From Thermoanaerobaculia bacterium (GTDB lineage Bacteria; Acidobacteriota; Thermoanaerobaculia; Multivoradales; JAHEKO01), in contig CAWAET010000017.1 in assembly GCA_963781065.1 (NCBI GenBank), forward strand, positions 90,805 through 154,804: DNA of 64,000 nucleotides, written 5' to 3'. Positions 1 to 64,000 of the stretch are shown here, piece after piece (the first letter of the stretch is position 1; the number at the start of each line of letters is the position of its first letter). Under the pieces are notes generated by a model. The model was given only the letters and a program-made list of their open reading frames with translations, was not told where the DNA came from and made no database searches. Made by a program: the position numbers and the translations under genes.

Positions 1-1
1 C

Positions 2-433
2 GGCAGCAAGGCGGGCATTCTGGGCCGCGAGGTCGGCGGCACTCGGCGCCCGTTCACGCTCGAGCGGGCCCAGCGCGGCGAGCACCTGGAAGTCATCATG
101 AAGGGCCGCGAGGTGTACAAGGAGGCGGTGCACCGGATGACGGCGGCGGCGAAACAGGTACTCGAGACGAGCGGCGTCAGCGCCGCCGACCTGGCGCTGG
201 TGGTGCCCCACCAGGCCAACCTGCGCATCATCAACTCGGTGCGCAAGGCCCTCCATCTGCCCGAGGAGAAGTTCTACGTCAACGTCCGGGAGTACGGCAA
301 CACGGGCTCGGCCTCGGTGCCGCTGGCGTTGTGGGAGGCGAGGAACAAGGGCTTGTGCAAACCGGGCGACCTGGTGCTCCTGACGGCCTTCGGCGCCGGC
401 TTCCACTGGGCCGCGATGTTGCTGCGGATGTAG
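2..433 (+). CDS. fabH: 3-oxoacyl-ACP synthase III (FabH), C-terminal part; 5' end lies outside the window
   Basis: The frame is open from the first base. The translation ends ...VPHQANLRIINSVRKAL...NTGSASVPLALWEA...GAGFHWAAMLLRM, which matches the conserved FabH C-terminus including the catalytic His-Asn region. Confidence 0.8.
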   Translation, partial: GSKAGILGREVGGTRRPFTLERAQRGEHLEVIMKGREVYKEAVHRMTAAAKQVLETSGVSAADLALVVPHQANLRIINSVRKALHLPEEKFYVNVREYGNTGSASVPLALWEARNKGLCKPGDLVLLTAFGAGFHWAAMLLRM

Positions 434-514
434 GACCGTACGACACCCGGTCGCCACATCCGGTCGTTATACTCACCGACCTCGCCGCCCTCGCCGCCGG
501 CAGGGGCCCCTCCA

Positions 515-856
515 ATGACCGAGCACAGATCTTCGAGCACCATGACAGAGGCAGCCCCTCCCGCCGCGACCCGGAGGCCGGAGCGCCGCCGCTACCCGCG
601 GCGCGGCATCCGCGACATGCCGCTGGTGCAGCCGGTCCTCGGCGAGGTCGTCGACATGTCGGCCGGCGGCGTCGCCGTGCTCACCTGGGACGCGCTGCCG
701 GTGCACAAGGAGCTCTTCCTCTCCTTCGGCCCGCCCGGACAGCGGGTCCGCGTGCGTGCCCGGGTGATGTGGTGCCGGCTGCGCGCCACCGAGCCCGGGG
801 TCGACTGGACCCCCAAGTACCGGGCGGGAATCGAGTTCCTGGAGTTCCCCGCGTGA
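515..856 (+). CDS. PilZ domain protein (c-di-GMP-binding type)
   Basis: 113-aa ORF with an RRYPRR...DMSAGGVAV arrangement typical of PilZ (RxxxR / DxSxxG). The start is uncertain; the internal Met at 542 is also possible. Confidence 0.55.
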   Translation: MTEHRSSSTMTEAAPPAATRRPERRRYPRRGIRDMPLVQPVLGEVVDMSAGGVAVLTWDALPVHKELFLSFGPPGQRVRVRARVMWCRLRATEPGVDWTPKYRAGIEFLEFPA

Positions 857-878
857 GCGCCGCCGGCTGGGGAGCCGG

Positions 879-1364
879 GTGAAGACCCTCCTGGTCCTGC
901 GTCACGGCAAGTCGAGCTGGGCCGACCCCGAGCTCGACGACCACGACCGGCCGCTCAAGAAGCGCGGCCGGCGCGGCGCCGTGAGCATCGGTGAGCAGCT
1001 GCGAGACGCGGGCCTGGCGCCCGATCTGGTGCTCAGCTCGACGGCCAGTCGGGCCGAGGCCACCGCCCGCGGGTGTCTCGCGGCAAGCGGCGCGGCAGCC
1101 CGGCTGGAGCCCACCCGGACGCTCTACGGCAGCGGCGCCGGGCGGCACATCGAGGAGATCGGCCGCCGAGCCCGGGACAAAGACGACATCGTCATGATCG
1201 TCGGCCACAACCCCGACCTCGAGGATCTGGTGAATCTGCTCGCCGGTGAGCCGGTGATCCTCAAGACCGCCTATCTCGCCGTCATCGTCCTCGACATCGC
1301 GAGCTGGGCCGACCTCGCCCGGGCGCGAGGCCGGCTCGACCGCCTGCTGCGGCCGCAGGTCTAG
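879..1364 (+). CDS. Histidine phosphatase family protein (SixA-like phosphohistidine phosphatase)
   Basis: GTG start. LVLRHGKS...DHDRPL..RG...IVGHNPDLEDL matches the RHG histidine phosphatase signature of SixA-like proteins. Confidence 0.7.
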   Translation: MKTLLVLRHGKSSWADPELDDHDRPLKKRGRRGAVSIGEQLRDAGLAPDLVLSSTASRAEATARGCLAASGAAARLEPTRTLYGSGAGRHIEEIGRRARDKDDIVMIVGHNPDLEDLVNLLAGEPVILKTAYLAVIVLDIASWADLARARGRLDRLLRPQV

Positions 1365-1370
1365 CCTCCC

Positions 1371-2273
1371 CTACTTCTTCTTCAGCACGATGTTGCCGCT
1401 GAAGGTCTCGAGCGACACCTCGGCGCCGCCCGAGCCGGTGGTGAACTCGGCGGTCAGGCCGGGCTCGTAGCGGTCAGAGCGCCGGGCCGGCGGCCCGAAG
1501 TCGCTGTCGATCCCGCCGCTGAAGCTGCTGAGCTCGAAGCTGGCGCTGACATCGGCCGGCAACAGCACCTCGACGTTGCCGCTGTGCGATTCGATCTCCA
1601 GGCTACCGCCGGTGCGGGGTTGGCCGTGAAAGCGGACGTCACCGGAGACGCTCTCGATCTCCACGTCGCCCACTGTCCCGGCATCGATCTCGATGTCGCC
1701 GCTGACGGTGCTCGCCTCGATGTCGCCGGAGACCCCGGCGAGCATCACCTTGCCGCTGACCGACTCCGCCGAGATGGAGCCGCTGCCGCCGGTGACGGAC
1801 ACCATGCCGCTGACCGACTCGACCTCGATCTCGCTGCCGGCCCCCGCCGCGGACACCGCGCCGCTCACCGAGGCGGCCTCGATCTCGCCGTTGACGCCGC
1901 GGATCTCGACCGAGGAGCTCACCGCCTCGATCTCCAGCGCGGCGCCCCGCGGCACCTGCACCTCGAGGTCGGCGGCGATCTCGAGGCTCCGCCGTCGGCC
2001 TTTGCCGTCGGGCACGACCACCTCGATCGAAAGATCCCGGGCATCGCCACGGATGTCGAGCTCCTCGACGTCGTCGCCCATGGTGCCGGTCACCCGCACC
2101 TCGGTGCCGTCGGTACCGACGATCGTCAGCGACCCGGCGACCGTCTCGATCGAGATCTTGGCGTCGGCCGCCACCGACCGGGTGGCGTTGACCTGCTGTT
2201 CGGCTGGCGCCGCGGCCGCGGCCGCTACGAGGATCACCAAGGACCAGAGAATCATCTTGCGCATCGTTTCCAT
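1371..2273 (-). CDS. DUF4097-like putative adhesin with signal peptide and repetitive VSG.VE/IE beta-strand repeats
   Basis: N-terminal hydrophobic signal sequence followed by about 14 repeats of (S/A)VSG.(V/I)E. It is last in an operon with an ECF sigma and anti-sigma. Confidence 0.65.
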   Translation of the reverse strand: METMRKMILWSLVILVAAAAAAPAEQQVNATRSVAADAKISIETVAGSLTIVGTDGTEVRVTGTMGDDVEELDIRGDARDLSIEVVVPDGKGRRRSLEIAADLEVQVPRGAALEIEAVSSSVEIRGVNGEIEAASVSGAVSAAGAGSEIEVESVSGMVSVTGGSGSISAESVSGKVMLAGVSGDIEASTVSGDIEIDAGTVGDVEIESVSGDVRFHGQPRTGGSLEIESHSGNVEVLLPADVSASFELSSFSGGIDSDFGPPARRSDRYEPGLTAEFTTGSGGAEVSLETFSGNIVLKKK

Positions 2274-2305
2274 CTCCCTGTTTCAAGTCGTCTCGGAACT
2301 ACCGA

Positions 2306-2833
2306 TCAAACATGGGCCAGCCGCGAGGCCCAGGCGGACTCCCGCCGATAGGCCGCCGCCAGCGCCAGCCGCAGGCGCCGATCGCCGGGGCTGGCTTCGA
2401 GCGCCGCGGCGATCTCGGCCGTCGCCGACTCGAGATCCGCCAGCCCCTTCGCCAGGGCGGCCGCGCCCGCCGCGTCGAGCCGGCCGCCGCGCCGCGCGAT
2501 CACGGTAGCCAGGTCGCGGTGTGCGTGCAGTACGCCGTCCAGCTGCCGCATCCGCGACGCGGCCAACTCGGGGGCCGCCGCCACCGCCGCCGTGACGCCC
2601 GGTCGAAGGGGCAGGGCCGTCGGACCCAGGATAACCGCCGCCAGCAGCCCGCCGGCAGTCACGATGACCGCGGCCGCCAGGCGCCACCAACCGCCGCCGG
2701 CCGCCGCCTCGGGGCGCCGCTCCAGCCGCCCGGCGATTCCGGGCCACAGGTCGCGCCGCGGGCGGAGCTCTCGCGGCAGCTCACCGAGCGCGCTGCTCAG
2801 CCTCGCCCCATCCAGCTCTTTCGGGTGGCTCAT
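2306..2833 (-). CDS. Anti-sigma factor (single transmembrane segment)
   Basis: Start placed at Met73 of the long ORF (MSHPKEL...), preceded by a GGGAGGAG RBS. The ATG overlaps the sigma-factor stop (ATGA). There is one central hydrophobic helix, WWRLAAAVIVTAGGLLAAVILG. Confidence 0.65.
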   Translation of the reverse strand: MSHPKELDGARLSSALGELPRELRPRRDLWPGIAGRLERRPEAAAGGGWWRLAAAVIVTAGGLLAAVILGPTALPLRPGVTAAVAAAPELAASRMRQLDGVLHAHRDLATVIARRGGRLDAAGAAALAKGLADLESATAEIAAALEASPGDRRLRLALAAAYRRESAWASRLAHV

Positions 2834-3369
2834 CTGTTCAACTCCTCCCTCAGTCGGCGGCGCGCCCGGTGCAGATGGGCCTTGCAGGCGCCCACCGACA
2901 GCTCGAGCAGTTGGGCGATCTCGCGATGCTTGTAGCCCTCGACGTCGTGCAGCACGAAGACCGTCCGCGCTCGCGGCGGCAGCTGAGCGATGCCCCGTTC
3001 CAGGTCCAGAGCCCCCGCAGGGTCGGCCGTCGAAGCCGTCGGCGGGCACGCCGGCTGCTCGTCGGTGAAGCGCTCGTGCCAGCGGCGGCGGGCGCGCAGA
3101 GCATCGAGCGCCACATTGACCGCCAGCCGGTGCAGCCAGGTGCCAAAAGCGCTCGTGCCACGGAACGAGGACAGCCTGCGCCAGGCGCGAACAAAGGACT
3201 CCTGGGTCAACTCCTCGGCCAGGCCGGGGTCCGCCACCATCCGCACGGTGACGGCATAGACCCGGCCGACGTGGGCCCGGTAGAGATCCTCGAACGCCTC
3301 GATCTCGCCACCCCGGGCGCGCCGCACCAGATCGGCTTCGCTGTCGGGCGACCCGGCCATCATCGGCAT
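2830..3369 (-). CDS. ECF (sigma-70 family, group IV) RNA polymerase sigma factor
   Basis: Region 2 (EDLYRAHVGRVYAVTVRMV...ELTQESFVRAWR) and region 4 (REIAQLLELSVGACKAHLHRARRRLRE) motifs are present. Start chosen at MPMMAG, giving 179 aa. Confidence 0.8.
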   Translation of the reverse strand: MPMMAGSPDSEADLVRRARGGEIEAFEDLYRAHVGRVYAVTVRMVADPGLAEELTQESFVRAWRRLSSFRGTSAFGTWLHRLAVNVALDALRARRRWHERFTDEQPACPPTASTADPAGALDLERGIAQLPPRARTVFVLHDVEGYKHREIAQLLELSVGACKAHLHRARRRLREELNR

Positions 3370-3518
3370 CCGCGCCGTCAACCCGCCGGTGGCGATGGCG
3401 TAGCTCGCTCTCACGCCCACTTGGACGGCAGTGACGGAGAAAGAGTTTACCCAGCCGTCAGGCGGCGGCGGGCGGGGCGACCCGGAGGCGAAGCCCGGCC
3501 CCGGAGCGTCTACGCTAG

Positions 3519-3700
3519 CCTGGGTTATTCACCACGGCGCGAAGCGAAAGTGCGAAATGTCTGTCAGATCGGGCCGAACCGCAGTGACGAGGGACGCAGG
3601 CGTACTTGCAGTACGTCGAGGACTGAGGAGCGAGGACGGCCCGAGATGGCGGGCAGTTCGCGCTTGCAGCCGTGGCGTGGTGAATAATCCAGGCTAGGCT
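3519..3700. repeat. Long inverted repeat (18-nt arms CCTGGGTTATTCACCACG / CGTGGTGAATAATCCAGG) with a nested perfect palindrome CGTACTTGCAAGTACG
   Basis: Arms at about 3519-3536 and 3683-3700 are reverse complements. The inner palindrome is at about 3600-3616. It lies in the divergent intergenic region between the ECF sigma and the fetAB-like operon. Confidence 0.5.
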
Positions 3701-3712
3701 CGGCCGGTCATC

Positions 3713-4387
3713 ATGCTCGAAGCGCGATCCATCGTCCGCCGCGCCGGCGATCACTGGCTGCTGCGCGATCTCGACCTGGTGGTTTCCGGCGGCGACCGGA
3801 TCGCCCTGTCGGGTCCCTCGGGCGCCGGCAAGACCGTCCTGCTGCGCGCGTTGGCGCTGCTCGACCCGCTCGACGGCGGCGAGATCCGGCTCGGCGGCCG
3901 GCCCGTCGCGGCCGCCGAGGTGCCCGCCTTTCGCTGCCGGGTCGGCTACCTGCACCAGACCCCGGCGCTGGCCGCCGGCACCGTCGAGGCCAATCTGCGG
4001 CGGCCGTTCGCGCTCGCCGCCCACCAGGGGCAGAGCTACGACCGGGCGCGAGCCGCCGGCCTGCTGCGCCGGCTGGGCAAGGATGAGGGGTTCCTCGGCC
4101 GTCGCCGCGGCGAGCTCTCCGGCGGCGAAGCCCAGATCACCGCGCTGGTGCGGCTGCTGCAGCTCGCGCCCTCGATCCTGCTGCTCGACGAGCCCACCGC
4201 GGCGCTCGACCCCGACTCGGCCGAGCTCGCCCGCACGCTGCTCGACGAGTGGCAGGCCGGCGACGGCGGCAGCCGCGCTTACCTCTGGGTGACCCACGAC
4301 GCCGATCTCGGCCGGCGGGTCGCCGACCGCCACCTGCGGCTCGCGGAGGGCCGGCTCGAAGATCGCCGCCGCGAGGAACCGACATGA
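3713..4387 (+). CDS. ABC transporter ATP-binding protein (FetA/YbbL-like putative iron exporter)
   Basis: Walker A GPSGAGKT, signature LSGGE, Walker B LLLDEPTAALD. 224 aa with no fused transmembrane domain. The stop overlaps the downstream permease start. Confidence 0.8.
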   Translation: MLEARSIVRRAGDHWLLRDLDLVVSGGDRIALSGPSGAGKTVLLRALALLDPLDGGEIRLGGRPVAAAEVPAFRCRVGYLHQTPALAAGTVEANLRRPFALAAHQGQSYDRARAAGLLRRLGKDEGFLGRRRGELSGGEAQITALVRLLQLAPSILLLDEPTAALDPDSAELARTLLDEWQAGDGGSRAYLWVTHDADLGRRVADRHLRLAEGRLEDRRREEPT

Positions 4388-5190
4388 GCACTGAATACCT
4401 GGAGCTGTCCTACTTCCAGGTCGGCGGCGCGGCGCTGCTGATCCTGATCAACGCCGCTATCTCACTGGCACTCAGGCTCGGTCTCGAGCGCCGGCTGCTG
4501 ATCGCGGCGCTGCGAACCACGGTGCAGCTGCTGCTGGTCGGGCTGGTGCTCGACTGGGTCTTCGGACTCAGCCGCTGGTACCTGGTGCTGGCGCTGATGG
4601 TCTGGATGAGCGTCGCCGCCGGGGTGGCGGCGGTGCGCCGCACGCCGCTGCGCTACCCGGGCATCTGGGTCGACAGCATCGTCTCGGTTTGGGCCAGCTC
4701 GTGGGTGATCACGGCGGCGGCGCTGTTCGGCGTCGTCGACGTCGAGCCCTGGTTCCGGCCCCAGTACGCGATTCCCTTTCTCGGCATGATCCTGGGCAAC
4801 GCGCTCAACGGCGTCTCGCTCGGGCTGGACCGGCTGGGCCAGGAGCTGCACACCCGACGGTTCGAGGTCGAGGGACTGCTGGCCCTCGGCGGCACCCGCT
4901 GGGAGGCGGCGCGCGGGCCGGTCGCCGCGGCGGTGCGCACCGGCATGATCCCGATCCTCAACTCGATGATGATCGTCGGCATCGTCAGCCTGCCCGGCAT
5001 GATGACCGGTCAGCTGCTGGCCGGCGTGGCACCGGCGCAGGCGGTGCGCTACCAGGTCGTGATCATGTTCCTGATCGCTTCGGCCACCGCGCTGGGCACG
5101 CTGGGAGTGGTGCTGCTGAGCTACCGCCGGCTGTTCACACCGGCCCACCAGTTCCGGCACGGTCTGCTGGCGGACCGGACCGGCGAGTGA
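4384..5190 (+). CDS. ABC permease of the UPF0014 / FetB (YbbM) family
   Basis: Start at MSTEYLELSYFQV (Met46 of the ORF), giving an ATGA overlap with the ATPase stop. A polytopic membrane protein of about 268 aa, typical of FetB. Confidence 0.75.
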   Translation: MSTEYLELSYFQVGGAALLILINAAISLALRLGLERRLLIAALRTTVQLLLVGLVLDWVFGLSRWYLVLALMVWMSVAAGVAAVRRTPLRYPGIWVDSIVSVWASSWVITAAALFGVVDVEPWFRPQYAIPFLGMILGNALNGVSLGLDRLGQELHTRRFEVEGLLALGGTRWEAARGPVAAAVRTGMIPILNSMMIVGIVSLPGMMTGQLLAGVAPAQAVRYQVVIMFLIASATALGTLGVVLLSYRRLFTPAHQFRHGLLADRTGE

Positions 5191-7545
5191 TGGCGCGGCG
5201 CTCCGGCGAACGCCCAACGCGGCCGCCTCTACTCGGTTGGCGACGCTGGCTCTTCCCGGCGATCGCCGCGACGCTGGCGCCGGCCCTGTTTCTGGGTCTG
5301 CTCGAGCTCGGCCTGCGCGCCGCCGGATGGGGCCACCCGGCTGGCTTCTTCGTGCCGGCTTCCGGACAGCCGGCCGAGATGACCAACCCCCGGTTCGGCT
5401 GGCGGTTCTTCCCGCCGGCGATCGCCCGCGGCCCGGTGGTCGGCCGGCTGGCGCGGCCCAAGCCGGCCGGTAGCTACCGGATCTTCGTTCTCGGCGGCTC
5501 GGCGGCGATGGGCACCCCCGAGCCGGCATTCTCCTTCGGCCGGGTGCTCGAGGTGATGCTCGAGCAGCGCTACCCGGGCAGCCGGTTCGAGGTCGTCAAC
5601 ACCGCGATGGCGGCGATCAACTCGCACGTCGTGGTGGAGATCGCCCGCGACTGCGCTCGCCGCCGGCCCGATCTTCTCGCCGTCTACCTGGGCAACAACG
5701 AGGTGGTCGGGCCGTACGGGCCGGGCACGGTCTTCGACCGCGGCCGGCGCCGACCTGGGCGCCATCCGCCTCGGGCTGCGGCTGCGCCGGCTGCGCACCG
5801 GTCAGCTGATCGCCCGCGGCCTGGCCGCAGGGCGCCGGCCGGCGACCGCGCCGGCGCAATGGCGCGGCATGGAGATGTTCCTCGACCGCCAGGTGGCGGC
5901 AAGCGACCCCCGTCTGGATCGCACCTACCGGCAGTTCGGCGACAACCTGATGGCGATCGCCCGGCTGGCGCAACGCTCCGGCGCGCCGCTGCTGCTGTCG
6001 ACGGTCGCCGTGGATCTGCGCGACACGCCGCCGTTCGCCTCGCTGCATCGGGACGGACTGGGCGAGGCGGAGCTCGAGCGCTGGCGGACCGCCAGCGAGC
6101 GCGGCAACCGGCTGGCTGCCGAGGGCCGTGCCGAGGAGGCGCTGGAAGAGCTCGCCGCGGCGCTCGCGATCGACGACCGTCACGCCGGGCTGCGCTATCG
6201 AATCGGCCGTCTCGAGCTGCTGGCCGGGGCCGCAGCGGAGGCCCGGCGCCATCTGTCGCAAGCCCGCGACCTGGACGCCCTGCGCTTCCGCGCCGACACC
6301 GGTATCAACGACACCGTCCGCCGGATCTCCGCAACCGCGCCCGGGACGGTCCGGCTGGTGGATGCCGAACGGCTGCTTGCGGCGGCCCCGGAGAGCCGCT
6401 TCGGGCTGCCCGGCAGCGAGCTGTTCTGGGAGCACGTGCATCTCCGGTTCCCCGGCAACTACCGGCTGGCCGAGGCGTTCCTCGAGCAACTCGAGCCGCT
6501 GCTGCCGGCCGAGATCCGCGACGGCGCCGCCACCGGGCCGCCCGCCTCCCTCGAGCGGGTCGCCGATCGTCTCGCCCTGACCGCCCGCGAGCGCTGGCAA
6601 ATGGCCGCCTCGATCCACCAGATGATCCGCCGGCCGCCGTTCACCGGCCAGCTCGGCCACGAACCACGGCGGCAGGCCTCGAAGCGAGAGGCGCTGCGGC
6701 TGCGCGAGAGGGCCCGGGCCGCCCGTGACGCCGACCTCGCCGCCTATCGCCGGGCGCTCGCCCGGCGCCCGGAAGACCTGCCGCTGCTCGAGCTGTACGC
6801 CCGGGCGCTCGACGCTCAAGGCGCCCCGGAGGAGGCCGTGGCCGCCTGGCGCGAGCTCGTCAGCCGGCTGCCCGAGGTCGCGCCCTGGCGCAACCGGCTC
6901 GGCTTTGCGCTGGCCGAGGCCGGCGACGCCGGCGCCGCGGCCGCCGAGCTGCGCCGCGCCCTCGAGCTTTGGCCGGGGTCCGCCGAGCCGCGGGTCAACC
7001 TGGCCACGGTGCTGGAGCAAGCCGGCGATCGGCAGCAAGCGGAACGGCTCTACCGCGAGGCGACCGCCATCGACCCGGCCGGCGCAGCCGCGCGCGCCAA
7101 CCTGGCCGATCTGCTCGACCGGGAAGGCCGCCGCGACGAGGCCGAGCGGCAGCTGCGCGAGCTGATCGAGCTCGACCCGGGCTCGGCGACGGCCCACCGG
7201 CGGCTCGGCGAGCTGCAGGACCGCCACGGTGAGGCGGCGGCGGCCGAGGCCTCCTACCGCCGGGCGCTCGAGCTCGACGACGAGCTCGCCCCGGTGCACA
7301 ACAACCTGGGCTACCTGCTGGCGGCAGCCGGACGGTTCGACGAAGCGGCGCGACAGTACCTCGCGGCGATCGACGACGACCCGGCCGGCGCCCTCGCCTA
7401 CTTCAACCTGGCCGACCTGCTGCTCGGCCTGGGCCGGGCAACCGAAGCCGCCGAGGCCTACCGGGCCGGGCTGGCGCTCGAGCCGGGCAACGAACAGGCG
7501 CACGCCAACCTGGAGCAGGCCGAACGGCTGGCGGCGGCGCGCTGA
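5190..7545 (+). CDS. SGNH/GDSL-hydrolase-like N-terminal domain fused to a long TPR-repeat domain; apparent +1 frameshift near 5735-5745
   Basis: Frame 0 (from ATG 5190, overlapping the fetB stop) reads IFVLGGSAAMGTPE ... YLGNNEVVGPYGPGTVF and then decays. Frame +1 continues sensibly (GADLGAIRLGLRLRRL...MEMFLDRQ...) into about 8 TPR repeats (AEGRAEEALEEL..., ALELWPGSAEPRVNLATVL...) ending at 7545. Confidence 0.6.
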
Positions 7546-7559
7546 GCCCCGGCGGCCCG

Positions 7560-7700
7560 GGGGGGCGGAGGCGTAGCCCGGCCCCCATTGCGCAATCGGA
7601 GGGCGTAGCCGGAGTGGGCGTCCCGCGAGGAGCGAAGCATAAACATACAGAGCGAAGCGACCGCGGGGCGACCCGGAGGCGTAGCCCGTGGCCGCTAGTG
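7560..7700. repeat. GC-rich repeated intergenic motif (GGAGGCG[T/A]AGCCCGGCCCC, three copies) plus a GCGAAGC...GCGAAGCGA box; a related copy lies at 3466-3560
   Basis: 7571-7597, 7603-7618 and 7661-7685 share GGAGGCGTAGCC. The 3466-3495 element GCGGGGCGACCCGGAGGCGAAGCCC is nearly identical to 7655-7685. Both loci also carry a downstream GCGAAGC-A-rich-GCGAA box. Confidence 0.45.
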
Positions 7701-7788
7701 GGCCATCCGCCGCCCGAGGCTGGAGCAGCAGTTTGCGTTAGACTCAGGGTCTCCCAAACCACACCTCTTGTCCGAGGAGGACCGACGA

Positions 7789-9231
7789 ATGTCCTTGAGA
7801 CGATCGCTCGTAGCCGCTGCCATCGCGCTGCTAACCCTCGCCGCCGTCCCGGCTTCGGCGGCCGAGGCGGAATCCGCCCCCGCGCTGCTCCTGATCCTCG
7901 ACGCCTCGGGCTCGATGTGGGGCCAGATCGAGGGCGAGAACAAGATCGTCATCGCCCGGCGGGTCCTGGGCGAGCTGGTCGACGGCCTCGACGCAGGCGC
8001 CGACGTCGGTGTGGTCGCCTACGGCCATCGCCGCGAGGGCGACTGTGACGACATCGAGACCGTGGTGCCGATCGGGCCGCTCGACAAGGCGGCGGTCAAG
8101 GCGACTGTCGACGGGCTCAACCCCAAGGGCAAGACGCCGCTGACCCGCTCGGTCCAGCAGGCGTTCGAGAGCCTGAAGGACCGCCCCGGCGGCGCCAGCA
8201 TCATCCTGATCAGCGACGGGCTGGACACCTGCGGCGGCGATCCCTGCGGCGCGGTGCGGGCGGCCAAGCAGATGGGGCTCGATTTCCGCCTGCACGTGGT
8301 CGGTTTCGACGTCGCCGGCGAGGACGTCTCGCAGCTCGAGTGCGCGGCGCAGGCGGGCGAGGGGCTGTTCCTGAGCGCCGAGAACGCCGCCGAGCTCTCC
8401 GCCGCCCTCGATCAGGCGGTGGCGATGGCGCCCGAGGTGCCGCCCGGACGGCTGTCGCTGAAGGCGATCGCCGACGGCGGCCTGCAGGATGCGGCGGTAT
8501 TCGTCACCGACGCCGCAACCGGTGAAGAGCTGGGCGGCGGCCGCACCTACGCCACGCCCGACACCAACCCGCGGCTCATCCCGCTGCCCGACGGCAAGTT
8601 CGACGTCCGGGTGCAGGCGGTCGGCTTCCAGGGCGACATCAGCCGCACCTTCACCATCGAGATCGTCGACGGCGGCCTGGTCGAGCGGGTGGCCGACTTC
8701 TCCACCGGCGAGCTGACCATCAGCGTGAGCCGCAACGGCGAGCTCTCGGACGCGGTCTACAAGGTCAAGCTGCCGGGCGGCGGCGCCGAAGTCGCGACCG
8801 GCCGTACCTACGCCAACGAGAGGTCGAACCCGGCCAAGGTCCGGATCACCTCCGGCACCTACGAGGTCGCGGTCGGCTCGGTGGAGATCAGCGGCAACCC
8901 CTGGGTCGAGCTGGGCACGGTCGAGATCGAGCCCGGAGGCTCCGCCGCGCTCGCGCACGCCTGGGAGTCGGGCACGCTCGAGGTGGGCGCCGCCCGCGAC
9001 GGCGAGCTGGTCGACGCCACCCTCAACCTGGTCGACGCCGCGACCGGCAAGTCGGTGGGCCAGGGACGCACCTACACCAGCGAGACGTCGAACCCCAAGA
9101 GCTTCATCCTGCTGCCCGGCGACTACCGGGTCACGGTCCAGGAGATCCGCGGCGGCAGGCGCACGATCGAGGTCTCGCTGGCCGCCGGTGAGACGGTCGA
9201 GCGGATGGTGGACCCGGCGGCCGGGGGCTGA
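7789..9231 (+). CDS. Secreted von Willebrand factor A (VWA) domain protein with three C-terminal beta-rich repeat domains
   Basis: ATG at 7789 preceded by GAGGAGGA. Signal peptide AAAIALLTLAAVPASA. VWA MIDAS motif LLLILDASGSMWG...; thrice-repeated GRTY(A/T)...SNP... module. Confidence 0.8.
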   Translation: MSLRRSLVAAAIALLTLAAVPASAAEAESAPALLLILDASGSMWGQIEGENKIVIARRVLGELVDGLDAGADVGVVAYGHRREGDCDDIETVVPIGPLDKAAVKATVDGLNPKGKTPLTRSVQQAFESLKDRPGGASIILISDGLDTCGGDPCGAVRAAKQMGLDFRLHVVGFDVAGEDVSQLECAAQAGEGLFLSAENAAELSAALDQAVAMAPEVPPGRLSLKAIADGGLQDAAVFVTDAATGEELGGGRTYATPDTNPRLIPLPDGKFDVRVQAVGFQGDISRTFTIEIVDGGLVERVADFSTGELTISVSRNGELSDAVYKVKLPGGGAEVATGRTYANERSNPAKVRITSGTYEVAVGSVEISGNPWVELGTVEIEPGGSAALAHAWESGTLEVGAARDGELVDATLNLVDAATGKSVGQGRTYTSETSNPKSFILLPGDYRVTVQEIRGGRRTIEVSLAAGETVERMVDPAAGG

Positions 9232-9346
9232 GCGGGGCCGCTCACCGGCGGCCCACGCGCCGGTCGCCACAGCGAACGGCGCCGGCCACCGGGTCCCCCG
9301 GGCGCAGCCCGGCGTGACGCCTTCGGCTCCTGATAGCGTCTGCCGC

Positions 9347-11978
9347 GTGTGGCGACGCGGTCAGCGGCAGAACGAGCGGCGGCAGCAGCGGCGCCGCCCG
9401 GGCCGCGCGCTTGCCGGGGCGCACCGGATCCTCCTCGTGGCCCTGCTGGCGGCGACCCCGGCCGTCGCGGCGGCGGCAGCCGGCAACGAGTCCGGCGCGG
9501 CTGCCACGATCGCGGATCGGCCTCTCGCCGAGGCCCTGCGCGAGCTGCGCGCCGCGGGCCTGAATCTCCTCTACACCTCCAACGTGGTGCGGCCCGAGAT
9601 GCGGGTCGCCGGCCGGCTCGGCGCCGCGGCGCCCCGCGCCGCCCTCGACGAGCTCCTGGCGCCCCACGGGCTCGAGGCGCTCGACGGGCCCAACGAGGCG
9701 ATCGTCATCGTGCCGCGCATGGCGGCGCCGGCGACCGAGGGCGCGAGCCCCGCCGGCTCGCCCGTCATCGGCACGGTCCGATCGCATCGCGACGCGAGCC
9801 CCGGTGGCCGGCGTGAGCCTGCGCCTCGCCGAGCTGGCGCGCGCGACGATCAGCGCCGCCGACGGCAGTTTCGCGATCGCCGACGTCGCCGCCGGCTCGC
9901 ACACGCTCGAGGTGCGGCGACGCGGTTTCGTGGTCGAGCGACTCGAGGGCGTCCTGGTGGAGGCCGGCCGGCCGACCCGTATCGCCGTGTTGCTCGACCC
10001 GGCCCCGATCACCGCGGAGACCCTGGTGGTCACCCCCAGCCGCCTGTCGCTGCTGCGCAAAGAGCCGCAGACGCCGCTGGCGCTGAGCCGCGAGGAGATC
10101 TTCGCCCTGCCCCATCTGGGCGACGATCCCTTTCGCGCCCTGAGCCTGCTGCCCGGAGTCGCCGCCAACGACGTCACCGCGCAGTTCCACGTCCGCGGCG
10201 GCCGGCGGGACGAGACGCGGATCCTGCTCGACGGCCAGGAGCTGTACGACACCTTCCACCTGAAGGACTTCGACAGCGCCCTCAGCGTCGTGGCCACGAC
10301 GACGCTCGAAAGCGTCGACCTCTCCACCGGCGGCTTTCCGGTCAACCACGGCGATCGGATGAGCGGCGTGCTGGACATGACGACGGTGACCCCCACCGGG
10401 CCCCGCCGCACCAGCGTTGGTTTGAGCGTCCTCAACGCCCACCTGGGCAGCTCGGGCTCGTTTGACGACCAGCGCGGCAGCTGGCTGGGACATGTCCGGC
10501 GGGGCTCGATCGATCTCGCCAGCCGGCTGCTCGGCCCGGAGCGACCGAAGTACTGGGACGCCTTTGCCAAGCTCGACTACCAGCTCACCGCCGGCCAGAG
10601 CCTGCGTGTCAACCTGCTCCACGCCGACGACGAGCTCGAGATCAGCGAAACGGTCGGTCCCGAGTCGAAGCGGATCGAGACCAACTACCAGAGCAGCTAC
10701 GCCTGGGTGACCCATCAGGCGCTGATCGGCCGTCGACTGCTGGTCGAGACCGCGGTCTCGCGCGCCAAGGTCGGCAGGGAGCGTCGCGCCGTGGAGCTCG
10801 AGGAGGACGTGCGCTTCACGATCCTCGATCGACGGGACTTCCAGGTCCTCGGACTGCGCCAGGGCTGGAACTTCCAGCTGGCGCCGCACCACTCGCTCAA
10901 GTGGGGCCTCGAGCTGCGCGATTTCGAGACCCTCTACGACTACCGCGGCACGCGCGAGTTCGACAACCCGCTCTTCCGGCTGCGCGACGACCAGCAGGCG
11001 GCGACGTTGTTCCAGAGCCGTCTCGACGAGCGCCACGACAGCGCCTATCTCGCCGGCCGGTCGCGGCTGGGCAGCCAGCTGACCCTCGAGCTCGGGCTGC
11101 GCTGGGACCACCACTCGCTGACCCGCGAAAACCGCCTCAGCCCGCGGCTCAACCTGGCCTGGGCGGTCGGCAGCCGCAGCGTCGTGCGGGCCTCGCTGGG
11201 ACGGTTCAACCAGAGCCAGCGGCCCTACGAGCTGCAGGTCGAGGACGGCGAGACCGACTTCAGCTCGATCGAGCGCTCGGACAGCCGGGTGCTCGGCTTC
11301 GAGCACCTGTTCGCCGGCCGGCGGGCGCTGGCGCTGCGGGTCGAAGCCTACTCGCGGAAGGTCCTCAATCCCCTGCCGCGCTGGGAGAACCTCTACGAGC
11401 CGATCAACATGTTCCCGGAGGTGGAGCCGGATCGGGTGCGCGTCGCCCCCGATCGCGCCCTCGCGGAGGGAGTCGAGCTGTTCCTGCGCGGGACCTTCAA
11501 CGACCGGCTCGGCTGGTGGGTCAACTACACCTGGTCGTCGACCGAGGACGAGATCGGCGGCGATCGGTCGCCACGCCGCTTTGACCAGGCCCACGCCGTC
11601 AACCTGGATCTGGACTGGCGGATCACCGATCGCTGGACCCTCAACCTGGCCTGGAGGTACCACACCGGCTGGCCGACAACCCCATTGGGACTGGTCCCCG
11701 AGCTCGACGAGGACGGAGAGGCCGTCTTCGTGCCGGTAGCGGGCCGGCGGAACAGCACCAGACTGCCCGACTACCACCGGCTGGATCTGCGGGCCAGCCG
11801 TACCTGGACGCTGCGCACCGGCACCCTCGGCTTCTTCGTCGACGTCCAGAACGCCTACGACCGCGGCAACGTCGCCGGCTTCGACTTCATGATCGACGAG
11901 GAGCTGGGAACGCTGATGCCCAACCCCGAACAGTGGGCGGGGATCCTGCCGTCGCTGGGCCTGAGCTTCGAGTTCTAG
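9347..11978 (+). CDS. TonB-dependent outer-membrane receptor with N-terminal STN (secretin/TonB N-terminal) domain and carboxypeptidase-regulatory-like domain; apparent frameshift near 9785-9805
   Basis: Frame 2 encodes a signal peptide (ILLVALLAATPAVAAAAAG) and an STN-like segment (LAEALRELRAAGLNLLYTSNVV...). Frame 0 from about 9800 encodes ...PVAGVSLRL...DGSFAIADVAAGSHTLEV, a TonB-box/plug region and a beta-barrel ending in the terminal Phe (…LGLSFEF). The frame change is at a CCCC run. The start (GTG 9347) is uncertain. Confidence 0.7.
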
Positions 11979-11997
11979 CCGGTATTTCCGGCCGGGC

Positions 11998-13011
11998 TCA
12001 TCGGGCTTGGGTGATCAGGATCGTGCCCGGCTCCAGCCGGAAGCCCAGATCGCTGCTCCTCAGCCTCCACTCCAGCGCTTCCTCCGGGCTGAAGCCCTCG
12101 GTCGAGCCGTGCAGCTCGATCCCGGGGGCCGCCCGCGCCAGCGCCGGATCGGCCCAGCGAATCTCACGCCCCATCTCGCGGGACGCCCAATCCAGGAAGT
12201 AGCTCAGCGACCGGCCCTCGACATCGATGCTCGGTGCGGTCGCGACGACCCAGTCCCACTCGGGTCCGTAGGGCTCGATCCCGGCGCGCGTGACCGAGCC
12301 GTCGGCAAGCAGGCTGAGCTGCTCGCCGCGCGCCGCCGGATGGCGGTCGGCGCCCGCTTCGAGCGAGCACCGGCCCTCTCGCACCCGCACCCTGAGCGCG
12401 GCGTCGCCCTCGCTCAGCCGCACCTCGAACTGGGTGCCGATCTCGCGCACCGTGCCGAGCACCGTGACCACCTCGACGCCGTCGCCGATCGCCGCCGGGT
12501 CGGAGTCGACGTAGAGCGTGCCGCGCTCGAGCTCGACACGACGCGCCGAGGTCAACCGCACCCGCGTGTCGCCCGCCAGCCGCAGCGACCGGCCGCCCTC
12601 GAGGCGGAGCGCCGCTCCTGCCGGCGAGCCGTCAGCCCAGCTGCCGGTCTCCACCGAGTCGCCGGCGGTCAGCTGGCTGCCGATCGCCAAATCCACCGCC
12701 CCAGCGGTGCGGACGGATCCGGCGAGCAGCTCGACGCTGGCTACCACCGATGGGGCGACCGGAGCGGTCCGGTTCGCCCACCACCAGCCGATCGCCAGGG
12801 CCAGCAGCACGCTGGCGGCGAGCGCCAGGCCGCCACGCGCCCGCAACCCCCGGCGCCGGCGCTGCTCGCGCCCCACCATCTCGCCCCACTCGGCGCGAGC
12901 CGCCGCCTTGATCCTCGCCACCTCCTCCGGGGGGACCGGGGCCCGCGGTCCGGCGCCGGCGATCAGATCGCGCACGTCCTGCTCGTCTGCAACTCCGAAT
13001 TGCTTGTTCAT
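11998..13011 (-). CDS. FecR-family transmembrane anti-sigma factor
   Basis: Start at MNKQFG (Met156 of the ORF), giving an ATGA overlap with the sigma stop. N-terminal cytoplasmic domain, one transmembrane segment (LALAASVLLALAIGWWWA), FecR-like periplasmic domain ending ...GTILITQAR. Confidence 0.75.
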   Translation of the reverse strand: MNKQFGVADEQDVRDLIAGAGPRAPVPPEEVARIKAAARAEWGEMVGREQRRRRGLRARGGLALAASVLLALAIGWWWANRTAPVAPSVVASVELLAGSVRTAGAVDLAIGSQLTAGDSVETGSWADGSPAGAALRLEGGRSLRLAGDTRVRLTSARRVELERGTLYVDSDPAAIGDGVEVVTVLGTVREIGTQFEVRLSEGDAALRVRVREGRCSLEAGADRHPAARGEQLSLLADGSVTRAGIEPYGPEWDWVVATAPSIDVEGRSLSYFLDWASREMGREIRWADPALARAAPGIELHGSTEGFSPEEALEWRLRSSDLGFRLEPGTILITQAR

Positions 13012-13643
13012 AGCGCGGTTTCCATTCTCTGAGGTTGGAACCGAGAGATCTCGGCGGGAGGCCGGGGGGCGGCGTTGAGGCGGGCGTGGACCTGCCGAAA
13101 CGCCGCCCGAGCTCGGGTGAGAAGCGACTCGGCGGCCTTGGGCCCGACCTCGAGCCGGACGGCGATCTCGTTGACCGGCAGGTCCTGCAGGTACTTCCAC
13201 TCCAGCACCTGGCCGTAGTGCGGCGGCAGCTCGTCGAGGGCGGCGTGCACCAGACGGCGGGTCTCGTTGCGCAGCGCCGCGCTGTCGGCCATCTCGGGCG
13301 CCGCGATGCCCAGCTCGGCGGCCGAGGTCTCCTCCACCACATCGAGGTCGACCTCGCGCACCGGGCGCATCTTCTTGCGGTAGTGGCCGGCGATCTCGTT
13401 GAGACAGCAGCTGCACAGCCAGGTCATCAGCGCCGCGTCGCCGCGGAATCTCGGCAAACTGGCGATCGCCTTGCACAGCGTGGTTTGGACGATGTCGGCG
13501 ATGAGCTCACGATTGCCGTCGAGGCGCCGCGCCGCGAACCGGTAGAGCGCGGGGACATAGGTGTCGGCAAACACGTCAAACGCGGACTCGTCGCCGTCGA
13601 TCATGCGGCGGACAAACTCCCGCTCCTCTGCCCTGGGTATCAT
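13008..13643 (-). CDS. ECF sigma factor (FecI-like, cell-surface-signalling type)
   Basis: Sigma-70 region 2 (FDVFADTYVPALYRFAARRL...) and region 4 (LPVNEIAVRLEVGPKAAESLLTRARAAFRQ). GGAGG RBS upstream. Co-transcribed with the FecR-like gene. Confidence 0.8.
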   Translation of the reverse strand: MIPRAEEREFVRRMIDGDESAFDVFADTYVPALYRFAARRLDGNRELIADIVQTTLCKAIASLPRFRGDAALMTWLCSCCLNEIAGHYRKKMRPVREVDLDVVEETSAAELGIAAPEMADSAALRNETRRLVHAALDELPPHYGQVLEWKYLQDLPVNEIAVRLEVGPKAAESLLTRARAAFRQVHARLNAAPRPPAEISRFQPQRMETAL

Positions 13644-14260
13644 CGCTTCAATCCGCCTCCCCGTTCTGCATCTTGCTCGCCCGATTCTCGCTCGACTCCA
13701 GGCGGCGCTCCCGCTGCGCCTGCTCTGTTGGATGCGAGGCTATCGCCAATCCTTCGGCGACGCTGCTTCCGTCCCGCAGCGGCCGGACGGCGAAGGATTG
13801 AAGCGGCCGACGCATCGAAGATGGCGTCGGCAGCGAAGAGAGTCGCTGTGAGTCGGCAAAACGCTCTGACAAAACAGCAGACGCGATGCGAGCAACCGTG
13901 ATGCCCAGCTCTACCCGAGCCGTGAGGACGCCTGAGAGATAACGGGCTTGGGCAGCCGCAGCACAGCTGAGGAACAGCTTTGAGCATCTTCTCGGATCGG
14001 CGTTCGCTGCGACAGATCGGCGGTCTGCGCGCCTACATGCGACAGGTTTCGTGGTCGTTGCGGTGGCAGTTCGAATGGCGGCGGCGGGTCCAACGCACCC
14101 TCGCCAAGCCGCTTGCCGAGCCCGCCGCATATCCGAGCAGGCCACTTGCCAATCGGGCCCGAAAGCGCGCCGTGACGCCGCCCGCGGAACCGCGCGCCCG
14201 TCCCAGCCGCGTCGCCGGTCCCCACTGAGCACCGGCGCCGGCCCGGCACGGCCCATCGCC

Positions 14261-15536
14261 CTACTGCCGGAAGAGCGGCCCCTCGGCGGCGGCGCTGGCA
14301 TCGGCACTGGGATCGGCATTGGGATCGGCAATGGGCGGGCCGCTCAGGATGCCTTGCGTCGACATCCAGTCGCCGATCTCGACCGCGATGCGGCGGCTCA
14401 TCTCGCCGCTGTAGTGCGCCGGGTCGACATAGAGCGGCTCCTCGCTACCGGCTTGCATGTCGGCGAGCCAGAGGAATCCCCTCCCGAGCTGCCCATCGCC
14501 GGCGAGGACAGCCATTCGCTCGTAGCCGGCGCGCACGTGCGGCGGCTCCTCGGCGCCGGCGAACGGGTGATGGCGCCGGTCGTAGGCATAGAACGAGACC
14601 GGCTGCCAGACGAACAGCGCCTCCACGCCGTGGGCGGACGCGACCGCTTCGATCAGCCGCCGGTTGGCCAGGTAGACGCGGGCCGTCCGGTCCGCGACGG
14701 CTTCCTCCGGCGCCGCGAGACGACTCCTCGACCGCGGCCGGCGGCCGGCGAGCGGCGCCCGCGACCGCGCGGGCCAGCCGCATCATCGGCAACCGCGCCA
14801 GCAGCGTGGAGATCGAGCCGTCACCGTCCTCGAAACGGGACCCCAGCCTGGCGCTGAAGATCGGCAGCTTGTCGGCGATCCGGCAGTCGTTCAGGCCGTC
14901 GAGGAAGACGGCCACGTCGGGCCCGGTTCCGAAGGCCAGCTGGCGCTCGAAGAGCAGCCGCTCCTGGGTCGAGAAGTAGCCCGCGCGGCCGAAGTTGTAG
15001 ACCCGCACCGGCCGCTCGAAGCCCGACCGGCCGATCCGGTCGGCCAGGTGGCGCTGCAAGTGGGCGGCCACGGTGAGGTCGTCGGGCACGCCGTAGCCGA
15101 AAGCGGTCGAGCCGCCGTAGAGAAAGACGTTGAGGGCCTCGGGGTCCGGCGGCCAGGGGCCGGCCCCCGGGTGACGGCGAAAGCCGTGCCGGTCGATCGT
15201 CACGTAGCGGCCGGCGAAGGCCTTGACCCGGAACTGGGTGAAGGGCTCGTAGACGAAGCCGGACGAGGCGAGGTAGGTCTCTTCCCACAGCGCCCGGATC
15301 TCGTCCTGTTCGAGGCCCGGATGGACCTCAGCATGGCCCGAGAGGGTCTCCGGGGAGCGGGCCTCCCGGTGCGGCCGGGCCCGGCGGCCGTCCAGCACCC
15401 AAAAGGCCAGCCAAAGCGCCAGGTTGAGCACCACCAGAAGAAGGCAGGTGTTGAGGAATACCAGCGCCAGTGAGCCCCAGACCCGGCCCAGCCGCTCGAA
15501 CTTCCCCGTCTCTGGCCCCCCTGCCTCCGGGCTCAC
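14261..15536 (-). CDS. Membrane-anchored SGNH/GDSL-like hydrolase family protein; apparent frameshift near 14700-14720
   Basis: GTG start at Val78 of the long ORF, preceded by GAGGAGG. N-terminal transmembrane helix (LALVFLNTCLLLVVLNLALWLAFWVL), then LNVFLYGGSTAFGYGVPDD...FLDGLNDC. A second frame continues ...RTARVYLANRRLIEAVASAHGVEALFVWQPVSFYAYDRRHH... to 14261. A 12-bp tandem repeat lies at the C-terminus. Confidence 0.55.
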
Positions 15537-15829
15537 GCCTACCTGCCTCCTCAACTCCTGGTCTCCGTCGACTCGGCCGTCCTGGATATGCCCATCGTAC
15601 CCTGGCGGTCGCAGCCCCCTCCGGGGGTCGGTAGCTACCCAATGACGTGGGAGAACGGCTCCGTCAACGGGGTCGGGCGAACCGCTGGCGGGTTGCCTAG
15701 ACTGGCGTTGGAGCCGACCGCCCGCGGGAATCCGCGGCCGCCGCTCGTACGACGGGAAGAACGGCACAACTCACCGTAACGGCACGGCCTCGCAAAAGCC
15801 GGCGACCAACGGTGAAGGAGGCAGGTTTC

Positions 15830-17674
15830 ATGAGCCCGGAGAGCGTGGCATCCATCACAGCAATCTGCGACTCCTTTGGCAACGACCCGAGGCGGTTGCT
15901 GGACATCCTGCTCGGTGTCCAGGCCGAGCTCGGCCATCTCGACAACCAGGCGATCGATCGCGTCGCCGAGCAGGTGGGCGTCCCGCGGGTGCGGGTCGAC
16001 GAGCTGGTCTCGTTCTACTCCTTCCTGCAGGCCGAGCCCCGGGGCAAGGTGGTCATCCGCCTGTGCGACGACGTCATCGATCGCCTGCGCGGCGCCGATC
16101 GGGTCGGCCAGGGCATCCAGGAGGAGCTCGGGATCGGTTTTGGCGAGACCACTCCGGACGGCCTGTTCAGCCTCGAGCACGCCTCCTGCATCGGCATGAC
16201 CGACCAGTCGCCGGCGGCGCTGGTCAACGACATCGTGGTGCCCAGCCTGGGGACCAGCAAGGCCCGGCGCGGCATCCAGGTGCTCAGGGAGAAAGGGGAC
16301 TTCGACGAGCTGCAGCGGATCCTGATCCGCGACCACGGCGACGGCAACAACGCCCATCCGCTGGTGCGCTCGGCGGTGCGCAACAACCTGCGCCAGCCGG
16401 GCCCGGTGATCTTCGGCGAGTCCAAGCCGGGGGCGGCGCTGGACCGCGCCCTGGCGATGAGCCCCGCGGAAGTCATCCGCGAGCTCAAGACCGCGCGGCT
16501 GCGCGGCCGCGGCGGCGCCGGCTTTCCGACCGGGATGAAGTGGGAGTTCACCCGCGCCGCCGACAGCGACGAGCGTTACCTGATCTGCAACGCCGACGAG
16601 GGCGAGCCCGGCACGTTCAAGGACCGGCTGATCCTCACCGAGCGGCCCGAAATGCTGTTCGAGGGCATGACGGTCGGCGGCTACGCGCTCGGCGCGCGCC
16701 ACGGCATCCTCTATCTGCGCGGCGAGTACGCCTACCTGCGACCGTTCCTGGAACATCGTCTCGAGCAGCGGCGGGCATCCGGCCTGCTGGGGACCGGCAT
16801 CCGCGGCCGGCCCGGCTTCGACTTCGACATCCGTATCCAGCTGGGCGCCGGCGCCTATATCTGCGGCGAAGAGACGGCGCTGATCGCCTCGCTCGAGGGC
16901 CGGCGGGGCGATCCCAAGACGCGGCCGCCGTTCCCGGCGCAGGAGGGCTACCTGGGCAAGCCGACGTCGGTCAACAACGTCGAGACGCTGTGCTGTGTGA
17001 CGCGCATCTTGGAGATGGGCTCGGGCTGGTTCTCGTCGATGGGCACGCCGGCATCGACCGGCACCAAGCTGCTGTCGATCTCCGGCGACTGCAGCCGGCA
17101 CGGCATCTACGAGGTACCGTTCGGCGTCTCCCTGCGCGAGGTGCTGGACCTCTGCTACGCCGACGAGCCCTTCGCCGTCCAGGTCGGCGGCCCCAGCGGC
17201 CAGATGGTCGGCGTCGACGCTTTCGACCGCAAGATCTGCTTCGACGACCTGGCCACCGGCGGCGCCCTGATGGTCCTCAGACAGGGCCGCGACGTGGTGG
17301 CCATCGCCGCCGAGCACATGCGGTTCTTCGCCCACGAGAGCTGCGGCTACTGCACGCCTTGCCGCGTGGGCAACGAGCTGCTGCTCGAACGGCTGCAGAA
17401 GATCCTCGACGGCAGGGGCGAGGCGGCGGACCTCGACTATCTCGAAGAGCTGGCGCGGACGGTCAAGGCAACCAGCCGCTGCGGTCTCGGCCAGAGCTCG
17501 CCGCACCCGGTCCTGTCGACGCTCGAGAGCTTCCGCGGCGAGTTCGAGAAGCGACTGATCACGCCAAGCGACGGCCGGCTGGCCGGCTTCGACATCGAGC
17601 GGGCGCTGGCGCCGGCCCGCGAGCTGGCCGGCCGCGCCACCGACCAACCGGAACCCGGGAGCCCAGAGTCATGA
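15830..17674 (+). CDS. hoxF: NAD-reducing hydrogenase diaphorase subunit HoxF (NuoE-like N-domain fused to NuoF-like FMN/NAD/[4Fe-4S] domain)
   Basis: ATG 15830 after AAGGAGG. NuoF motifs GRGGAGFPTGMKW, GEPGTFKDR, ESCGYCTPCR. The N-terminal NuoE-like domain keeps only 2 of the 4 cluster cysteines. Confidence 0.85.
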   Translation: MSPESVASITAICDSFGNDPRRLLDILLGVQAELGHLDNQAIDRVAEQVGVPRVRVDELVSFYSFLQAEPRGKVVIRLCDDVIDRLRGADRVGQGIQEELGIGFGETTPDGLFSLEHASCIGMTDQSPAALVNDIVVPSLGTSKARRGIQVLREKGDFDELQRILIRDHGDGNNAHPLVRSAVRNNLRQPGPVIFGESKPGAALDRALAMSPAEVIRELKTARLRGRGGAGFPTGMKWEFTRAADSDERYLICNADEGEPGTFKDRLILTERPEMLFEGMTVGGYALGARHGILYLRGEYAYLRPFLEHRLEQRRASGLLGTGIRGRPGFDFDIRIQLGAGAYICGEETALIASLEGRRGDPKTRPPFPAQEGYLGKPTSVNNVETLCCVTRILEMGSGWFSSMGTPASTGTKLLSISGDCSRHGIYEVPFGVSLREVLDLCYADEPFAVQVGGPSGQMVGVDAFDRKICFDDLATGGALMVLRQGRDVVAIAAEHMRFFAHESCGYCTPCRVGNELLLERLQKILDGRGEAADLDYLEELARTVKATSRCGLGQSSPHPVLSTLESFRGEFEKRLITPSDGRLAGFDIERALAPARELAGRATDQPEPGSPES

Positions 17675-18387
17675 GCGAGCGCAAGATCGCCCTCACCATC
17701 GACGGCCGGCGGATCGAGGCCCTCGCCGGCCAGACCATTCTGGAGGCGGCGCAGGCTGCCGGCGTCTACATCCCGCGCCTGTGCTGGATGGAGGGGCTGA
17801 CCCCGGCCGGCGCCTGCCGCGTCTGCACCGTGCGGGTCAACGGCCGGACGCAGTCCGCCTGCACCCAGCCCGCGGCGCCCGGCATGATCGTCGAGAACGA
17901 CAGCGAGGAGCTCCGGGGCCTGCGCCGCGACTTGATCGACATGCTCTTCATCGAGGGCAACCACTTCTGCATGTTCTGCGAGAAGAGCGGCGCCTGCGAG
18001 CTGCAGGCGCTCGCCTACCGGTTCGGCATCGCGGCGCCCAAGTACCCGTTCCGGTTCCCGCAGCGCGAGATCGACGCCAGCCACCCGGACATCCTGATCG
18101 ACCGCAATCGGTGCATCCTGTGCAGCCGCTGCGTACGCGCCTCGGAGGAGCTCGACGGCAAGAGCGTTTTCGGCGTCGTCGGCCGCGGCATCGAGCGGCG
18201 GATCGCGGTCAACGCCGCCGCCGGTCTCGGCGACACCGACGCCGCCGCCAGCGACCGGGCGATCGACGCCTGCCCGACAGGGACGCTGCTGCGAAAGCGG
18301 GGCGGCTACACCGTGCCGGTGGGGCAACGCCAGTACGATCACCGACCGATCGGCTCCGAGATCGAGCGACCGGCGACGGCAGACTGA
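17671..18387 (+). CDS. hoxU: NAD-reducing hydrogenase iron-sulfur subunit HoxU (NuoG N-terminal-like, 2Fe-2S + 4Fe-4S)
   Basis: ATGA overlap with the hoxF stop. CRVCTV, CTQP, CMFCEKSGACELQ, CILCSRCVRA cysteine clusters. Confidence 0.85.
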   Translation: MSERKIALTIDGRRIEALAGQTILEAAQAAGVYIPRLCWMEGLTPAGACRVCTVRVNGRTQSACTQPAAPGMIVENDSEELRGLRRDLIDMLFIEGNHFCMFCEKSGACELQALAYRFGIAAPKYPFRFPQREIDASHPDILIDRNRCILCSRCVRASEELDGKSVFGVVGRGIERRIAVNAAAGLGDTDAAASDRAIDACPTGTLLRKRGGYTVPVGQRQYDHRPIGSEIERPATAD

Positions 18388-18398
18388 AGGGCGAGATC

Positions 18399-18944
18399 AT
18401 GGCCAAGGCAAAAGTCGCGACGACCTCCCTGTGTGGCTGCTTTGGCTGCCACATGTCGCTGCTCGACATCGACGAGAGGATCCTGGAGCTGGTCGAGCTG
18501 GTCGACTTCGACCGCTCGCCGATCAACGACATCAAGTCGATCCGCGGTCCGGTCGACATCGGCCTCATCGAGGGCGGCTGCGCCAACGAGGAGAACGTCC
18601 GGGTGCTCGAGGAGTTCCGCCGTCACTGCAAGGTGCTGATCTCGGTCGGCGACTGCGCGATCAACGGCGGCGTGCCGGCGCTGCGCAACATGGTGCCGCT
18701 CGAGGAGTGCTTGGACGAGGCCTTCGTCGACGGCCCGTCGGTGGTCAACCCCGGCGGCAAGGTGCCAAACGACTCAGAGATCCCGTTGCTGCTCGACCGG
18801 GTCTACCCGGCTCACGAGGTGGTCCGGATCGACTATCACCTGCCCGGTTGCCCGCCCTCGGCCGACACCCTGTGGGCGGCGCTGACGGCCCTGCTGACCG
18901 AGAAGCCGGTCGAACTGCCCTACGAGCTGGTCAAGTACGACTAG
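18399..18944 (+). CDS. hoxY: [NiFe] hydrogenase small subunit HoxY (group 3d)
   Basis: MAKAKVATTSLCGCFGCHMSLLD..., GDCAINGG..., and HLPGCPP cysteine motifs of the short group-3 small subunit. Confidence 0.85.
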   Translation: MAKAKVATTSLCGCFGCHMSLLDIDERILELVELVDFDRSPINDIKSIRGPVDIGLIEGGCANEENVRVLEEFRRHCKVLISVGDCAINGGVPALRNMVPLEECLDEAFVDGPSVVNPGGKVPNDSEIPLLLDRVYPAHEVVRIDYHLPGCPPSADTLWAALTALLTEKPVELPYELVKYD

Positions 18945-18953
18945 GAGAGCGCG

Positions 18954-20396
18954 ATGCCTGAAGCCACCCGCAGAATCGTGATCGAGCCCCTGAGCCGGGT
19001 CGAGGGACACGGCAAGGTGTCGATCCTGCTGGACGAGCAGAACCGCGTCACCCGGGCGCGGCTGCACATCGTCGAGTTTCGCGGCTTCGAGCGGTTCATC
19101 CAGGGCCGGCCGTTCTGGGAGCTGCCGGTGCTGGTGCAGCGCCTGTGCGGTATCTGCCCGGTGAGCCACCACCTCTGCGCCGCCAAGGCGGTCGACGGCC
19201 TGATCGGCGTCGACCGGCTGACGCCCACGGGCGAGAAGATGCGCCGCCTGATGCACTACGGCCAGATCTTCCAGTCCCACGCGCTGCACTTCTTCCACCT
19301 CGCCTCGCCCGACCTGCTCTTCGGGTTCGACGCCCCGGTGGAGCAGCGCAACGTCGTCGGGGTCATCGCCGCCCACCCCGAACTGGCGATGCAGGGCGTC
19401 AAGATGCGCAAGTTCGGCCAGGAGATCATCAAGGCGACCTCCGGCAAGAAGGTGCACGGCACCGGCGCCATCCCCGGCGGCATCAACAAGAACCTAACCC
19501 TCGCCGAGCGCGACGCGCTGCTCGCCGAGATGGACCAGATGCTGGCGTGGAGCCTCGAGTCGGTGGATCTCGCCCGTGGCTATACCCTCGAGAACCTCGA
19601 GAAGGTCTCCGGGTTCGGCGCCTTCGACTCCAACCACCTCTCCATCGTCCGCGCCGACGGCGCCATGGACCTCTACGACGGCCGGCTGCGCGCCGTCGCC
19701 GCCGACGGCGCCACGATCCTCGACGGTGTCGACCCGCTCGACTATCTCGACGAGATCGGCGAGGAGGTCCGCCCCTGGTCGTACATGAAGTTCCCGTTCC
19801 TCAAGCGTCTCGGCCCCGAGACCGGCTGGTTCCGGGTCGGCCCCCTGGCCAGGATCAACACCTGCGACCGCATCGACACTCCCGAGGCCGAGGCGGCGCG
19901 GCAGGAGTTCCTCGGCCTGTCCGGTGGCAAGCCCAGCAACGTCACCATGGCCTACCACTGGACGCGGATGATCGAGCTGCTGCACGCGGCCGAGAAGATC
20001 CGCCTGCTGCTCGACGACCCCGACCTCCAGGGCGACGACCTGGTGGCCCCGCCGGGCGAGCGGCGCGGCGAGTTCGTCGCCATGCTCGAAGCGCCGCGCG
20101 GCACCCTCACCCATCACTACCGGGTGGACGAGAACGACCAGGTGACGATGGCCAACCTGATCGTCTCGACCACCTGCAACAACGAGGCGATGAACCGGAC
20201 GGTGGCCGGGATCGCGGCCAGCGAGCTCTCCGGCGCCCCCGAGATCACCGAGGGGCTGCTCAACAACATCGAGGTCGGGGTCCGGGCCTACGATCCGTGC
20301 CTCTCGTGCGCCACCCATGCCCTCGGCCAGATGCCGCTCGAGGTGACGCTGGTCGACGCCGGCGGCGAGGTCGTCGACCGGCGGGCGAGGCCGTGA
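18954..20396 (+). CDS. hoxH: [NiFe] hydrogenase large subunit HoxH (group 3d, NAD-linked bidirectional)
   Basis: N-terminal RVEGHG...RLCGICPVSHH (L1 motif) and C-terminal DPCLSCATHALG (L2 motif, site of C-terminal processing). Confidence 0.9.
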   Translation: MPEATRRIVIEPLSRVEGHGKVSILLDEQNRVTRARLHIVEFRGFERFIQGRPFWELPVLVQRLCGICPVSHHLCAAKAVDGLIGVDRLTPTGEKMRRLMHYGQIFQSHALHFFHLASPDLLFGFDAPVEQRNVVGVIAAHPELAMQGVKMRKFGQEIIKATSGKKVHGTGAIPGGINKNLTLAERDALLAEMDQMLAWSLESVDLARGYTLENLEKVSGFGAFDSNHLSIVRADGAMDLYDGRLRAVAADGATILDGVDPLDYLDEIGEEVRPWSYMKFPFLKRLGPETGWFRVGPLARINTCDRIDTPEAEAARQEFLGLSGGKPSNVTMAYHWTRMIELLHAAEKIRLLLDDPDLQGDDLVAPPGERRGEFVAMLEAPRGTLTHHYRVDENDQVTMANLIVSTTCNNEAMNRTVAGIAASELSGAPEITEGLLNNIEVGVRAYDPCLSCATHALGQMPLEVTLVDAGGEVVDRRARP

Positions 20397-20914
20397 TGGC
20401 GAGAACGCTGGTTCTGGGCTGGGGCAACGCGGGTCGCGGCGACGACGGCCTCGGGCCGGCGCTGGCCGAGCTGCTCGGCCGAGGGGCGCCGCCGGAAGTC
20501 GACGTGGCCTCCAACTACCAGCTGCAGGTCGAGGACGCCGCCGACTGCGCCAGCCACGAGCGAGTGCTCTTCGTCGACGCCGACCGCGCGGGCCCCGAGC
20601 CGTTCTCCTGCCGCCGCCTGGCGCCCGCCGCCGCGGAGCTCAGCTTCAGCTCGCACAGCGTCTCGCCCGGCGGGCTGCTGGCGCTGACCCGGATGCTCTT
20701 CGGCCGGGAGCCCGAAGCCTGGCTGGTGGGCGTGCGCGGCTACCAGTTCGACAGCTTTCACGAGGGGCTGAGCCGGCGGGCGCGGGCCAACCTGGCGGCT
20801 GCCGCCGACTACCTCGGCGACGCCCTGCATGGCGCAGGGCTGTGCGAGGTGCCCACCTCGCCGGGGGCGGCTGCTCCCGGCGGCTCGCCAACCGATCGGG
20901 AGGCTGCTCCATGA
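20396..20914 (+). CDS. hoxW: Hydrogenase maturation endopeptidase (HoxW/HycI family)
   Basis: Overlaps the hoxH stop (TGATG). MARTLVLGWGNAGRGDDGLGPALAELL...VLFVDAD... is typical of Ni-dependent C-terminal processing proteases. Confidence 0.8.
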   Translation: MARTLVLGWGNAGRGDDGLGPALAELLGRGAPPEVDVASNYQLQVEDAADCASHERVLFVDADRAGPEPFSCRRLAPAAAELSFSSHSVSPGGLLALTRMLFGREPEAWLVGVRGYQFDSFHEGLSRRARANLAAAADYLGDALHGAGLCEVPTSPGAAAPGGSPTDREAAP

Positions 20915-21300
20915 GCCAGCAGAAACACCGCATCCTGTGCGTCGACGACGACCCGGACTTCCTGTCGTATCTCGAGACCGTGCTCGAGGCCGAGGGCTTC
21001 GAGGTCGCCGGCGCCGCCAGCGCCGAGGAGGGCCTGCGGGCCTACCGGCGGGCCGAGCCCGACCTGATCATCCTCGACCTGATGATGGAGGAGGTGGACG
21101 CCGGCACCCGCTTCGTCAAGGAGCTCAAGCTGCTGGGCAGCGACGTGCCGATCTTCCTGCTCAGCTCGGTCGGCGACAACCTCAGCATCACGACCGACTC
21201 GACGGCGCTGGGCCTGGCGGGCGTCTTCCAGAAGCCGATCGACCGGAAGCACTTCCTCAACGTGCTGCGCGCCGCCCTGCCCGAGTCGCAGCCCGCCTAG
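20911..21300 (+). CDS. Stand-alone response-regulator receiver (CheY-like) protein, translationally coupled to hoxW
   Basis: ATG 20911 after GGGAGG; ATGA overlap with the hoxW stop. Receiver motifs ILCVDDDPDF, phospho-acceptor D in IILDLMM, and K in VFQKP. There is no output domain. Confidence 0.8.
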   Translation: MSQQKHRILCVDDDPDFLSYLETVLEAEGFEVAGAASAEEGLRAYRRAEPDLIILDLMMEEVDAGTRFVKELKLLGSDVPIFLLSSVGDNLSITTDSTALGLAGVFQKPIDRKHFLNVLRAALPESQPA

Positions 21301-22751
21301 GCTGGTCCTTCTTTCGGCGGCCCCATGGCGAGCGGCTCCGTGGCGGGCGCCCCCGGCTCCACCGGCAGCCGGACCGTGACGGTGGTCCCTTCGCCCTCGA
21401 GGCTGGTCAGCTCGAGGGTGCCCTCGTGCCGATCGACCGTCTGCTGGACCAGCACCAGACCGAGACCGGTGCCCTCGGCGGTCATCTCGCGCGCGTTGCT
21501 GGCGCGGTAGAACTCGTGGAAGAGCCGGTCGCGCTCGGCCGCCGGAATGCCGATGCCGCTGTCGCGCACGGTGAGCCGCACCCAGCCCGGCTCGGCGCGT
21601 TCGAACCGGACCGAGACCTCGCCGCCGGCGGGGGTGTACTTGATCGCGTTGGAGACCAGGTTCTCCATCAGCTGCTCGAGCAGGCCGACGCCGCTGGGCA
21701 CCGGGGGCAGGCCGTCGTCGAGGGAGACCCGCAGCTCGATCCCACGCGTCTCGGCCTCGCCGCGAAACGTCTCTTCGGCCTGTCGCGCCAGCTTGCCCAG
21801 GTCGACGTCCACGTCCTCGATCTGGCGGCTGCGGTCGCGGGTGCGGGCGATGGCCAGCAGCTTGCCGATGGTCTCGTTGAGCGAGCGCAGCCGGTGGTCG
21901 AGCTTGGCCAGCTTGTCGCGCTGGGGCTCCGCCAACTCGCCGACATAGCCTCCCAGAAGCAGATCGACGATGCCCAGCCCGGCGGCCAGCGGAGCGCGCA
22001 GATTGTGCGCCACCTCGAGGGTGAACGAGGCGCGCTCCTGCATCAACTCCTCGATCGCGTCGTGCGACCGTGCGAGGTCCGAGGTCGCCTCGGCCAGGTC
22101 GCCGACCCGCTGGTGCAGGCGCGCCGAGAGCCGGCCGATCATGTCGGCGGTGATGAACAGGGTGGCGGTGAGAAAGACCAGGATCAGGACCGCCTGCGCG
22201 GGCCGGTCGGCGTGGCCCAGGACGACGCCGCGGAAGGCGATCGGATGGTCCGGCAGCCAACCGCCGAGCTCGCCCAGGAACATCAGCCACAGGCCGCCGC
22301 TCGCCACCCCGGCGAGGGCGTAGGCGGTCCTGGCGGTGAACTGGATCGCGGCGATGACGACGTGGAAGAGCAGGAAGATGGCCAGCGGGCTCGAGGGGCC
22401 GCCGGTGAAGTAGATGAGCAGGAACATCGCCGCGTAATCCGCCGCCACCTCGGTGGTGGTGAAGATCCGGTCGAGGCGCGGATCGGCATCGAGCCGATCC
22501 CGGTAGCGGCCGAGGAGGATGGCCAGCAGGCCGTTGTAGACCGGACTGGCCAGGGCGATGGCCAGGATCGGCCCGACCGCGAAGCTGAAGCCGAGCAAAT
22601 GCCCGGCCGCCATGCCGGCGATCATCAGCGGCGCCACCGCCCAGCGCAGCCGGATCTGCCAGAAGCCGTGGCGGCCCCACAGCAGGGGCAGTCCGCTTCG
22701 CCCCGCCTTGAGATCGGGTTTGAGACGGCGTCGGCCTGGAAACGACATCAC
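21297..22751 (-). CDS. Membrane sensor histidine kinase (HisKA + HATPase_c)
   Basis: About 6 N-terminal transmembrane helices, H-box LEVAHNLRAPL, N/G boxes NLVSNAIKYTPAGGEV...RDSGIGIP...GTGLGL. Convergent with the receiver gene with a 4-nt overlap. Confidence 0.8.
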   Translation of the reverse strand: MMSFPGRRRLKPDLKAGRSGLPLLWGRHGFWQIRLRWAVAPLMIAGMAAGHLLGFSFAVGPILAIALASPVYNGLLAILLGRYRDRLDADPRLDRIFTTTEVAADYAAMFLLIYFTGGPSSPLAIFLLFHVVIAAIQFTARTAYALAGVASGGLWLMFLGELGGWLPDHPIAFRGVVLGHADRPAQAVLILVFLTATLFITADMIGRLSARLHQRVGDLAEATSDLARSHDAIEELMQERASFTLEVAHNLRAPLAAGLGIVDLLLGGYVGELAEPQRDKLAKLDHRLRSLNETIGKLLAIARTRDRSRQIEDVDVDLGKLARQAEETFRGEAETRGIELRVSLDDGLPPVPSGVGLLEQLMENLVSNAIKYTPAGGEVSVRFERAEPGWVRLTVRDSGIGIPAAERDRLFHEFYRASNAREMTAEGTGLGLVLVQQTVDRHEGTLELTSLEGEGTTVTVRLPVEPGAPATEPLAMGPPKEGPA

Positions 22752-22890
22752 TCCATCCTACGGTGCCCTACCCGCCGATTGTCCCTCCCAGGCTGGGAGA
22801 ACTCACCACCCGATGGGATAGCAGGGCGAGATCTCGAACGGGCTGCGCTTCGTCTTCGGCTCGCGCTAGCCTACCGACAAGGAGAAGACC

Positions 22891-23949
22891 ATGACGACGA
22901 TCGATCCCCAAGCCCCCGTGCTGGTCACCGGCGCGACCGGCTATGTCGCCGGGCGGCTGGTCGAGAGGCTGCTGCAAGAGGGCCACACCGTGCACGCCGC
23001 GGTGCGGGACCCCGAGAATCAGAAGAAGCTCCAGTATCTGAGCGGGCTGGCCGAGACCCTGCCCGGGGCCATCCGCTACTTCAAGAGCGACCTCCTGGTG
23101 CCGGGCTCCTACGCGGAGGCCATGGCCGGCTGCGAGCTGGTCTTCCACACGGCCTCGCCGTTCACGGTCAACGTTCGGGACCCGCTCAAGCAGCTCATCG
23201 AACCGGCGAAGCTCGGCACCCGCAACGTGCTCGAGCAGGCCAACCAGACGCCCGCGGTCCAACGGGTCGTGGTGACCTCGAGCTGCGCCGCCATCTACGG
23301 CGACAACGCCGATCTCGAGCGGACCCCCGAAGGCGTCTTCACCGAAGAGATCTGGAACACCAGCTCGTCGGTAGAGCACCAGCCCTACTCCTACTCCAAG
23401 ACCCTGGCCGAGCGCGAGGCCTGGGAGATCCACCGCCGGCAGGATCGCTGGGACCTGGTCACGATCAACCCCTCGCTGGTGATGGGACCCGGCATCGACC
23501 CGCACGGCACCTCGGAGAGCTTCGCCATCATGAAGCAGTACGGCGACGGCACGCTCAAGGCGGGGGTGCCCCGCTGGGGGATGGGCATCGTCGACGTGCG
23601 GGACGTGGCGGAGGCCCACTACCGCGCCGGCTTCACGCCCGCCGCGACGGGCCGCTACATCGTCTCCGGCCACAACGCGGACCTCGCGGACCTGGCCATC
23701 CCGCTGCGCGAGCACTTTGGCGCCGCCTACCCCCTTCCCCCACGCACCCTGCCGAAGTGGCTGCTCTGGCTGGTCGGGCCCCTGGCCAACAAACTCATGA
23801 CCCGCAAGGCCATCCGCCTCAACGCCGGCCTCCCCTTCAGGGGCGACAACGGCAAGAGCGTGCGCGAGCTCGGCATGAGCTATCGCCCGCTCGAGCGGAC
23901 CGTGGTCGAGTTCTTCCAGCAACTGGTGGATGGCGGGGCTTTCGAGTAG
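22891..23949 (+). CDS. NAD(P)-dependent epimerase/dehydratase (extended SDR; cinnamoyl-CoA/dihydroflavonol-reductase-like)
   Basis: Rossmann motif VLVTGATGYVAGRLVERLL, catalytic YSYSK, GGAGAAG-containing RBS upstream. Confidence 0.8.
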   Translation: MTTIDPQAPVLVTGATGYVAGRLVERLLQEGHTVHAAVRDPENQKKLQYLSGLAETLPGAIRYFKSDLLVPGSYAEAMAGCELVFHTASPFTVNVRDPLKQLIEPAKLGTRNVLEQANQTPAVQRVVVTSSCAAIYGDNADLERTPEGVFTEEIWNTSSSVEHQPYSYSKTLAEREAWEIHRRQDRWDLVTINPSLVMGPGIDPHGTSESFAIMKQYGDGTLKAGVPRWGMGIVDVRDVAEAHYRAGFTPAATGRYIVSGHNADLADLAIPLREHFGAAYPLPPRTLPKWLLWLVGPLANKLMTRKAIRLNAGLPFRGDNGKSVRELGMSYRPLERTVVEFFQQLVDGGAFE

Positions 23950-24169
23950 CGAGCCATCTCCCCGCCCGGCCGGGTGGTGACGGCAAGCCGGCCGGGCACG
24001 TAGCCTCGCACCTGCCTCGAGACAGCATTCCCGCGCGAAGGCCGGGGCTCGAACGCCCCGGGTCCGGAGAAAGCCTCTGGACCGCGGGGCTGCTGAAGGG
24101 CTCGAGGTTTCGGATACGGTACGGCTACCCTGGGAGGCTAGAACGGCCTCCAGACGGACGGAGGACACC

Positions 24170-25970
<1,801 letters not shown>

Positions 25971-26031
25971 CCGGCGCGCTCAACGGATGCAGCCCGCCGG
26001 GGCGCTCGAGCAGGACCGGCTAGACGGGAGC

Positions 26032-27858
26032 TCACATCATGCTCGCCCACACGTCCGAGGTGTCGGCCAGGGTGACGCGTTCCCCGACGCGGAGAGCGGC
26101 GAGATCGATGGGGAGATAGGTGGCGCCATCCCACCGGAGGAACAGCAGGCCTCGATCCTCGAGGGGTCGGTCGAGCTCAAAGCGCACCGCAGCGACGTCA
26201 TTCTCGCTGGAGGTCAGTTCGAGAACCGTGGCTGTCACCGGGGCCTTGTCGTAGACCGTACCGGTCCCGGGAATGCCTGGCGAGCGGAGCATTTTGGCGA
26301 ATATGTTGGTCAGCCAGCCCTTCCGATCGGTACGGATGACGAAGCTCCGCTCATCTGAGCGCTCGACGGTTGCGATGCCGTTGAGGGCCGAGAGAACCCG
26401 CACGTCCACCGCCCGACCCACGTAGAAATCGATGATCGGCGGTGGATAGAACACATAGAAGAGGCCCGGAGCGTTGAGCAGCAGCACGTGCTCGGGCTGC
26501 CGCTCCTGGACATGAGGCACCGCGGTTGCCACGTTCTCGCGCACGCTCTCCAGACTGGGCAGGTACATGAACGGATAGGCGGCCGACAGGATGATGCCGG
26601 GCACCAGGACGACGACGAGCACTGCCCAGCCGACGGCGCGGGTCAGGCCGGGCGCCGGCGACGCTTTGGAGGCGACCCGGCGGGCTATGGGGCCGATCTC
26701 GACGAGGAGCATGGCGAGCAGGATGCTCGAGCCGATCGCCGGGAGGTAGAGCGCTCGCTCGCTGGCCCCGGCGCTCATCTGGGGGATCAGGGCCAGGAAG
26801 AAGACGGCCAGCGCCCAGAGCGCAACCGCGCTGCGGCGCAGCCACCAGAGGCCGGCGACGAAGACCGCGAACAGGACAGCGCCGGCCACCGCCAGAGGCG
26901 GAATGGTGCCCGGCATGAACATGGCAAGGCTGGGCGGCACGGGCGACAGAGCCGCCAGCCACATGACCGGCACGTGCCACGCGAGTTGAGCCAAGAACCG
27001 ACCGGGATCCGTGAACGGGTCGATGTAGAGGCCGCTGCTCAGCCCGCCGAAACCGAGGGCCTTGAAAGCCACCAGATAGGCGACGAGGACGACGAGTGGC
27101 GGGATCCAGGACAGCCGATCGTCGAGGAATCCGACGGCTCGAGCGCGCAGCGAAACGGCAGACGTGGCCGACGCGTCTTCCGCGCGCCCACGGGGCATCA
27201 GCAGAGTCATGAGCACCAGCAGCAAAGGCGCGACGACAGCGCTCTCTTTCGACAGCAACGCCAACACCAGGGCAGCGACCGAAACTGCCAGCTGCCAAGG
27301 AGATCTCTTCCCCAGCCAGGCGGCGTGAGCCGTCAGCGCCACCATGACGAACAGCGAGCAGATGAGGTCGGTCAGGGTCGCGATCCAGCCCACCGTCATG
27401 CTGTGGTCTTCGCAGGCGAGAAAGAACAGGCCGGCCAGCAGAGCCAACAGCGGCCGGCCGGTCAGCCGACGCACGAGGAGGAAGAGGATTCCCGCTACCA
27501 GGCCGTGGGTGACGACCGCGAGCAGATGCAGCGGCAAGGCCCGCTCACCGAACAGTCGGATCGAGCCCTCGAAGATCAGCGAGGGCACCGGTCGCCAGAA
27601 GACTCCCAGATCACCGCCCTCGAACCACCAAAGGCCGGACATGGCCGAGATATCCTCGACCGCCCAGAGGCCCAGCCACCGCGAGAAGGGCAGCGGATCC
27701 TCTCTCAAGTAGTTGAGAAAGAAGAACTCGTCGGCCTGGAAACCGCCCAGCAGGTAGAACCAGTTGAGGCCGAAAGAGACGAGGATGAAGCACAGCACGA
27801 GCAGAGCCTCGCGCCTCAGCCACGGGATCCGCTCTCTCGGCCGGGCTGGATTCGTCAT
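26032..27858 (-). CDS. Polytopic integral membrane protein (about 12 transmembrane helices + C-terminal soluble domain), possibly a GT-C-type glycosyltransferase/DUF
   Basis: Start at [10 protein letters not shown], preceded by GGGAGGG. Many hydrophobic helices. Only the C-terminal 609 codons of the 1076-codon ORF look like protein. The family call is inference only. Confidence 0.55.
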
Positions 27859-28014
27859 GGAACCCTCCCCCCGCAGCCTACCGCCCTGCCCACGCCTCCC
27901 GCCCACCTCTTCAGGCGGCGCACGGCGATGCCTCGCCAGGTAGCCTGGATACCGGCACCGCGTCACGCTGGACGCGATCCACAGCCGCCGGAAACCTTCA
28001 AAAAGGAGGCTCAG

Positions 28015-29623
28015 ATGGTCGACTTCGCGTACGAGCCCCTCGCCAGCTTCGGAGAGGACGACACCGAGTACGAGCTGCTGACGAGCGACTTCGTCGCCGT
28101 CGAGAAGTTCCACGGCGAGGAAGTCCTCGTCGTGCAGCCCGAAGGCCTGACCTTCCTGGCCGAAAGAACGATGCACGACGCGTCGTTCTTCCTGCGCGAG
28201 TCGCACAACGCCAGCGTGGCCGCCATCCTGAGCGATCCCGAGGCGTCGGAGAACGACCGCTACGTGGCCCGGGCCATGCTCGAGAACGCCGTGGTCTCGG
28301 CCGAAGGCCGGCTTCCCCTCTGCCAGGACACCGGCACCGCCACCATCGTGGCCAAGAAGGGCGCCCGGGTGTTCACCGGCGGCGGCGACGAGGAGGCCCT
28401 CACCCGGGGCGTCTTCAACACCTACACCACCGACAACCTGCGCTACTCGCAGACGGCGCCGCTGAATCTGTACGAGGAGAAGAACACCGGCACGAACCTG
28501 CCGGCGCAGATCGACCTCTACGCCGCCGACGGCGACGAGTACAAGTTCCTCTTCATCGCCAAGGGCGGCGGCTCGGCCAACAAGACCAGCCTCTACCAGC
28601 AGACCAAGGCGCTGCTGAATCCCGAGACCCTGCTGCCCTTTCTGGTCGAGAAGATGAAGAGCCTGGGCACGGCCGCCTGCCCGCCCTACCACATCGGCTT
28701 CGTCATCGGCGGCACCAGCGCCGACTGGGTCATGAAGATGGTCAAGCTGGCCACGACCGGCTACTGCGACAACATGCCCACCAGCGGCGACGCCACGGGC
28801 CGCGCCTTCCGCGACCTCGAGCTCGAGCAGCAGCTCCTGGCCGAGAGCCGCAAGATCGGCCTCGGCGCGCAGTTCGGCGGCCCCAACTTCGCCCACGACA
28901 TCCGCGTCATCCGCGGCCCGCGCCACGGCGCCTCCTGCCCGGTGGGCATGGCCGTCTCCTGCTCGGCCCACCGCAACGTCAAGGCCAAGATCGACAAGCA
29001 CGGCCTCTGGATCGAGAAGCTGGACAAGAACCCGGGACGCTGGCTCGACGAGCGCGACCGCGACCGACGCCAGCGAGCCGGTGAGCATCGACCTCGACCA
29101 GCCGATGGAGGCCATCCTGGCCGAGCTCACCAAGTACCCGGTCAAGACCCGCCTCTCGCTGACCGGCACGATGGTCGTCGGACGCGACATCGCCCACGCC
29201 AAGATCAAGGAGCGGATCGACGCCGGCGAGGGCATCCCGGAGTACCTCAAGAACCACCCCATCTACTACGCCGGCCCGGCCAAGACCCCCGAGGGCATGG
29301 CCTCCGGCTCCTTCGGCCCCACCACCGCCGGCCGCATGGACTCCTACGTCGACCTCTTCCAGTCGCTCGGCGGCTCGAAGGTCATGATCGCCAAGGGCAA
29401 CCGCTCCCAGGCGGTCACCGACGCCTGCAAGAAGCACGGCGGCTTCTACCTCGGCTCGATCGGCGGCCCGGCCGCCGTGCTGGCCCAGGACAACATCACG
29501 AAGGTGGAGGTCCTCGAGTACCCCGAGCTGGGCATGGAGGCCGTCTGGAAGATCGAGGTGAAGGACTTCCCGGCCTTCATCCTGGTCGACGACAAGGGCA
29601 ACGACTTCTTCCAGGAGCTGTAG
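28015..29623 (+). CDS. Class I fumarate hydratase (FumA/FumB-type, fused alpha+beta); apparent frameshift near 29050-29085
   Basis: AAAAGGAGG RBS. N-terminal part to ...[18 protein letters not shown]. The second frame gives ...[44 protein letters not shown]...[20 protein letters not shown]..., which closely matches E. coli FumA. Confidence 0.85.
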
Positions 29624-29755
29624 CTCGGCGACTCTCGGCCCTGGCGGCGGGGCTCTGACTCACTCCTGAGCCGCCCGCCCGACTCTCGCTTGGGGTAGAG
29701 TCGCAGGCCATCCTTCGCCGCCCGAGCCATCCACAGTCCGCCGGAGGCATACCCG

Positions 29756-30637
29756 ATGCAGAAGCTGCTCGACTCGATCGACGTCTCACAACTCATGACC
29801 CAAGTCATCGCGTTCGTGCCCAGGCTCGTCGCCGCGCTGGCGCTCCTGGTCATCTTCTGGATACTGGCGCGCGTGCTGGGGAAGGTCCTGCGCCGCATCA
29901 TGACCGGGGCCGGGATGGAGAAGGCGTTGATCGGCCTCCTGGTCGACAACATCCTCTATTACGGGGTGATGGTCTTCGGCCTGGTCATGGCGGCCGCGCA
30001 GCTGGGGATCAACGTCGGGGCCGCTCTGGCCGGCCTCGGTGTGGTTGGCCTGGCGCTGGCATTTGCGGCCCAGGATTCCGTGGCCAACGTGATCTCCGGC
30101 ATCATCATCTTCTGGGACAAGCCGTTCGTGGTCGGTGACTGGATCAAGGTCGAAGATCAGTTCGGCCGTGTCAACAACATCACACTGCGCTCGACCCGCA
30201 TCCGCACCCCACGCAACACCTATGTCGTGATCCCCAACAAGGCGATCATCGACGCCGTGCTCGAGAACCTCAGCCAGCACGGCGAGCTGCGTGTCGACGT
30301 TGCCGTGGGTATCGCCTACAAGGAAGACATCCTGGCCGCGCGGCGCGTCCTGCTCGAAGCGGTGAGCAAGATCGAGACGGTCAAGAGCGACCCGGCGCCC
30401 GACGTGGTGGTCGAAGGGCTGGGAGATTCGAGCGTCAATCTGCAAGTCCGGATGTGGATCGACGCCGCCAAGGACCGGCAGGGCACCTACTTCAAGGCCA
30501 TGGAAGCGGCAAAGCTGGCCCTCGACAAGGCCGGGATCGAGATCCCGTTCCCGCACCTTCAGCTGTTCGTGGACGACGTCGAGGAGCGGGTTTGGCACAA
30601 GGCCGCGGCGCTGCGCTCCGGCGCGCCCCGCAGCTGA
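29756..30637 (+). CDS. Small-conductance mechanosensitive channel (MscS family)
   Basis: Three N-terminal transmembrane helices and an MscS beta-domain (ISGIIIFWDKPFVVGDWIKV...GRVNNITLRSTRIRT). Confidence 0.85.
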   Translation: MQKLLDSIDVSQLMTQVIAFVPRLVAALALLVIFWILARVLGKVLRRIMTGAGMEKALIGLLVDNILYYGVMVFGLVMAAAQLGINVGAALAGLGVVGLALAFAAQDSVANVISGIIIFWDKPFVVGDWIKVEDQFGRVNNITLRSTRIRTPRNTYVVIPNKAIIDAVLENLSQHGELRVDVAVGIAYKEDILAARRVLLEAVSKIETVKSDPAPDVVVEGLGDSSVNLQVRMWIDAAKDRQGTYFKAMEAAKLALDKAGIEIPFPHLQLFVDDVEERVWHKAAALRSGAPRS

Positions 30638-30684
30638 ATCGTGCGCCCGGCTGCCGGCATTCTTGTGCCGATCAGATCGGACGC

Positions 30685-31674
30685 TCAGCGCCGGGGTGGG
30701 CGGCCTCCGAGCCAGCCTCGCTTATAGAACACGAGAAGGATCGTCGCGACCACGCTCAGCATCGCACCGAGCAGGATGAAATACCCTTTGTGGTATCCGA
30801 GCTCGGGTATGAACTCGAAATTCATGCCGTAGATTCCCGCCATGAAGGTGATCGGGACAAAGATCACCGTCACGATCGTCAGCGTTTGCATGATCTGGTT
30901 CAGGCGGTGGGCGGAAAGCGAAAGATAACCGTTCATGAGGTCGTCCGTCAGCTCGTAGTACAGGCGAGCGAGACTCAGCAGGCGGTCGAGCTGCTCTTGC
31001 ACGTCCGTCAACTCGTGATCGTGCCCCCCGAGCTGCGCTGGCGTCTTCGAGCGAGCGGACGAGAAGACCTGCGCGTGATATTGCAGGATGCGGAGCACCT
31101 TCTTGAGATCGCCCTTTTGGCGCACAAGCTCTGCCAGCAGCTCGTCGTTCGGCTTCTCCAGCATCTCGGTCTCCATCTCCTCGAGCCGCTTCTCGACGGC
31201 GAGTAGCAGGGGCAAGAAGCGGTCGGCCACCGTGCGGCAGAGCAGCAGCGCCAGGCCGGCGGGAGAAAACTCCGGCGCAATCGCGCCTGATGTCAGCTCG
31301 GAGAGGATTCTTTCGCTGCTCAAGGAACGTCCGGAGCTGCGGGTGACCAGGAAGCGCTCGCCGACGAACAGCGACAGCTGAATGGTCCCGAAATCGAGTG
31401 ACGTCGAAGTGGCGTCCAGGCCCTTGAGCAGGATGAAGGTGTTGTCCTTGAACGGCTCGATCTTCGGCGGATGCCGCTCGCGCAACGCATCGGCGATCGC
31501 CAGCCGGTGCACGCCGAAACGGCTCGCCAGGAGCGCCGACTCGGACTCGGCCGGCTCCTCCTCGAGCGCGACCCAGATCGTGCTCTGCGCTGACTGATCC
31601 CACTCGTCGATCAACTCCGCTCCGCCGTCACGCAATTGCCCGCTGGCTGGGTCGTAGAGTACGGCTCGTAGCAT
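30685..31674 (-). CDS. corA: Magnesium/cobalt transporter CorA
   Basis: C-terminal two transmembrane helices with the YGMNF signature (AGIYGMNFEFIPEL). Confidence 0.85.
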   Translation of the reverse strand: MLRAVLYDPASGQLRDGGAELIDEWDQSAQSTIWVALEEEPAESESALLASRFGVHRLAIADALRERHPPKIEPFKDNTFILLKGLDATSTSLDFGTIQLSLFVGERFLVTRSSGRSLSSERILSELTSGAIAPEFSPAGLALLLCRTVADRFLPLLLAVEKRLEEMETEMLEKPNDELLAELVRQKGDLKKVLRILQYHAQVFSSARSKTPAQLGGHDHELTDVQEQLDRLLSLARLYYELTDDLMNGYLSLSAHRLNQIMQTLTIVTVIFVPITFMAGIYGMNFEFIPELGYHKGYFILLGAMLSVVATILLVFYKRGWLGGRPPRR

Positions 31675-31837
31675 GGTATTCCTCCTCGGGTCGAGTGCCG
31701 AACGCCTGGAAGAGGCGCGGCCTCGAGCCTACAGCAACTGGGATGAACTCCCACTCCGGTGCTGACAGCACTACTTCACCCGAGTGCGGAAGCGATCCCT
31801 GCCAGTCCCCGGCGAGCGGCTCTCGACAATCTTCCTT

Positions 31838-32539
31838 TTAGGAAAAGGGAAAACCCGGGTCCAGCCTTTTGGCGCCAATGGGCGGGTCTGCCTTACCGGT
31901 GAGCGGCTGCCTGAATGTGATCTTGAAGATCACCAACTCGTCTATGTACTCGCTATAGTCCCACACTTTTCCCAATGGATTGCGGATCCCATTCTGAGCC
32001 ATGATTGCATCCAGGGCCTCAGCTCGCTCAGCCTGGTTTTCCTTGTTGCTCTCCAGTATCGAGACCGTTCCAAAACCGATCACCGACCGGTAGCTCTGCC
32101 CAAAATGGCAAGGCTTTTCCGGATCATCGGGATGCTTCAATCCCTCGATTTGAGTTGTCTCGAAACAAACACTGGCATGTTCCTCGATCAGTCTGGTCTT
32201 GAGCCCCTCACATTCGGTCTTCCTGGAATGGAGATAGATCTTCTTGTGCTTGAAGCTATCGCCTTCATTCTTGTAGGCGTATCCCATCGGGATCACATAC
32301 GGCATGGGCAAGTACTTCTTGGCGAACCGGGAAGGTGTCCCTTCAACCGTGGCCTTTACCCGCCGAATCTCCCCGGTAGTATCCACCAGAGCGATTCGGC
32401 AAACCGTATTTGCCGCGAGAATCTCATCGATCTCTTTGGGATCTTGAATGTATTTTGCGAGGATAAACTCTTTCAGCTCCCAAGGCTCCGAAGCTTTATC
32501 GGACGGGCGCTTTGCGGAGATTTCAGGCGGGACTCCCAT
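31838..32539 (-). CDS. Pyridoxamine 5'-phosphate oxidase-like FMN-binding split-barrel protein (general-stress-26/Nim-like)
   Basis: 233 aa at clearly lower GC (about 50%) than the flanks. PNPOx-like signature (ANTVCRIALVD...), FMN-binding-type core. Family assignment by eye. Confidence 0.5.
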   Translation of the reverse strand: MGVPPEISAKRPSDKASEPWELKEFILAKYIQDPKEIDEILAANTVCRIALVDTTGEIRRVKATVEGTPSRFAKKYLPMPYVIPMGYAYKNEGDSFKHKKIYLHSRKTECEGLKTRLIEEHASVCFETTQIEGLKHPDDPEKPCHFGQSYRSVIGFGTVSILESNKENQAERAEALDAIMAQNGIRNPLGKVWDYSEYIDELVIFKITFRQPLTGKADPPIGAKRLDPGFPFS

Positions 32540-32731
32540 AAGTTGCTCCCATAAGTGTCAGGACCGACTGGCTGGCCGGAAACGAGGCCGAGGGCTTCTT
32601 CAAGCTGGCCCGGGGTTCCCAGGTGAACTCTTGTCCCGGGTCGCTCCTCCCCAGGCTTCACACAGCGGAGCAGTACGTCAACACCCTCAGGGGTGGGAAG
32701 TCAGGCCCGCTCAGGTCCCAGGACCGCGAGG

Positions 32732-33997
32732 TCAGGGAGACGTCTCCTTCTCGGTCTCAACCCCATCGGTGGGATCGGCGAGGATCGACAGGCGGACGCG
32801 ACGGGCCCGGTGCTGGCGCACCTCGAGCACTTCGGCCTCAAGTTCGTCGAGACGGATCTTGTCTCCGACTCTCGGAAGGCGGCCGAGCTCGGATGTCAGC
32901 AGGCCCGAGAGCGTAAACACACCAGGCCGCCCGACCCATATCTCGAGCTCCTGATTGAGCCGGGTGAGGGGTAGCTGACCCTGGGCGATCCAGGTTCCGG
33001 CGTCGCCCTCGACGAGCTCCGGCTCCTCGGCGTCGAACTCGTCCTGCACCGCACCAACGAGCTGCTCGATCACGTTCTCGAGGGTGATCACACCCACCGC
33101 CGAGCCTAGCTCGTCGACCACCAATGACATGTGCGAGCGGCTGGACTGCATCACCCGCAGCACTTTTCGAATCGGTAGGAGATCGGGGAACCGCTCGAGC
33201 GGCCTGGCGAAGGTGTCAAGATCGACGATCTCGTCACGGGACGAGCCGACCAGATCCTTGACGTGGATGACACCGACAGCGTCGTCGAGGGAGCCCCGGC
33301 AAAGTGGGTATCGGGTGTGCTTGCGCTCGTCGACCACACTCAGACACCGGTCGAGGGACCAGCCGGCGTCAATCGTGACCACCTCGTGTCGCGGCACCAT
33401 GATCTGGCGGACCGTGGTTTCGTCGAACTTCAAGACCGCGGTCAATAGCTCGAGCTCGGTCGGGCTCACCTCGCCCTCTTTGGCGCCGAGCTGGATCATG
33501 GCGAGGATCTCCCCCACCGTGGTGACCGGGGCCGAGTGGCCGCGAGTGACCAGCGATGAGAGCTTCTCGGTGACCCATATCGCCGGAGCCAGCGCCTTGC
33601 GGATTGCGAGGAGGGGCCACACCAGAAACGGCCACAGGCCTCGCCAGTGGACGGCGCCGTAGGTCTTCGGGAGGATCTCGGCGAACATCAGGATCGCAAA
33701 GGTCAGCCCGACCGAGAAGAGGGGCACGGCCCCGACCCCGAGCTCGCTAGCGGCGAGCATGCCGGCGATCGTGGCTCCGGCTGTGTTGGCGATCGTGTTC
33801 AGGATGAGGATCGCGGCCGTCGGCTCGGCGATCTCTCGCTTGAGGGCGAGGAAGGCCTCGGCGCCCTGAACATGCCGTCCCTGGGCTCTCGCCGCTTCGA
33901 GAGTGGCGACCCGGGTCGAGTAGAGGGTCGCCTCGAAGAGCGAGCAGAAAGCCGACACGAGCAGGGTTACGGCGACGACGGTCAGAAGAAGGCTCAT
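32732..33997 (-). CDS. CNNM/HlyC/CorC-family transporter (DUF21 transmembrane domain + CBS pair + CorC_HlyC)
   Basis: N-terminal 4-TM DUF21, tandem CBS (VRQIMVPRHEVVTI..., VIHVKDL...) and C-terminal transporter-associated domain. Confidence 0.8.
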   Translation of the reverse strand: MSLLLTVVAVTLLVSAFCSLFEATLYSTRVATLEAARAQGRHVQGAEAFLALKREIAEPTAAILILNTIANTAGATIAGMLAASELGVGAVPLFSVGLTFAILMFAEILPKTYGAVHWRGLWPFLVWPLLAIRKALAPAIWVTEKLSSLVTRGHSAPVTTVGEILAMIQLGAKEGEVSPTELELLTAVLKFDETTVRQIMVPRHEVVTIDAGWSLDRCLSVVDERKHTRYPLCRGSLDDAVGVIHVKDLVGSSRDEIVDLDTFARPLERFPDLLPIRKVLRVMQSSRSHMSLVVDELGSAVGVITLENVIEQLVGAVQDEFDAEEPELVEGDAGTWIAQGQLPLTRLNQELEIWVGRPGVFTLSGLLTSELGRLPRVGDKIRLDELEAEVLEVRQHRARRVRLSILADPTDGVETEKETSP

Positions 33998-34221
33998 GGC
34001 TCAGCTCCCGTAGTTTCAGAGGGTCTTCGAGGGGCGGCCGTCGAGGAGCACGGCCCGCAGGAAGGCATGGGGCGGGTCGTGAGGATATCGCGAATCCGAC
34101 CGAGCCAAAGGCCGGGCCACCGATCGTAGCGTTCTGGATTCCATGCAAGACCACGCTCAACTGGCAAAGGCCTGCCTTCGCGACGGAGGGCTCGCTGAAC
34201 CGGACGGCGCCCTCAGCCGTG

Positions 34222-34467
34222 TCAGTCCCCGGCGAGCTTGCGCTCGAGTTCCTCTAGCGAGACCGTCGCTTCCCCTCGCCGGTCCTCGATCAGCTTCCAG
34301 AGCTCGGAGCTAGTCTCCAGAACCACGGTTTCCCAATCCTGGCCTTCTACCCCGACGAGGACTGCGGCCGGCTGGCCGTGCCGCGTGACCACGACGCGGT
34401 CGTCCTGCGCGGAGTCCACCGCCTTCTTGACGCTCTTTTGAAGGTCTCGCACAGTGACTGTCTTCAT
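34222..34467 (-). CDS. Type II antitoxin, Phd/YefM family
   Basis: 81 aa, MKTVTVRDLQKSVKKAVDSAQDDRVVVTRHGQPAAVLV... Overlaps the toxin stop by 4 nt. Confidence 0.65.
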   Translation of the reverse strand: MKTVTVRDLQKSVKKAVDSAQDDRVVVTRHGQPAAVLVGVEGQDWETVVLETSSELWKLIEDRRGEATVSLEELERKLAGD

Positions 34468-34769
34468 CGGATCTCCTCCGTCGTGAGGTGCGGCGGCTTC
34501 CGCCTCACGGCCCGCACGAACACCCGCCGGTCCTCCTCGGCGACATCGTAGAAGACGCGATAGTCGCCGACACGCAGCTGCCAGATCGGCGGCACCGCCT
34601 CGAAGGGAGGTACCAGCTTGCGCAGCTGCTTGAGGTGTTTCGTGGGCCTGGTCGGCTCATGGGACAGCTTCCGCTCAATCTCGTCCAGGATCCTCTGGCG
34701 CTCGCGGGCGCGTAGCTTCTTCACGTCCTTGACGACGCTGACCGCGAAGCGAACTTCGTACACGCACAT
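34464..34769 (-). CDS. Type II toxin, RelE/ParE superfamily
   Basis: 101 aa with ...WQLRVGDYRVFYDVAEEDRRVFVRAVRRK. The toxin gene precedes the antitoxin (reverse order). A palindrome lies immediately upstream. Confidence 0.7.
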   Translation of the reverse strand: MCVYEVRFAVSVVKDVKKLRARERQRILDEIERKLSHEPTRPTKHLKQLRKLVPPFEAVPPIWQLRVGDYRVFYDVAEEDRRVFVRAVRRKPPHLTTEEIR

Positions 34770-34802
34770 ATGTTTGCATATGCAGACTCTCAGGGCAAGG
34801 CC
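34770..34802 (-). promoter_or_regulatory. Candidate toxin-antitoxin operator: palindrome TGCATATGCA immediately upstream of the toxin start
   Basis: The + strand reads ...CACATATGTTTGCATATGCAGACTCT directly 5' of ATG 34769 (minus-strand orientation). Confidence 0.4.
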
Positions 34803-35150
34803 GCCGGCTACCGGAAGCCCGCGCCCACTCGGGCTGGGCGGGCCGGCGACTCAGACCAACTGGCCCTGTCGAAGGGAAGACGCTCGTAGACCCCGGAACG
34901 AAGCGAGGTCAGGATCTCGGGCACCTCTTCCTCGGCGGCCAGGAAGAACCAGGCGGCGAGGACGAACTCGGGCTGCCAGGTGGCCAGGCCGGGCCGGGCC
35001 CTGGCGCCTAGTCGGCACCTAATCGGTAGTTGCCACCCCGCCGGGTGGTGCCTGCTTCGTCATCGACAACCTAGCCTAACCAAGCTACCTGACACGCAGG
35101 AGAGTTGCGAGTTCTCCTGCTTTCAAATGCCGGCTTCTGAGGACCAACCC

Positions 35151-37454
35151 ATGACCACGAAGGTAACTGCAATCCAAAGGAAAGTGCTCGACGCCCCGGT
35201 GGTCGAGTGCCCCGTGCTCTCCGGAACGGCGCACGATGCCTTGCTGGTGCTGACAGAGACGACACTGCAGGCGTTTGACACGAGCCTCCGTCTGTGGCCG
35301 AAGTGGACGCACAAATTCCCCGCCGGTGCCTGCCCCAAGGGCCTGACGGTGTCGAACGACGTGGCTTATTGCGTGGCCGGGAACACGCTCTACGCCCTGC
35401 ACGTCGACGACGGGACGAGACCGAAGGAATGGAAAGAAGGATTCTTCAAGAGCACCTCCGGCAACGACTTCTTGCCCCCGGTCGCGCATGAAGGCCAGGA
35501 CCACATCTATGTCATCGACGAAGGGGGCACCGTCTACAAGGTCTCACGCGACTGGGGAACTGACCGCGGCTCAGCCGGCTGGCAGGTGACTCCGCAAGCC
35601 GGCCTGGTGAACTGGCCGCCGGCCACCGACGGCACCTGGCTCTACTATCAAGTCGATCACTACCTGCTGGCCATCGACTTGGAAAGTGGTGCCGAGCAAT
35701 GGCGCTTGAATCTGAAGGAATACGATGACGCATCGGACGGGTGGACAGCCGCGTCTCCGCTGATCGCGTGGCAAAGGAGAAGCGAAGGATACATGAGTGT
35801 GATCCTGCGCGACGACCGCTCCTTCTGCTGGATACTCGTGACGCGGAGTGACCTGAGCACCAAGAAGCTACCAAGCTGCTTGACGACTTTGACAGACGGC
35901 GAGTCGAGGTCTGCAAAGGTCCTCCATCTACGGCAGGAGGCTGGCATGGCAATATGCCATCCCCCAGCAGGACAGCCTGTCATCGACCCTAGTCCGTGGG
36001 ACTTCTCGACAGCCCTATTCTCATGGATTCCTCTCGATGAACCGCAAAAAGTCAGTCCGATCGGGTGCCCGTGGTACACCGAACCGCGGTCATGGCGCCG
36101 CTTTGCCGGCAAGAGCCTTGGAACCGCGCTGTACGGCGCGGCAAACCCTCCCGCGAAGGCACCGCCGACCTTCCTGCTGGCCGTCGACGATACCGTCCAA
36201 CTCCGGCGCACCGATCACCTCGCTACCGTGATCGGCGAGTACACGATCGACCTGCAGCGCTCCCATGGCCCGGTTTGCAGTGGCGATCGCAAGGTCTACA
36301 TGACCGGGACCGCGCTCGTAGATGGAAAAGAAGCCACTTTTGTGTCGGAGTATGTCGAATTCTCTCCCGACCCCAAGGCGCCTGGCCTCACGACCTGGAG
36401 GAAGATGGACCTCGGCACGCCCTCGGTTCCCAAATGGTCGGAGTGTGCGTTCGCTCACGCCAAGTTGCCCAACACAGGCAACAACGAGAACTGGACCCGC
36501 GTGTTGATAGTAACCACGTGGGATGAGTGGGGAGGAAGCGTCGAGGTATGGCGACTAGATCAGCTTGAAGTGTCGCAACCCGTACCGGGCGGCTTCAGTG
36601 GGCCGATATCCGCAGGTGTGGGTGTCTTCGAGAGAGAGGTTGACGGGAAGACCTTTCTACTGGCCCCCGATTCGACATACAACACGGTAACCGTAGCAGA
36701 GCTGCCATCCCGGTCGAGCACGACATTGCAGGTGACGAACCCGGCCGCCATCTGCATCGACGACACTCCTGAAGGAACTGCCTACATCGTCCAAGACTCC
36801 GCCACGGTCAAGCTCGAGCTTTCCGGCGATCCCGCCAGTTGGAAGAACCGGCACACGATCCCGACGGTAAAGGAATCGATCGCGATTGCCGTCCTGCCGT
36901 GCCTATCTTGCGGGGATCATGCGCCCCACATCATCAGCCGCACGGGTTCCATGACCGCGGACTTCCCCGAGTGGAAAACGTTTTCTGTCGATCTGGGCAT
37001 GAGCCACCCCTTCCGGATCGCCGGTACCGGTTGCCCACCTTGGGCCGCCTCTCTCTATATCGCCAACCGCCCGCCGATGGCGCCCAATGCCGACTACAGC
37101 GTCCACGTGTTTCAGGTCTCAATGAACGAGAAGGGGGACTCACCCAGCTACCAGAGCGTCAAGACGATTCCGCTCATAGGCAGCGACGGCCAGCCGCGCG
37201 CACCCTATGACCTCGCCCTGGTGCCTGGCGGCAAGTGGCTGCTGGTCACCGGACAGCTCGTCCAGGGCCTGGACTATTCGGAGGGCGCTACCGGCGAGAT
37301 CTTCGTGATCGACACCCTGAGCTACCAGATCGCGGCACAACTTGCGCCCGGAATAGCAGGGGATCCACAGGGCATCGCCGTGGCCCCCGAACGGGACAAG
37401 GTGGCATGGTTGACCAGCGAGCTGAACGTCGTCGTGGCCGACCTCACCTGGTAA
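35151..37454 (+). CDS. Large beta-propeller (PQQ/BamB-like repeat) protein, 767 aa, no signal peptide
   Basis: ATG after GAGGA. Recurrent TLYALH/IYVIDEGGTVYKV/YLLAIDLESGAEQW blade-like repeats. GC about 60%, lower than the core. 38 bp upstream of the giant gene. Confidence 0.55.
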   Translation: MTTKVTAIQRKVLDAPVVECPVLSGTAHDALLVLTETTLQAFDTSLRLWPKWTHKFPAGACPKGLTVSNDVAYCVAGNTLYALHVDDGTRPKEWKEGFFKSTSGNDFLPPVAHEGQDHIYVIDEGGTVYKVSRDWGTDRGSAGWQVTPQAGLVNWPPATDGTWLYYQVDHYLLAIDLESGAEQWRLNLKEYDDASDGWTAASPLIAWQRRSEGYMSVILRDDRSFCWILVTRSDLSTKKLPSCLTTLTDGESRSAKVLHLRQEAGMAICHPPAGQPVIDPSPWDFSTALFSWIPLDEPQKVSPIGCPWYTEPRSWRRFAGKSLGTALYGAANPPAKAPPTFLLAVDDTVQLRRTDHLATVIGEYTIDLQRSHGPVCSGDRKVYMTGTALVDGKEATFVSEYVEFSPDPKAPGLTTWRKMDLGTPSVPKWSECAFAHAKLPNTGNNENWTRVLIVTTWDEWGGSVEVWRLDQLEVSQPVPGGFSGPISAGVGVFEREVDGKTFLLAPDSTYNTVTVAELPSRSSTTLQVTNPAAICIDDTPEGTAYIVQDSATVKLELSGDPASWKNRHTIPTVKESIAIAVLPCLSCGDHAPHIISRTGSMTADFPEWKTFSVDLGMSHPFRIAGTGCPPWAASLYIANRPPMAPNADYSVHVFQVSMNEKGDSPSYQSVKTIPLIGSDGQPRAPYDLALVPGGKWLLVTGQLVQGLDYSEGATGEIFVIDTLSYQIAAQLAPGIAGDPQGIAVAPERDKVAWLTSELNVVVADLTW

Positions 37455-37492
37455 CCAGTTCCGCAGAACTCCGAAGCCATAGAAAGGAACCC

Positions 37493-40400
37493 ATGAGCAA
37501 AGCGAGTACCGGCCCTTGGAAGAAGTCCTTCATCACCGAGTCCAGGAAACTCAGCACCGCGCCGCACATAGCGGGCGACGTGCTCGTCGTATCTGGCGCC
37601 AACCACCTCTACGGAGTGAGCATCTACGACTCCGCGAACGTCTGGCAGCATTCGGTCACGGCGCCCGTTACCGACCTCTCCAGCGCCGGCGGTACGGTCT
37701 TCTTCCTGGGAACTCCCGCTGATTGGGGTGGGGATGACAACCCGTTCGTGGACAACATCCTTGTCGCGATCGACGCCGGCACGGGAACGGTCAAGCAGGA
37801 GTGGCTGACGGCCACCAAGGACATTTCCGACCTGCAAAGCCCGCGCGTGGAAGGCGGTGTGGTTCTGATCAGCACCTCGGACGGCGGGCTCTATGGATTC
37901 GACAGCCAGACTGCCGACCAGCTCTGGATGACGAGAATCGGGGAGGGCGCGACGCCCCAGCACCCGAGCGTTGGGCACGGCGCGGTCTTCGCCTTCGCCA
38001 ACGACAAGCTCTATGCCGTCAACGTCCGCAGCGGCCAGCAGCGCTTCTGCTTCGACGGCGACGGCGATTCGTTGGCCGCCCGATCCGCCGCCCTGGTCGG
38101 AGACGGCCTGGTCATCGTCAGCGGCCAGGCTCACCTGCACGCCCTGGACTGGAACACGGGAGAGGCCGTTTGGAAGATCGATGTGCCGGCCGGCCAGACG
38201 TGGAACACGCCAGTTGTCTCCTGGGACGGCGGCTGCCTGTTCGTGACCAGCACCCAGGGTCATGTGTACGCTTACCCGCTCGCGGCCGACGAACGCGATG
38301 CCCTGCGAAAGGCGACCGGCGAAGCCCACTTCTGGAACAGCACGGTCGACGACCTGGCGAGATCTTCAAACCTCTCGATGACCGACCCGGCCGCGCAGGC
38401 GCCGATCCTCGAGGAGGACGTCACCCTGGTGGACGTGGCCACCGGCCGTCTGAGGAAGGGCAGCAGGGTGTTCGTGCCGGCAAGCAGCGCCGCCATGGGA
38501 GCAGTGTTCGTCCTCGATCTGACGATCGACGGCAGCCGGGCCACAGACGAGAAGTACGCCGTGGAGCTCGGCTCGCACGTCGAGGTGCAGGACCCGCCGC
38601 GGGACAAAGCTCCGGCTCCGGCTGTCGCCAACGGCACGGTGTTCACCTCCTCCCGCAGCGGCGAGGTGACCGCGACCTCCTTCGTCGAGACCACCGCGCC
38701 GTTCTTCAGCGGAAAACCGAAGGTGACCGTCCCCGAGTCCGATGACTACCTGCTAGGCGCCGGCCCCTTCAGCGTCGAGGCCTGGGTGCGCACGACCGCC
38801 GGCGGCACCGTCCCGTTCCGCTCCCCGACAACCGCCGGCAAGACCGGTTTCCGCCTCGAGGTGGTCAACGACGCGTTTTTCTCGACAACCCAGACGCCGA
38901 GCGCTACGGGGACGGGCGCGTGGTCTTCTCGCTGGGCTCGGCAGAGACGTCCGCCGCGACCTCACCCGTCGCCTCGATCCTGCTCTTCGCCCAGTCGTCG
39001 GCGACTCCCATCGCCGACGGCCGCTGCCCCTGGCCTCATCCGCAAAGGCGACGAAGTCGAGATCTTCGTCGACGGTACGAGCCTGCCGGTCGACACCATG
39101 CTCCACCTGTCCCTGGTGCCCGAGGAGCACCGGAACCAGCTGCCGCCCAATCTGAGTGTTCTTTCCCCCTTCGATCTTGCCGCGCGACCTGATCGTCCCC
39201 GAGGTGGACTCGCCCGAGGCCCTGATCATCGGCGGCGACAGCCCCTCCGATCCCGTCTTCGAAGACGCCGATGTCAAGGGCTTTACCGGGCTCATCGCGG
39301 ACGTGCGCCTGTGGAGCACGCCTCTCGGTGCCCGCCAGATTCAAGACCGCGCGAGCAAGGAGCTGAAGGGGAACGAGCCGGGCCTGCTCGGCGACTGGCC
39401 CCTCAACCAGGCGGAGCCCAAGGACTTCAAAGACCTCTGCCACCACGACCGCAAGGTCGACTCGGCCACAGGAGTCAGCCTCAAGCCGACCAACCTGAGC
39501 CTGGACAACAGCCTCTTCCCCTACCTGCTCGACAGCGTCACGGCGGAGTGGCCCAACAAGGAACGCTGGATCGCGCGCGGCGAGGACGCGCCCCGTGGTC
39601 GCCCGGCCGCCTGCGGCGAGGTGCTGGCCTTCACCACCGACCAGTGGCTCTACGCCATCGATGCCGTTCACGGCACACGCAGATGGGCGCGCGAGCTCGC
39701 GTCGCCGAGCGAGCCGGCGTCCGACCGAAAGACCTTCTACGTCACGTCGGGCACGAAGGTCGTCGCCGTCGACGCCGAGACTGGCGGCAGCCCGTGGCAG
39801 GCCATCGACCTGAGTGAGCAGAAGCCAGCCTCCGACGTACCCGCCGCCAGCGGGCCACTGCTAGCGGTTTCCAACCGGTGCGTCGTGGTCTCGGTCGATC
39901 GCAAGACGGTCTACTGGCTGGACAAAGGAACCGGCGAGGTCCTGGGCACCTACTCCGCGACCAGCGCCATCCGCGGCGAGCTGGCGGCTCGCCACGACAG
40001 CGTGTACCTCGCGGCCGACAAGCTCTACCGCTTCGCCGACGCGTCCCCAAGCGTCGTGGCGGCCTCGGCCCCCGTCGAGCTTCAGGCCGGCTCCGAGCCC
40101 CGGATGTGCGTCGAGCGCGGCCGGCTCTTCCTCTGGAGCGGCGCCTGGATCGAGTCGCTCGATGCGGGCACTCTGAAGGTGCCGCAGGTCGAGACGGCGA
40201 GCGGTTCCAAGTCCCAGGCCTGGGCACCGCCCAGCGTCCCCGCCGGCGAAGCGGTGGTGGGCCTCGCCGCTTCGGCGGCGGGCAACCGTCTGGTCGCAAC
40301 GACAGACCAAGGTCGTGTGCTGTTCCTGGATTACGGCTCGGGCGCCCAGGTGAGCACCGCCACCCTGCCCGGACTGACGATCCCATACGCCTTTGCGCCG

Positions 40401-43400
40401 GTGATCGAGGGCCAGACGGCCTACGTCACAGGCAAGGGCACCGGAGGCCAGATCCCCGGCGGCGTCTATGTCTACGATCTGGCACACGGGATGCTGCGCG
40501 CCCGTGCGGAGGTTGACTCACCCCCGGTGAGCGCGGCGTACGCCGGCTGCGGAGCGGCATACTTCGGCTGCGACGACGGTGGCCACAGCGACGCCGAAGC
40601 CATGCACTCGGTGGTCTTCGGTCAAAACCTGGCGCTTTATCGGAAAGGCAGCGAAGAGGCGCTCACCGTGCCTGGAGTAGCAGGCAAGTTCGCCGGGGCG
40701 TCCGCCTCGCCGGCGGCCAACGCCTTCGCCACCGGCACCTTCAGCCTCGAGCTGTGGATGAACGCCGCGCCGGCCGGCGACTACGAGCTGCTTTCGCTCC
40801 CGCCCTGGACTCACAGCGGCCACGACTACGGCGGCTTCCGGTTGGCCGTGAGCGGTGGAGGGCTCGTTGCCGACTTCCTCGCCGCCGGGTCGGCGCGGCG
40901 GTTCACCAGCATCGACACCGGGTTGACGGATCGGGCGTTGGCACCACGTGGCGGCGGCATTCCGAACCGGCGCCGACGGTCAACAACTTTGCCACCTCTT
41001 CGTCGACGGAGCGAAGCTCGCCAACACCAGCTACGAGGACTTGCAAGGCGTACCCGAGCCGGTGCAAGAGCCGGAGATCACCGTCGGAGGCAGTGGTGAC
41101 TCGACCTTCCGCGGAATGCTGGACGAAGTCCGCGTATGGAATACGTGGCTTCACGACGCTGAAGTGGCTGGGCGCTGCAACGTCAGGCTGTGCGGCGACG
41201 AGCCGGATCTGCTCGCCTGCTGGCGTTTCGACGATGCCGCGGTACTCGACGCCTCTCCCAATCAGCTCGGCCATGACCCGGTCGGCCCCCTGAGCCGCTG
41301 GCTCACCGACCTGAGCTTCGAGCAGCCGCGCTACCCGTTCCTGACCGCTTCGACCAAGGCCGGCGAGCTGGTCACGGCGCCCCTTTCCGAAGGCCACGGG
41401 CGAACCATCACCTCGGCCACCTTCACCACCACCATCACCGCGCGCCGGGCCGACGGTACGCCGAGGCCGGAGACAGAGCTCACAATCGACATTGCCAAGC
41501 CGGCCTCGGGAGAGATCCAGGTCGCGAGTGGAGCGACCAGTGCCGGCGGCCACGATGGCTGCACGACCTATAGCGCCAAGGCGGGAACCGACGGGCGGGC
41601 CGTTCTGCGCTGGAAGATCGAGGGAGTCGATTCGCACAAGCCGGTGGCCTCGCCGGTCCTCGAGGTCAACGCCGACTTCATGTACCCCAACGAACGCTTC
41701 CTGGTCAGCTCGGTCCGCGAGAGCCAGAGGCACGTTACGCTGCCGCCGCCGACGCTGACCGTCAAGTCCGCCATGCTCCAGGACTACGACTGGGCGCCCG
41801 GGGACACGCTCGGCACCAAGGGTGCAAACGGCGAGGTCGTTCTCCAGCCGGGCGTCGACATCACCGCGATCCGCACCACGATCACGGCGCTCTCGGGCGA
41901 CGGCAGCCCGCTGCCCGGCGAAGACCTGGAGATCTGGGCCGACGACCACGTCACCGTCGAGTGCCAGGGGACCGCCTATCCGGTCAATAAGAGCAACTCG
42001 GTCAAGCTCAAGACCGGGCACGACGGCACGGTCGTGCTGGTGATCCCCGATAAATCGACTCCCGATGGCAACCTCCTCGACGTACCCACGCTCCAGGTCC
42101 GGGCGGGGTTCATGCCGAGGAGCGCGCGCGTCGTCTTTGGCCCGGCCGAGCAGGGCCACAAGACCCTCTCCCAGGTCACTGGGGATCAGGTGGCGGGCAG
42201 GGCGAAACTCACCGCCGACCGGCCCAACCGGACTCCCCTGGTGCCGCAGGAGATCGCTAAACAAACCGACTCGAGCGAATCGGTGGCGAAGGCCTTGAAC
42301 CAGATGGCTCGGCTGACTGCCCAGCACGAGCCGCAAGGGACGACTCATGCCGGCGGCAGCGGAACGCCGCTGTGGTCGGGCGCTCAGGGCGACAACCCCG
42401 ACCTGGCACCGCCGGACGCCGTGGCGTCGATCCTCAAGGCGGCCCATCAGCGCTACCGGGCGCCGATCACGCCCGATTACATGTCGGCCAGGCACTTTGT
42501 CGTGTCCCTGGATGGCATGACCATGACCTATACGGAGTTCCACAGCGCAGAGGACCTCGACGCTCATCTGAAGACCAAGCTGGGCAAGACCTACACCGAG
42601 CTGACTCGGGACATCGCCTACGGCGGCCCCGACGACCCCGCCGGCGGCTGGTTCAAGAGCCTCAAACATCACATATCGAGTGCTTGGCACTCATTCAAGC
42701 ACGGCGTCACCCAAGCCTGGAACAAGGCCAAACACTTCGTGGTCAAGACCTGGGACGAAGCCAAGAAAGACCTCAAGCAGGTGGCGCATTTCGTGGAGGT
42801 GACGGTCGCCGACGACCTCAATGCGATCGGCAAGTGGGTCATCAAGACGGTCAAGGACGTCGTCACCCATGTGGTGGCCTTCCTCAAGAAGATCGGGACG
42901 CTGATCAAGGACGTCATCAATTTCCTGCGGGCGCTGTTCGATTGGCCGGTGACCCTGGAGATTCACGATGTGCTCAGGGAAACGATCAATCAGAACCTCC
43001 AAGGACTGAAGGCAGATCTGCAGAAGGTCCTGCCCCAGGAGGCAAAGCGCGCCTTTGCGGACGCCAAGAAGGCTCTCGACAAGGCACTCGGCGCAACGGG
43101 CAGCGGTGGTGGCGGCGCCCTGAGGGGTTACGGGCACCAGGCTTCGGGAACCTCGGCAAAGGTGCTCTCCCACGCGGGCAGCAACAAGTCGCACTACCTC
43201 CACCACAAGATCCGCGAGCACGGGCACGGCCACAGGTCGGTGCCTCGCGACCCCTTTCGTCAGGCGCCGACCGGAGACCCGCCTTTCGGAGAGATCGGCG
43301 CGCTCACCAGCCAGGGTGACCTAAACCTCAACCAAGCCTTCCAGCAGCTGGTCGGCGACCTCCAAGCCCTTCTGGATCAGCCGGGAGGCCTCACCGCGCT

Positions 43401-44466
43401 GACGCCTCACGAGCTTCTCTCGTTGGTCGAGGACTTGCTGACTCTCCTGCTCGATCTCGCCGAAGATGTCACTCTCGCCATCATGTACATTTGCGAGCTG
43501 CTCGTCGCTGGAATCAAGGACCTGCTCAATCAGGAGATCCACATCCCGTTCATCTCGGATCTCTATAAACTGATCACCGGCGGCGATTCGCTAACGATTC
43601 TCGACGTGCTTTGCCTCCTGGTGGCGATCCCGGTGCACCTCGTAGGTGCCGTGATCGGCTTGCCGAAGTTCGACAAGGGAGAGTTCAAGAGCGCTGCCGG
43701 GAGCAACGCTCTGTTCGGTAACAGCCAGGATGCGGACTTGGCGGCTCGCCAGAGCTTCGGAGCAAGTCAAACAGAGAGCGTCTCGGCCGCCACCAAGTGG
43801 TGGGACGTCAGCCACCTGATCTTCGTGTTCTTCAACGGCCTTCTATCGGGAGCACAGGACATCCTGCAGGGGAACATCAACGCCGAAGACCCGGAGGAAA
43901 CCGGCAATCAGGCCAAGGAGGAGGTGAACGTGGGAACCGGCATGTTCCTGCTCGGCCTGGCCTCTCACATCACCGCCATCTTGGCGCAAGTCAGCTTCTG
44001 GATCGTCTGCGGCCAGATCGGCAGAGGCAGTAGAATCCGGGTCGTCCGGGTTCTCGAGTTCACGCCCTCCGTCCTCCACGCGGGGGCCATGGTCTTCGGC
44101 GTGCGAAGCCAACTCGCGGGCGCCGCTCAGACCTACGGCAAGGTCTCCGTAAAGGGCCTGGGCAAGGTGCCGAAAGAGCCGCTAATGAGCCTGGTCGGTC
44201 TGGCGGCGGTCCTGGCGTCGATGGTTACCACCCTGGGGCACTGGGACCAAGAGGACGGCCAGGACCGAGCGGAGGGTTTGATCACCCTGGTTTCGGGCCT
44301 CAATCTGGCCTTCACTTTTCTCATCTGGGGGCCGGTAGCGCTGGCCTCGGAGGTTGACGGCGTTCCGACCTCTCCCCTCGCCAAAGGTGCGATGGATTTC
44401 GCCGTCTCCAGCGTCACCGCGCCCGTGGTTCACCTGATGGCAGGCTACGGCAAGGAAGTCCTGTAG
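37493..44466 (+). CDS. Giant (about 2320 aa) multidomain protein: beta-propeller, LamG/ConA-like, second beta-propeller, second LamG, bacterial Ig-like domains, and a C-terminal helical domain with 5 hydrophobic helices; reading frame broken at least 4 times
   Basis: Three overlapping ORFs (37235-39817, 39156-41099, 40948-44466) plus a short third-frame piece (38920-39192) splice into one continuous sensible protein. The frame changes are at T5 (38876-38880), C4 (about 39026-39030), C5 (39166-39170) and near 40920-40935. LamG hallmarks: FSVEAWVR, EIFVDG, FTGLIADVRLWS, GRWHHVAAAF, LFVDGAKL, GMLDEVRVWN. The C-terminus 43590-44355 has five 20-30-aa hydrophobic segments. Confidence 0.6.
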
Positions 44467-44502
44467 CGCCATGAGCCTTGGCCTGAGGCCAGGCTTCTCG
44501 GC

Positions 44503-45189
44503 TCATCGGTTGCGGAGTGCGCAGAGGAAGCCATAGGCCCGGCGCGGGTCGAGGATGTAGTCGAAGGGCACGCGCGCGTGGCCGCTGTCACCCCAGGCCG
44601 CGCCCATTGAGTTGCGGGCCACCAAGGCCGCCGAGCGTTCGTCGTAGCCCACGGCGGTCATCGCGTGGCTGCGAACCGGAAAAACATCGACGGGAAGAGG
44701 CAGCAGCCCACTCCCGCGGATCCCTCCGGCCTCGAAGACGTGGACGTTGGAGCCTGTGAGGCGCAGGCAAAACAGGAAGGGGCGCTCGTCTTCGAGGCTC
44801 GCACGTAGGATCTCCTCCCGCTGCTTCAAGGGCTCGAGGCCGAGGGCTTCGTCAGGGCCGGTCAGCGCGTAGGCGCGCGCCGGTGGTTGTTGCCGAAAGC
44901 GATCGGGCTCGTAGGGCCACAGCCGCTCGGCGCATAGACCATATCGCTCTAACGCCCGTACCGCCTCGGACGGGCGGATCGGCATATTGTGATTCTGGTT
45001 GCCGCCCAGCTTGCGGGCGTTGTAGTAGAGGAAGAGCGCCGAGGGGTCGAAGGCCTCACCCGCGCCGTCACCAAGCGATCGGGCCCCCTCCCACCAGACC
45101 AGATCGGTGACGGCCAGCGCCAGACAGGACTCGAGCCCCTTCTGGTCGCGGATGCAACGAAAACGGGAACGCAGGTCGACGGCCGACAC
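44503..45189 (-). CDS. Papain-like cysteine peptidase (C1 family), minimal mature domain, no pro-region and no signal peptide
   Basis: IRDQKGLESCLALAVTDLV (Gln/Cys of Q..C box), SHAMTAVGYD (His), ARNSMGAAWGDSG (Asn). Convergent with the giant gene, 37 bp apart. Confidence 0.65.
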   Translation of the reverse strand: MSAVDLRSRFRCIRDQKGLESCLALAVTDLVWWEGARSLGDGAGEAFDPSALFLYYNARKLGGNQNHNMPIRPSEAVRALERYGLCAERLWPYEPDRFRQQPPARAYALTGPDEALGLEPLKQREEILRASLEDERPFLFCLRLTGSNVHVFEAGGIRGSGLLPLPVDVFPVRSHAMTAVGYDERSAALVARNSMGAAWGDSGHARVPFDYILDPRRAYGFLCALRNR

Positions 45190-45191
45190 GC

Positions 45192-45758
45192 TCAGCCTCC
45201 GACGCCCGGCCGGGTTGCCGGCCCCTTTCCGGGCCCCGAATACCTCCAGCGGTTTTTCATCAGGAGCAGCAGCACGATCCGCTCCCGCGGACCAGGATTG
45301 ACCACCTCGTGGGGCAGCGTATAGTCGAAAACCTGCACCTCTCCTGCGACATAGTCTCGCCGTGCTCCGTCGACGATGATTTGAGCGCCGGGGTCGGCCT
45401 GGAGGCAGAGCGACGCCGTGACGTGGGGCTGATGGTGCACATGGCGGCGAATCCGCGCCCCCGGCGCGAGGGCCGAGAAGGAACAGGCCAGAATGCCGGA
45501 AGCTCGTTCCATCGTGGCGGCCGTCGCCGGAGCGAGCGTTCTGTTCCTCAGCAGCAGAGCCTGTGGCACCACCCCCCGGTCCTCTTCCTCGACCCGTAGG
45601 GGCAGCGCCCTCCAGGTACCGGCAGCGGCGCGGTCGTCATTGACCGTCAGCATACGGTCGCTCAGGGCCAGCGCTTCGTCTCGCATGGCCGCCCAGCGCT
45701 CGATGAACGGAGCCAGCTGGGGATATGCCTCAGGAGACTGGTACACCGCGTAAGCCAC
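45192..45758 (-). CDS. Aspartyl/asparaginyl beta-hydroxylase-like 2OG/Fe(II) oxygenase (cupin), soluble
   Basis: ...ILACSFSALAPGARIRRHVHHQP...VQVFDYTLPHEVVNPGPRERIVLLL resembles the AspH/LpxO catalytic domain. GTG start is uncertain. 2-nt gap to the C1 peptidase gene. Confidence 0.6.
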   Translation of the reverse strand: MAYAVYQSPEAYPQLAPFIERWAAMRDEALALSDRMLTVNDDRAAAGTWRALPLRVEEEDRGVVPQALLLRNRTLAPATAATMERASGILACSFSALAPGARIRRHVHHQPHVTASLCLQADPGAQIIVDGARRDYVAGEVQVFDYTLPHEVVNPGPRERIVLLLLMKNRWRYSGPGKGPATRPGVGG

Positions 45759-45812
45759 TCTACTACAGTGACTTAAACGAGTCTGGCTAGCTGGAAAAAG
45801 GAGGGAAAGAGT

Positions 45813-45865
45813 TGGTGTCCCCAGCGGGATTCGAACCCGTGTTACCAGCTTGAAAGGCTGGGTGC
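45813..45865 (-). tRNA. Partial tRNA-Glu(UUC): 3' 50 nt only (anticodon arm, variable loop, T-arm, acceptor 3' strand + CCA); att-site-like remnant
   Basis: The minus strand reads CCCAGCCTTTCAAGCTGGTAACACGGGTTCGAATCCCGCTGGGGACACCA. This is collinear with positions 27-76 of E. coli tRNA-Glu (anticodon loop CUUUCAA, T-loop TTCGAAT). No D-arm or 5' acceptor strand (GTCCCCA) is present upstream. Confidence 0.65.
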
Positions 45866-45984
45866 AGAATCCAGCAAGTCTCCCTATTTGAGTGACTTAC
45901 GAGCAGCAACTGAATGGGTGGTGACCTTCTTGGTCACCTACGCTAGCGACTTCGGCGATGGGCAGCAGCGCGTAGCTTTGCCGA

Positions 45985-48646
45985 CTAGCGGGTCCCGGCT
46001 CTGCGCTTGTGGATTCCCTTTACCCAGCGTTCTAGCTCAGCAACATCTGCGGTGAGCTCCTCCGGCTCGGGCACAGGTACATTCTCCGCTGCTGCTTGGT
46101 CGTGGCCGGGAAGCCACCGGGAGGCCTTGGACATTGCGGCCTCCAGCGTCCTGCAGTCCTTCTCGTTGATATCTGAGAGCAGGCCGACTCGGAGCGTTTG
46201 AATGGAAGGGCGGTAGCGTTGGACGACGCCAGCCAATAGGACTTCCTCGAGCGCACGCTCCCACGCCTCGCGGAGTAAGCCGTAGATGTAGATGGCTTCC
46301 TTCTCGTAGACGTCTCGAGAACTCTTCCGGAAGAGCTTCTCTACCGCCTGGCATTTCTGCTTGAGCACGCCAATTCGGTCCTTGACGCGCATGGCGACCC
46401 ACGGGAGTTCCGGTGACGCAACGCCAGCCCCAAGCGCGTCGCTCCTCACGTACTGGTACACGCACTCGCAACCAGCCTCCTCCGCTCCGCCAGCTAAGGC
46501 CAGCACGAAGACGATGTCGTGGGTGAACACTACGACTTGGCGGTGCTGCGCCTCCTGGGCTAGGCGACGTGCCACATTCTCGCGCCACACATGGTCAAGC
46601 GACGATACCGGATCGTCGAAGAGAATGGCCGACTCATCGGAGGCGGTAGCCAGCTCCGCGAAGAACGAGGCAATCGCAAGAGCACGAGCCTCCCCTTCAC
46701 TCACTACGCGATACAGCGTGGCACCGGGAGCACGCTTCAGGACCAGCCGATGGTAGAGGGCACCACGTTGACCCCCAGCAGCTTCGAGCACTACTTCGAG
46801 ATGGGTGAAGCCGATGCGTTCGAGCTCCGTCCGGAAGGCACCTGCCAGCTGGTCCGTGACAGCCCGCTTTGTAACATCCGTACTCTTGCGCGTAATGTCC
46901 CGCGTGTTCGTCTCGCGAAGACAGAGGCTGTACGCGGCTAGCTGCTTCTTTCGTTCGATCTCGGCAATGACCGCGTCCGCCCCCTTCCCGAGACTCTCCC
47001 TGGCGGAGAGCTCGCGAATCTCGCCATGGAGCTGTTCGGCGGCCGCCTGCGGTTTCTGGCCGGCCAGTTCGGAGCTACGGGCCTGCAGCGCAGCACTTTC
47101 TTCGTGGATTAGCGCTGCAAGCCCGGCCTGCAATGGCGGCAGACCAGCCGGCATCTCCGAGCCCTTGTCGAGAGTCACAACAACCTCTTGCTGGCGTTTC
47201 TCGCTGCGGCAATGAGCCCCGCGGCCTTGCTAGCCAGGGCGGTGTTCTCTAGGCGGAGTTCGGCCAGCTGGTTCTCTGTGGCTTCGTGGCGGTCGGACAA
47301 GTGCTTGAGCTCGAGGACTGAGCGCTGCCACGACACCCTCTCCTGGTCCACACTCTGTTGCAGCGTTGACCCTACGTAGTCCTCGAAGTTGCTCGAGCCG
47401 CCTCACGGCGGCGGGAGCCAGGGCCTGCTGGCAGAGCACACAGTGGGCCCCTTCGTGGATATGTGGAAACGGTTTGCCACGGTACGCACTCCCGGTCGAG
47501 AAGGCCCGTGCCGCCTCCCAGAGCTTTCGCCACAGGGGGCCACCAGACCCTGGAAGCAGGTCAGCCGGAAGAACCTGGTGGCGGTGTTCAGTCGCTGCCG
47601 ACTCTGCTTCTGAGAATGCCGTCCTCCGGTCGAACAGCGAATCCAGTCCCTCGTCACCCACGACGGAGACCACTGAGTCCACGTGCCTTGCGAGTGCCTC
47701 GACACGCTCTCCTCTCAGCCGCAGGGTCGCTGCACAGTCTCTTCGGGTCCTGTGCTCTTAGGTCGTCGAGCCGTTTGCGTAACTCCGCGAGCGCACGCTG
47801 TTCTTCCTCTGCGAGCGTGCCAAGGGAACGTACCCGTTCTGGCTGCGTGAGTGAACTCAGCGAGGCAAGTAGCTTCGCCGCCTCAGTACCCTCCGGAAGC
47901 TCAGGAAGGGCGTTCCGCTGAGCCTCAAGGACTCGCTGTTCCCGTTCGAGGATCCGCTTGACCGCCTGGCAAGCGTTGGAGAGTCCGTCAAAGAGGTCCA
48001 AGCCGAACGGCCGGAACGCTACGTCGGTCTTCTCCCGCAAGTACACGCTGGCGCAGTGGGTGTCGAAGACACTCACGTGGCCGAGCGCATTGTCAGGCTC
48101 ATCCTGGTCGGCCCACGCGAACTCCTTCTCTTCGTCTCCCGATCTGAACGAGATCGTCGCCGCCGGCCGGGCCGGCGCTTGGCTCTGGAATACATTGCCG
48201 AGAATGCTCTCAGCTCCTCGCGCGCGGCAGGCCCGCTTCAGTATGCGGGTATACCCGGACTTTCCGGCAGCGTTCGGTCCGTAGACAATCGTAAGGTCGG
48301 GGCCGAATTCGATCTGTTGCCCTGCCGCGAGTGCGTTTACGCCGGCGAGGTGGGTTAGCGAAGATAGGCTCGTTGGCGAAGATCCCGGTGTCCTTTGTGG
48401 GAGGTGACGCTTCTCTAGAGGATGGGCCACGGCGACTTCTGGGTCGGCGAGGCCATGCTCCGCTTTGCAGAGACCGGCCAACTCCTCGGCATCTTCTTGG
48501 CCGGGCTCTCCCTGGGTGACTAGACGCCGGAGGGCATCTCGTTGCCAGGCTGGAAGAGACGCTGACCAAGACAGGATCTCAGCGAGTACGTCCACGGTAG
48601 ACGGCCTCGTCTCTCCGGGTCGCGTTGGTTCCTTTGGCTTCCGCAT
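45985..48646 (-). pseudogene. Rad50/SbcC-like ABC ATPase with CxxC zinc hook (RloC/PrrC-like candidate anticodon nuclease or related defence ATPase); disrupted by a frameshift (about 47655-47682) and an in-frame TAG (47230-47232)
   Basis: N-terminal piece: Walker A IVYGPNAAGKSGYTRIL. Middle piece: coiled-coil with HCVLCQQ. C-terminal piece: signature-like VSEGEARALAIA, Walker B AILFDDPVSSLD, H-loop VVVFTHD, then a roughly 190-aa C-terminal domain containing WLPGHD. Confidence 0.55.
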
Positions 48647-48727
48647 TCGCTCCGAGAATACCTTCTCTCCAAGCTGTAGCCAGCAGATTCCAGCGAGGAG
48701 GAGAGCCGATTCCTCGGCCTCACTCGC

Positions 48728-50437
48728 CTACTCTTCCGACTCCGCGGTAGCCGCCTCCAGGGCTTCGAAGTACGGCAGGAAATCCGCCCAGATGCGACCT
48801 GCCAGCCCGGCGTCGACGACCTTGACGTTAGGCACGGGGGATTCCTGGCGCCAGACCTTGATGATCAGTGCTGCGCCGGGCCTGAAAGCCTCCGGGGGAT
48901 ACTCGTAGGCGCCGAAGAAACCGATGTCGTCCATGCTCTGCAGGCCCGCCTCCATGCTGACGACCTGAGCGATGCGGCCCGGGTGGATCGGTTGCACGAG
49001 GGTCTGGCCTCGATAGAGCTCCATCCTCTCGAAGTCGGTCTTGAACCTGTAGCGGGTGGGGACGCTCGGCCCGGCGAGTGCCACCGCCCAGGCGGATCCG
49101 GTCGTCATGCGTATTTCAGGAACGGCCTGCACCACGACCACTGGGCGGTAGTCTCCGGCATAGCGGCGCCATTCGTAGAAGTCGCCCGGATCCGAGACTT
49201 TCCTTGCGTTCGCCTTCCTCCTGGTCCTCTTGTTGCGGGTCCTTGCCGCGGCCTTCTCGACCTCGATCTCCAGTGCCGCGATAACCACCGGCGTCATGAA
49301 CTCCACATCGATCTTGCCCGCCTCCAGGTGGTAGAGATTCGGTGTCAGGTTCTTCCTCTGGGCGAGCACGCGCAGCTCTTCCGCGGGAAAGGTGAACGTC
49401 GACTCAATCGGCAGCCTTTCCAGCGGCGGCGGCGAACTCTCGCCCAGGCCGGCACGGGCCTCCTCGAGCACCGCGGCAGCGAGGTGGATCCTGACAATTC
49501 CCGACACGCCCGGGCCGACCCTGCCCGACCCTATGCCGAATGTGTTGACGCCGATCACCCGCCCGCGCGAATCGAAAAGGGGGCCACCGGAGTTCCCAGG
49601 GTTTATGTTCACGTCGCTGTAGATGGCTCCCTGCTCCACCTTGCTTACCAGGCCGCTGGTGAGAATCGTTTCCGTCACCAACGGGCTGCCGATGGCAACG
49701 ACGCGCTCTCCGACTCCGAAGGACGGCCGCTCTGGAGTCTCGCCAGCGAGCTCGAGGGCGCGCGCGTTCTTCACGGCGACCGGATTGACCTGCAGCACCG
49801 CCAGATCATTGAGATCATCCTGCGCCACGAGCTTCGCCGAGTACTTGTTCTGCTTGTCGACCTTGACCGCCAAGTACTCCGAGTCGGCCACCACATGGTG
49901 GTTCGTCAGCACCAGACCCGCTTCGGCATCGACCAGGAAGCCACTGCCGTGCCCGCCCTCGGCGGAGATCTTGAAGACACTGTCCTTGAAGCGGCGGAAG
50001 ATGTCGCCCTCGTCGAGGGCCACGCTCCGCTCGACTGACGTTTCCAGCTCGACGACCTCCGCGTTGTCGTTGGACAGCTCCACCACCGTGCCACCTTCGG
50101 CCGGTACTTCGAAGGCGAGCTCCCAGCGATAGCGCGCCCCCTCGAACTCCACCGGCGCCCGACTCGAAATGACGTACCGGCCGACAGGCAGATCAGCCTC
50201 CGCCTCGCCGGTGAAGCCGGTTGTGATCTCCGTGGGGCCACCGTCGCCGTCTTGCGGCCGGATCTCGAAAGTCTGCTTGGGCACGGGCCGCAGCGTTAGG
50301 TCCGAGGCCACAAGAATGACCCGTAGAGTGAGCCTCCCTGACGCCGGCGGTGGGTCCTCACCTAGCATCGGTGAGGCACCGGCCAACGAGAGGATCGCCA
50401 GAATCATGAGAACACACGAGGACTGTTTCAACACCAT
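48728..50437 (-). CDS. Secreted trypsin-like serine protease (S1C/HtrA-like catalytic domain) with N- and C-terminal extension domains
   Basis: Signal peptide MVLKQSSCVLMILAILSLAGA. Catalytic triad context GHGSGFLV...TNHHVV (His), DLAVLQV (Asp), GNSGGPLFD (Ser). The start is Met95 of the ORF. Confidence 0.75.
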   Translation of the reverse strand: MVLKQSSCVLMILAILSLAGASPMLGEDPPPASGRLTLRVILVASDLTLRPVPKQTFEIRPQDGDGGPTEITTGFTGEAEADLPVGRYVISSRAPVEFEGARYRWELAFEVPAEGGTVVELSNDNAEVVELETSVERSVALDEGDIFRRFKDSVFKISAEGGHGSGFLVDAEAGLVLTNHHVVADSEYLAVKVDKQNKYSAKLVAQDDLNDLAVLQVNPVAVKNARALELAGETPERPSFGVGERVVAIGSPLVTETILTSGLVSKVEQGAIYSDVNINPGNSGGPLFDSRGRVIGVNTFGIGSGRVGPGVSGIVRIHLAAAVLEEARAGLGESSPPPLERLPIESTFTFPAEELRVLAQRKNLTPNLYHLEAGKIDVEFMTPVVIAALEIEVEKAAARTRNKRTRRKANARKVSDPGDFYEWRRYAGDYRPVVVVQAVPEIRMTTGSAWAVALAGPSVPTRYRFKTDFERMELYRGQTLVQPIHPGRIAQVVSMEAGLQSMDDIGFFGAYEYPPEAFRPGAALIIKVWRQESPVPNVKVVDAGLAGRIWADFLPYFEALEAATAESEE

Positions 50438-50821
50438 TACGCGCCTCCCTCTGTACTCGAGTCTGCCAGGCTCGAGCGCGAGAGGATGCCTCCTGCCCAC
50501 AGAATCGCCCTCATGCCTTCGAGTTGGCGCCGGCGGAATCAACCGCAATCCCCCTGCCCCTCCTGGTTGGTTTCGACAGACTATGACGTAGGCGAAAGCA
50601 GTGTCGCCACCCTCACGGGTGGCCACACGCCAATATAGGGTCTCCCTACTTTTCGCCGGAGCAGCGCCGAGCACCAAAGCCACAGGCTCTCCCAGCACAT
50701 CTGTGGCGGTCGACACCACTAGAAGCCGCCCTCACACCCGATTCCTCACGACCTTCCGCCCGAAGATCCTGAGGACTCTCGGGCGCATATGAAACCTACT
50801 AATCTGGGCACCTATCTGGCG

Positions 50822-52282
50822 TCAGGGGCACTCAAGATTCGCATCCTTCGAGCGCAGGTTGAACTCTTCGTTCTGGATTCGCCAGACGTTCCGTTCCCCT
50901 ACGAAGGTCAAGACCTTGTTGCCGGTGTCGCTGAACCGGTCCGACCTGTACGCCTGGAGGAACCTGACCCGGTAGCGGCCATCCCCGGCCCGCTCGACGA
51001 TCGGCTCGGAGACTTCCACTTGCACTATGCATCTAGGCTCACCAAACCTCTCGCGCCGACGCCTCTCCCATGTAGCCCGGTCGGCGGGGCCCGCTGGCCG
51101 GAACCCGGCGGCATAGAACGATAGGTACGCCTCGATGTCCTGCTGCGACCAAGCGGCGGCCCAGTCGCGGACGCGGCCGAGAAGCTCGGTCTCGACTGCC
51201 TTCTGCGCCGGCGGCAGCGGTTCCGGCGGTCTGGGCGGCTCGGTGACTCTGTGCGCTCCCGGGCCTCGCTTCCGTTCCGCGGAAGGCGCATCCACCCGAG
51301 CGGCGCCACCCAGCGGACGCACCCAGAGTAGCGAGGTGAAGCCCTTCCCGGTCGAGTCTCGTGTATCTAGGTAGTCGAGGTACTTGCCCTTCCATGGATC
51401 GTTGATGATCCAGATTCTCTTGCCGTCGGTCGCGATGCCCTCGGGGGAGAACCTCTCGGGCTTGGGCCGCGCGTCGAGATTCAGATCGACAACCTCTCGT
51501 GCCTGGCCTTTGTCTTGACCGAGGTCCCAGAAGATCACTCGCTCCTGATTGCGCATCAAGATCAGGAGCAGGCCGCCCCTCGCCAAAGCCAGTCCGTTGA
51601 AGTTGGAATCCTCCGTGACAGCGCCTGAGAGCGAGGTCCAGTCAAGAACCAGAGAGTCCTCATCGAGTCTCGGCGCGCCGACCGCTGTCTTGAAGAGGAG
51701 CGGTCTTTCCTCGTCGTCGCGCTCGAAGGCCAGGTACAGGCTGACTCCGTCGTCACCCACCGCGCAGCCCTCGATGCGGCTGTTGTCAGGGGACCCCTCT
51801 GATTTCGACCCCGGGTAGTGCTCGATGCCCTCTATCTTGACGGCATCCTCAACGACCGCCGAATAGCCGCCCGTCTCGTTGTGCGTGACCTTGATCGTCA
51901 CGACCTGCGGTGTCTCCTCATCCTCGGTCACGGCGATGAACTTCCGCAGCTTCGCGCCACCGTCCGGCAGCTCTGCGAGGCACTCGAAGTCGGGATTGCG
52001 GATGTCCGAACGCGCTATGGGCACGGGCGGGTGCGTCAGTTGCGCGTCACCAACTCCAATGCGCAGCATGCGGCCGGTACCTTCCGCACATTCGGTGCAA
52101 TTCTGGTCGGTGATGGCCCAGAGGGCCTGGCCGCCGGTGTCACCGTCGTCGACCCAGGTGAGCCCGGAGATCTGGTAGTCCCCGAGATCCTCCCCGTTGG
52201 TGCCCTTGACCCACTGTCCGTCCTGCGGGCTCGCCGTCAGCAGAAGCGCCAACGGAACCAGTGCCAGGAACCTGCCGATCAC
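50822..52282 (-). CDS. Secreted hypothetical protein with C-terminal NTF2-like (DUF4440/SnoaL-like) domain
   Basis: Signal peptide MIGRFLALVPLALLLTASP. The C-terminal 120 aa (DWAAAWSQQDIEAYLSFYAAGF...VRFLQAY...) is NTF2-fold-like. Confidence 0.5.
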   Translation of the reverse strand: MIGRFLALVPLALLLTASPQDGQWVKGTNGEDLGDYQISGLTWVDDGDTGGQALWAITDQNCTECAEGTGRMLRIGVGDAQLTHPPVPIARSDIRNPDFECLAELPDGGAKLRKFIAVTEDEETPQVVTIKVTHNETGGYSAVVEDAVKIEGIEHYPGSKSEGSPDNSRIEGCAVGDDGVSLYLAFERDDEERPLLFKTAVGAPRLDEDSLVLDWTSLSGAVTEDSNFNGLALARGGLLLILMRNQERVIFWDLGQDKGQAREVVDLNLDARPKPERFSPEGIATDGKRIWIINDPWKGKYLDYLDTRDSTGKGFTSLLWVRPLGGAARVDAPSAERKRGPGAHRVTEPPRPPEPLPPAQKAVETELLGRVRDWAAAWSQQDIEAYLSFYAAGFRPAGPADRATWERRRRERFGEPRCIVQVEVSEPIVERAGDGRYRVRFLQAYRSDRFSDTGNKVLTFVGERNVWRIQNEEFNLRSKDANLECP

Positions 52283-52440
52283 GGGTGCCTCCCTTCTCGG
52301 CCCGCTGGCCAGCCTCGCGAGCCGCTCAACAGTGGCTGTCGCCAGCCTAGCCCTGACCTTAGCGCCAGATCGCCACCCGGACGGGTGGCTGTTCCGCGTG
52401 GACAGATGTCATGCGTTTCGGGCAGGGATGGCGCGGCAGC

Positions 52441-53845
52441 TCAGCGCTCGATTCCGAGCCCCATCCCGCGAGTGATGATCCGCGCCGGAGCCTTGGCCAG
52501 TGCCACCGTGACCCGAAGAGCGTTGAAGGCTGGGCCGGGTATGAGCCGCGCCACGGCCCGCCAACCGAGCCGCCGAACCACCGAGACCGCCTGGGCTCGA
52601 AGTCGCTTCTCCGGCGCGTAGCGTCGATCGAGCGCCTCCAGCCGTCTGAGCGCCCGTCCAAGAACCTGCCGCGCCCGACCTGCAGCCTCGAGCACCGGGT
52701 GCTTCGGATTCCGGCGGAAGGGCTCCAATCGCTGAAGCGCAGTGCGCTCCGCCTGCCGCGCCGAGGCGTAGCTGCGGATCGCCCCGGGAACCCTCTCGCG
52801 CAGAGCATCGCGAGCCTGACCGCGAGCCCGCGAGGCGACATGGCCGTGGAGCTTGCCGGCACTGGCAGGCCGCTCGCTGAGGGCTCTCAGCGTTGCCCCT
52901 GCCCCGTGACGTTCCAGGGTCGCCTCGATTCGCTGCCGGGCCGCAACGGGATCGCGATAGACCCGACCCAGCGCCGCATCCAGTTGGCGCGAGGCCTGGC
53001 TCACCCGCTCGGCTGCCCGCTCGTGGTCGGCGAGGGCCCTGCCCAGCCTCGCGAGCGAACCCTGATACCGCCCCCGCATCGCCTCCAGCCGCCCCCGGCT
53101 CATCAGCTGCCGCGAGATCTCCTGGATCTTCCGCAGATCCGGCGACGCCGGCTCGAACTTCCCCAGCCGCGCCTCGAGCCGCGGCCGGCTCATCTCCCGC
53201 TCGACCCTCGACGCCGCCACGTACCGCCGCCCATCGGTGATCACCAGCCCCCGCCCCGCCCGCGACGGCTGCAGCGTCAGCCCCTTCTGCGACAGCGACG
53301 CATGCAGCTCCTGCCAGCCCTTCGCCTCCCGAAAGCTCTCCCCCGCCAGCTCCCGCACGTTCTCGACGAACTGCCCTCTCCCCGGCCGCGTCCCCAGGTA
53401 CCGATCCTGCCCCGGCACCGGCGAATGCCGCCCCGGCACGATCCTGCAGCCCCAGCTCCCGCTCCTGCTCCCGCAGCGAGGTCTCGATCCGGTGGTAGTC
53501 GTGCGAGCCCACCCAGGCCCGCCCGGTGTCCGGGTGGACCCGGTTCACCATCAGGTGGATGTGCTGCTGGGCGCCGTCGGCGTGCTCGGCGATCAGCGCC
53601 TGGTGCTCGGCGAGGCCCAGGTCCTGGAGCAGCCGGTCGGCGACCCGCTCGAGCTCGGCCCGTTCCAGCCGCTCGCCGGGGGCCAGGCTGACCGAGAGGT
53701 GATAGACGGGCTTCTCGGTGCGGCTCGAGGCGTTGGCCGTCGCGCGCATCACGGCCGCGGCCTTCTCCGGGTCGGGGTCCGGGAGGTTCCGGGTGGCGGT
53801 CCAGATCGAGCGATCCGGCACCAAAAGGTGCCGTAGGCTTCGCAA
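52441..53845 (-). pseudogene. MOB-family conjugative relaxase (MobA/VirD2-like) with frameshift near 53440; copy 1 of 3
   Basis: N-terminal relaxase domain with VYHLSVSLAPGE and the 3-His motif HADGAQQHIHLMVNRV. The C-terminal half continues in another frame (…WQELHASLSQKGLTLQPSRAGRGLVITDGRRYVAASRV...). Confidence 0.65.
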
Positions 53846-53934
53846 GCGGGGCGGCGAGCGTCACCGACTGCTAGCCTCGCGGGTCTCGACCGTCCATTTG
53901 GGGCCGGCGGCAGACCCTGACACGACCTGGGCTC

Positions 53935-54468
53935 GTGGTGCCAAACCGACACCGTCTACGGAACGCTACCTTCCACGTCGCCGGCATCCTGATGCTGGTC
54001 GCCATGATCGGACTGCTGGTCAGTGTCTGGCAGGTGATGTTCAACTTCTGCCCGCCGACCACCGAGTGGCCGGCCGGGATCAGTAACGGCATGGCCCGAA
54101 CCTCCGACCGCCACGCGGTGGTGATCCTGCGGGGCGCCGACCGTGTCCAGGTCTACGACGAAGAATGGCGGTTCGTCCGCGGCTGGAACGTCGGCGCGCG
54201 CGGCAAGCTTTTGGGCCTGCACGTCGGCGCAGGCGACATCATCAGCCTGTTCACGTCGCGGGCCCGGATTCGATACACGATGTACGGCGAGATCGTCGCA
54301 AGCACGCCGGTGGCCGACGAGGAGCGGCCTGAACGGCCGCTCCTGGCCTGGGTACCGGGCTCTCCATGGTATTGGTTCCTGCTCAACCCGGTGGTCTGCA
54401 TGGTGATCGCCTTGCTGGGACTGTGCGCTCGGCTCTTGACCACGCCCCGCCTAGCACCGCGCGACTGA
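53935..54468 (+). CDS. Hypothetical 2-TM membrane protein
   Basis: 177 aa. Hydrophobic segments VAGILMLVAMIGLLVSVW and WFLLNPVVCMVIALLGLCA. No recognisable motif. Confidence 0.35.
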   Translation: MVPNRHRLRNATFHVAGILMLVAMIGLLVSVWQVMFNFCPPTTEWPAGISNGMARTSDRHAVVILRGADRVQVYDEEWRFVRGWNVGARGKLLGLHVGAGDIISLFTSRARIRYTMYGEIVASTPVADEERPERPLLAWVPGSPWYWFLLNPVVCMVIALLGLCARLLTTPRLAPRD

Positions 54469-54499
54469 CGCGCTGGGGTGCTCGCTCCCCTGGACACAG

Positions 54500-54870
54500 G
54501 TGCCATGCCCTTCGGGGAAGGACGGTGCGCGACCTCGGCGACATGGCCGTGGAGCTTTCCAGCACTGGCAGGCCGCTCGCCGAGGGCTCTCAGCGTTGCG
54601 CCAGCTCCGTGACGTTCCAGCGTCGCCTCGATTCGCTGTCGGGCCGCAACGGGATCGCGATAGACGCGACCCCGCGCTGCATCCAGTTGACGCGAGGTCT
54701 CGCTCACGCGCTGGGCTGCCCGTTCGTGGTTGGCGATTTCCCTGCCCAGCTTCGCCCCGAAGTGAGGTCCACCCTTCTCGGAATAGAGCCGTAGTGCTTC
54801 AGCCGGCGGGACCGAGACGCCCTCGCGAGCCTGGAGTGTCGGGCCGGAGCGATAGGCTTGCACGGTGACG
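54500..54870 (-). pseudogene. Relaxase gene fragment (copy 2; C-terminal-region segment only)
   Basis: Encodes ...ERAAQRVSETSRQLDAARGRVYRDPVAARQRIEATLERHGAGATLRALGERPASAGKLHGHVA. About 85-90% nucleotide identity to 52840-53080 of copy 1. Confidence 0.5.
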
Positions 54871-55542
54871 ACGCTTGCCATCGACATCTGGTCCGACATC
54901 GCATGCCCGTGGTGCTGGGTGGGCAAGCGGCGCCTGGAAGAAGCCATCGATGGATTCCGGGGAAACGTCGCTCTCACCTGGCGAGCGTTCGAGCTCGACC
55001 CGGCCGCCCCGACGGAGGCGCCGGAACGAGTCGACTATGCCCAGCGGCTGGCCGCCAAGTACCGCACGACCCCTGACGAGGCCCAGGCGATGATCGACCG
55101 GATGGTTGACGTCGGCCGCTCGGTCGGGCTCGAGCTGCGGTTCGACCGGGTGCGCCCGACCAACACTTTCGCCGCTCATCGCCTGCTGGCGTGGGCCGTC
55201 GGGTTCGGGCGTCAAACCGACCTCGAGGAACGGCTCTTCGCGGCCTATCTGAACGAGGGCCTGGCCATCTCGGAGCACGACGTTTTGTGCGGACTCGCCG
55301 AGAGCGTCGGCCTCGACCCCGAGGCCGCCGCCGTGGTGCTCGAGAGCGACGCCCACGCCGATGAAGTGCGCCAGGACCAGGCCCTGGCCGCGCGGCTCGG
55401 CGTCCGTGGGGTGCCCTTTTTCGTGCTCGACCAGCGCTACGCCGTCTCCGGGGCGCAGCCGGCCGAAGAGCTGTTGGCGGCGATGCGCCAAGCTACCGAC
55501 GATCTGTCACCGGCATCGGCGGCTAAACCATGCCCCTCCTGA
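54865..55542 (+). CDS. DsbA-family thiol-disulfide oxidoreductase (FrnE/2-hydroxychromene-2-carboxylate-isomerase-like)
   Basis: GTG start. CPWC active site (IWSDIACPWCWVGK). Thioredoxin fold with inserted helical domain. Confidence 0.75.
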   Translation: MTTLAIDIWSDIACPWCWVGKRRLEEAIDGFRGNVALTWRAFELDPAAPTEAPERVDYAQRLAAKYRTTPDEAQAMIDRMVDVGRSVGLELRFDRVRPTNTFAAHRLLAWAVGFGRQTDLEERLFAAYLNEGLAISEHDVLCGLAESVGLDPEAAAVVLESDAHADEVRQDQALAARLGVRGVPFFVLDQRYAVSGAQPAEELLAAMRQATDDLSPASAAKPCPS

Positions 55543-55711
55543 TCCTGCTGCTGCTGAGCACCGTCGAGCCGGCCCCAACCGGGCCCTACCTGGTCTTCGG
55601 CCTGTCGCCCGAGATGACCGGCCGCCCCGGGACCTGAGGCGAAGCTACTCAGCCTCGCGTCAAAGTCCCTTTGGGGGGGCGGAGGAGGCGGGACGGAGGT
55701 CGGAGCAGCTC

Positions 55712-56365
55712 TCAGCCGGGGTAGTTCTTGCTCAACTCCGCGCTGAGGAGCGCCGCAAGCGGCTCGAGCCCGAACGGCTCCAACGGCTTTCCATTGACGA
55801 AGAAGCCCGGAGTCAGGCGAACACCAAGAGTCTCGGCGTCGGCGAGATCCTGCTCGATGATGGCCGTGATGCGCGGGTCGTTCATATCCGCCCTGAGCCG
55901 CTCGAGGTCGAGCCCGACGGTGGGCAGGAGCTGCCAGACCTGGTCGAGCCTCACCTGATGGTGCTGAGTCCAGAGGCTCTGCGAACGATAGAGCTGGTCG
56001 AGGGTTTGCCAGTACTTCCCCTGCATCCGCGCCGCTTCCAGAACCCGGACCACATCGCTTGACCCCCCGTGGAACGGGGCGTAACGGATCACGAGCCGGA
56101 TCTTGCCCGGATGGCGGTCCATGATCTGCTTCACGAAGGGCGAGAAGGCGGCACAGGTCTCACACGCCGGATCCGTGAACTCGACGAGGTAGACCCTGGC
56201 ATCGTCGGCACCAAGAGCGGGCGAGTGAGGCCGAACGAAAGTCGAGGCTCGCTCCTGAGCCAGGAAACCCAGCTTCTCGGCGCGCCGCTTCTTGAGCTGC
56301 GACGCGCCGAACCAAAAACCGACAATCAGAATCAGGCACGTAACGATGAACAGGTTGCGCTTCAC
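55712..56365 (-). CDS. Membrane-anchored DsbA/BdbD-like thiol-disulfide oxidoreductase
   Basis: GTG start (Val106 of the ORF) after GGAGGAG. N-terminal transmembrane helix, CETC active site (EFTDPACETCAAF). Overlaps the dsbB stop. Confidence 0.75.
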   Translation of the reverse strand: MKRNLFIVTCLILIVGFWFGASQLKKRRAEKLGFLAQERASTFVRPHSPALGADDARVYLVEFTDPACETCAAFSPFVKQIMDRHPGKIRLVIRYAPFHGGSSDVVRVLEAARMQGKYWQTLDQLYRSQSLWTQHHQVRLDQVWQLLPTVGLDLERLRADMNDPRITAIIEQDLADAETLGVRLTPGFFVNGKPLEPFGLEPLAALLSAELSKNYPG

Positions 56366-56817
56366 TTGGGACTCCTCCGGTGGACGGCGAGCAGAATTCC
56401 GGTCAATGCGGTGAACCCGAGCCAAGAGAGCATCGGAATCGACAAGAATCCGAAGAGCTCCAAATACTCCTCGGTACACGACACGCCCTGGGTGCAGGGC
56501 TGCAGGCGTTCCGGGACGATCCCGGCGTATACGAGATTGTGATAGCTGGCCACGAGCCAACCCAGGGTCGCCAGAGGCAGGGCGTACCTGACCACGGCGC
56601 GATCGAGTGGGAACAGCCCTCTGGCGAGCACGATGACCAGGGGAAACAGGAAGATCCTCTGATACCAGCAGAGGACGCACGGAGCAAAGCCCATGACGTA
56701 GCTGAAGAAGAGGCTACCCGCGGTCGCGACCGCAGTGATCAGCCAAGCCGAAAAAAGCAGAACCCAGTCCAGTTCTGGCCTCTCGGCGGGGGAAGCCCCG
56801 CTACCGGCGCGATTCAT
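56362..56817 (-). CDS. dsbB: Disulfide bond formation protein B (DsbB/BdbC family)
   Basis: 4 transmembrane helices, CVLCWYQR and C...C second pair (CTQGVSCTEE). Confidence 0.8.
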   Translation of the reverse strand: MNRAGSGASPAERPELDWVLLFSAWLITAVATAGSLFFSYVMGFAPCVLCWYQRIFLFPLVIVLARGLFPLDRAVVRYALPLATLGWLVASYHNLVYAGIVPERLQPCTQGVSCTEEYLELFGFLSIPMLSWLGFTALTGILLAVHRRSPK

Positions 56818-56879
56818 CTCGTTCCGTGCTCCTGCTTGGGTCGTGGATCCGTTCGGTTTTCCATCCCATTGGCGGGAGA

Positions 56880-57600
56880 CTACCGGAAGGTGCTGAACAG
56901 GTAGACATCGAAGGAGGCCTCGAGTACTGAGTGCTTCGGATTCCGGCGAAAGGGCTCCAATCGCCGCAGAGCAGTACGCTCCGCCTGACGCGCCGAGGCG
57001 TAGCTGCGGATCGCGCTGGGAACTCTCTCGCGCAGAGCATCGCGCGCCTGACCGCGAGTTCGCGAGGCGACATGGCCGTGGAGCTTGCCGGCGCTGGCAG
57101 GCCGCTCGCCAAGCGCTCTCACCGTTGCCCCTGCTCCATGCCGTTCGATCGTCGCCTCGATCCGCTGCCGTGCCGCCACGGGATCGCGATAGACCCGACC
57201 CAGCGCCGCGTCCAGCTGACGCGAAGCCTGACTCACCCGCTCAGCTGCCCTTTCGTGATTGGCCGGAGGGGACGGCGTGGAGTTCAGCGCTCGATTCCGC
57301 GCCCCATCCCGCGGGAGATGATCCGTGCTGGAATAGTCGTGCGAGCCCACCCAGGCCCTTCCGGTGTCGGGGTGGACCCGGTTCACCATCAAGTGGATGT
57401 GCTGCTGGGCGCCGTCGGCGTGCTCGGCGATCAGCGCCTGGTGCTCGGCGAGACCGAGCTCCGTGCTGAGGCCTTGGCCAGCGCCACCGTGACCCGAACA
57501 GCGTTGAAAGCCGGGCCGGGAGTCAGCCGCGCCACGACCCGCCAACCGAGCCGCCGAACCACTGAGACCGCCTGGGCTCGAAGTTGTTTCTCAGGCGCGT
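56880..57600 (-). pseudogene. Relaxase gene remnant (copy 3; internally deleted fusion of the 3-His motif region to the C-terminal segment)
   Basis: Encodes GLAEHQALIAEHADGAQQHIHLMVNRVHPDTGRAWVGSHDY fused to ...ERAAERVSQASRQLDAALGRVYRDPVAARQRIEATIERHGAGATVRAL...PFRRNPKHSVLEA. Nucleotide segments duplicate 52460-52640, 52840-53100 and 53470-53640. Confidence 0.5.
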
Positions 57601-57791
57601 AGCGCCGATCGACACCGGGCGGATCGGGCATCCGGCGGATGCCTACCCTGACCGATGCCCGACCACTACCGGGCATCATGCCTCGAGCGCCAGGGCGGTT
57701 TGCTACGCTCTATGCAGCTTTGGCCCAAAGTCGATTCCGGTGCGCGCATCGCGCAGCTGCGGCCGCGCCACATCAAGACAGGGGGGTAGAA

Positions 57792-58307
57792 ATGCTGCTG
57801 AAACCACGCGAGGTTCTTTCCACGATGATCGTGATGGGGGCATGCGTCACGGCTCACGGAGCCCATGCGGCATCCGCTGGAACAGCGACGACCTGGGCAC
57901 CCGACCAGATCACTTTCGTCACGAGCATCGAGGGCGATTCCCTGTTGACCGTCACCGGACCGGATTTCGCCCTCCGCCTCCGAGGCCGGGGATTGCTGGC
58001 CTTCCAGCCGGTCGACGCGGAGGGACTGCCGCTGCCTGACGGGGCGTATCGCTACGAGCTGCGCGAGATCGTCGACCGTCCGGCGATGCGGGCACTGCGG
58101 CACGAATCGGACCGACAGCGGCGGCAGGAGCTGCTGCGGCAGATGAGACGCCGCGGTGAGTGGCCGCCGCGGCGCCCGAGGATCGAGCATTCCATCTTCG
58201 AGATCCGCGACGGGGCGCTCGTCGCACCGGTGCCGGCAAGAAACGACGCGGTCTCGAGCGAATCCGAATCCGCGGCGGCTCCGGCGCTCACCGAGGAGGG
58301 AAGATGA
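57792..58307 (+). CDS. Secreted hypothetical protein
   Basis: Start at MLLKPREVLSTMIVMGACVTAHGAHA (signal peptide). The stop overlaps the next gene start (ATGATG). Confidence 0.45.
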   Translation: MLLKPREVLSTMIVMGACVTAHGAHAASAGTATTWAPDQITFVTSIEGDSLLTVTGPDFALRLRGRGLLAFQPVDAEGLPLPDGAYRYELREIVDRPAMRALRHESDRQRRQELLRQMRRRGEWPPRRPRIEHSIFEIRDGALVAPVPARNDAVSSESESAAAPALTEEGR

Positions 58308-59209
58308 TGCGACCGGCCACGGCTTTCCTGTTTCTTCTGCTTGCCGTCAGCGCGGGCCTCAGGGCGGAGATCTTCAACGAAGACGTCACGATTCAGACCA
58401 CCGACCCCGACCTCTTCCTGGTCGACTCCGACGGCACGACCTGGTTGGTCGAAGCGGACCCGACGAGCGCGCCCAACGGCTTCGCGATCGCTCGCAACCC
58501 GGGCGACCACGAGGTCTTTGTCCTGGAGGACGACGCACCGGCATCAACCATCTATGTCGACTCCAGCGGCAGGATCGGCCTGGGCACCAGCGCCCCTGTG
58601 GCGGATCTCGACATCTTCGACCCGAACGGCAGCTCCATCGCCTCGCTGGGCCTCACGACCTCCACGAGCAGCTGGGTCGTCTCTACCACCAATGACGAAT
58701 TCCGGGTGACCAGCGGGGCGAACCCCAACGACCCCGCTCCCTTTCGCATCTACCCAGGAGCCCCGGCGAATTCGATCCGCATCCAGAGCACCGGAGTGAG
58801 TATCAACGGGGCCGTCGTCACGCTTTCCAGCCGGGAGAGCAAAGAGGCGTTCGAGAAGGTCGACACGCGGGAGATTCTGGATCGCGTGCTGCAGCTGCCG
58901 CTCAGCCGTTGGACCTACAAGACCGACCCCTCCGGCGCGCGTCATCTCGGACCGATGGCGGAAGACTTCCATACGGCGTTCGGCCTGGGTCCCGACGAAA
59001 CAGGAATCGCGACCATCGACGCGAGCGGCGTCGCCCTGGCCGCGATCCAGGGCCTCAAGATCGAGCACGACGCCCGCATCGCCGAGCTGATCCGAGAGCA
59101 CCAGGCCGAGACCGCCTCGCTACGGGTCGAACTGGCAGAGCTCCGGCGCCTGGTGGCCGGGCTGCTGGAGGACAGCCTCGAGGGGGCGGTCGCGGAGGCC
59201 GGGCCCTGA
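58304..59209 (+). CDS. Secreted tail-fiber-domain protein with C-terminal intramolecular-chaperone (peptidase S74-like) domain
   Basis: Signal peptide MMRPATAFLFLLLAVSAGLRA. The C-terminal ...LSRWTYKTDPSGARHLGPMAEDFHTAFGLG...IDASGVALAAIQGLK... matches the endosialidase-chaperone-type autoprocessing domain. Confidence 0.65.
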   Translation: MMRPATAFLFLLLAVSAGLRAEIFNEDVTIQTTDPDLFLVDSDGTTWLVEADPTSAPNGFAIARNPGDHEVFVLEDDAPASTIYVDSSGRIGLGTSAPVADLDIFDPNGSSIASLGLTTSTSSWVVSTTNDEFRVTSGANPNDPAPFRIYPGAPANSIRIQSTGVSINGAVVTLSSRESKEAFEKVDTREILDRVLQLPLSRWTYKTDPSGARHLGPMAEDFHTAFGLGPDETGIATIDASGVALAAIQGLKIEHDARIAELIREHQAETASLRVELAELRRLVAGLLEDSLEGAVAEAGP

Positions 59210-59739
59210 ACCGAGGCAGACGGGGCTCAGTCGACCCCAACAGGAGGTACCACCGTGACCCGGGGAGATACGTCCGACCCGACGGTATTTCCCATGAAGA
59301 CGATTCGGACGTCGTGGAGTACCAGGCCAAGTGGCGCTCCGACAGCGTGTCGTGGCCTGACGTCGAGGATCGAATCGCGTCTGGAGATTCAGCCATAAGC
59401 GATCGCTCGTGCCGAAGAACCGGGCTCCTCGGCTGGTAGAGAACACGTGGCGAGGCCCGAGGCCAGTGACCTGATCGCCCGCGGAGCGTCTCGAAACTAG
59501 TATCCCAGCGACCGAGAGGCTGCCCTGTCGATGAAAAGCGGCCGTCTGGTTTTCGATGCGAAGGCGACCTCCGCAGCCTGAGGAGCACCACGGGGCCCGA
59601 AGCGCCTCAAGTAGTAATCAAAGAACCCGAAGCGGGTGGAACCTCGGGAGGGCGCAAGCAGACCCCTCCTCGACCGGGGCCGTAGTTGCTGCCCGAGCCG
59701 CGAGGGGTCGTCCTCTCTACTGCGCCGACGTTGCCGACG

Positions 59740-60042
59740 TCACGCGAGGAACTTGCAGGACTGCTCCAAGAACGGCCCCGTGGCCACTTCGCCGGCTTGA
59801 AGCACGGCGTGCCAGCTGAAGAGGATCCTCCCACTCTTCTTCACCGAACCCGCGCATCCGCCTTCCTTTGCCCGGTTCTGGGCAACGACCGTGACGATGT
59901 TCACACCCGACTTCACGAGGCTGGAGATGTCCTTCTCGTACCTCTTCGGACTCCTGAACGCCGCGATGTTGATCGCCTTGCCGTTGATCTTGACGGTTGC
60001 CACATCATCCACATACGTAAGTGTCAAAGAGTACTTGGCCAT
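59740..60042 (-). CDS. Small hypothetical protein, 100 aa, in a sharply lower-GC (about 48%) patch
   Basis: ATG preceded by AAGGGAGAG at ideal spacing. MAKYSLTLTYVDDVATVKINGKAINIAAF... has no recognisable family. Confidence 0.4.
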   Translation of the reverse strand: MAKYSLTLTYVDDVATVKINGKAINIAAFRSPKRYEKDISSLVKSGVNIVTVVAQNRAKEGGCAGSVKKSGRILFSWHAVLQAGEVATGPFLEQSCKFLA

Positions 60043-60295
60043 TGGGAACTCTCCCTTTTTCGCGATGGCGACATCCCTGTCGCCAAGTTGACAGAGGCGC
60101 TGCCGGCCTTAACCCGCATTCTTGGAGCCGGCTGCACGCGACGAATCTGGGGAATACTAACTCAGTGCGGGCTCGACCGCGCTCGTGGCGAGGGCCGAGG
60201 GCCGGTCGCCTGATCGCCCGCCAATAGAGGTTCCACCCATTTCGGAACTCAAGAGGCGAAGATTGCCTCGGCAGAATCCGTCCAATCCCATTGAG

Positions 60296-61231
60296 ATGTC
60301 CCGCCCCCTGCGCTACGTGCCATCGGACAGCCTTGTGGAGGTCACCTGCCGCACCCTGCATGGCCGGTTCCTTCTCCGCCCTTCCCGCGACCTCAACGAG
60401 ATCGTCCTCGGCATCCTGGGCCGCGCCGCCGGGCGTTATCGCGTCAAGCTCTGCCACTTCACCTATCTCTCGAACCACTGCCATCTGCTTCTGCGACCCG
60501 CCGACGCGCGCCAGCTCGCCCGCTTCATGGGCTTCGTCAACGGCAACCTGGCCAAAGAGGCCGGCCGGCTCCACGGCTGGCGCGAACGGATCTGGGGCCG
60601 GCGCTACACGGCTATCGTGGTCAGCCACGAAGAGGCTGCCCAGGTTGCCCGGCTGCGCTACCTCCTCGAGCAAGGCACGAAGGAGGGTCTGGTTCGCAGC
60701 CCCCTCGACTGGCCTGGAGCCCAAGCGTCCCAAGCCCTCCTCGACGGCCGGCCCATGCGCGGCATCTGGTTCGATCGCACGCGGGAGTACGAGGCCCGCC
60801 GCTCGGGCCAGCGGCCCGGCAAGTACGAGTTCGCCGACGAGGAGTCGCTCGAACTCTCTCCCATCCCTGCCTGGAAGGCGCTGGCCCCCAAGGCAAGGCG
60901 CGAGGCAGTGCGGAATCTCGTGCGAGAGATCGAGCGCCAAGCCCGTAGGGCCTTGAGGGCCTCGAACAGAGCCCCGCTGGGCGTCCGGCGAATCCTCGCC
61001 CAGGATCCGCACGACCGGCCAAAAAGCACGCAGCGCTCGCCCGCCCCACGCTTCCATGCTCATGCGTGGCGCGTCCGCAAGGGCCTCGAGATCGCCTACC
61101 ACGAGTTCCGGCTCATGTTCCGTCAGGCAGCCGAAGACCTGAGACGCGGCCGGCCGGGAGTGGAGTTTCCCGCGGGTTGCTTCCCGCCTCCCTTGCCCTT
61201 CGCCCGCGGCCGACCCGCAACGCCGGTGTAG
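60296..61231 (+). mobile_element. HUH (Y1) transposase of the IS200/IS605-like / REP-associated tyrosine transposase (RAYT) type
   Basis: HuH motif YLSNHCHLLLRP, conserved ...GRFLL..., C-terminal RYTAIVV...LRYLLEQG (candidate catalytic Tyr region). No flanking IS inverted repeats were recognised. The start (Met38 of the ORF) is uncertain. Confidence 0.6.
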
Positions 61232-61505
61232 GTCAGCCTCGCGCCACAGCACACCTGGCACACCTGCAGGGCACCGGGCCTCCGAGGCACGGCCTCGCGA
61301 GCCTTCATCCAAGCCCTGGGTGATCGCGGCTCTCGTCGGCGCGCTTCCGCCTGGAACCGGCCAAGTGTGCTGCTACAAACGCTGAGTCGATCCTCCTGCG
61401 ATGCGACAGAGCCTGCTGAGGCTGATGCCTATGCAGAGAGGCCCGAAACGGATGGAACCTCTATCCTGGGGGAACCTCTATCCTGGGGGTTGTCGGCGAC
61501 GCGCG

Positions 61506-62537
61506 TTACTGCGCCGTCGGACCGCCTGGAGGAGGATTCGGGCGCCCCTCTGGACGCCGAGGACCCCGCGAGGCATCGCAGGTCTCGCTATCGTCGGTGA
61601 GCGAGCACCCAACCTCCCCGCGCAGACACCCGAGGATCTGGTTGGCGCCCGGCTCGTTCGCGTGGTAGTGGTAGCCAAGTCCGGCGACCTCGTGCCCGCG
61701 ACACTCGTCCAGATCCGAGACTGTTGATCCGCCTGCGTCGAGTCGCGCGAGAATCGGAAAGCCGTCCATGGCGATGCCGATTAGAGGCGCGCGCCCTTCC
61801 GTCGAGGGCATCTCTCTGGAGCAGCCCATGACTGCGTGATAGTGGTATCCAACGTGTAGGTTCACGTGCCCACCACAGTCGTCGAAAGGCGCCAGGGTGT
61901 GCGCGCGGAGAATCGCATCCGTCGGTGCCGGCGCTTCCAGTTTGACTCCATTGAAGGCGACGCCGATCCCCGCGCGCGGATCCAGTCGTCCTTGGCCGGT
62001 CGTCGGGACGGGCTCGAGCGGGATGACATGGGTCACCCGAACATCGCCCTCCATATAGGAGGTCAGACACTCCACACAGTAGTTGTTGTACTCCGGAGCG
62101 ACATCAGGGCGCGCAGCCGCTTCGCAGGACACCTTGCTGTCGGTGACCCTGACTGCGCCCGTGGCGGCGTCGAAGAGCTGCCACTCCTCATCACCATAGA
62201 ACTCGGCGAGATTCTCGACGAACGGGCCGTCGACATCGTAGACGGTTCCGTTGTCCAGCCATACACCGGCGACCTCGGCCGTGTCGGATGTACTGCGCGG
62301 GCACCACGGCCCCATCTCATGGTCGGTCGGTTCGGGTACCACCGTGATCTTGAAGCACGTCGTCTCGGTTCCACCGGACAGCGTGCAGGGCACGAGATCG
62401 GGTCCACCGACGACCGTCCGAGTGTCGAAGAGCCCTGCGAGCTCCCCGAGCCTTCGGTCTGCTTCGTGGCCCCATGAGGCAGTCGCCACGAAAGCAAACG
62501 TCAGTGTCGCGAAGAAGGCCCTGTATGTGAGCTTCAT
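61506..62537 (-). CDS. Secreted YHYH-motif domain protein
   Basis: Signal peptide. Two GYHYH motifs (NLHVGYHYHAV, AGLGYHYHANE). AGGAGAG RBS. Confidence 0.65.
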   Translation of the reverse strand: MKLTYRAFFATLTFAFVATASWGHEADRRLGELAGLFDTRTVVGGPDLVPCTLSGGTETTCFKITVVPEPTDHEMGPWCPRSTSDTAEVAGVWLDNGTVYDVDGPFVENLAEFYGDEEWQLFDAATGAVRVTDSKVSCEAAARPDVAPEYNNYCVECLTSYMEGDVRVTHVIPLEPVPTTGQGRLDPRAGIGVAFNGVKLEAPAPTDAILRAHTLAPFDDCGGHVNLHVGYHYHAVMGCSREMPSTEGRAPLIGIAMDGFPILARLDAGGSTVSDLDECRGHEVAGLGYHYHANEPGANQILGCLRGEVGCSLTDDSETCDASRGPRRPEGRPNPPPGGPTAQ

Positions 62538-62554
62538 TGTGTCTCTCCTAGAAT

Positions 62555-63196
62555 CTACTGGTTCTCGACGCGGTCGTACACCCTGCGAAGCTCGATCGCG
62601 GGCCGGTCCTCACTCTCGGGACGCTCGTGAATGATCTCGAGCTGGCCGTCGGCGTTGATGCGAAACGTCTCGGTCGACTCGCCGCGCGAGCCGTTCGAGC
62701 TGACAACGAGAGCCTCGCCCGTCCACTGGGCGGACTCGTTGATCTCGTCGCCACGGGGACCTTCGACCGTCGACTCACAGCCATCGGTGCAGTAGGAGCG
62801 CTCCCGGCCGCGACCGTCGGTCACGACGATCTCGTCGGCTCCATGGACGATCGCGAGCTTCGACGGTCCGTCTCCACTGTCGCCAGGGCCGCCGGGCCGA
62901 CCGCCACGGTCTCCTCCGGGGCCGCCACTCGGTCCCCCGCCGAAGCCGCCTCCGCGCCCGCCGCCACGGCCTCCCCTACCCTGTGGCCTCAATTCGCTCG
63001 GGTCGTCGCTCTGCTCCTTGTTGAGCTTCCAGTGTCCCGCCAAAGCGCCCGTATCGAACTCACCGACGCCGACGTCGGCGTTGGAACTCGAGCTCGAGAC
63101 TTGCGCGAGCGTGGCAGGCGCCGCCACTAGCGCGAGGCTTAGGGCGAGCGCTCCGGCGAGCTGCACAGCGCTGTTTCGTTGCTTCTCTGAACTCAT
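62555..63196 (-). CDS. Secreted glycine/arginine-rich hypothetical protein
   Basis: Signal peptide AVQLAGALALSLALVAAPATLA. Low-complexity GRGGRGGGRGGGFGGGPSGGPGGDRGG. AAAGGAGAG RBS. Confidence 0.5.
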   Translation of the reverse strand: MSSEKQRNSAVQLAGALALSLALVAAPATLAQVSSSSSNADVGVGEFDTGALAGHWKLNKEQSDDPSELRPQGRGGRGGGRGGGFGGGPSGGPGGDRGGRPGGPGDSGDGPSKLAIVHGADEIVVTDGRGRERSYCTDGCESTVEGPRGDEINESAQWTGEALVVSSNGSRGESTETFRINADGQLEIIHERPESEDRPAIELRRVYDRVENQ

Positions 63197-63312
63197 CGCG
63201 ACTCTCCTTTGTTAGTCGGCCACCTTGGCCAGGGGAATCTGAACTCAGAGAGATGACAGGAACCGCGACGCCTCGATGACGGATCTGTCATCGGACGAGC
63301 CACCACCGCTTG

Positions 63313-64000
63313 CTATCCTTCCGCGCAGCCCGGCAGCGTCAGGACGAAGACCGTCATCCCCGCCCGCTCGGGGCCGAGCTCCAAATCGCCGCCGTGAGCG
63401 CGGGCGATCTCCCGGGCGAGACTCAATCCCAGTCCCGAGCCGCCGACTCGCTCGTTGCGAGAGATATCTGCGCGGTAGAAACGGTCGAAGATCCGGTCCC
63501 GGTCGCGCTCCGGAATCGACTTCCCGGTATTGGCGAGCGTCACCTTCACGTTGTCGCCCTCCACACCGACTTCGAAGCGAATCACGCCATCCGGCTCTCC
63601 GTGCTTGATCGCGTTCCCGGTCATGTTGCGAACGACCTGGTTGAGCAGGTCCGGATCGGCCAGCACGTGAATTCCTGGAGCGATGGCGCTCTCGACGCGC
63701 ACCCCGGGGGCTATCGCTTCGACGTCCTCGATCGCCTCCACCAGGAGATCAGCCAGAGCTACTGGCTCTAAATGGAGGTTGAGCCGTCCGGCATCCGCCC
63801 GCGCCATCAGGAGCAGTTTGTGCACAACCGCTTTGAGCCGGCGTACCTCCTCCAGAAGGCTGCTGTACTGGCGTTGCTCGTCGGAGCCTGGGGCGGCCTT
63901 CTGAATGGCATTGTCGAGCTCGCCCTGCAGGACCGTGAGCGGGGTCTGGAGTTCATGCGCGGCGTCAGAGCTGAACCTCTGTGCCTGCGCGAAGCTTCTT
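63313..64000 (-). CDS. Sensor histidine kinase, C-terminal part (HisKA + HATPase_c); the N-terminus lies beyond the window end
   Basis: The frame stays open to position 64000 and reads ...FSSDAAHELQTPLTVLQGELD... (H-box), then ...NAIKHGEPDGVI...GGSGLGLSLAREIARAHGG... Confidence 0.75.
   Translation of the reverse strand, partial: RSFAQAQRFSSDAAHELQTPLTVLQGELDNAIQKAAPGSDEQRQYSSLLEEVRRLKAVVHKLLLMARADAGRLNLHLEPVALADLLVEAIEDVEAIAPGVRVESAIAPGIHVLADPDLLNQVVRNMTGNAIKHGEPDGVIRFEVGVEGDNVKVTLANTGKSIPERDRDRIFDRFYRADISRNERVGGSGLGLSLAREIARAHGGDLELGPERAGMTVFVLTLPGCAEG

Follow-up and report, generated by a model that had tools for sequence, protein, structure and literature searches.

The giant gene at 37493–44466 (+ strand) of the window, the 64,000-nucleotide stretch of DNA analysed here, encodes after four frame corrections a conceptual product of ~2,323 aa which, judging from its homologues, belongs to an unstudied family with a new, membrane-type C-terminal module. 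The gene forms part of a four-gene cassette, of which the window carries one copy (35151–45758), that consists of a propeller partner, the giant gene, a C1 peptidase and a PF05118 hydroxylase. In our preferred reading, to which we give a probability of about 40%, the giant protein would be a signal-less binding protein that carries a membrane-inserting, toxin-like tail and is matured in the cytoplasm, the frameshifts in its gene being most probably artefacts.

A conserved cassette with a convergent enzyme pair

The propeller partner, gene 1 (35151–37454, + strand), is an intact ORF of 767 aa without a signal peptide, as described in the earlier note. Its N-terminal PQQ_2 match is weak (25.8 bits, just below the cut-off of 27.6), the exact protein is on record, and an identical copy is present in an independent Logan contig (L002). 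To call it paralogous to the giant protein was too strong, since the giant protein resembles it only in the propeller repeats of its N-terminal part (24% over 132 aa, E = 0.004). Homologues of gene 1 (27–33% identity) adjoin the giant gene in loci L003/L005, L004, L007 and L013, and in L014 a homologue lies downstream of it. Gene 1 is a conserved member of the cassette.

The convergent enzyme pair beside the giant gene is also present. It comprises a papain-family (C1) cysteine peptidase of 228 aa (44503–45189, − strand), which lies 36 nt from the stop of the giant gene, and an Fe(II)/2-oxoglutarate cupin hydroxylase of the AspH/LpxO family with 188 aa (45192–45758, − strand). The hydroxylase ends 2 nt upstream of the peptidase start, in agreement with the gap first reported, and the two genes are probably co-transcribed.

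The peptidase has neither a pro-region nor a signal peptide. Its best solved relative is PDB 3OIS ("Cysteine protease"; E = 1.9e-16, residues 4–221), which we take to be xylellain of Xylella fastidiosa. The catalytic Cys, His and Asn align with those of 3OIS in the HMMER alignment, and the peptidase aligns to papain too. The 291-residue chain of 3OIS carries an N-terminal extension that the window peptidase lacks (residue 4 of the latter aligns with chain residue 61), and the window peptidase differs further in being coupled to a hydroxylase and a giant gene. It scores 17.7 bits against Pfam PF00112 Peptidase_C1, below the cut-off of 20.7, and it contains the Gln-Cys...His...Asn residues in papain order. 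Among the orthologs, six of seven sequences have the Cys, and the seventh is cut short by its gene call. His175 and Asn193 do not vary, and reading the alignment by eye shows the Gln before the catalytic Cys to be conserved as well.

The hydroxylase is a member of PF05118 (Asp_Arg_Hydrox; 67.9 bits against a cut-off of 22.6, profile positions 3–152 of 157), with His106, His108, His150 and Arg160 invariant in six orthologs. These orthologs keep the His-x-His...His motif and the Arg of human AspH and LpxO; in contrast to those enzymes, the window hydroxylase is soluble and only 188 aa long. No TPR domain was found with Pfam, and no hydrophobic anchor segment was seen when the sequence was read by eye. 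Among characterised bacterial proteins the closest is LpxO, a lipid A hydroxylase (27% identity); the score of 42 bits against the LpxO equivalog is far from the cut-off of 500. That this relative acts on lipid A and not on a protein counts against our preferred reading. Should the hydroxylase act on a protein, it would represent an Asp/Asn-type hydroxylation of a kind that, to our knowledge, has rarely been documented in bacteria.

All four genes occur in six independent loci: the window, L003/L005 (a Pyrinomonadaceae MAG), L004, L007, L013 and L014; genes outside the cassette differ between them. The window giant protein is 37–45% identical to the giant genes of L003, L004, L007, L008, L013 and L014. 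Orthologs of the peptidase (45–49% identity) and of the hydroxylase (41–51%) occupy the same position in the five other loci, and both enzymes keep their catalytic or metal-binding residues in all orthologs compared. The synteny check therefore bore out the proposed co-conservation, with the pair convergent downstream of the giant gene in all six independent loci. In addition, in the giant proteins of two distant clusters of relatives, P0035 (22.0 bits) and P0041 (37.3 bits), Peptidase_C1 forms the N-terminus; these fused peptidases are 35–36% identical to the window peptidase, and the fused copy retains Gln, Cys, His and Asn. Because the four genes stay together in six loci with differing flanks, and because of the peptidase fusions, a functional tie between the enzyme pair and the giant gene is strongly supported by comparative evidence. 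More distant family members (L008, L011, L015, L018 and L006) are without the pair, so the enzymes are accessory to one clade and not essential to the family. Their absence there is a further point against the preferred reading.

In the loci compared, the cassette has no conserved secretion or lysis genes at its side, and direct reading of the N-termini reveals no signal peptide in any of the four proteins, as had been claimed for the two large ones; both observations speak against the preferred reading. The cassette appears to be self-contained and is found in differing genomic contexts of soil bacteria, the identified carriers being Acidobacteriota such as Pyrinomonadaceae. The GC content of 58–62% previously given for the locus could not be reproduced. 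We measured 65.2% over 35151–45758, which equals that of the right-hand 41 kb (65.4%), while the first 23 kb of the window have 71.3%; within the locus, lower values are confined to gene 1 (61.5%) and to the giant gene's 3' third (64.0%). The argument for a lower-GC island is weak.

The giant protein and its C-terminal module

The corrected giant protein is composed of a propeller, a LamG domain, a second propeller, a second LamG domain, tandem Ig-like domains and the C-terminal helical membrane module. The two beta-propellers, two LamG domains and Ig-like domains recognised at first reading were all recovered with Pfam and Foldseek. Both PQQ_2/BamB-like propellers, the first at 37541–38378 (+ strand; 65.7 bits, residues 17–183 and beyond) and the second at 39612–40596 (+ strand; 51.4 bits, residues 153–294 of ORF 39156–41099), exceed the gathering cut-off of Pfam PF13360 PQQ_2 (27.6 bits), and the corrected whole protein reaches 99.4 bits. 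Propeller 2 is contiguous with LamG2 in the homologue P0002. LamG-like domain 1 (38750–39410, + strand) carries three of the four frameshifts and LamG-like domain 2 (40761–41233, + strand) the fourth, at 40932. Since the frameshifts cut these domains, the uncorrected pieces score only 22.1 bits (LamG1, partial) and 24.8 bits against Pfam PF13385 Laminin_G_3, both below the gathering cut-off of 27.6. After correction the score rises to 74.2 bits, with LamG2 covering profile positions 10–151 of 151; intact homologues score 112–130 bits over two stretches. The tandem Ig-like beta-sandwich domains (invasin/MG-like; 41335–42145, + strand) were assigned with AlphaFold2 and Foldseek. The model of this region is beta-rich over residues 10–280, with pLDDT up to the high 80s, and its Foldseek matches in the PDB are InvE 5n40 (E = 7e-4), invasin 1cwv, integrin alpha legs and the MG domains of alpha-2-macroglobulin/C3.

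The giant protein has its PQQ_2 and Laminin_G_3 domains in common with BamB and LamG giant surface proteins, and its relatives carry the public names "BamB", "WD40-like" and "LamG-like jellyroll". Such names refer to the domains and say nothing of function. BamB itself is a signal-peptide-bearing lipoprotein of ~390 aa, whereas the giant protein is six times longer and lacks a lipoprotein signal; its best score against the BamB equivalogs TIGR03300 and NF008351 is 53.3 bits, against cut-offs of 285 and 423.

The family is defined by the C-terminal module (42601–44463, + strand). The hydrophobic helical C-terminus noticed earlier holds up well: it extends over ~620 aa, is helical in the AlphaFold2 prediction and shows five hydrophobic peaks (Kyte-Doolittle 1.7–2.6 in 19-residue windows, residues 1981–2283 of the corrected protein). 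Amphipathic helices are followed by a short beta-sheet, long helices that contain the conserved motif FLRALFDW, a Gly/His-rich linker, the likewise conserved motif IPFISxLYxxITG..LTxLD and a bundle of ~6–7 hydrophobic helices at ~43597–44440. Confidence in the AlphaFold2 models is moderate (pLDDT 60 and 69), which also tells against the preferred reading. The module gave no match in Pfam, the PDB or fold searches, and no literature on it was found. Family alignments revealed no conserved polar residues of catalytic type in it, an observation in favour of an insertion-type tail.

An exhaustive HMMER search of public metagenomes, with the Ig-like and C-terminal region as query and 50%-identity representatives as clusters, retrieved 1,113 representative clusters with E <= 1e-3, of which 297 had E <= 1e-10 and 36 had E <= 1e-30. 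The strongest matches include many intact, co-linear proteins of 2,200–2,400 aa with up to 47% identity. The window protein itself is a full-length member of the family (626 bits against the module profile), with 47% identity to P0008 over 1,053 aa. The module lies at the C-terminal end in nearly all of 156 proteins re-checked with its profile. The named carriers are Acidobacteriota, one metagenome-assembled genome of Eremiobacterota and one cultured Variovorax, Variovorax sp. PBS-H4, in which the copy is on a plasmid (WP_162584046.1).

The suggestion that this architecture is not a described toxin family agrees with our searches, in which no sequence or fold match was obtained to Tc, RHS/YD, MARTX, large clostridial or colicin/diphtheria-type translocation domains. 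The large clostridial toxins TcdA/TcdB and MARTX are signal-less AB-type proteins with their own C80 cysteine protease and a hydrophobic translocation region. Like the giant protein, they exceed 2,000 aa, lack a signal peptide and combine receptor-binding repeat or beta domains with a helical region that contains hydrophobic helices; a cysteine peptidase within the polypeptide, as in those toxins, is found here in P0035 and P0041. However, the domains run in the opposite order, which places the hydrophobic module at the very C-terminal end, the peptidase is of the papain type (C1) and not C80, and no glycosyltransferase or other effector domain was found in the giant-protein family.

Export signals were seen only in shorter relatives of the protein. 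Neither the window proteins nor any of the 52 long-class members carry a Tat motif, and scanning the first 35 residues for hydrophobicity turned up no convincing Sec signal in the family. Among 91 short relatives with the same C-terminal module, 14 do have Tat signals. Tail-anchored Tat substrates are an established class, and these 14 proteins resemble them in joining a twin-arginine signal to a C-terminal hydrophobic module. The likeness is limited, since the window protein and the 52 long-class members are without the motif, and known tail anchors are single helices as opposed to the 600-aa module here. Among 30 relatives, most helices of the bundle are only moderately hydrophobic, and every loop lacks a positive-inside Lys/Arg bias. 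The Tat-bearing short relatives, the lack of a Sec signal, the lack of positive-inside bias and the moderate hydrophobicity favour folding before export and an insertion tail.

In the preferred reading, the giant protein would fold in the cytoplasm, where the hydroxylase and peptidase would hydroxylate it and cleave or trim it. It would then exit by a non-Sec route, which is Tat in the short relatives and could be a lysis-type release for the long form; the array of propellers, LamG and Ig-like domains would bind a surface ligand, and the C-terminal bundle would insert into a membrane. We regard as more doubtful the wider proposal that these proteins make up a new class of giant membrane-inserting proteins of soil bacteria, matured in the cytoplasm by a hydroxylase (of Asp/Asn or lipid type) and a protease, exported independently of Sec and using the C-terminal insertion domain to attack or attach to other cells.

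Nearly as likely as the toxin-like reading, if still doubtful, is that the giant protein is a permanently membrane-anchored binding protein of the surface or periplasm, such as an adhesin, receptor or sensor. The module would then be a polytopic anchor or channel in the cell's own membrane with the array facing outward, and the enzymes would mature the protein before or during assembly. The first hydrophobic helix, with a Kyte-Doolittle value of 2.61, would suit this role, and the C-terminal location of the module in nearly all relatives examined is as expected of an anchor. LamG domains, invasin-like Ig domains and PQQ propellers are typical cell-surface modules, and the Tat signals of the 14 short relatives put their N-terminal domains outside the cytoplasm. 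The difficulty lies in the long class: none of its 52 members has a signal peptide, so that an N-terminal ectodomain of ~1,700 aa could not cross the membrane by known routes, and the loops of the 30 relatives show none of the positive-inside bias.

Frameshifts in the giant gene

The claim of one giant gene at 37493–44466 stands for the ancestral gene, as intact co-linear homologues of 2,254–2,354 aa attest, and fails for the window, where it is not a single ORF. Three overlapping ORFs in three frames cross it (37235–39817, 39156–41099 and 40948–44466), and comparison with intact homologues calls for four single-base corrections, at ~38881, ~39040, ~39160 and 40932. The first shift (~38881, frame 2 to frame 1) falls in a T5 run and the third (~39158–39161, frame 2 to frame 0) in a C5 run. 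The second (~39028–39041, frame 1 to frame 2) is no simple homopolymer slip, and ~4 codons may have been lost there. The fourth (40932, frame 0 to frame 1) is one extra base in a GGG run; residues 1120 and 1121 of P0008 map to 40931 and 40933 in different frames, and deletion of one base at 40932 yields a complete Laminin_G_3 match. The LamG1 sequence runs on through frames 2, 1, 2 and 0, its frame-1 piece aligning to P0010 (NPDAERYGDGRVVFS...ADGRCPWPH) and its frame-0 piece to P0008 and P0010. Intact homologues tile all three frames co-linearly in tblastn, and 22 homologues can be aligned with the corrected protein from end to end.

These shifts could be real, which would go against that part of the preferred reading, and the giant gene would then be a true pseudogene, inactivated by slippage, in a decaying remnant of the cassette. 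We consider this unlikely. Four frameshifts inside 2.1 kb of one gene, the possible codon loss near 39040 and an NCBI annotation that calls a protein for the last 1,134 aa only would agree with it, and the neighbouring defence ATPase gene PDC-S06, also split over two frames, would fit a decaying mobile region. However, the core metabolic housekeeping gene for GTP-dependent PEPCK, elsewhere in the window, is split over two frames as well. Because both PEPCK and the defence ATPase gene are frameshifted, assembly error is the likelier cause, and the PEPCK case points to a general indel error rate of ~1 per 8 kb. No in-frame stops were found in the giant gene, and conservation does not drop between the frameshifts (37–44% identity to P0008 there, 45–48% elsewhere). 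Gene 1, the peptidase and the hydroxylase are all intact. Finally, all four sites fall within 38081–41050, a high-GC stretch that is exactly what two otherwise near-identical Logan contigs of the independent assembly of run ERR12040029 miss. Altogether, the four frameshifts are most probably sequencing or assembly errors and not a true inactivation. At ~1 indel per 8 kb, gene calls in this assembly need frame-aware checking.

Cassette context and biological implications

The window cassette is flanked by a ParE/Phd pair on one side and by the PADLOC candidate defence gene PDC-S06, a trypsin-like protein and a TraI-like gene on the other. It is improbable that the cassette serves in intracellular conflict or as an anti-phage (abortive infection) system, in which the array senses an invader, the module disrupts the cell's own membrane and the protease is an activator or co-effector: such a role would suit these flanks, the signal-less state of all four proteins, the occurrence of the cassette in unrelated contexts and the C-terminal membrane effectors and protease partners that defence systems often carry, but PADLOC-DB 2.0 models match none of the four proteins (0 families; PADLOC matches in the window are confined to a protease domain and PDC-S06, both in neighbouring genes), the genes flanking the loci L003, L004, L013, L014 and L015 do not belong to defence, Tat export signals occur in relatives that share the module, and profile searches found no NTPase, nuclease or usual signalling domain.

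The module-bearing family is large, and annotation gives its members no names beyond "BamB" or "LamG-like". The existence of both Tat-bearing and signal-less members raises the question of how cells deal with folded proteins that are very large and contain hydrophobic helices. The conservation of the enzyme pair, together with the peptidase fusions, provides a concrete and testable hypothesis of a maturation pathway, and the plasmid copy of the cultured Variovorax strain offers an experimental entry point to the family.

A giant gene read in three frames

The earlier note had placed one giant gene at 37493-44466 of the window. No single open reading frame spans this stretch; on the + strand we found three long, overlapping ORFs in three different frames (37235-39817, 39156-41099 and 40948-44466). 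What holds is a single ancestral giant gene, as intact homologues of 2,254-2,354 amino acids match the frame-corrected protein over its full length. Pfam detects PQQ_2 propellers in the first and the second of the three pieces (65.7 and 51.4 bits, respectively) and gives partial Laminin_G_3 matches at the broken domain ends of the pieces. Reading the frames side by side showed that the protein sequence crosses from frame to frame within both LamG domains, and removal of base 40932 made the Laminin_G_3 match complete (74.2 bits). With tblastn, residues 9-557, 554-1120 and 1121-2291 of the homologous protein P0008 fall in window frames 2, 0 and 1, respectively, and intact homologues tile the three frames without query gaps; four frame changes therefore separate the window copy from an intact gene. 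These are a missing base in a T5 run at ~38881, an extra base at ~39028-39041 (where ~4 codons are possibly missing), an extra base in a C5 run at ~39158-39161 and an extra G in a GGG run at 40932. Another homologue, P0010, aligns through its LamG1 core with the frame-1 piece, which runs from 38881 to ~39040.

The frameshifts are probably assembly errors, and the window copy merely mis-assembled, because neighbouring genes are broken as well, an independent assembly breaks at the same place and conservation between the frameshifts is undiminished. The housekeeping gene for GTP-dependent PEPCK (23981-26023, + strand) is frameshifted near 25290: ORF 23981-26023 covers PEPCK_N and PEPCK_GTP positions 1-137, and ORF 25260-25970 covers PEPCK_GTP positions 134-354 (E = 4.5e-94), which implies that indel errors occur in this contig about once every 8 kb. 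Likewise PDC-S06, a PADLOC candidate single-gene defence ATPase (45985-48646, - strand), is split into two ORFs, 47654-48646 matching profile positions 4-289 (E = 1e-70) and 45985-47178 matching positions 484-857 (E = 7e-115); its middle (~47180-47650) lies in other frames, so that at least two frameshifts are present. Two Logan contigs of run ERR12040029 (L001 and L002), assembled independently, match window 34979-38080 at 100% and 41051-45854 with 3 mismatches and no gaps. They break at 38080/38081 and 41050/41051, on either side of the 3-kb stretch with all four frameshifts, and this missing stretch, at 68-70% GC, is the highest-GC part of the giant gene. One of the three substitutions that separate L001 from the window alters the peptidase (P0005 versus P0006). 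Misassembly through internal repeats was rejected, as no direct repeats of >30 nt occur within 34900-45900. A true pseudogene in this genome, of which the frame changes would be the mark, is unlikely: the stretches between the frameshifts are 37-44% identical to P0008, against 45-48% for the remaining protein, and contain no in-frame stops.

A conserved four-gene cassette

The giant gene belongs to a cassette spanning window 35151-45758. Upstream on the + strand, gene 1 is an intact ORF of 767 amino acids in the ORF listing, with its ATG at 35151 and its stop at 37454, preceded by an RBS-like GAGGA. Two convergent genes follow on the - strand: an ORF for a C1 peptidase (44503-45189, 228 amino acids), ending 36 nt from the stop of the giant gene, and one for a PF05118 hydroxylase (45192-45758, 188 amino acids), ending 2 nt before the start of the peptidase ORF. 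The hydroxylase matches Asp_Arg_Hydrox with 67.9 bits. The Pfam match of the peptidase to Peptidase_C1 is sub-threshold (17.7 bits), but the protein matches PDB entry 3OIS, a papain-like protease from bacteria, at E = 1.9e-16, with the catalytic residues in register. Catalytic or metal-binding residues of both enzymes are retained in every ortholog compared. Since the nearest characterised bacterial relative of the hydroxylase is the lipid A hydroxylase LpxO, its substrate may be other than a protein. The GC content of the cassette (65.2%) is the same as that of the entire right-hand 41 kb of the window, so the argument for a low-GC island is weak.

On the - strand, left of gene 1, a ParE/RelE-type toxin gene (34464-34769) overlaps by 4 nt the following Phd/YefM antitoxin gene (34222-34467); this toxin-first order of the pair (34222-34769) is the reverse of the usual arrangement. 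To the right, at 48728-53544 (- strand) and 60161-61231 (+ strand), lie genes for a 663-residue Trypsin_2 protein, a 528-residue protein with a Cds6_C NTF2-like domain, a TraI_middle protein and an IS200-like Y1 transposase, which suggest that this side of the cassette is mobile or variable. Further away, in the high-GC part of the window, a NuoF/HoxF-like flavoprotein gene (Complex1_51K, 2Fe-2S and 4Fe-4S domains) precedes that for a [NiFe]-hydrogenase large subunit (15701-20396, + strand); together they resemble an NAD-linked bidirectional hydrogenase cluster.

Examination of the DNA around homologues showed that all four genes recur together in six independent loci: the window, a Pyrinomonadaceae MAG with an intact cassette (DATNBH010000025.1, 71037-94222; L003/L005), L004, a forest soil locus encoding P0008 (L007), L013 with P0009 and L014 with P0010. 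The propeller partners in the other loci are 27-33% identical to gene 1, and partner length varies between loci from 421 to 872 amino acids; L014 has its partner on the downstream side of the giant gene. The longest, in L003 (3416-6034), has two full LamG domains preceding the gene 1-like propeller region, and partner and giant protein therefore share domain types. The C1 peptidases of the other loci (45-49% identity) are likewise convergent to the giant gene and preceded by the PF05118 hydroxylase (41-51%). Outside the block the genes are unrelated between loci, which defines the four genes as a conserved unit. Hydroxylase and peptidase, which the earlier note had tentatively linked to the giant protein, are thus co-conserved with it in six loci rather than with unrelated neighbours. 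In two distant clusters the giant protein itself begins with a fused C1 domain (P0035, 2,545 amino acids, 22.0 bits; P0041, 2,562 amino acids, 37.3 bits) that is 35-36% identical to the window peptidase.

The enzyme pair is absent from the distant members at L008, L011 and L015 and from the short forms at L006 and L018, and thus accompanies a single clade as an accessory. Plasmids of Bacillus, Sinorhizobium, Streptomyces and Deinococcus encode small C1 peptidases with 26-32% identity, and around the Streptomyces one, the region examined, the neighbours are unrelated and the hydroxylase is absent; on this comparison the pairing appears confined to the clade of the giant gene. At L011 (16663-22232), downstream of the distant member P0018 and in the same orientation, we noted a 713-residue protein that weakly matches patatin-like phospholipases, two small proteins with a phage-tail 'Collar' domain and one of F5/8 type C, which may form a different accessory set.

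The family and its C-terminal module

A word-indexed protein search with the single sequence returned, apart from the query, a single partial homologue; it comes from a Thermoanaerobaculia MAG and carries propeller 2, LamG2, the Ig-like region and the helical part in one uninterrupted stretch. In the same kind of search a full-length profile was dominated by unrelated LamG and PQQ proteins and a C-terminal profile gave 3 matches; a locus scan with 5 sequences found 1 genome locus and 2 metagenome loci. Exhaustive HMMER with the C-terminal 1,053 amino acids retrieved 1,113 representative clusters with a threshold of E <= 1e-3, of which 297 reach <= 1e-10 and 36 reach <= 1e-30. Among the protein searches tried, it alone exposed the family, the word-indexed ones being nearly blind. 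The best HMMER matches are intact proteins of 2,254-2,354 amino acids with 39-47% identity. A long class (~2,200-2,900 amino acids) has propeller-LamG twice and then Ig-like domains, and a short class (~1,000-1,500 amino acids) has a propeller and/or LamG; public names of members are derived from these domains only.

Cultured organisms yielded a single member, WP_162584046.1 (1,666 amino acids), which combines two LamG domains with a propeller and the C-terminal module and is encoded at 4810-9810 on plasmid 2 of Variovorax sp. PBS-H4 (NZ_LR594676.1; L016). Its gene is followed, after 2 kb, by an RHS repeat-associated core fragment (11824-12831) and then by an IS30 transposase. In L006 (GCA_022842355.1, JALHPS010000002.1, 7521-13435), the gene of the short-class P0194 (1,144 amino acids) directly adjoins the stop of the gene encoding a 369-residue protein with an ILEI (FAM3-like) domain, and the product encoded further upstream has four Ephrin_rec_like repeats; these two domains are of a eukaryotic, extracellular type.

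With a profile built from the last ~620 residues, the module was recognised in 156 of the proteins re-checked, and in nearly all of these, long and short alike, it starts ~500-650 residues before the C-terminal end. Disordered linkers occupy residues ~1600-1700 and ~1870-1950 of the frame-corrected giant protein. The last ~620 residues of the giant protein show five hydrophobic peaks and match nothing in Pfam, NCBIfam or PDB sequences; the module profile likewise found no relative in Pfam or PDB, giving only weak amphipathic-helix noise of apolipoprotein or phasin type. AlphaFold2, run with 30 diverse sequences, predicted long helices, a small beta-sheet and a bundle of ~6-7 hydrophobic helices (pTM 0.62; pLDDT mostly 70-93 over residues 250-620). 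A phage origin was rejected, the best BFVD match (E = 0.11) being to tape-measure proteins of similar composition.

Export and possible function

Signal peptides are absent from all four cassette proteins of the window and from all 52 long-class proteins. Textbook twin-arginine signals occur in 14 of 91 short-class proteins, and an N-terminal hydrophobicity scan gave no convincing Sec signal in the family. Such exclusive Tat use, which is indirect evidence, fits a protein that has to fold or be modified in the cytoplasm, with its hydrophobic helices buried before export, and is not the pattern expected of a constitutive polytopic membrane protein. In a positive-inside topology analysis of 30 relatives, the loops of the hydrophobic bundle are without exception neutral to acidic and show no Lys/Arg enrichment, and the helices, the first excepted, are moderately hydrophobic.

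With the domain anatomy, the family, the conserved cassette, the peptidase fusion and the intact catalytic sites established, we prefer, at a probability of about 0.4, a large signal-less binding protein. It would be matured in the cytoplasm by the hydroxylase and the peptidase, and its C-terminal bundle would then insert into a membrane. In logic it would be toxin-like, but it is a member of no described toxin family. A permanent membrane-anchored surface protein is nearly as likely. A cytoplasmic defence system, suggested solely by the window neighbours (ParE/Phd, PDC-S06, the trypsin-like and the TraI-like protein), is improbable, as neither PADLOC, no model of which matches any cassette protein, nor the other loci support it.

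Literature searches yielded giant LamG/PQQ proteins of DPANN archaea and a review of polymorphic toxins, and nothing on this architecture. Each N-terminal module and each of the two enzymes falls into a known superfamily. Pfam, NCBIfam, PADLOC, PDB and the searchable literature contain no description of the C-terminal module, of the family as such or of the four-gene cassette. We group the giant protein and its cassette with large multidomain proteins that are membrane-active or sit at the surface and have maturation enzymes of their own.

What the first reader, a model, noticed from the sequence alone, without database searches (positions are those of the whole stretch)
42400..44466. C-terminal about 650 aa of the giant protein: amphipathic helical region followed by five hydrophobic helices, a candidate membrane-insertion or pore-forming module
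After the Ig-like region the sequence becomes strongly helical with Lys/Glu periodicity (WHSFKHGVTQAWNKAKHFVVKTWDEAKKDLKQVAHFVEV...). It then contains five hydrophobic stretches: ILDVLCLLVAIPVHLVGAVIGLP, SHLIFVFFNGLLSGAQ, GTGMFLLGLASHITAILAQVSFWIVCGQIG, LMSLVGLAAVLASMVTTLGHW and ITLVSGLNLAFTFLIWGPVALASEV. These resemble buried hydrophobic hairpins of helical pore-forming domains (colicin-type, Cry domain I-like) or a multi-pass anchor. Together with LamG receptor-binding-type domains, this is a toxin-like logic.
Basis: inference. Interest (0 to 1): 0.7.

Follow-up and report, generated by a model that had tools for sequence, protein, structure and literature searches.

The report
Membrane tail of broken giant gene
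The last ~600 codons of a 2,300-residue lectin-like protein gene encode an undescribed but widespread module that looks like a six-to-seven-helix membrane-embedded bundle, not a colicin- or Cry-type pore-forming domain, and in this genome the gene is cut by four frameshifts.

Summary
There are seven, not five. The "giant protein" is not one ORF here. It needs four frame changes (about 38876, 39034, 39156 and 40932) to give a 2,321-aa product that aligns end to end with intact 2,250-2,400-aa relatives. This copy is therefore probably a pseudogene.

The C-terminal region has four parts:
- a charged amphipathic helical core;
- a 104-aa disordered linker;
- an acidic amphipathic helix plus an invariant IPFIS-type motif;
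- seven helices that are apolar on all faces.

The core plus the first hydrophobic helix defines a family of at least 1,091 sequence clusters with no Pfam, NCBIfam or PDB relative. It sits behind variable lectin-like N-termini (PQQ propeller, LamG, Tectonin).

Structure searches found no colicin, Cry or ClyA similarity. The best matches are six-helix membrane channels (SatP, UreI) and generic bundles.

The most likely reading (about 0.5) is a polytopic membrane-embedded domain that holds the giant protein in the membrane. Several oddities keep a post-translational insertion or toxin-like reading alive (about 0.2): no Sec signals, Tat signals in about 10% of relatives, acidic flanks, marginal hydrophobicity, and a conserved cysteine peptidase neighbour.

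The parts
37493..44466 (+). Giant gene (PQQ propeller - LamG - PQQ propeller - LamG - beta-sandwich region - C-terminal module), broken by four frameshifts. The stitched product is 2,321 aa.
   Evidence: GC3 frame plot. Pfam domains. tblastn with P0003 across three frames. The stitched product aligns in a single HSP to P0003, P0004 and P0005. ATG at 37493 is preceded by GAAAGGAA.
38876..38878 (+). Frameshift 1 (frame 2 to frame 1), next to a T5 run. Consistent with a 1-nt deletion.
39033..39035 (+). Frameshift 2 (frame 1 to frame 2). A deletion that removes the conserved WHH(L/V)A motif of LamG domain 1.
   Evidence: Alignment to P0003, P0004 and P0005; sequence.
39154..39159 (+). Frameshift 3 (frame 2 to frame 0). 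A 1-nt insertion or a 2-nt deletion.
40931..40933 (+). Frameshift 4 (frame 0 to frame 1) inside LamG domain 2: GAT-C-GGG, where the relative L001 has GAC-GGG.
40948..44466 (+). Longest intact ORF (1172 aa). The publicly annotated product P0001 starts at GTG 41062, which has no recognisable ribosome-binding site.
42652..43089 (+). Soluble part of the conserved core. It holds three ~17-aa repeats (VVKTW / FVEVTV / WVIKTV) followed by charged amphipathic helices. The FLRALFDW motif has L, F and W invariant or nearly so.
   Evidence: AF2. Alignments A1 and A4. Polar periodicity.
43090..43401 (+). Gly/His/Ser-rich linker predicted as disordered. It contains a conserved SHxKSxKSxY...K...HG motif at 43162-43224.
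   Evidence: pLDDT <50; consensus of A1; coordinates.
43405..43527 (+). 41-residue acidic amphipathic helix (8 D/E, 1 K).
43540..43581 (+). Family signature HIPFISDLYKLITG. I-P is invariant or nearly so in 34 sequences.
43597..43662 (+). H1, the most hydrophobic helix and the only one conserved across the whole family. It contains a conserved proline.
   Evidence: KD 2.61; summed Hessa score 0.4.
43786..43863 (+). H2, apolar helix.
43936..44019 (+). H3, apolar helix with no charged residue.
44038..44115 (+). H4, a less hydrophobic helix carrying R/E/R. Together with its flanks it forms the only K/R-rich stretch of the tail. Possibly a cytoplasmic or in-plane helix.
44173..44238 (+). H5, apolar helix with invariant Gly600.
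44257..44331 (+). H6, apolar helix that begins with invariant Glu625.
44368..44463 (+). H7 with nearly invariant Asp666 and His678, followed by the C-terminal G[YFH]G motif (AGYGKEVL).
35151..37454 (+). Upstream partner gene (~768 aa, PQQ-like propeller, no signal peptide). It ends 38 nt before the giant gene.
   Evidence: Pfam. Homologous partners sit next to P0003, P0004 and P0005. Intergenic sequence.
44503..45189 (-). Conserved neighbour: a papain-like (C1-type) cysteine peptidase of 228 aa with intact Q/C/H/N motifs and no signal peptide.
   Evidence: 42-49% identical to neighbours of P0003, P0004, P0005 and P0008. A Peptidase_C1 gene also sits upstream of P0011. Peptidase_C1 hits. No Pfam hit for the window copy at 1e-3.
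45192..45758 (-). Conserved neighbour: an Asp/Asn beta-hydroxylase-type cupin of 188 aa.
   Evidence: Pfam PF05118, E=1.2e-18. The same gene follows the peptidase in L002, L003 and L014.

Best explanation
The region 42400-44466 encodes the C-terminal module of a giant lectin-like protein family. The most likely reading is that its last ~290 residues (H1-H7) form a polytopic, six-to-seven-helix domain embedded in the producer's own cytoplasmic membrane.

Upstream of that domain lie a charged helical core, a flexible linker and an acidic amphipathic helix. Together they would act as a juxtamembrane stalk joining the bundle to the ~1,950-residue array of propellers, LamG and beta-sandwich domains.

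The charge distribution favours a six-span arrangement with the N-terminal array and the C-terminus outside and the K/R-rich H4 region inside. Invariant polar and glycine residues in H5-H7 (G600, E625, D666, H678, G-Y-G) suggest the bundle does more than anchor. It may act as a channel-like or signal-coupling unit.

In this genome the gene carries four frameshifts upstream of the module. The full protein cannot be made, so the module is probably a relic.

Shown: the anatomy, its conservation, the frameshifts, the family and the lack of toxin homology. Inferred: membrane location, topology and function.
For: 1. Seven helices of 20-28 residues have only 6-21% polar columns and no helical periodicity across 11 relatives. 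The upstream core helices have 28-38% polar columns with clear periodicity. Each of these helices has 0-4 charged residues and a low hydrophobic moment, 0.09-0.29.
3. Loop charges are consistent in all 10 full-length aligned relatives. L2 and L5 are strongly acidic. L3-H4-L4 is the only K/R-rich stretch. Summed K+R is 6-12 in the proposed inside loops against 1-5 outside.
4. By sequence, the distal helices are conserved only in the close subfamily (12 of 150), while more distant members keep hydrophobic tails of about 200-950 aa. This is the pattern expected of a membrane domain.
5. Eleven of 106 full-length relatives start with a twin-arginine signal. P0016 passes the NCBIfam TAT cut-off. So the N-terminal domains are extracytoplasmic in at least that subfamily, which matches the N-out inference.
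6. One relative (P0010) has an FGE-sulfatase domain after the tail. That is compatible with an even number of spans.
7. Pseudogene status rests. A second broken gene lies next door.
Against: - The helices are only marginally hydrophobic on the Hessa scale: summed values of about 0.4-3 in the window protein, and none below 2.5 in P0004.
- The most conserved helix, H1, has net acidic flanks on both sides in 98 relatives, so it shows no positive-inside signal. Tails are net acidic overall, with K+R 5.3% against D+E 8.7%.
- In the Tat-type member P0024, read by eye, the few K/R residues do not follow the proposed topology.
- No family member examined has a Sec signal, and 92 of 106 have no signal at all. 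It is therefore unexplained how a ~1,950-aa N-terminal array would get outside.
- In the deeper model, H1 has high confidence together with the soluble core helices. That could mean it packs against them.
Confidence: 0.5

Rival explanations
1. Soluble-to-membrane insertion module, that is, a toxin or effector. The protein is made and folded in the cytoplasm as a soluble giant. It is either exported folded by Tat or released. Its lectin-like propellers and LamG domains bind a target. The acid-flanked hydrophobic helices then insert post-translationally into a target membrane to form a pore or deliver something. The companion cysteine peptidase might first cut the disordered linker.
For: - There are no Sec signals in 106 full-length relatives. 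Eleven have Tat signals, which export folded proteins, and the rest have none.
- Hydrophobicity is marginal.
- H1 has acidic flanks, L2 and L5 are strongly acidic hairpin tips, and a 41-residue acidic amphipathic helix precedes H1. From memory, this resembles the acid-triggered hairpins of diphtheria-toxin and CNF translocation domains. That comparison was not tested here.
- The N-termini are interchangeable carbohydrate-binding-type domains: Tectonin, LamG, PQQ propellers.
- H1 is modelled with high confidence alongside the core helices.
- A cytoplasmic papain-like peptidase is a conserved neighbour.
- The genes sit in variable regions with TA, defence, IS or RHS genes in several genomes.
Against: - There is no sequence or fold similarity to any known pore-forming or translocation domain.
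- Seven all-apolar helices (about 170 residues) are too many to hide inside the ~200-residue amphipathic core of a monomer.
- The distal hydrophobic part, which would be the business end, is the least conserved part of the family.
- No immunity-like small gene or secretion system is conserved next to the gene.
Confidence: 0.2
2. Same polytopic domain but in the opposite orientation. The tail anchors a giant cytoplasmic scaffold (N-terminus inside) to the inner face of the membrane. This would apply to the 87% of relatives without any export signal, including this one.
For: - The window protein and its close relatives have no signal peptide of any kind. They start directly with the first propeller blade.
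- The conserved companion enzymes (peptidase, hydroxylase) and the partner protein also lack signal peptides, so they would meet the giant protein in the cytoplasm.
- PQQ-type propellers also occur in AfsK-type Ser/Thr kinases (NCBIfam AfsK hit). From memory that propeller is cytoplasmic. This was not tested here.
Against: - With the N-terminus inside, the strongly acidic loops L2 and L5 would be cytoplasmic and the only K/R-rich region would be outside. That is the reverse of the positive-inside rule in all 10 aligned relatives.
- Tat-bearing relatives with the same core must have the N-terminal domains outside.
- LamG, Tectonin and Ig-like arrays are typically extracytoplasmic (general knowledge).
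Confidence: 0.15
3. The hydrophobic helices are not membrane-embedded at all. They form the buried core of a large soluble oligomer or of a complex with the upstream partner protein.
For: - Hydrophobicity is marginal and there is no positive-inside signal.
- A partner gene is always adjacent.
Against: - Helices that are apolar on all faces for 20-28 residues, seven in a row and conserved as such across relatives, are not seen in soluble proteins without lipid (general knowledge).
- Distant relatives have segments with clearly negative or near-zero summed Hessa scores, such as -1.9 and -1.0.
Confidence: 0.05

Closest known systems
SatP (succinate-acetate permease, PDB 5ys3) and UreI (urea channel, PDB 3ux4): six-helix channel protomers
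Colicin-type pore-forming domain and Cry toxin domain I
   Same: All are helical, contain hydrophobic helices, and sit in proteins that also carry receptor-binding-type domains.
Hydrophobic translocation regions of large toxins (TcdA/TcdB pore-forming domain PF12920; diphtheria-toxin and CNF T-domains)
   Same: A long hydrophobic region lies inside a very large multidomain protein. Hairpin tips and flanks are acidic. A cysteine protease is involved, although here it is a separate gene.
   Different: No Pfam hit even at E<=1 in 11 members. No catalytic effector domain is present. The resemblance is recalled from memory and only the sequence part was tested.
Tat-exported proteins with C-terminal membrane anchors (e.g. 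hydrogenase small subunits)
   Same: About 10% of family members combine a twin-arginine signal with a C-terminal hydrophobic region.
   Different: As I recall them, the known examples have a single C-tail helix. Here there are five to seven hydrophobic segments. The window protein and its close relatives have no Tat motif.
Public annotation of relatives: 'LamG-like jellyroll fold domain-containing protein', 'LamG domain-containing protein', 'outer membrane protein assembly factor BamB', 'hypothetical protein'
   Same: These are the same protein family.
   Different: The names describe only the N-terminal domains. The C-terminal module studied here has no name or model in Pfam, NCBIfam, PADLOC or the PDB.

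Membership tests
Colicin-type pore-forming domain | Sequence match to the family profile | tested here: not met
   No Pfam hit at E<=0.01 or at E<=1 in 11 family members. No PDB sequence hit.
Colicin-type pore-forming domain | About 200-aa ten-helix bundle with a single buried hydrophobic hairpin | tested here: not met
Cry delta-endotoxin domain I | Seven-helix bundle with a central hydrophobic helix, followed by beta-prism and beta-sandwich domains; profile match (Endotoxin_N) | tested here: not met
   No Pfam hit. No structural hit. The domain order is reversed, with the helical part at the extreme C-terminus.
TcdA/TcdB-type translocation domain | Profile match to PF12920 | tested here: not met
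Polytopic (multi-pass) cytoplasmic-membrane domain | Several helices of about 20 residues that are apolar on all faces | tested here: met
   H1-H7 have 6-21% polar columns and no periodicity across 11 relatives. KD peaks are 1.7-2.6.
Polytopic (multi-pass) cytoplasmic-membrane domain | Hydrophobicity sufficient for translocon insertion | tested here: inconclusive
   Summed Hessa scale is 0.4-3 for the best windows. P0004 has none below 2.5, while distant members go down to -1.9. This was a crude position-independent sum. No dedicated TM predictor was available.
Polytopic (multi-pass) cytoplasmic-membrane domain | Positive-inside charge bias giving a consistent topology | tested here: inconclusive
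   A consistent bias exists in 10 close relatives: inside loops have K+R 6-12, outside loops 1-5. There is no bias around H1 in 98 relatives, the tails are net acidic, and the bias is not evident in P0024.
Polytopic (multi-pass) cytoplasmic-membrane domain | Experimental membrane localisation | not testable with these tools
   Needs fractionation and reporter fusions.
SatP / UreI six-helix channels | Family profile match and channel-lining residues | tested here: not met
Tat substrate | N-terminal twin-arginine motif followed by an h-region | tested here: not met
   The window protein starts MSKASTGPWKK with no RR motif. The feature is met in 11 of 106 relatives, and P0016 is above the TIGR01409 cut-off.
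Intact gene (versus pseudogene) | One uninterrupted reading frame matching full-length orthologues | tested here: not met
   Four frame changes are needed. Sequencing error cannot be excluded without reads.
The new family itself (core + H1) | FL[RK]ALFDW-type helix, IPFIS-x-LY-x-ITG motif, proline-containing hydrophobic helix | tested here: met
   All three are present at 42850-43089, 43540-43581 and 43597-43662. The core profile hits 150 of 150 best relatives.

The most novel reading that the evidence does not exclude
The core, acidic helix and hydrophobic tail form a new kind of self-inserting membrane module. Giant lectin-like proteins would be made without a Sec signal and folded in the cytoplasm. 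Some would be exported folded by Tat and others released by an unknown route. After processing by their dedicated papain-like peptidase, and possibly hydroxylation by the adjacent cupin, they would drive their acid-flanked hydrophobic helices into a membrane. That would be either a new alpha-helical pore-forming toxin or effector family, or a signal-peptide-independent way of displaying a ~2,000-residue ectodomain.
Probability: 0.2. Interest if true: 0.8.

Novelty: new variant of a known kind. Interest (0 to 1): 0.45.

Why it matters
The module defines a large family: at least 1,091 clusters at 50% identity, found in Actinobacteria, Burkholderiales and Acidobacteria. No domain model, structure or functional study covers it, and annotation names these proteins only by their N-terminal lectin-like domains.

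Three things would each be new if confirmed:
- how a 2,000-residue ectodomain without a Sec signal is coupled to a multi-helix membrane domain;
- why about 10% of members use Tat;
- what the conserved cysteine peptidase and Asp/Asn hydroxylase neighbours do.

For this genome the practical result is more modest. The locus is most likely a decaying gene in a lower-GC accessory region.

Tried and rejected
1. The search for homologous proteins, run with the single sequence and with an 11-sequence profile, returned only the window's own product and one metagenomic fragment. The word-index step evidently missed the family. The exhaustive HMMER search found 1,091 relatives.
2. Foldseek against afdb50 was unavailable.
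3. Foldseek against the PDB gave nothing with E<0.2.
5. Pfam at E<=1, NCBIfam, PADLOC and PDB sequence searches gave nothing for the module.
6. I considered a conserved or programmed frameshift at 40932, because the metagenomic relative L001 also changes frame near its 5' end. I rejected this. The sites are 24 nt apart and of opposite sign, L001's lies in the first 50 nt of a contig, and the intact relatives have no shift there.
7. I considered an umbrella-toxin-like locus because of the nearby trypsin-like protease. No other component was seen, and that protease is not conserved next to relatives.
8. BLASTP of the upstream partner against the partners in Trinickia and Rhodococcus was negative. 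Partners are related only within subgroups.
9. Two literature searches found no paper on this architecture.
10. The plasmid DNA search found no near match. The protein search found two annotated relatives, without informative names for the C-terminus.
11. The organism of the window could not be identified with the scans available.
Full report
**What is in the sequence**

The window is high-GC DNA, 0.62-0.75, with a lower-GC stretch from about 30 kb onward. On the + strand, third-position GC shows one continuous coding signal from about 37.5 to 44.5 kb, but it jumps between reading frames.

The mechanical ORF list gives 37235-39817, 39156-41099 and 40948-44466 in three different frames. A public annotation holds only a 1,134-aa product starting at GTG 41062 (P0001). 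That start has no recognisable ribosome-binding site.

tblastn with an intact relative (P0003, 2,295 aa) covers the locus in three frames. Finer alignments show four frame changes:
- about 38876: frame 2 to 1, beside a T5 run;
- about 39034: frame 1 to 2, a deletion that removes the conserved WHH motif of the first LamG domain;
- about 39156: frame 2 to 0;
- about 40932: frame 0 to 1, GAT-C-GGG where a relative has GAC-GGG.

Stitching the five pieces gives 2,321 aa without a stop. This product aligns end to end in one HSP with P0003 (44.6%), P0004 (38.9%) and P0005 (39.4%).

Several observations point to real decay rather than assembly noise, although only the reads can settle it:
- other ORFs of 3 kb and longer in the window are intact;
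- three of the four lesions lie within 280 nt;
- one lesion deletes a conserved motif;
- the neighbouring PDC-S06-type ATPase is also split into two ORFs with its middle missing.

**Check of the observation**

The five quoted hydrophobic stretches are at 43597-43665, 43810-43857, 43933-44022, 44182-44244 and 44281-44355. They give Kyte-Doolittle 19-mer peaks up to 2.61.

AF2 (11-sequence alignment A1; mean pLDDT 59.8, pTM 0.54) gives this layout of the 688-aa query:
- a small alpha/beta unit at 32-61;
- a helix at 88-109;
- three short strands at 112-148;
- long helices at 151-229;
- a disordered Gly/His/Ser-rich linker at 231-334;
- a 41-residue acidic helix at 336-376;
- a short helix carrying HIPFISDLYKLITG;
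- seven hydrophobic helices: H1 400-421, H2 463-488, H3 513-540, H4 547-572, H5 592-613, H6 620-644 and H7 657-680.

It is beta in this model and a low-confidence helix in a second model (pLDDT 40-70). Its secondary structure is therefore open.

**The family**

An exhaustive HMMER search of 1.84 billion cluster representatives found 1,091 proteins with E<=1e-3, 200 with E<=1e-10 and 11 with E<=1e-30.

Seven full-length relatives of 2,254-2,402 aa (P0003-P0008, P0011) match the C-terminal region, and four of them (P0003-P0006) match it over its full length. P0003 has the same PQQ-LamG-PQQ-LamG architecture by my own Pfam scan, and the precomputed Pfam tables list the same domains for P0004, P0005, P0008 and P0011.

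A genome scan found the giant architecture in Trinickia fusca (2,306 aa) and Rhodococcus sp. IEGM 1379 (2,217 aa). It also found relatives of the core in other Burkholderiales and in a Solibacteraceae MAG.

A profile of the core (query 85-440) hits all 150 best relatives. A profile of the distal tail (440-688) hits only 12. The conserved unit is therefore the core, the acidic helix, the IPFIS motif and H1. Beyond it the sequence diverges while hydrophobic segments persist.

The N-termini are interchangeable lectin-like domains: PQQ propellers, LamG and Tectonin.

No Pfam (even at E<=1), NCBIfam, PADLOC or PDB sequence match covers the module. Public names refer only to the N-terminal domains.

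**Is it a colicin- or Cry-like pore-forming bundle?**

- then CcsBA, GPCRs, rhodopsins and talin rods.

Foldseek finds nothing below E=0.2. Its weak hits are all integral membrane proteins, with SatP again at TM-score 0.44.

A second model of the core with 34 sequences (pLDDT 69.6; confident helices 66-147 and 213-335, including H1) matches only generic helical hairpins. No pore-forming toxin appears anywhere.

Column-wise analysis is the most telling result:
- The core helices and the acidic helix have 28-38% polar columns with helical periodicity. This is the signature of soluble amphipathic helices.
- H1-H7 have 6-21% polar columns without periodicity across 11 relatives.

Colicin and Cry domains, as I recall them, shield one hydrophobic hairpin with amphipathic helices. 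Seven all-apolar helices cannot be shielded that way.

**Topology and the oddities**

In all ten full-length aligned relatives the loop charges follow one pattern:
- L2 and L5 are strongly acidic.
- The stretch L3-H4-L4 is the only K/R-rich region.
- Summed K+R is 6-12 in L1 + L3-H4-L4 + L6, against 1-5 in L2 + L5 + tail.

This favours six spans (H1, H2, H3, H5, H6, H7) with H4 on the cytoplasmic side and both protein ends outside.

That agrees with the Tat signals found in 11 of 106 full-length relatives; P0016 passes the TIGR01409 cut-off. It also agrees with an FGE-sulfatase domain fused after the tail in P0010.

The signal is weak, however, and several points do not fit:
- H1 has net acidic flanks on both sides in 98 relatives.
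- The tails are net acidic, with K+R 5.3% against D+E 8.7%.
- The summed Hessa values are marginal, 0.4-3, with none below 2.5 in P0004.
- The Tat-type P0024 does not follow the rule.
- No relative has a Sec signal. The three flagged by my heuristic are propeller strands, and 92 of 106 have no signal at all.

How a ~1,950-residue N-terminal array would cross the membrane in those proteins is unexplained. These features keep two rivals alive: post-translational, toxin-like insertion, and an N-in orientation.

**Genomic context**

The giant gene follows a ~768-aa propeller-like partner gene after 38 nt and has a good ribosome-binding site. Related partners flank P0003, P0004 and P0005. Unrelated-looking partners of 506-706 aa precede the giants in Trinickia, Rhodococcus and L019, and a 1,150-aa family member in L017.

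Downstream on the opposite strand lie a 228-aa papain-like peptidase (44503-45189) and an Asp/Asn hydroxylase-type cupin (45192-45758). The peptidase has intact Q/C/H/N motifs.
- The same peptidase-cupin pair follows P0003, P0004 and P0005.
- A homologous peptidase follows P0008.
- A Peptidase_C1 gene stands in front of the P0011 operon.

None of these proteins has a signal peptide. Their role is not known. Cleavage of the conserved SHxKSxKS linker is an untested idea.

**Verdict**

The best-supported mechanism is a polytopic, possibly channel-like, membrane-embedded domain that tethers a giant lectin-like protein (confidence about 0.5). In this genome it is most likely a relic of a frameshifted gene.

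The family itself is uncharacterised and has unusual export and charge features that deserve experimental attention.

Noticed in passing
window 45985-47178 (-) and 47654-48646 (-): The two AAA-type ORFs are the C-terminal part (profile positions 484-857) and the N-terminal part (4-289) of one ~858-aa PDC-S06 candidate anti-phage ATPase. The middle is missing or out of frame, so this is a second broken gene next to the giant pseudogene.
   Followed up: partly
window 44503-45189 (-) and 45192-45758 (-); L002, L003, L014, L015, L019: A signal-less papain-like cysteine peptidase is a conserved neighbour of giant-type family members in six loci. In four of them, including the window, an Asp/Asn beta-hydroxylase-type cupin sits beside it. 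They may process or modify the giant protein.
   Followed up: partly
window 35151-37454 (+): An upstream ~768-aa propeller-like partner gene is probably co-transcribed with the giant gene (38-nt gap). Homologous partners occur beside P0003, P0004 and P0005. Other family members have a 506-706-aa upstream gene with no detectable similarity to it.
   Followed up: partly
relatives P0016, P0019, P0024, P0031, P0041, P0042, P0060, P0082, P0084, P0089, P0149: About 10% of full-length family members (~1,150-1,230 aa) start with a clear twin-arginine signal. None has a Sec signal. A Tat-exported N-terminal domain combined with a multi-helix hydrophobic C-terminus is, to my knowledge, unprecedented.
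   Followed up: partly
window 43162-43224: A conserved motif, SHxKSxKSxY...K...HG, lies inside the otherwise variable linker predicted as disordered. K263 is nearly invariant. It may be a processing or modification site.
   Followed up: no
window 44440-44463: The protein ends with a conserved G-[YFH]-G motif (AGYGKEVL), preceded by nearly invariant Asp666 and His678 in H7 and invariant Glu625 at the start of H6. The likeness to the GYG signature of K+ channels is probably coincidental, since the motif is at the extreme C-terminus and not in a P-loop.
   Followed up: no
window 42733-42855: There are three tandem ~17-residue repeats (KHFVVKTWDE... / AHFVEVTVAD... / KWVIKTVKD...). The two AF2 models disagree on their secondary structure.
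   Followed up: no
window ~30000-52000: This is a lower-GC stretch (0.62-0.69, against 0.67-0.75 upstream). It carries MscS, CorA and CNNM/CorC transporter genes, a ParE toxin, the giant pseudogene, the broken PDC-S06, a 663-aa trypsin-like protease and a Cds6_C protein. It looks like an accessory region. A CorA gene also lies near the P0005 locus.
   Followed up: no
L001 1-60: The only close relative returned by the word-indexed search is a 2.2-kb metagenomic contig. It also changes frame about 8 codons before the GRWHH motif, consistent with a 1-nt deletion in a C run. This is probably a contig-end error and not a shared frameshift site.
   Followed up: yes
P0010 residues 854-1026; L015 14682-16217: An FGE-sulfatase domain is fused after the hydrophobic tail in one relative. 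A separate FGE-sulfatase gene lies near another relative, P0008.
   Followed up: no
L018 (Variovorax plasmid), L020, L021 (Undibacterium plasmid): Family members often sit near mobile or conflict genes: an RHS core protein and an IS30 transposase; a PemK/MazE pair; an IS6 transposase and AVAST Avs1c.
   Followed up: no

Follow-up and report, generated by a model that had tools for sequence, protein, structure and literature searches.

How does the 3′ part of a tRNA gene come to stand by itself, and what does it say about the DNA on either side of it? A short segment on the minus strand of an acidobacterial contig of 223,632 bp raises this question. It lies within a stretch of 64,000 nucleotides, which as a whole is referred to here as the window. 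The preliminary description of this DNA had read the segment as the orphan 3′ half of a tRNA-Glu(UUC) gene, and had taken it as the signature of site-specific integration at the edge of an accessory region.

An orphan 3′ part of tRNA-Glu(UUC)

The tRNA-like block, a putative att core, occupies positions 45813-45861 on the minus strand and reads CCAGC-CTTTCAA-GCTGG-TAAC-ACGGG-TTCGAAT-CCCGC-TGGGGAC-A-CCA. It comprises the anticodon stem-loop (UUC), a 4-nt variable loop, the T arm, the 3′ acceptor strand, the discriminator A and CCA, corresponding to tRNA positions 27-76. The span first assigned to it, 45813-45865, was right in placing a tRNA-Glu 3′ part here and slightly too long: the true block measures 49 nt, and 45862-45865 is not tRNA-like. 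A 41-nt pattern taken from the fragment retrieved a single contig from metagenome contigs (L002, Ga0255057_10001857), on which ARAGORN calls an intact tRNA-Glu(UUC) at 2536-2613. Across positions 27-76 the fragment is identical to this tRNA in 48/49 bases, and a chance match to the fragment is excluded (0 in 100 shuffles). The sole mismatch changes T65 to C and turns the A49-U65 pair of the T stem into A.C, damage that is expected of a copy no longer under selection as a tRNA. The same 41-nt pattern, which contains two N, gave no match in 185,579 representative genomes and none in IMG/VR, which marks this tRNA-Glu variant and its host lineage as poorly sampled.

The 5′ half of the L002 tRNA has no match anywhere in the window at up to three mismatches. 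Directly upstream of position 27, comparison with the same tRNA yields 10/29 identities, and when the 79 nt upstream are aligned locally with gaps, the score is 11.0, below the mean of 15.7 +/- 2.8 for 5000 shuffles. As judged from these alignments, the 5′ half is truly absent, being neither diverged nor displaced inside the window. A split tRNA with its 5′ half elsewhere in the window was also considered, and is ruled out by the lack of any match at three or fewer mismatches. Together, the 48/49 match and the absent 5′ half bear out the original reading of the segment as an orphan 3′ half of tRNA-Glu(UUC).

The fragment lacks the complete cloverleaf, paired acceptor stem and D arm of a functional tRNA gene. 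ARAGORN calls no tRNA or tmRNA gene in the whole 64-kb window, and Rfam at its gathering threshold returns no match for the fragment or the window. When the threshold is relaxed, the Rfam tRNA model reaches 18.2 bits (gathering score, 29), with alignment confined to the anticodon and T arms; the D-arm region is handled as an unaligned insert. A search for a second copy agreed with the fragment being single: the 49-mer and its sub-segments each occur once in the 64 kb, with none expected. Nor did the 64 kb yield further, degraded att copies of the kind that tandem islands would show.

On L002 itself, a second sequence resembling a tRNA 3′ end (…GGGAGTTCAAATCTCGCCGTCCCGACCA) lies at about 2700-2765 on the plus strand, ~90 nt downstream of the intact tRNA-Glu. 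It receives no ARAGORN call and may be an att remnant of L002.

Gene content on the two sides of the fragment

Genes were called by third-position GC and annotated with Pfam. The first 24 kb of the window are core-like, with a GC content of ~0.71, and encode a TonB-dependent receptor, ECF sigma factors, NiFe-hydrogenase/NuoF-like proteins and two-component systems. Beyond this part both GC and GC3 are lower, with GC at ~0.62-0.68 from ~24-30 kb onward. On the side of lower coordinates, 3′ of the fragment in tRNA orientation, lie MscS, CorA and CNNM genes, a Phd/ParE pair, PQQ-propeller/LamG ORFs, a gene for a 228-aa protein and a cupin gene. The Phd/YefM-ParE toxin-antitoxin pair (34222-34769, minus strand) sits between the end of the core-like transporter genes and a low-GC locus of repeat proteins, and could plausibly mark the edge of an island; no sequence resembling an att site was found at it. 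The cupin, an Asp/Arg-hydroxylase-like protein encoded at 45192-45758 on the immediate 3′ flank, is the product of a rarely found accessory gene: among 5.8 billion proteins it has only 3 homologs, and so small a family cannot serve for a comparison of the native flank.

The PQQ-like beta-propeller and LamG domains are spread over four overlapping long ORFs on the plus strand (34980-44466). Their coding phase changes three times, at ~37.3, ~39.0 and ~41.0 kb, and they may represent one or two giant surface or toxin-like genes split by indels.

On the side of higher coordinates, the fragment is followed by genes for an ATPase, a trypsin-like protein, a Cds6_C protein, a relaxase and two DsbA/thioredoxin proteins, together with relaxase remnants. 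Farther on there are genes for a Peptidase_S74-domain protein, a Y1 transposase, a YHYH protein and a histidine kinase that is cut by the window end. The ATPase (AAA_13/AAA_21; 45985-48646, minus strand) is a PADLOC candidate defence protein, PDC-S06, whose reading frame is broken by ~3 indels. Its profile, PDLC04891, matches with positions 4-184 on 48646-48047 (E=5.5e-46) and with positions 484-857 on 47178-45985 (E=7e-115, unrounded 6.9e-115), and the middle part is recovered in the third frame, so that the profile is represented at full length. The gene likewise aligns end to end with a 681-aa homolog (P0040) over three frames, with shifts at ~47737, ~47385 and ~47195. This strong match to PDC-S06 justifies the label "defence-type" that the gene had been given. 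The ATPase also has a weak match to the PrrC model (E=2.6e-4). An apparent nonsense codon at 47230-47232 was rejected as a lesion of the gene, as it sits in the out-of-frame stretch between two indels.

Two further cargo genes on the minus strand encode a 663-aa protein with a trypsin-like serine protease domain (48728-50719; Trypsin_2, 3e-26), which is weakly similar to the protease part of PADLOC RT-Protease_XI, and a 486-aa protein with a Cds6_C NTF2-like C-terminal domain by Pfam (50822-52282). Next to them, the MobA/VirD2-family relaxase with a TraI_middle-type C-part (52441-53845, minus strand; Pfam Relaxase, 2.7e-29) carries one frameshift near 53444-53451 (about 53447): of the 483-aa homolog P0007, residues 28-151 align in frame -1 and residues 149-483 in frame -2. 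Two remnants on the same strand follow. The shorter one (54546-54749) is homologous to P0007 residues 284-350 (repeat match of 65%). The other (56913-57613; Pfam Relaxase, 5.5e-11) is scrambled, its pieces matching residues 289-404, 89-154 and 421-471 out of order, and it has 88-95% nucleotide identity to the relaxase copy at 52.4-53.6 kb. Three relaxase copies on one strand suggest that related mobilisable elements were acquired or duplicated repeatedly and that deletion then followed.

The features had been taken to fit an integrative mobilisable element extending towards or beyond the window end, and the evidence for one is mixed. Such an element would combine a relaxase, with or without an accessory protein and oriT, with an integration module between att repeats. 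The frameshifted relaxase, its two remnants and one att-type sequence are present. No NikA/MobC accessory gene was detected adjoining the relaxase, and no integrase domain was found on the called ORFs by Pfam or in a six-frame translation of the unannotated gaps between 47.1 and 63.4 kb; the tyrosine integrase (PF00589) that Islander looks for inside an island interval was not seen within the window.

Frameshifts and the quality of the assembly

The ATPase had been described as disrupted and as accompanied by relaxase remnants. The defence ATPase and the relaxase remnants are real, but compared with intact homologs the lesions of the ATPase and of the relaxase at 52441-53845 amount to 1-3 indels and nothing else. 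A frame break of the same kind affects a housekeeping gene in the window, the GTP-type PEPCK gene at 24170-26023. Its GC3 phase switches near 25.3 kb, the conserved HPNARFT motif is encoded in the shifted frame, and comparison with a 96%-identical gene (L009) reveals a single additional G in the window. Since all lesions are indels and the PEPCK gene is itself frameshifted, assembly error is as likely an explanation as decay, and the secure remnants are the two short scrambled relaxase copies alone. The pattern also serves as a warning that "pseudogenes" of this contig may be assembly errors.

Related contigs in the databases bear names in the manner of low-coverage long-read assemblies (ctg..._9x_l). 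An independent short-read contig (L001) has 100% identity to another part of the window than the fragment junction. Among relatives found with PEPCK, the nearest is a MAG contig of 3 kb with 93%; the rest reach 74% at most and are scattered over many phyla. No close relative with which an empty site could be compared was found in the collections searched.

A nine-base motif on both sides of the core

The fragment is bracketed by a 9-mer, TAAGTCACT, which occurs exactly twice in the 64 kb (0.03 expected), both times on the tRNA strand and once on either side of the core. Copy 1 lies 30 nt 5′ of the core at 45891-45899, within a repeat unit at 45876-45899, and copy 2 lies 38 nt 3′ of the CCA at 45767-45775, within a unit at 45751-45775 (both minus strand). 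When one mismatch is allowed, all three copies in the window fall within 150 nt of the fragment. The repeat extends to a 24-nt direct repeat with 75% identity and a spacing of 124 nt. Each copy is paired with an imperfect inverted partner to form a small partial palindrome; for copy 2 the partner is at 45751-45759 and has one mismatch.

The hairpins at the two copies are thermodynamically weak, with z-scores of about -0.9 (copy 1, -0.86) and -1.7, and the fold of the wider fragment region is no more stable than those of shuffles (z -0.21). No consensus sigma-70-like promoter or terminator was found around the fragment. Given weak hairpins, an ordinary regional fold and the lack of a promoter or terminator, the motif looks like a protein-recognition sequence and not like a structure. 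Copy 1, in its weak imperfect hairpin, is a candidate arm-type or protein-binding site. The alternative that the flanking hairpins are transcription signals or stable structures was rejected on the same observations, namely the missing promoter and terminator and folding no better than that of shuffles.

In having a short motif repeated on both arms around a core, the site resembles an attP. The attP of heterobivalent tyrosine integrases has arm-type sites on both arms (PMC4880445). As read from the lambda genome sequence, the annotated Int arm sites are AGGTCACTAA, CAGTCACTAT and AGGTCACTAT, and all of them share GTCACT with the 9-mer of the window. In both cases the core is flanked on the two sides at a distance of tens of bases, the core here being tRNA-derived and the 9-mers lying on the same strand. 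The two also differ: the window has no adjacent integrase gene, it has one copy per side whereas lambda has five sites, and its copies each lie in a small imperfect palindrome. The six-base resemblance to the lambda arm sites may be coincidence. A reading of the 9-mer as an arm site would be built on a short motif and the analogy to lambda, and the partial palindromes would equally suit an unrelated regulator. The bracketing 9-mer provides a concrete candidate for an integrase arm-binding motif, which the N-terminal domain of a cognate integrase would bind. Two patterns combining the arm motif with tRNA-Glu gave no matches to a homologous att architecture in a viral contig collection.

Two other repeats were observed in the window. 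A perfect palindrome, GGTGACC-N5-GGTCACC, lies at 45919-45937, just past the stop codon of the ATPase gene and before repeat copy 1. As a DNA hairpin it reaches -7.7 kcal/mol (z -4.85), with none of 200 shuffles equally stable; it has no T-run and was not called a terminator, and it has a GTCAC core in common with the TAAGTCACT repeat. The Y1 (IS200-like/RAYT-like) transposase ORF at 60185-61231 on the plus strand has a 27-nt inverted repeat on both sides, 85% complementary, whose arms (60224-60250 and 61438-61464) are unrelated in sequence to TAAGTCACT.

Origin of the fragment

Displaced 3′ tDNA fragments at the ends of genomic islands are reportedly the subject of work by Reiter in 1989 and by Williams in 2002. 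In the Islander collection, such fragments mark island ends (Hudson et al. 2015, PMC4383910): of 3919 islands, 3760 contain a 3′ tDNA fragment and 2083 have an anticodon-centred attP (PMC4383910). The fragment described here follows the same pattern. It matches the 3′ part of a tRNA gene (48/49), it begins with the very first stem base of the anticodon arm, ends with the CCA and so fits one of the known crossover sublocations (anticodon loop, T loop or T/acceptor junction), namely the anticodon loop, and the mobile and defence genes sit on the side predicted by its orientation, that is, 5′ of it and towards higher coordinates. It would be placed in Islander class "A". The statement that integrases targeting tRNA genes duplicate exactly this 3′ portion is borne out by its extent, which is that of the commonest class of tRNA-targeted att sites (anticodon-centred, 3′ fragment). 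The window differs from Islander-type islands in that no intact tRNA of the same orientation is found within 18 kb and no integrase within 64 kb.

On balance, the 49-nt block is probably a relic att site from an integrative element that targeted tRNA-Glu and belonged to the anticodon-centred class. It would then be not a gene but an attachment-site copy of the tRNA-Glu(UUC) 3′ part, left by the element or carried on it. The tyrosine integrase of such an element would cross over in the anticodon loop, and the attP of the element would hold the tRNA sequence from the anticodon stem onwards to the 3′ end. Integration would complete the host tRNA gene with the attP copy, and the host's own 3′ part, now displaced, would persist as a direct repeat at the opposite end of the island and have island DNA 5′ of it. 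The 5′ side in the window, from 45.9 kb to at least ~57.6 kb, would represent mobilisable-island content (the candidate defence ATPase, the protease, the relaxase and its remnants), and the cognate intact tRNA-Glu and integrase, if they survive, would lie beyond coordinate 64000.

The claim of a site-specific integration signature is supported by the extent of the fragment, by the gene content around it, by GC and GC3 below those of the first 24 kb, and by the P4-type integrases of islands elsewhere that carry a related relaxase or the same ATPase family; what the window does not contain is an integrase, an intact tRNA-Glu or a second repeat, the latter two being absent from the 18 kb on the predicted side and from the rest of the 64 kb. 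With no integrase in the window and no relatives for an empty-site comparison, the interpretation is supported in part. Also comparable are CIMEs, cis-mobilisable islands described in streptococci, which are flanked by att sites and have no integrase of their own; by definition, their two att sites are recognised in trans by the integrase of a related element. The window resembles them in combining an att-type site and island cargo with no linked integrase, and differs in that one site is visible.

If the fragment is an att relic, it is an ordinary instance of a well-known phenomenon and leaves the current understanding of tRNA-targeted integration unchanged. Its main value is as an annotation aid, in that it indicates where horizontally acquired DNA has a boundary or junction in a high-GC lineage that is poorly sampled, predicts where an intact tRNA-Glu and an integrase should be sought, and flags the candidate defence gene PDC-S06 as island cargo.

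A different history would be that an intact tRNA-Glu lost its 5′ half by deletion, through illegitimate or IS-mediated recombination, and became a tRNA pseudogene with no site-specific integration involved. The region is prone to rearrangement, as seen in the relaxase, of whose three copies two are scrambled and in fragments, and it includes the Y1 transposase with its flanking inverted repeats; that neither an integrase nor a partner repeat is seen in the window would also fit a deletion. However, the break falls to the base where the anticodon stem begins on its 5′ side, which is the canonical limit of anticodon-centred att blocks (PMC4383910) and a place where a random deletion endpoint would land about once in 76 cases, and a deletion leaves the unique 9-mer around the fragment unexplained. 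We consider this history unlikely, and infer that recombination, not deletion, made the fragment, and likewise where its partner site would lie.

Because the contig has the marks of a noisy metagenome assembly from long reads, probably of low coverage, with single-base frameshifts in the PEPCK and relaxase genes and about three in the ATPase gene, the junction might also be chimeric. It would then have been joined at a brief conserved stretch of tRNA sequence, for instance between an attL/attR pair, with an excised circle or between two strains, and would exist in no single genome. Mis-joins are a different type of error from indel noise, though, and GC content and gene style are alike on both sides of the fragment. 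The identical 9-mer on either side of the core ties the two flanks together, and the short-read contig supports the window at 100%, although in another part than the junction. An assembly artefact is in our view decidedly improbable.

Returning to the att relic, the position of TAAGTCACT bears on the kind of site that it represents. At an island/chromosome junction (attR), the 5′ arm alone is element DNA. The presence of the 9-mer on both arms suggests that both flanks are DNA of an integrating element, and the rare hydroxylase gene on the 3′ flank is consistent with this. Whether the site is attP-like (P-O-P′), with element DNA on both sides, we judge to be about evenly balanced. An attP-like site would mark the place where two accreted elements meet, or would have outlived its own integrase, and would not be a simple border between island and chromosome. 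The suggestion of a second island at the same hotspot, on the side of the lower-GC toxin-like locus, gains some support from the bracketing 9-mer, whereas no second att copy was found there.

There is a very small chance that the fragment is a working part and not a relic, either as an attP-like site that can be moved in trans or as an expressed RNA resembling a tRNA half and coupled to the ATPase. In the former case, the tRNA-Glu core and the TAAGTCACT arms would let an integrase-less defence and mobilisation island use the integrase of another element; in the latter, the RNA, coupled to the PDC-S06/AAA_13 ATPase, would for example be a decoy for, or a sensor of, some activity directed at tRNA. 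It is hardly credible that the fragment is a functional stand-alone RNA of this type (a decoy or regulator tied to the AAA_13-family ATPase) or a cis-regulatory element of the hydroxylase gene, since the adjoining defence-candidate ATPase with its PrrC anticodon nuclease match (weak, E=2.6e-4) and the conserved motif pair on both sides of the fragment are set against the lack of a sigma-70-like promoter and a terminator, an unremarkable regional fold, a T stem damaged by T65C, an arrangement not found in representative genomes or viral contigs, and ATPase homologs in other loci that have no tRNA or fragment alongside.

Related elements in other loci

The closest full-length relative of the relaxase with genomic context is P0007, which has 74% identity in the nuclease domain and belongs to a RepA_C-NikA/MobC-relaxase module on a 1.24-Mb contig, with no tRNAs nearby. 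The relaxase gene of L003 has 70% nucleotide identity to that of the window. A more distant relative, related to the window relaxase at about 55% identity in the nuclease domain, is found in an element on ENA ERZ25039549 contig_30788 (L007). Here a P4-type integrase (Arm-DNA-bind_3 and Phage_integrase) abuts a truncated tmRNA at 529-705 on the minus strand, which has an internal deletion and scores 39.6 bits with Rfam (gathering 47). At the other border lies a tRNA-Glu(UUC)-like gene (14419-14492, minus strand) that reaches 43 bits with Rfam and is rejected by ARAGORN on account of three acceptor-stem mismatches; it is possibly a chimeric att product. The element further contains an AAA_13 ATPase, Abi genes, NikA, the relaxase and a resolvase.

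This element resembles the window in its relaxase, in an AAA_13 ATPase with Abi-type cargo and in the tRNA- or tmRNA-derived sequences at its borders. It differs in having an intact P4-type integrase, NikA and a resolvase, and its AAA_13 protein is not detectably similar to that of the window; the relaxase N-domain and the tRNA-Glu segment alone match. Its borders indicate that elements with the relaxase type of the window use tRNA- or tmRNA-type sites.

Homologs of the PDC-S06 ATPase were found in two kinds of setting. In two loci (L091 and L092), the family is carried as cargo by an island of ~10 kb that has a P4-type integrase and lies between direct repeats of non-tRNA origin; elsewhere, homologs lie beside IS fragments. 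No tRNA or tRNA fragment was present beside the ATPase homologs in the other loci examined. The island of L091 measures ~9.7 kb, has imperfect non-tRNA direct repeats at 2612-2721 and 12331-12509, and adjoins amtB/glnB. In two further loci, L089 (7457-10046) and L090 (3248-5841), the ATPase, as called, is divided between an ORF of ~175 aa and, after it, one of ~680-690 aa, unlike the PADLOC PDC-S06 profile, which describes one protein of 858 positions. The split in L089 and L090 is either a real two-gene variant or the result of frameshifts in long-read contigs.

Follow-up and report, generated by a model that had tools for sequence, protein, structure and literature searches.

RloC was described in Geobacillus kaustophilus (Davidov & Kaufmann 2008; Klaiman et al. 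2012) as a protein that excises the wobble nucleotide under the regulation of a zinc hook and a DNA-dependent ATPase, with a catalytic triad of the C-proximal pattern Arg-X3-Glu-X36-52-His (PMC2610378, PMC3458546). PrrC is an abortive-infection tRNase, and the RNase domains of both proteins belong to the HEPN superfamily (Anantharaman et al. 2013). In Bacillus cereus the same proteins are designated PDC-S06 by PADLOC and RloC by DefenseFinder (PMC11811056 supplement). PDC-S06 is a candidate system, for which no experimental validation was found in the literature searched.

The window analysed here, a stretch of 64,000 nucleotides from a Thermoanaerobaculia bacterium with a GC content of 67.5%, carries an RloC-like (PADLOC PDC-S06) gene on the minus strand at positions 45985-48646. 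The gene runs from an ATG at 48646 to a stop codon at 45985-45987 and encodes 886 amino acids once three 1-nt indels are corrected. In PADLOC the reconstruction aligned end to end with model PDLC04891 of PDC-S06 (21-882 vs 4-857/858, E 1e-220) and the corrected protein also matched PDLC04893 (E 1e-179); across uncorrected pieces and reconstruction the values ranged from 1e-70 to 1e-220, far beyond chance. At least 13 PDC-S06 sub-models (PDLC04886-04898) were matched, most of them only in the ATPase part, and the full-length profile match as a single-gene system, by which PDC-S06 is recognised, was obtained. From Pfam, AAA_13 matched positions 395-715, and AAA_21 and SMC_N were matched as well, the AAA_13 and AAA_21 matches taking in the Walker B/D-loop stretch. 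The full-length query retrieved 2057 homologs at E <= 1e-10, with a typical size of 860-880 amino acids; the best of them, P0241 (intact, 881 amino acids), shares 73% identity with the corrected protein across 98% of the latter's length. The idea that the family is usually split, raised by fragment queries that gave only proteins of <=693 and <=573 amino acids, was discarded as an artefact of those queries, since intact proteins of 860-880 amino acids dominate when the full-length query is used. Clustering at 50% identity divides the clade of such proteins into ~2,400 clusters, and its members come from at least 377 species of many bacterial phyla and some archaea. Intact copies are present in cultured strains such as Stieleria marina K23_9, Thiomonas delicata DSM 16361, Acidithiobacillus ferruginosus CF3, Eoetvoesiella caeni DSM 25520 and Halopseudomonas xiamenensis PX1. 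Judged by its sequence, the locus is a typical representative of a large, uncharacterised RloC-like clade of widespread candidate anti-phage proteins.

Conservation was counted in the 120 closest listed intact homologs, and residue numbers refer to the corrected 886-residue protein; all the features described below lie on the minus strand. The protein contains a helical N-terminal extension of ~85-100 amino acids with no match to a Pfam family. Within it, three helices form a unit that carries the near-invariant motif P-x-WQRDALRRL (48458-48589), and in the model of P0241 these helices occupy residues 17-60. The motifs of an ABC ATPase (Walker A, signature, Walker B/D-loop and linchpin histidine) are all present and are conserved in 117-120 of the 120 homologs. 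In the Walker A motif or P-loop, GPNAAGKSG (48254-48280), G128, K129 and G131 are invariant, the lysine being found in 120/120. The signature-like SEGE (46690-46701) retains S649, G651 and E652 in 119 homologs and E650 in 117. Every homolog has D677, D678, P679, S681, S682 and D684 of the Walker B and D-loop segment ILFDDPVSSLD (46594-46626), as well as H709 of the H-loop or switch FTHD (46516-46527). The ATPase head is split by a helical insert of ~400 amino acids with an invariant CxxC at its midpoint, a predicted zinc hook that is spanned by the sequence HCVLCQQ (47425-47445). Both cysteines of this motif, C402-V-L-C405 (47431-47442), are present in 120/120 with a conserved QQ next to them, and in the P0241 model the CxxC lies where the helical insert (213-609) has its only central break (385-407). 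All the motifs listed in the initial annotation, namely Walker A, HCVLCQQ, SEGE, Walker B and the H-loop, were thus located on the minus strand within 45985-48646. The solved structures closest to the P0241 model (pLDDT 86) are those of Rad50, SMC, RecN, JetC, LmuB and AriA, the best match being Rad50 (7zr1, E 1.4e-9); at the sequence level the best PDB match is AriA (E 2e-4), in the Walker B region. On the basis of this model the protein is classed as an ABC ATPase of the Rad50/SMC type.

The C-terminus is formed by a helical, HEPN-like domain (45988-46416), a putative RNase of the anticodon nuclease type. The presence of a C-terminal domain had been proposed before, and is maintained here, with an extent of ~145-170 amino acids instead of the roughly 190 initially assigned. 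Its anticipated Arg/Glu/His motifs are R792-x3-E796 (46258-46272) and H848 (46102-46104), conserved in 120, 118 and 120 of 120 homologs, respectively; D849, adjacent to the histidine, is also found in 120/120. The triad R792-x3-E796-x51-H848 fits the RloC arrangement, a match that is of pattern and spacing only. The domain also contains R/K843-x4-H848 and E793-x3-R797; the arginine position of the canonical HEPN Rx4-6H motif, R843 (46117-46119), is Arg in 62/120 and Lys in 52/120 homologs. An AF2 model of the domain gave five helices (pLDDT 84, pTM 0.80), with His848 in a low-confidence loop, and its top Foldseek matches in the PDB are HEPN proteins (2hsb, 7ae8, 1wol, 1ufb, 6m6u), all of them weak (E 0.04-1, TM 0.4-0.5). 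Scanning 36 C-terminal domains alone against Pfam at E <= 10 returned only noise, and so did the comparison of the domain profile with PDB sequences. A search of 1.84 billion representatives with that profile gave, among 150 listed, only proteins of the same architecture and no bridging families. Sequence profiles gave no link between this domain and PrrC, the C-terminal portion of AAA_13 or any HEPN family: alignments with the PADLOC PrrC model and with Pfam AAA_13 end at the H-loop and leave out the C-terminal domain, and the PrrC model covers just the Walker B/H-loop stretch (E 3e-4 to 8e-4). The RloC-type organisation proposed in the initial annotation is supported by the Rad50-like ATPase, the central CxxC, the triad pattern, a spacing colinear with that of G. 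kaustophilus RloC (GkaRloC) and the equivalence of PDC-S06 and RloC.

At 115 nt downstream of the stop codon lies the 3' part of a tRNA-Glu(UUC) gene (45813-45870), comprising the anticodon arm with UUC, the T arm, the acceptor 3' strand and CCA. The adjoining fragment noted earlier is real; as a 3' remnant it reaches 18 bits with the tRNA model, for which the threshold is 29. ARAGORN found no intact tRNA in the window, and Rfam at gathering threshold together with ARAGORN detected no RNA gene in it. The fragment is probably the remnant attachment site of an integrated element. This interpretation was preferred to a connection with the function of the nuclease, which was rejected because the relatives adjoin various tRNA genes (Arg, Lys, Leu, Gln, Met) and not specifically Glu. 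A relaxase gene and an IS200-like gene are found, with the tRNA remnant, near the RloC-like gene in a region of lower GC content, and the gene appears to be cargo of this mobile region. No restriction-modification or other defence gene adjoins it in the window; PADLOC detected no second defence system among ten neighbouring ORFs and found only generic trypsin-like protease similarity for the ORF at 48728-50719. The commonest neighbour families of the relatives, in 70 loci, are those of restriction-modification (N6_Mtase 8, ResIII 6, HSDR_N 4, Methylase_S 3, Type ISP 2, Mrr 2-3). The relatives are patchily distributed and frequently adjoin restriction-modification or tRNA genes, a pattern typical of defence genes carried as cargo.

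The reading frame of the gene was described in the initial annotation as disrupted by one frameshift and an in-frame TAG. Comparison with the homologs revealed instead three single-base indels and placed the TAG out of frame. At site 1 (about 47734) an extra T between CTG and GCA shifts frame A to B; the tblastn HSPs of P0241 break there with one residue between them, and the family consensus ...DPEKLARQL... fits Leu followed by Ala. At site 2 (about 47388) an extra C between CAA and TTC shifts frame B to C, and the residues on both sides of the break, RRLEQ and FEDYVGSTLQQ, align without gaps with KRLAAFEESVQSTLQQ of P0241. The coordinates of these two sites, which lie outside homopolymers, are approximate. 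At site 3 (47197-47199) one A is missing from the A-run of AGA AAA CGC, returning frame C to B, and its restoration gives AAARKRQQE, where P0241 has AAARKRQQA. A location of this site at the TGA 47175-47177 was rejected, as the alignment with P0241 leads to the A-run. In the segment from site 2 to site 3, the true frame gives FEDYVGSTLQQSVDQERVSW... and matches the homologs, whereas the frame containing the TAG has no similarity to them. Hence the TAG (47230-47232) is an out-of-frame triplet of gcc ctg gct agc aag, which encodes ALASK, and not a nonsense mutation.

The three indels are most likely errors of an indel-prone assembly and not a biological inactivation, since the window contains housekeeping genes with the same kind of break. 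Frame breaks were found in the genes for PEPCK (split across frames as 1-126 and 142-352), class I fumarase, a TonB-dependent receptor, a GDSL lipase, the PQQ/LamG giant genes and the relaxase. At least 11 single-base indels were detected in the 64-kb window, and with indels so frequent any pseudogene call in this contig should be distrusted. The corrected protein has one conservative deviation at the 215 columns that are >=95% conserved, the mean of the intact homologs being 3.3, so that its substitutions give no sign of relaxed selection. Moreover, for all five relatives with a single frameshift (L030, L032, L043, L058, L071) the record name of the assembly points to long reads. One of the three indels of the RloC-like gene lies in an A-run, which agrees with an assembly error, while the position of the other two outside homopolymers counts against it. 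There is some chance, although we consider it unlikely, that the indels are real and that the gene became a pseudogene very recently, for instance because an anticodon nuclease is toxic without its cognate control or because the mobile element carrying it is decaying. Three indels in the 2.66 kb of the gene, all within 540 bp, against at least eight detected in the other 61 kb, represent a density ~8 times higher than elsewhere in the window, a local excess that uniform random error would not predict. The relaxase gene of this region is interrupted as well, expression of RloC is toxic in E. coli (PMC2610378), and truly decayed relatives exist, with deletions (L010), truncations (L025 and L059) or a 1.3-kb insertion (L074). 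Against a real inactivation, the frameshifts in PEPCK and fumarase show that the indels are not specific to the RloC-like gene, its conserved sites have fewer substitutions than those of an average intact homolog, and it has neither deletions, nor an IS insertion, nor a premature stop in the true frame. The inactivation through toxicity suggested in the initial annotation is thus doubtful, given the other broken genes and the conserved state of the corrected protein, and the sequencing error that it offered as an alternative is the better explanation.

A mechanism can be proposed by analogy with G. kaustophilus RloC. The protein would dimerise through its head and zinc hook, with the RNase at its C-terminus kept inactive by the hook and the ATPase. 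Release of the RNase would come from ATP hydrolysis in combination with DNA ends or with DNA damage caused by phage; once free, the RNase would cut the anticodon loops of tRNAs and stop translation, resulting in an abortive-infection defence. It is fairly probable that all these elements hold jointly, that is, that the gene is a member of the RloC-like/PDC-S06 group with an RloC-like mechanism, carried as cargo of a mobile region and interrupted by assembly errors only. A rather improbable combination is that the clade is a functionally distinct branch of RloC-like proteins, with an N-terminal sensor or docking module and a divergent HEPN RNase, and that the indels are real. The WQRDALRRL domain could then be a new module for sensing or docking, and the Pfam-invisible C-terminal domain, as a HEPN RNase that has diverged, could have a trigger and an RNA target of its own. 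In that case the indels would be locally enriched because selection acts against a toxic gene on a mobile element that is decaying.

The assignment of an anticodon nuclease must also be weighed against a Rad50/SbcC-like ATPase of repair or chromosome maintenance, or a defence ATPase whose C-terminal domain is regulatory and not a nuclease. The resemblance of the P0241 model to the solved structures of Rad50 and SMC would agree with such a function, as would a C-terminal domain that matches no PrrC, AAA_13 C-terminus or HEPN profile in sequence and whose HEPN fold matches are statistically weak. This is, however, quite improbable: no conserved partner gene was found in the 70 loci, and no family of the Mre11/SbcD type appeared among the 25 commonest neighbour families of those loci or among the scanned neighbours in the window. 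The patchy distribution beside restriction-modification and tRNA genes, the invariant R-x3-E ... H-D at the spacing of the RloC triad and the PDC-S06/RloC equivalence in B. cereus also speak against it. A programmed change of frame, by recoding or phase variation controlling the expression of a toxic gene, has one site in a short A-run in its favour but can practically be dismissed, as the shifts, three in number and not all in one direction, would have to occur without a slippery motif, no conserved shift sites were seen in the orthologs, unrelated housekeeping genes share the defect, and the 120 closest listed intact homologs and most genome-locus copies are single ORFs of 860-880 amino acids.

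The locus itself matters little, as it adds a further copy to a candidate defence gene that is already widespread. The PDC-S06 subclade, abundant and experimentally untouched, combines the architecture of RloC with an extra N-terminal domain and a C-terminal domain that has no Pfam model, and its place among known systems can be outlined by comparison. The ABC ATPase-HEPN fusions APECO1_4465 and ERFG_01251 (Anantharaman et al. 2013) and AriA of PARIS link an ABC ATPase, as is proposed for this protein, to a defence effector that targets RNA or tRNA, AriA having no zinc hook and a separate Toprim partner. Rad50, SbcC and SMC resemble this protein in the fold of the head, the CxxC hook and the long insert of antiparallel helices. 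The coiled coil is here much shorter, there is no Mre11/SbcD partner, and an additional C-terminal helical domain bears the putative RNase triad. PrrC of E. coli also consists of an ABC ATPase N-domain and a C-terminal domain with an Arg/Glu/His triad, the latter a putative anticodon nuclease in the present case. However, PrrC has ~400 amino acids, lacks the coiled-coil/zinc-hook insert and always resides in a type Ic restriction-modification locus, in contrast to the 886 amino acids, the 400-residue helical insert and the absence of hsd genes in the window neighbourhood found here. No structural difference separates this protein from PDC-S06. The differences from RloC of G. kaustophilus are a Gly instead of a Ser preceding the triad His, a C-terminal domain without detectable sequence similarity to the PrrC or AAA_13 models, and the N-terminal helical extension of ~85-100 amino acids with an invariant WQRDALRRL, which the numbering of GkaRloC (Walker A Lys44 vs Lys129) implies to be absent from it. 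In both proteins a coiled-coil insert, with a CxxC zinc hook at its centre that is predicted in the present case, interrupts the ABC ATPase head, and both have a C-terminal Arg-X3-Glu-X36-52-His and a single-gene organisation that is only occasionally linked to restriction-modification. Their landmarks are colinear, K44/C291/D572/R692-E696-H737 in GkaRloC corresponding to K129/C402/D677/R792-E796-H848 here, with 120 and 115 residues, respectively, from Walker B to the Arg. Once the N-terminal extension of ~85 amino acids is allowed for, the order and spacing of the landmarks match those of the Geobacillus RloC.

The RloC-like gene runs along the minus strand from an ATG at 48646 to a stop codon at 45985-45987, and the ORF listing of the window divides it into four pieces. 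The first (47654-48646, 330 aa) carries the Walker A motif GPNAAGKSG, the second (47230-47682, 150 aa) contains HCVLCQQ, the third (47175-47351) encodes 58 aa, and the fourth (45985-47178, 397 aa) carries SEGE, FDDPVSSLD, FTHD and the C-terminal domain, so that every motif listed in the initial annotation was found in these minus-strand pieces and their translation. Three-frame translation, together with tblastn searches using the intact homologs P0009 and P0241 (the latter an 881-aa protein, 73% identical over 98% of the length), revealed that the frame changes three times. From 48646 to ~47735 the codon starts fall on coordinates that are 1 mod 3, then on 0 mod 3 as far as ~47389, on 2 mod 3 as far as ~47200, and again on 0 mod 3 from ~47200 down to the stop. 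Between 47388 and 47200 the frame that carries the TAG gave no similarity to the intact homologs in tblastn, and the third frame reads FEDYVGSTLQQSVDQERVSWQRSVLELKHL..., matching FEESVQSTLQQEADRARESYRKSLLNLQQL of P0241. The TAG at 47230-47232, formerly taken to be in frame, is hence an out-of-frame triplet and no nonsense mutation. Instead of one frameshift plus a stop codon, the lesions, as read from the sequence, are three single-base indels on the minus strand: an extra T at ~47734 (CTG[T]GCA), an extra C at ~47388 (CAA[C]TTC) and the loss of one A from the A-run at 47197-47199, whose restoration gives AAARKRQQE, as in P0241.

These indels are probably an artefact. Codon-usage segmentation of the window, followed by Pfam scans, detected several unrelated genes that switch frame on the same strand with no stop codon. 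In the GTP-PEPCK gene (24212-25958, plus strand) 24212-25270 encodes positions 1-126 of PF00821 and 25317-25958 encodes positions 142-352; the frame changes between 25270 and 25317, immediately ahead of the HPNARF motif. The class I fumarase gene (27994-29620, plus strand) is broken at ~29060, with Fumerase in 27994-29064, Fumerase_C from position 23 in 29057-29620, and a first frame that stays open to a stop at 29658. A TonB-dependent receptor (9428-11975, plus strand) is split at ~9790 between STN and CarboxypepD_reg-Plug-barrel, a GDSL lipase (14270-15512, minus strand) switches frame at ~14720, a candidate break at ~5740 lies upstream of a TPR protein (5250-7530, plus strand), and breaks at ~39160 and ~40950 cut LamG domains in two within the PQQ/LamG genes (34980-44466, plus strand). 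The latter are very large genes in series, with PQQ-like beta-propellers and LamG domains and, in the last, a long C-terminal hydrophobic region; the run may represent a single giant gene, or two, split by indels. Since the housekeeping genes PEPCK and fumarase are broken, the contig is indel-prone.

Real and recent inactivation of the RloC-like gene is unlikely. A very recent mutation could also yield three indels within 540 bp, but unrelated genes of the window, PEPCK and fumarase included, are broken likewise. Moreover, at the 215 columns conserved in at least 95% of intact homologs, the corrected protein (886 aa after mending the indels) departs only once (V868 for I), against a mean of 3.3 departures in the intact homologs, so there is no trace of relaxed selection and the earlier claim of inactivation becomes doubtful. 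The density of indels in the gene is ~8x that detected elsewhere in the window; uniform error leaves this clustering unaccounted for, and it could result from low local coverage of a mobile element or from context-specific basecalling errors. Among the loci of relatives, every copy with a simple frameshift (L030, L032, L043, L058, L071) stems from an assembly that, to judge by its record name, is a long-read MAG. True pseudogenisation does happen in the family: a ~1.3-kb insertion within the gene (L074, 1138-2427), internal deletions (L010, 7583-9373) and 5' truncations (L059 and, beside tRNA-Lys, L025) look like real decay.

Residues 21-882 of the corrected protein align with positions 4-857 of the 858 of PADLOC model PDLC04891 (PDC-S06, a candidate single-gene defence system; E 1e-220), and PDLC04893 is matched at E 1e-179; Pfam identifies AAA_13 (395-715 against model positions 249-575 of 713), AAA_21 and SMC_N. 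The protein is filed as an RloC-like member of the PDC-S06 family, and is a further copy of an already known protein kind. The full-length query retrieved 2057 proteins at E ≤ 1e-10, the best 120 of which are nearly all of 860-880 aa, with 97-98% query coverage and 48-73% identity. Annotated at source as "AAA family ATPase", the homologs belong to Planctomycetota, Myxococcota, Acidobacteriota and Desulfobacterota, with archaea represented as well, and a scan of species-representative genomes placed relatives in at least 377 species, cultured strains among them. A profile search with the C-domain gave ~2,400 clusters at 50% identity; the 150 matches listed all carry the domain at the C-terminus, in ~860-aa proteins or fragments. 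Fragment queries returned only proteins up to ~2x the aligned length, hiding the full-length family, and the short-protein picture that they gave is an artefact, as 860-880-aa proteins dominate with the full-length query.

The domain order was established on P0241, whose AlphaFold model (pLDDT 86, pTM 0.63) begins with a unit of three helices (17-60) and continues with the N-lobe of the ABC head, a helical insert of ~400 residues (213-609) interrupted centrally only at 385-407, where the CxxC lies, the head C-lobe (616-742) and a C-terminal helical domain (752-880). The predicted fold is Rad50-like, the best solved-structure matches being Rad50 (7zr1, E 1.4e-9), SMC heads, RecN, JetC, LmuB and AriA. 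In the alignment with 120 intact homologs (numbering of the corrected protein) the catalytic-type residues are invariant: Walker A G128 and K129, zinc-hook C402 and C405, Walker B/D-loop D677, D678, P679, S681, S682 and D684, H-loop H709, and R792, W795, R797, H848 and D849 of the C-domain are present in all 120. The signature residues S649, G651 and E652 occur in 119, E650 in 117 and the C-domain E796 in 118.

A 3' fragment of tRNA-Glu(UUC) (45813-45870, minus strand) does adjoin the gene, as initially noted, 115 nt past its stop. It keeps the anticodon arm, T arm, acceptor 3' strand and CCA without the 5' half, and no intact tRNA or second copy of the fragment was found in the 64 kb. Probably it is what is left of an attachment site at one end of an integrated element running towards higher coordinates. 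In that direction lie a trypsin-like protease gene (48728-50719, minus strand), upstream of the RloC-like gene and on the same strand, a MobA/VirD2 relaxase gene (52409-53845, minus strand) frame-broken at ~53420, a gene with a tail-fibre chaperone (Peptidase_S74) domain (58325-59200, plus strand) and an IS200-like Y1 transposase gene (60293-61168, plus strand). The last three are mobile-element genes and fall in the half of the window with lower GC, and GC around the RloC-like gene is 61-66%, against 67.5% for the whole window. A disulfide-bond formation cluster (DsbA-like, thioredoxin-like, DsbB; 54877-56742) lies inside the putative mobile region. No integrase appeared among the window ORFs scanned, nor was any restriction-modification or other recognised defence gene found near the RloC-like gene in the window.

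The 70 loci of relatives lie in a defence-island context. They share no conserved partner gene, and their commonest neighbour families are all restriction-modification components (among 132 neighbour proteins, N6_Mtase 8, ResIII 6, HSDR_N 4, Methylase_S 3, Eco57I 3, Type ISP 2, Mrr 2-3). Several copies adjoin tRNA genes of varied kinds. Mobile defence cargo shows this pattern, which also fits the "restriction-linked ORF" history of RloC. In five proteobacterial loci (L003, L004, L006, L016 and L068; 10438-12444, plus strand) a conserved 667-aa gene, whose N-terminus resembles a GHKL/HATPase-type ATPase, comes after the RloC-like gene and overlaps its stop; possible readings are a two-gene form of the system in that subclade and a single island shared by these loci.

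Three features define RloC in the paper that first described it (PMC2610378): ABC motifs like those of PrrC, an inserted coiled coil with a CxxC and, near the C-terminus, the triad Arg-X3-Glu-X36-52-His, which is R692/E696/H737 in Geobacillus RloC. Both PrrC and RloC have RNase domains assigned to the HEPN superfamily (PMC3710099). Sequence-profile methods linked the C-domain to neither PrrC, the C-terminal part of AAA_13 nor any HEPN family. The model of the isolated domain (window 45988-46416) has five helices (pLDDT 84, pTM 0.80), and its top Foldseek PDB matches, weak ones (E 0.04-1, TM 0.4-0.5), are nearly all HEPN (2hsb, 7ae8, 4nqf, 1wol, 1ufb, 6m6u, 5yep). Homology of the putative nuclease domain with those of PrrC and RloC is likely. 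By analogy with Geobacillus kaustophilus RloC (GkaRloC; PMC2610378, PMC3458546), intramolecular zinc-hook joints would keep dimers silent, and DNA binding, above all to DNA ends, with ATP hydrolysis in the head would set free the C-terminal RNase, which would cleave tRNA anticodon loops and stop translation in infected cells. The RloC-type organisation initially proposed is supported by the ABC motifs, the central CxxC insert and the C-domain pattern R792-x3-E796-x51-H848, which resembles the defining triad. It is also supported by the Bacillus cereus group, where DefenseFinder's RloC and PADLOC's PDC-S06 are the same proteins (PMC11811056, supplement file 6), an independent literature link between the two. 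Finally, once the ~85-residue N-terminal extension of our protein, a domain extra to GkaRloC, is allowed for, the landmarks are colinear with K44, C291 and D572 of GkaRloC (PMC3458546), and 115 residues separate Walker B from the Arg in the corrected protein, against 120 in GkaRloC.
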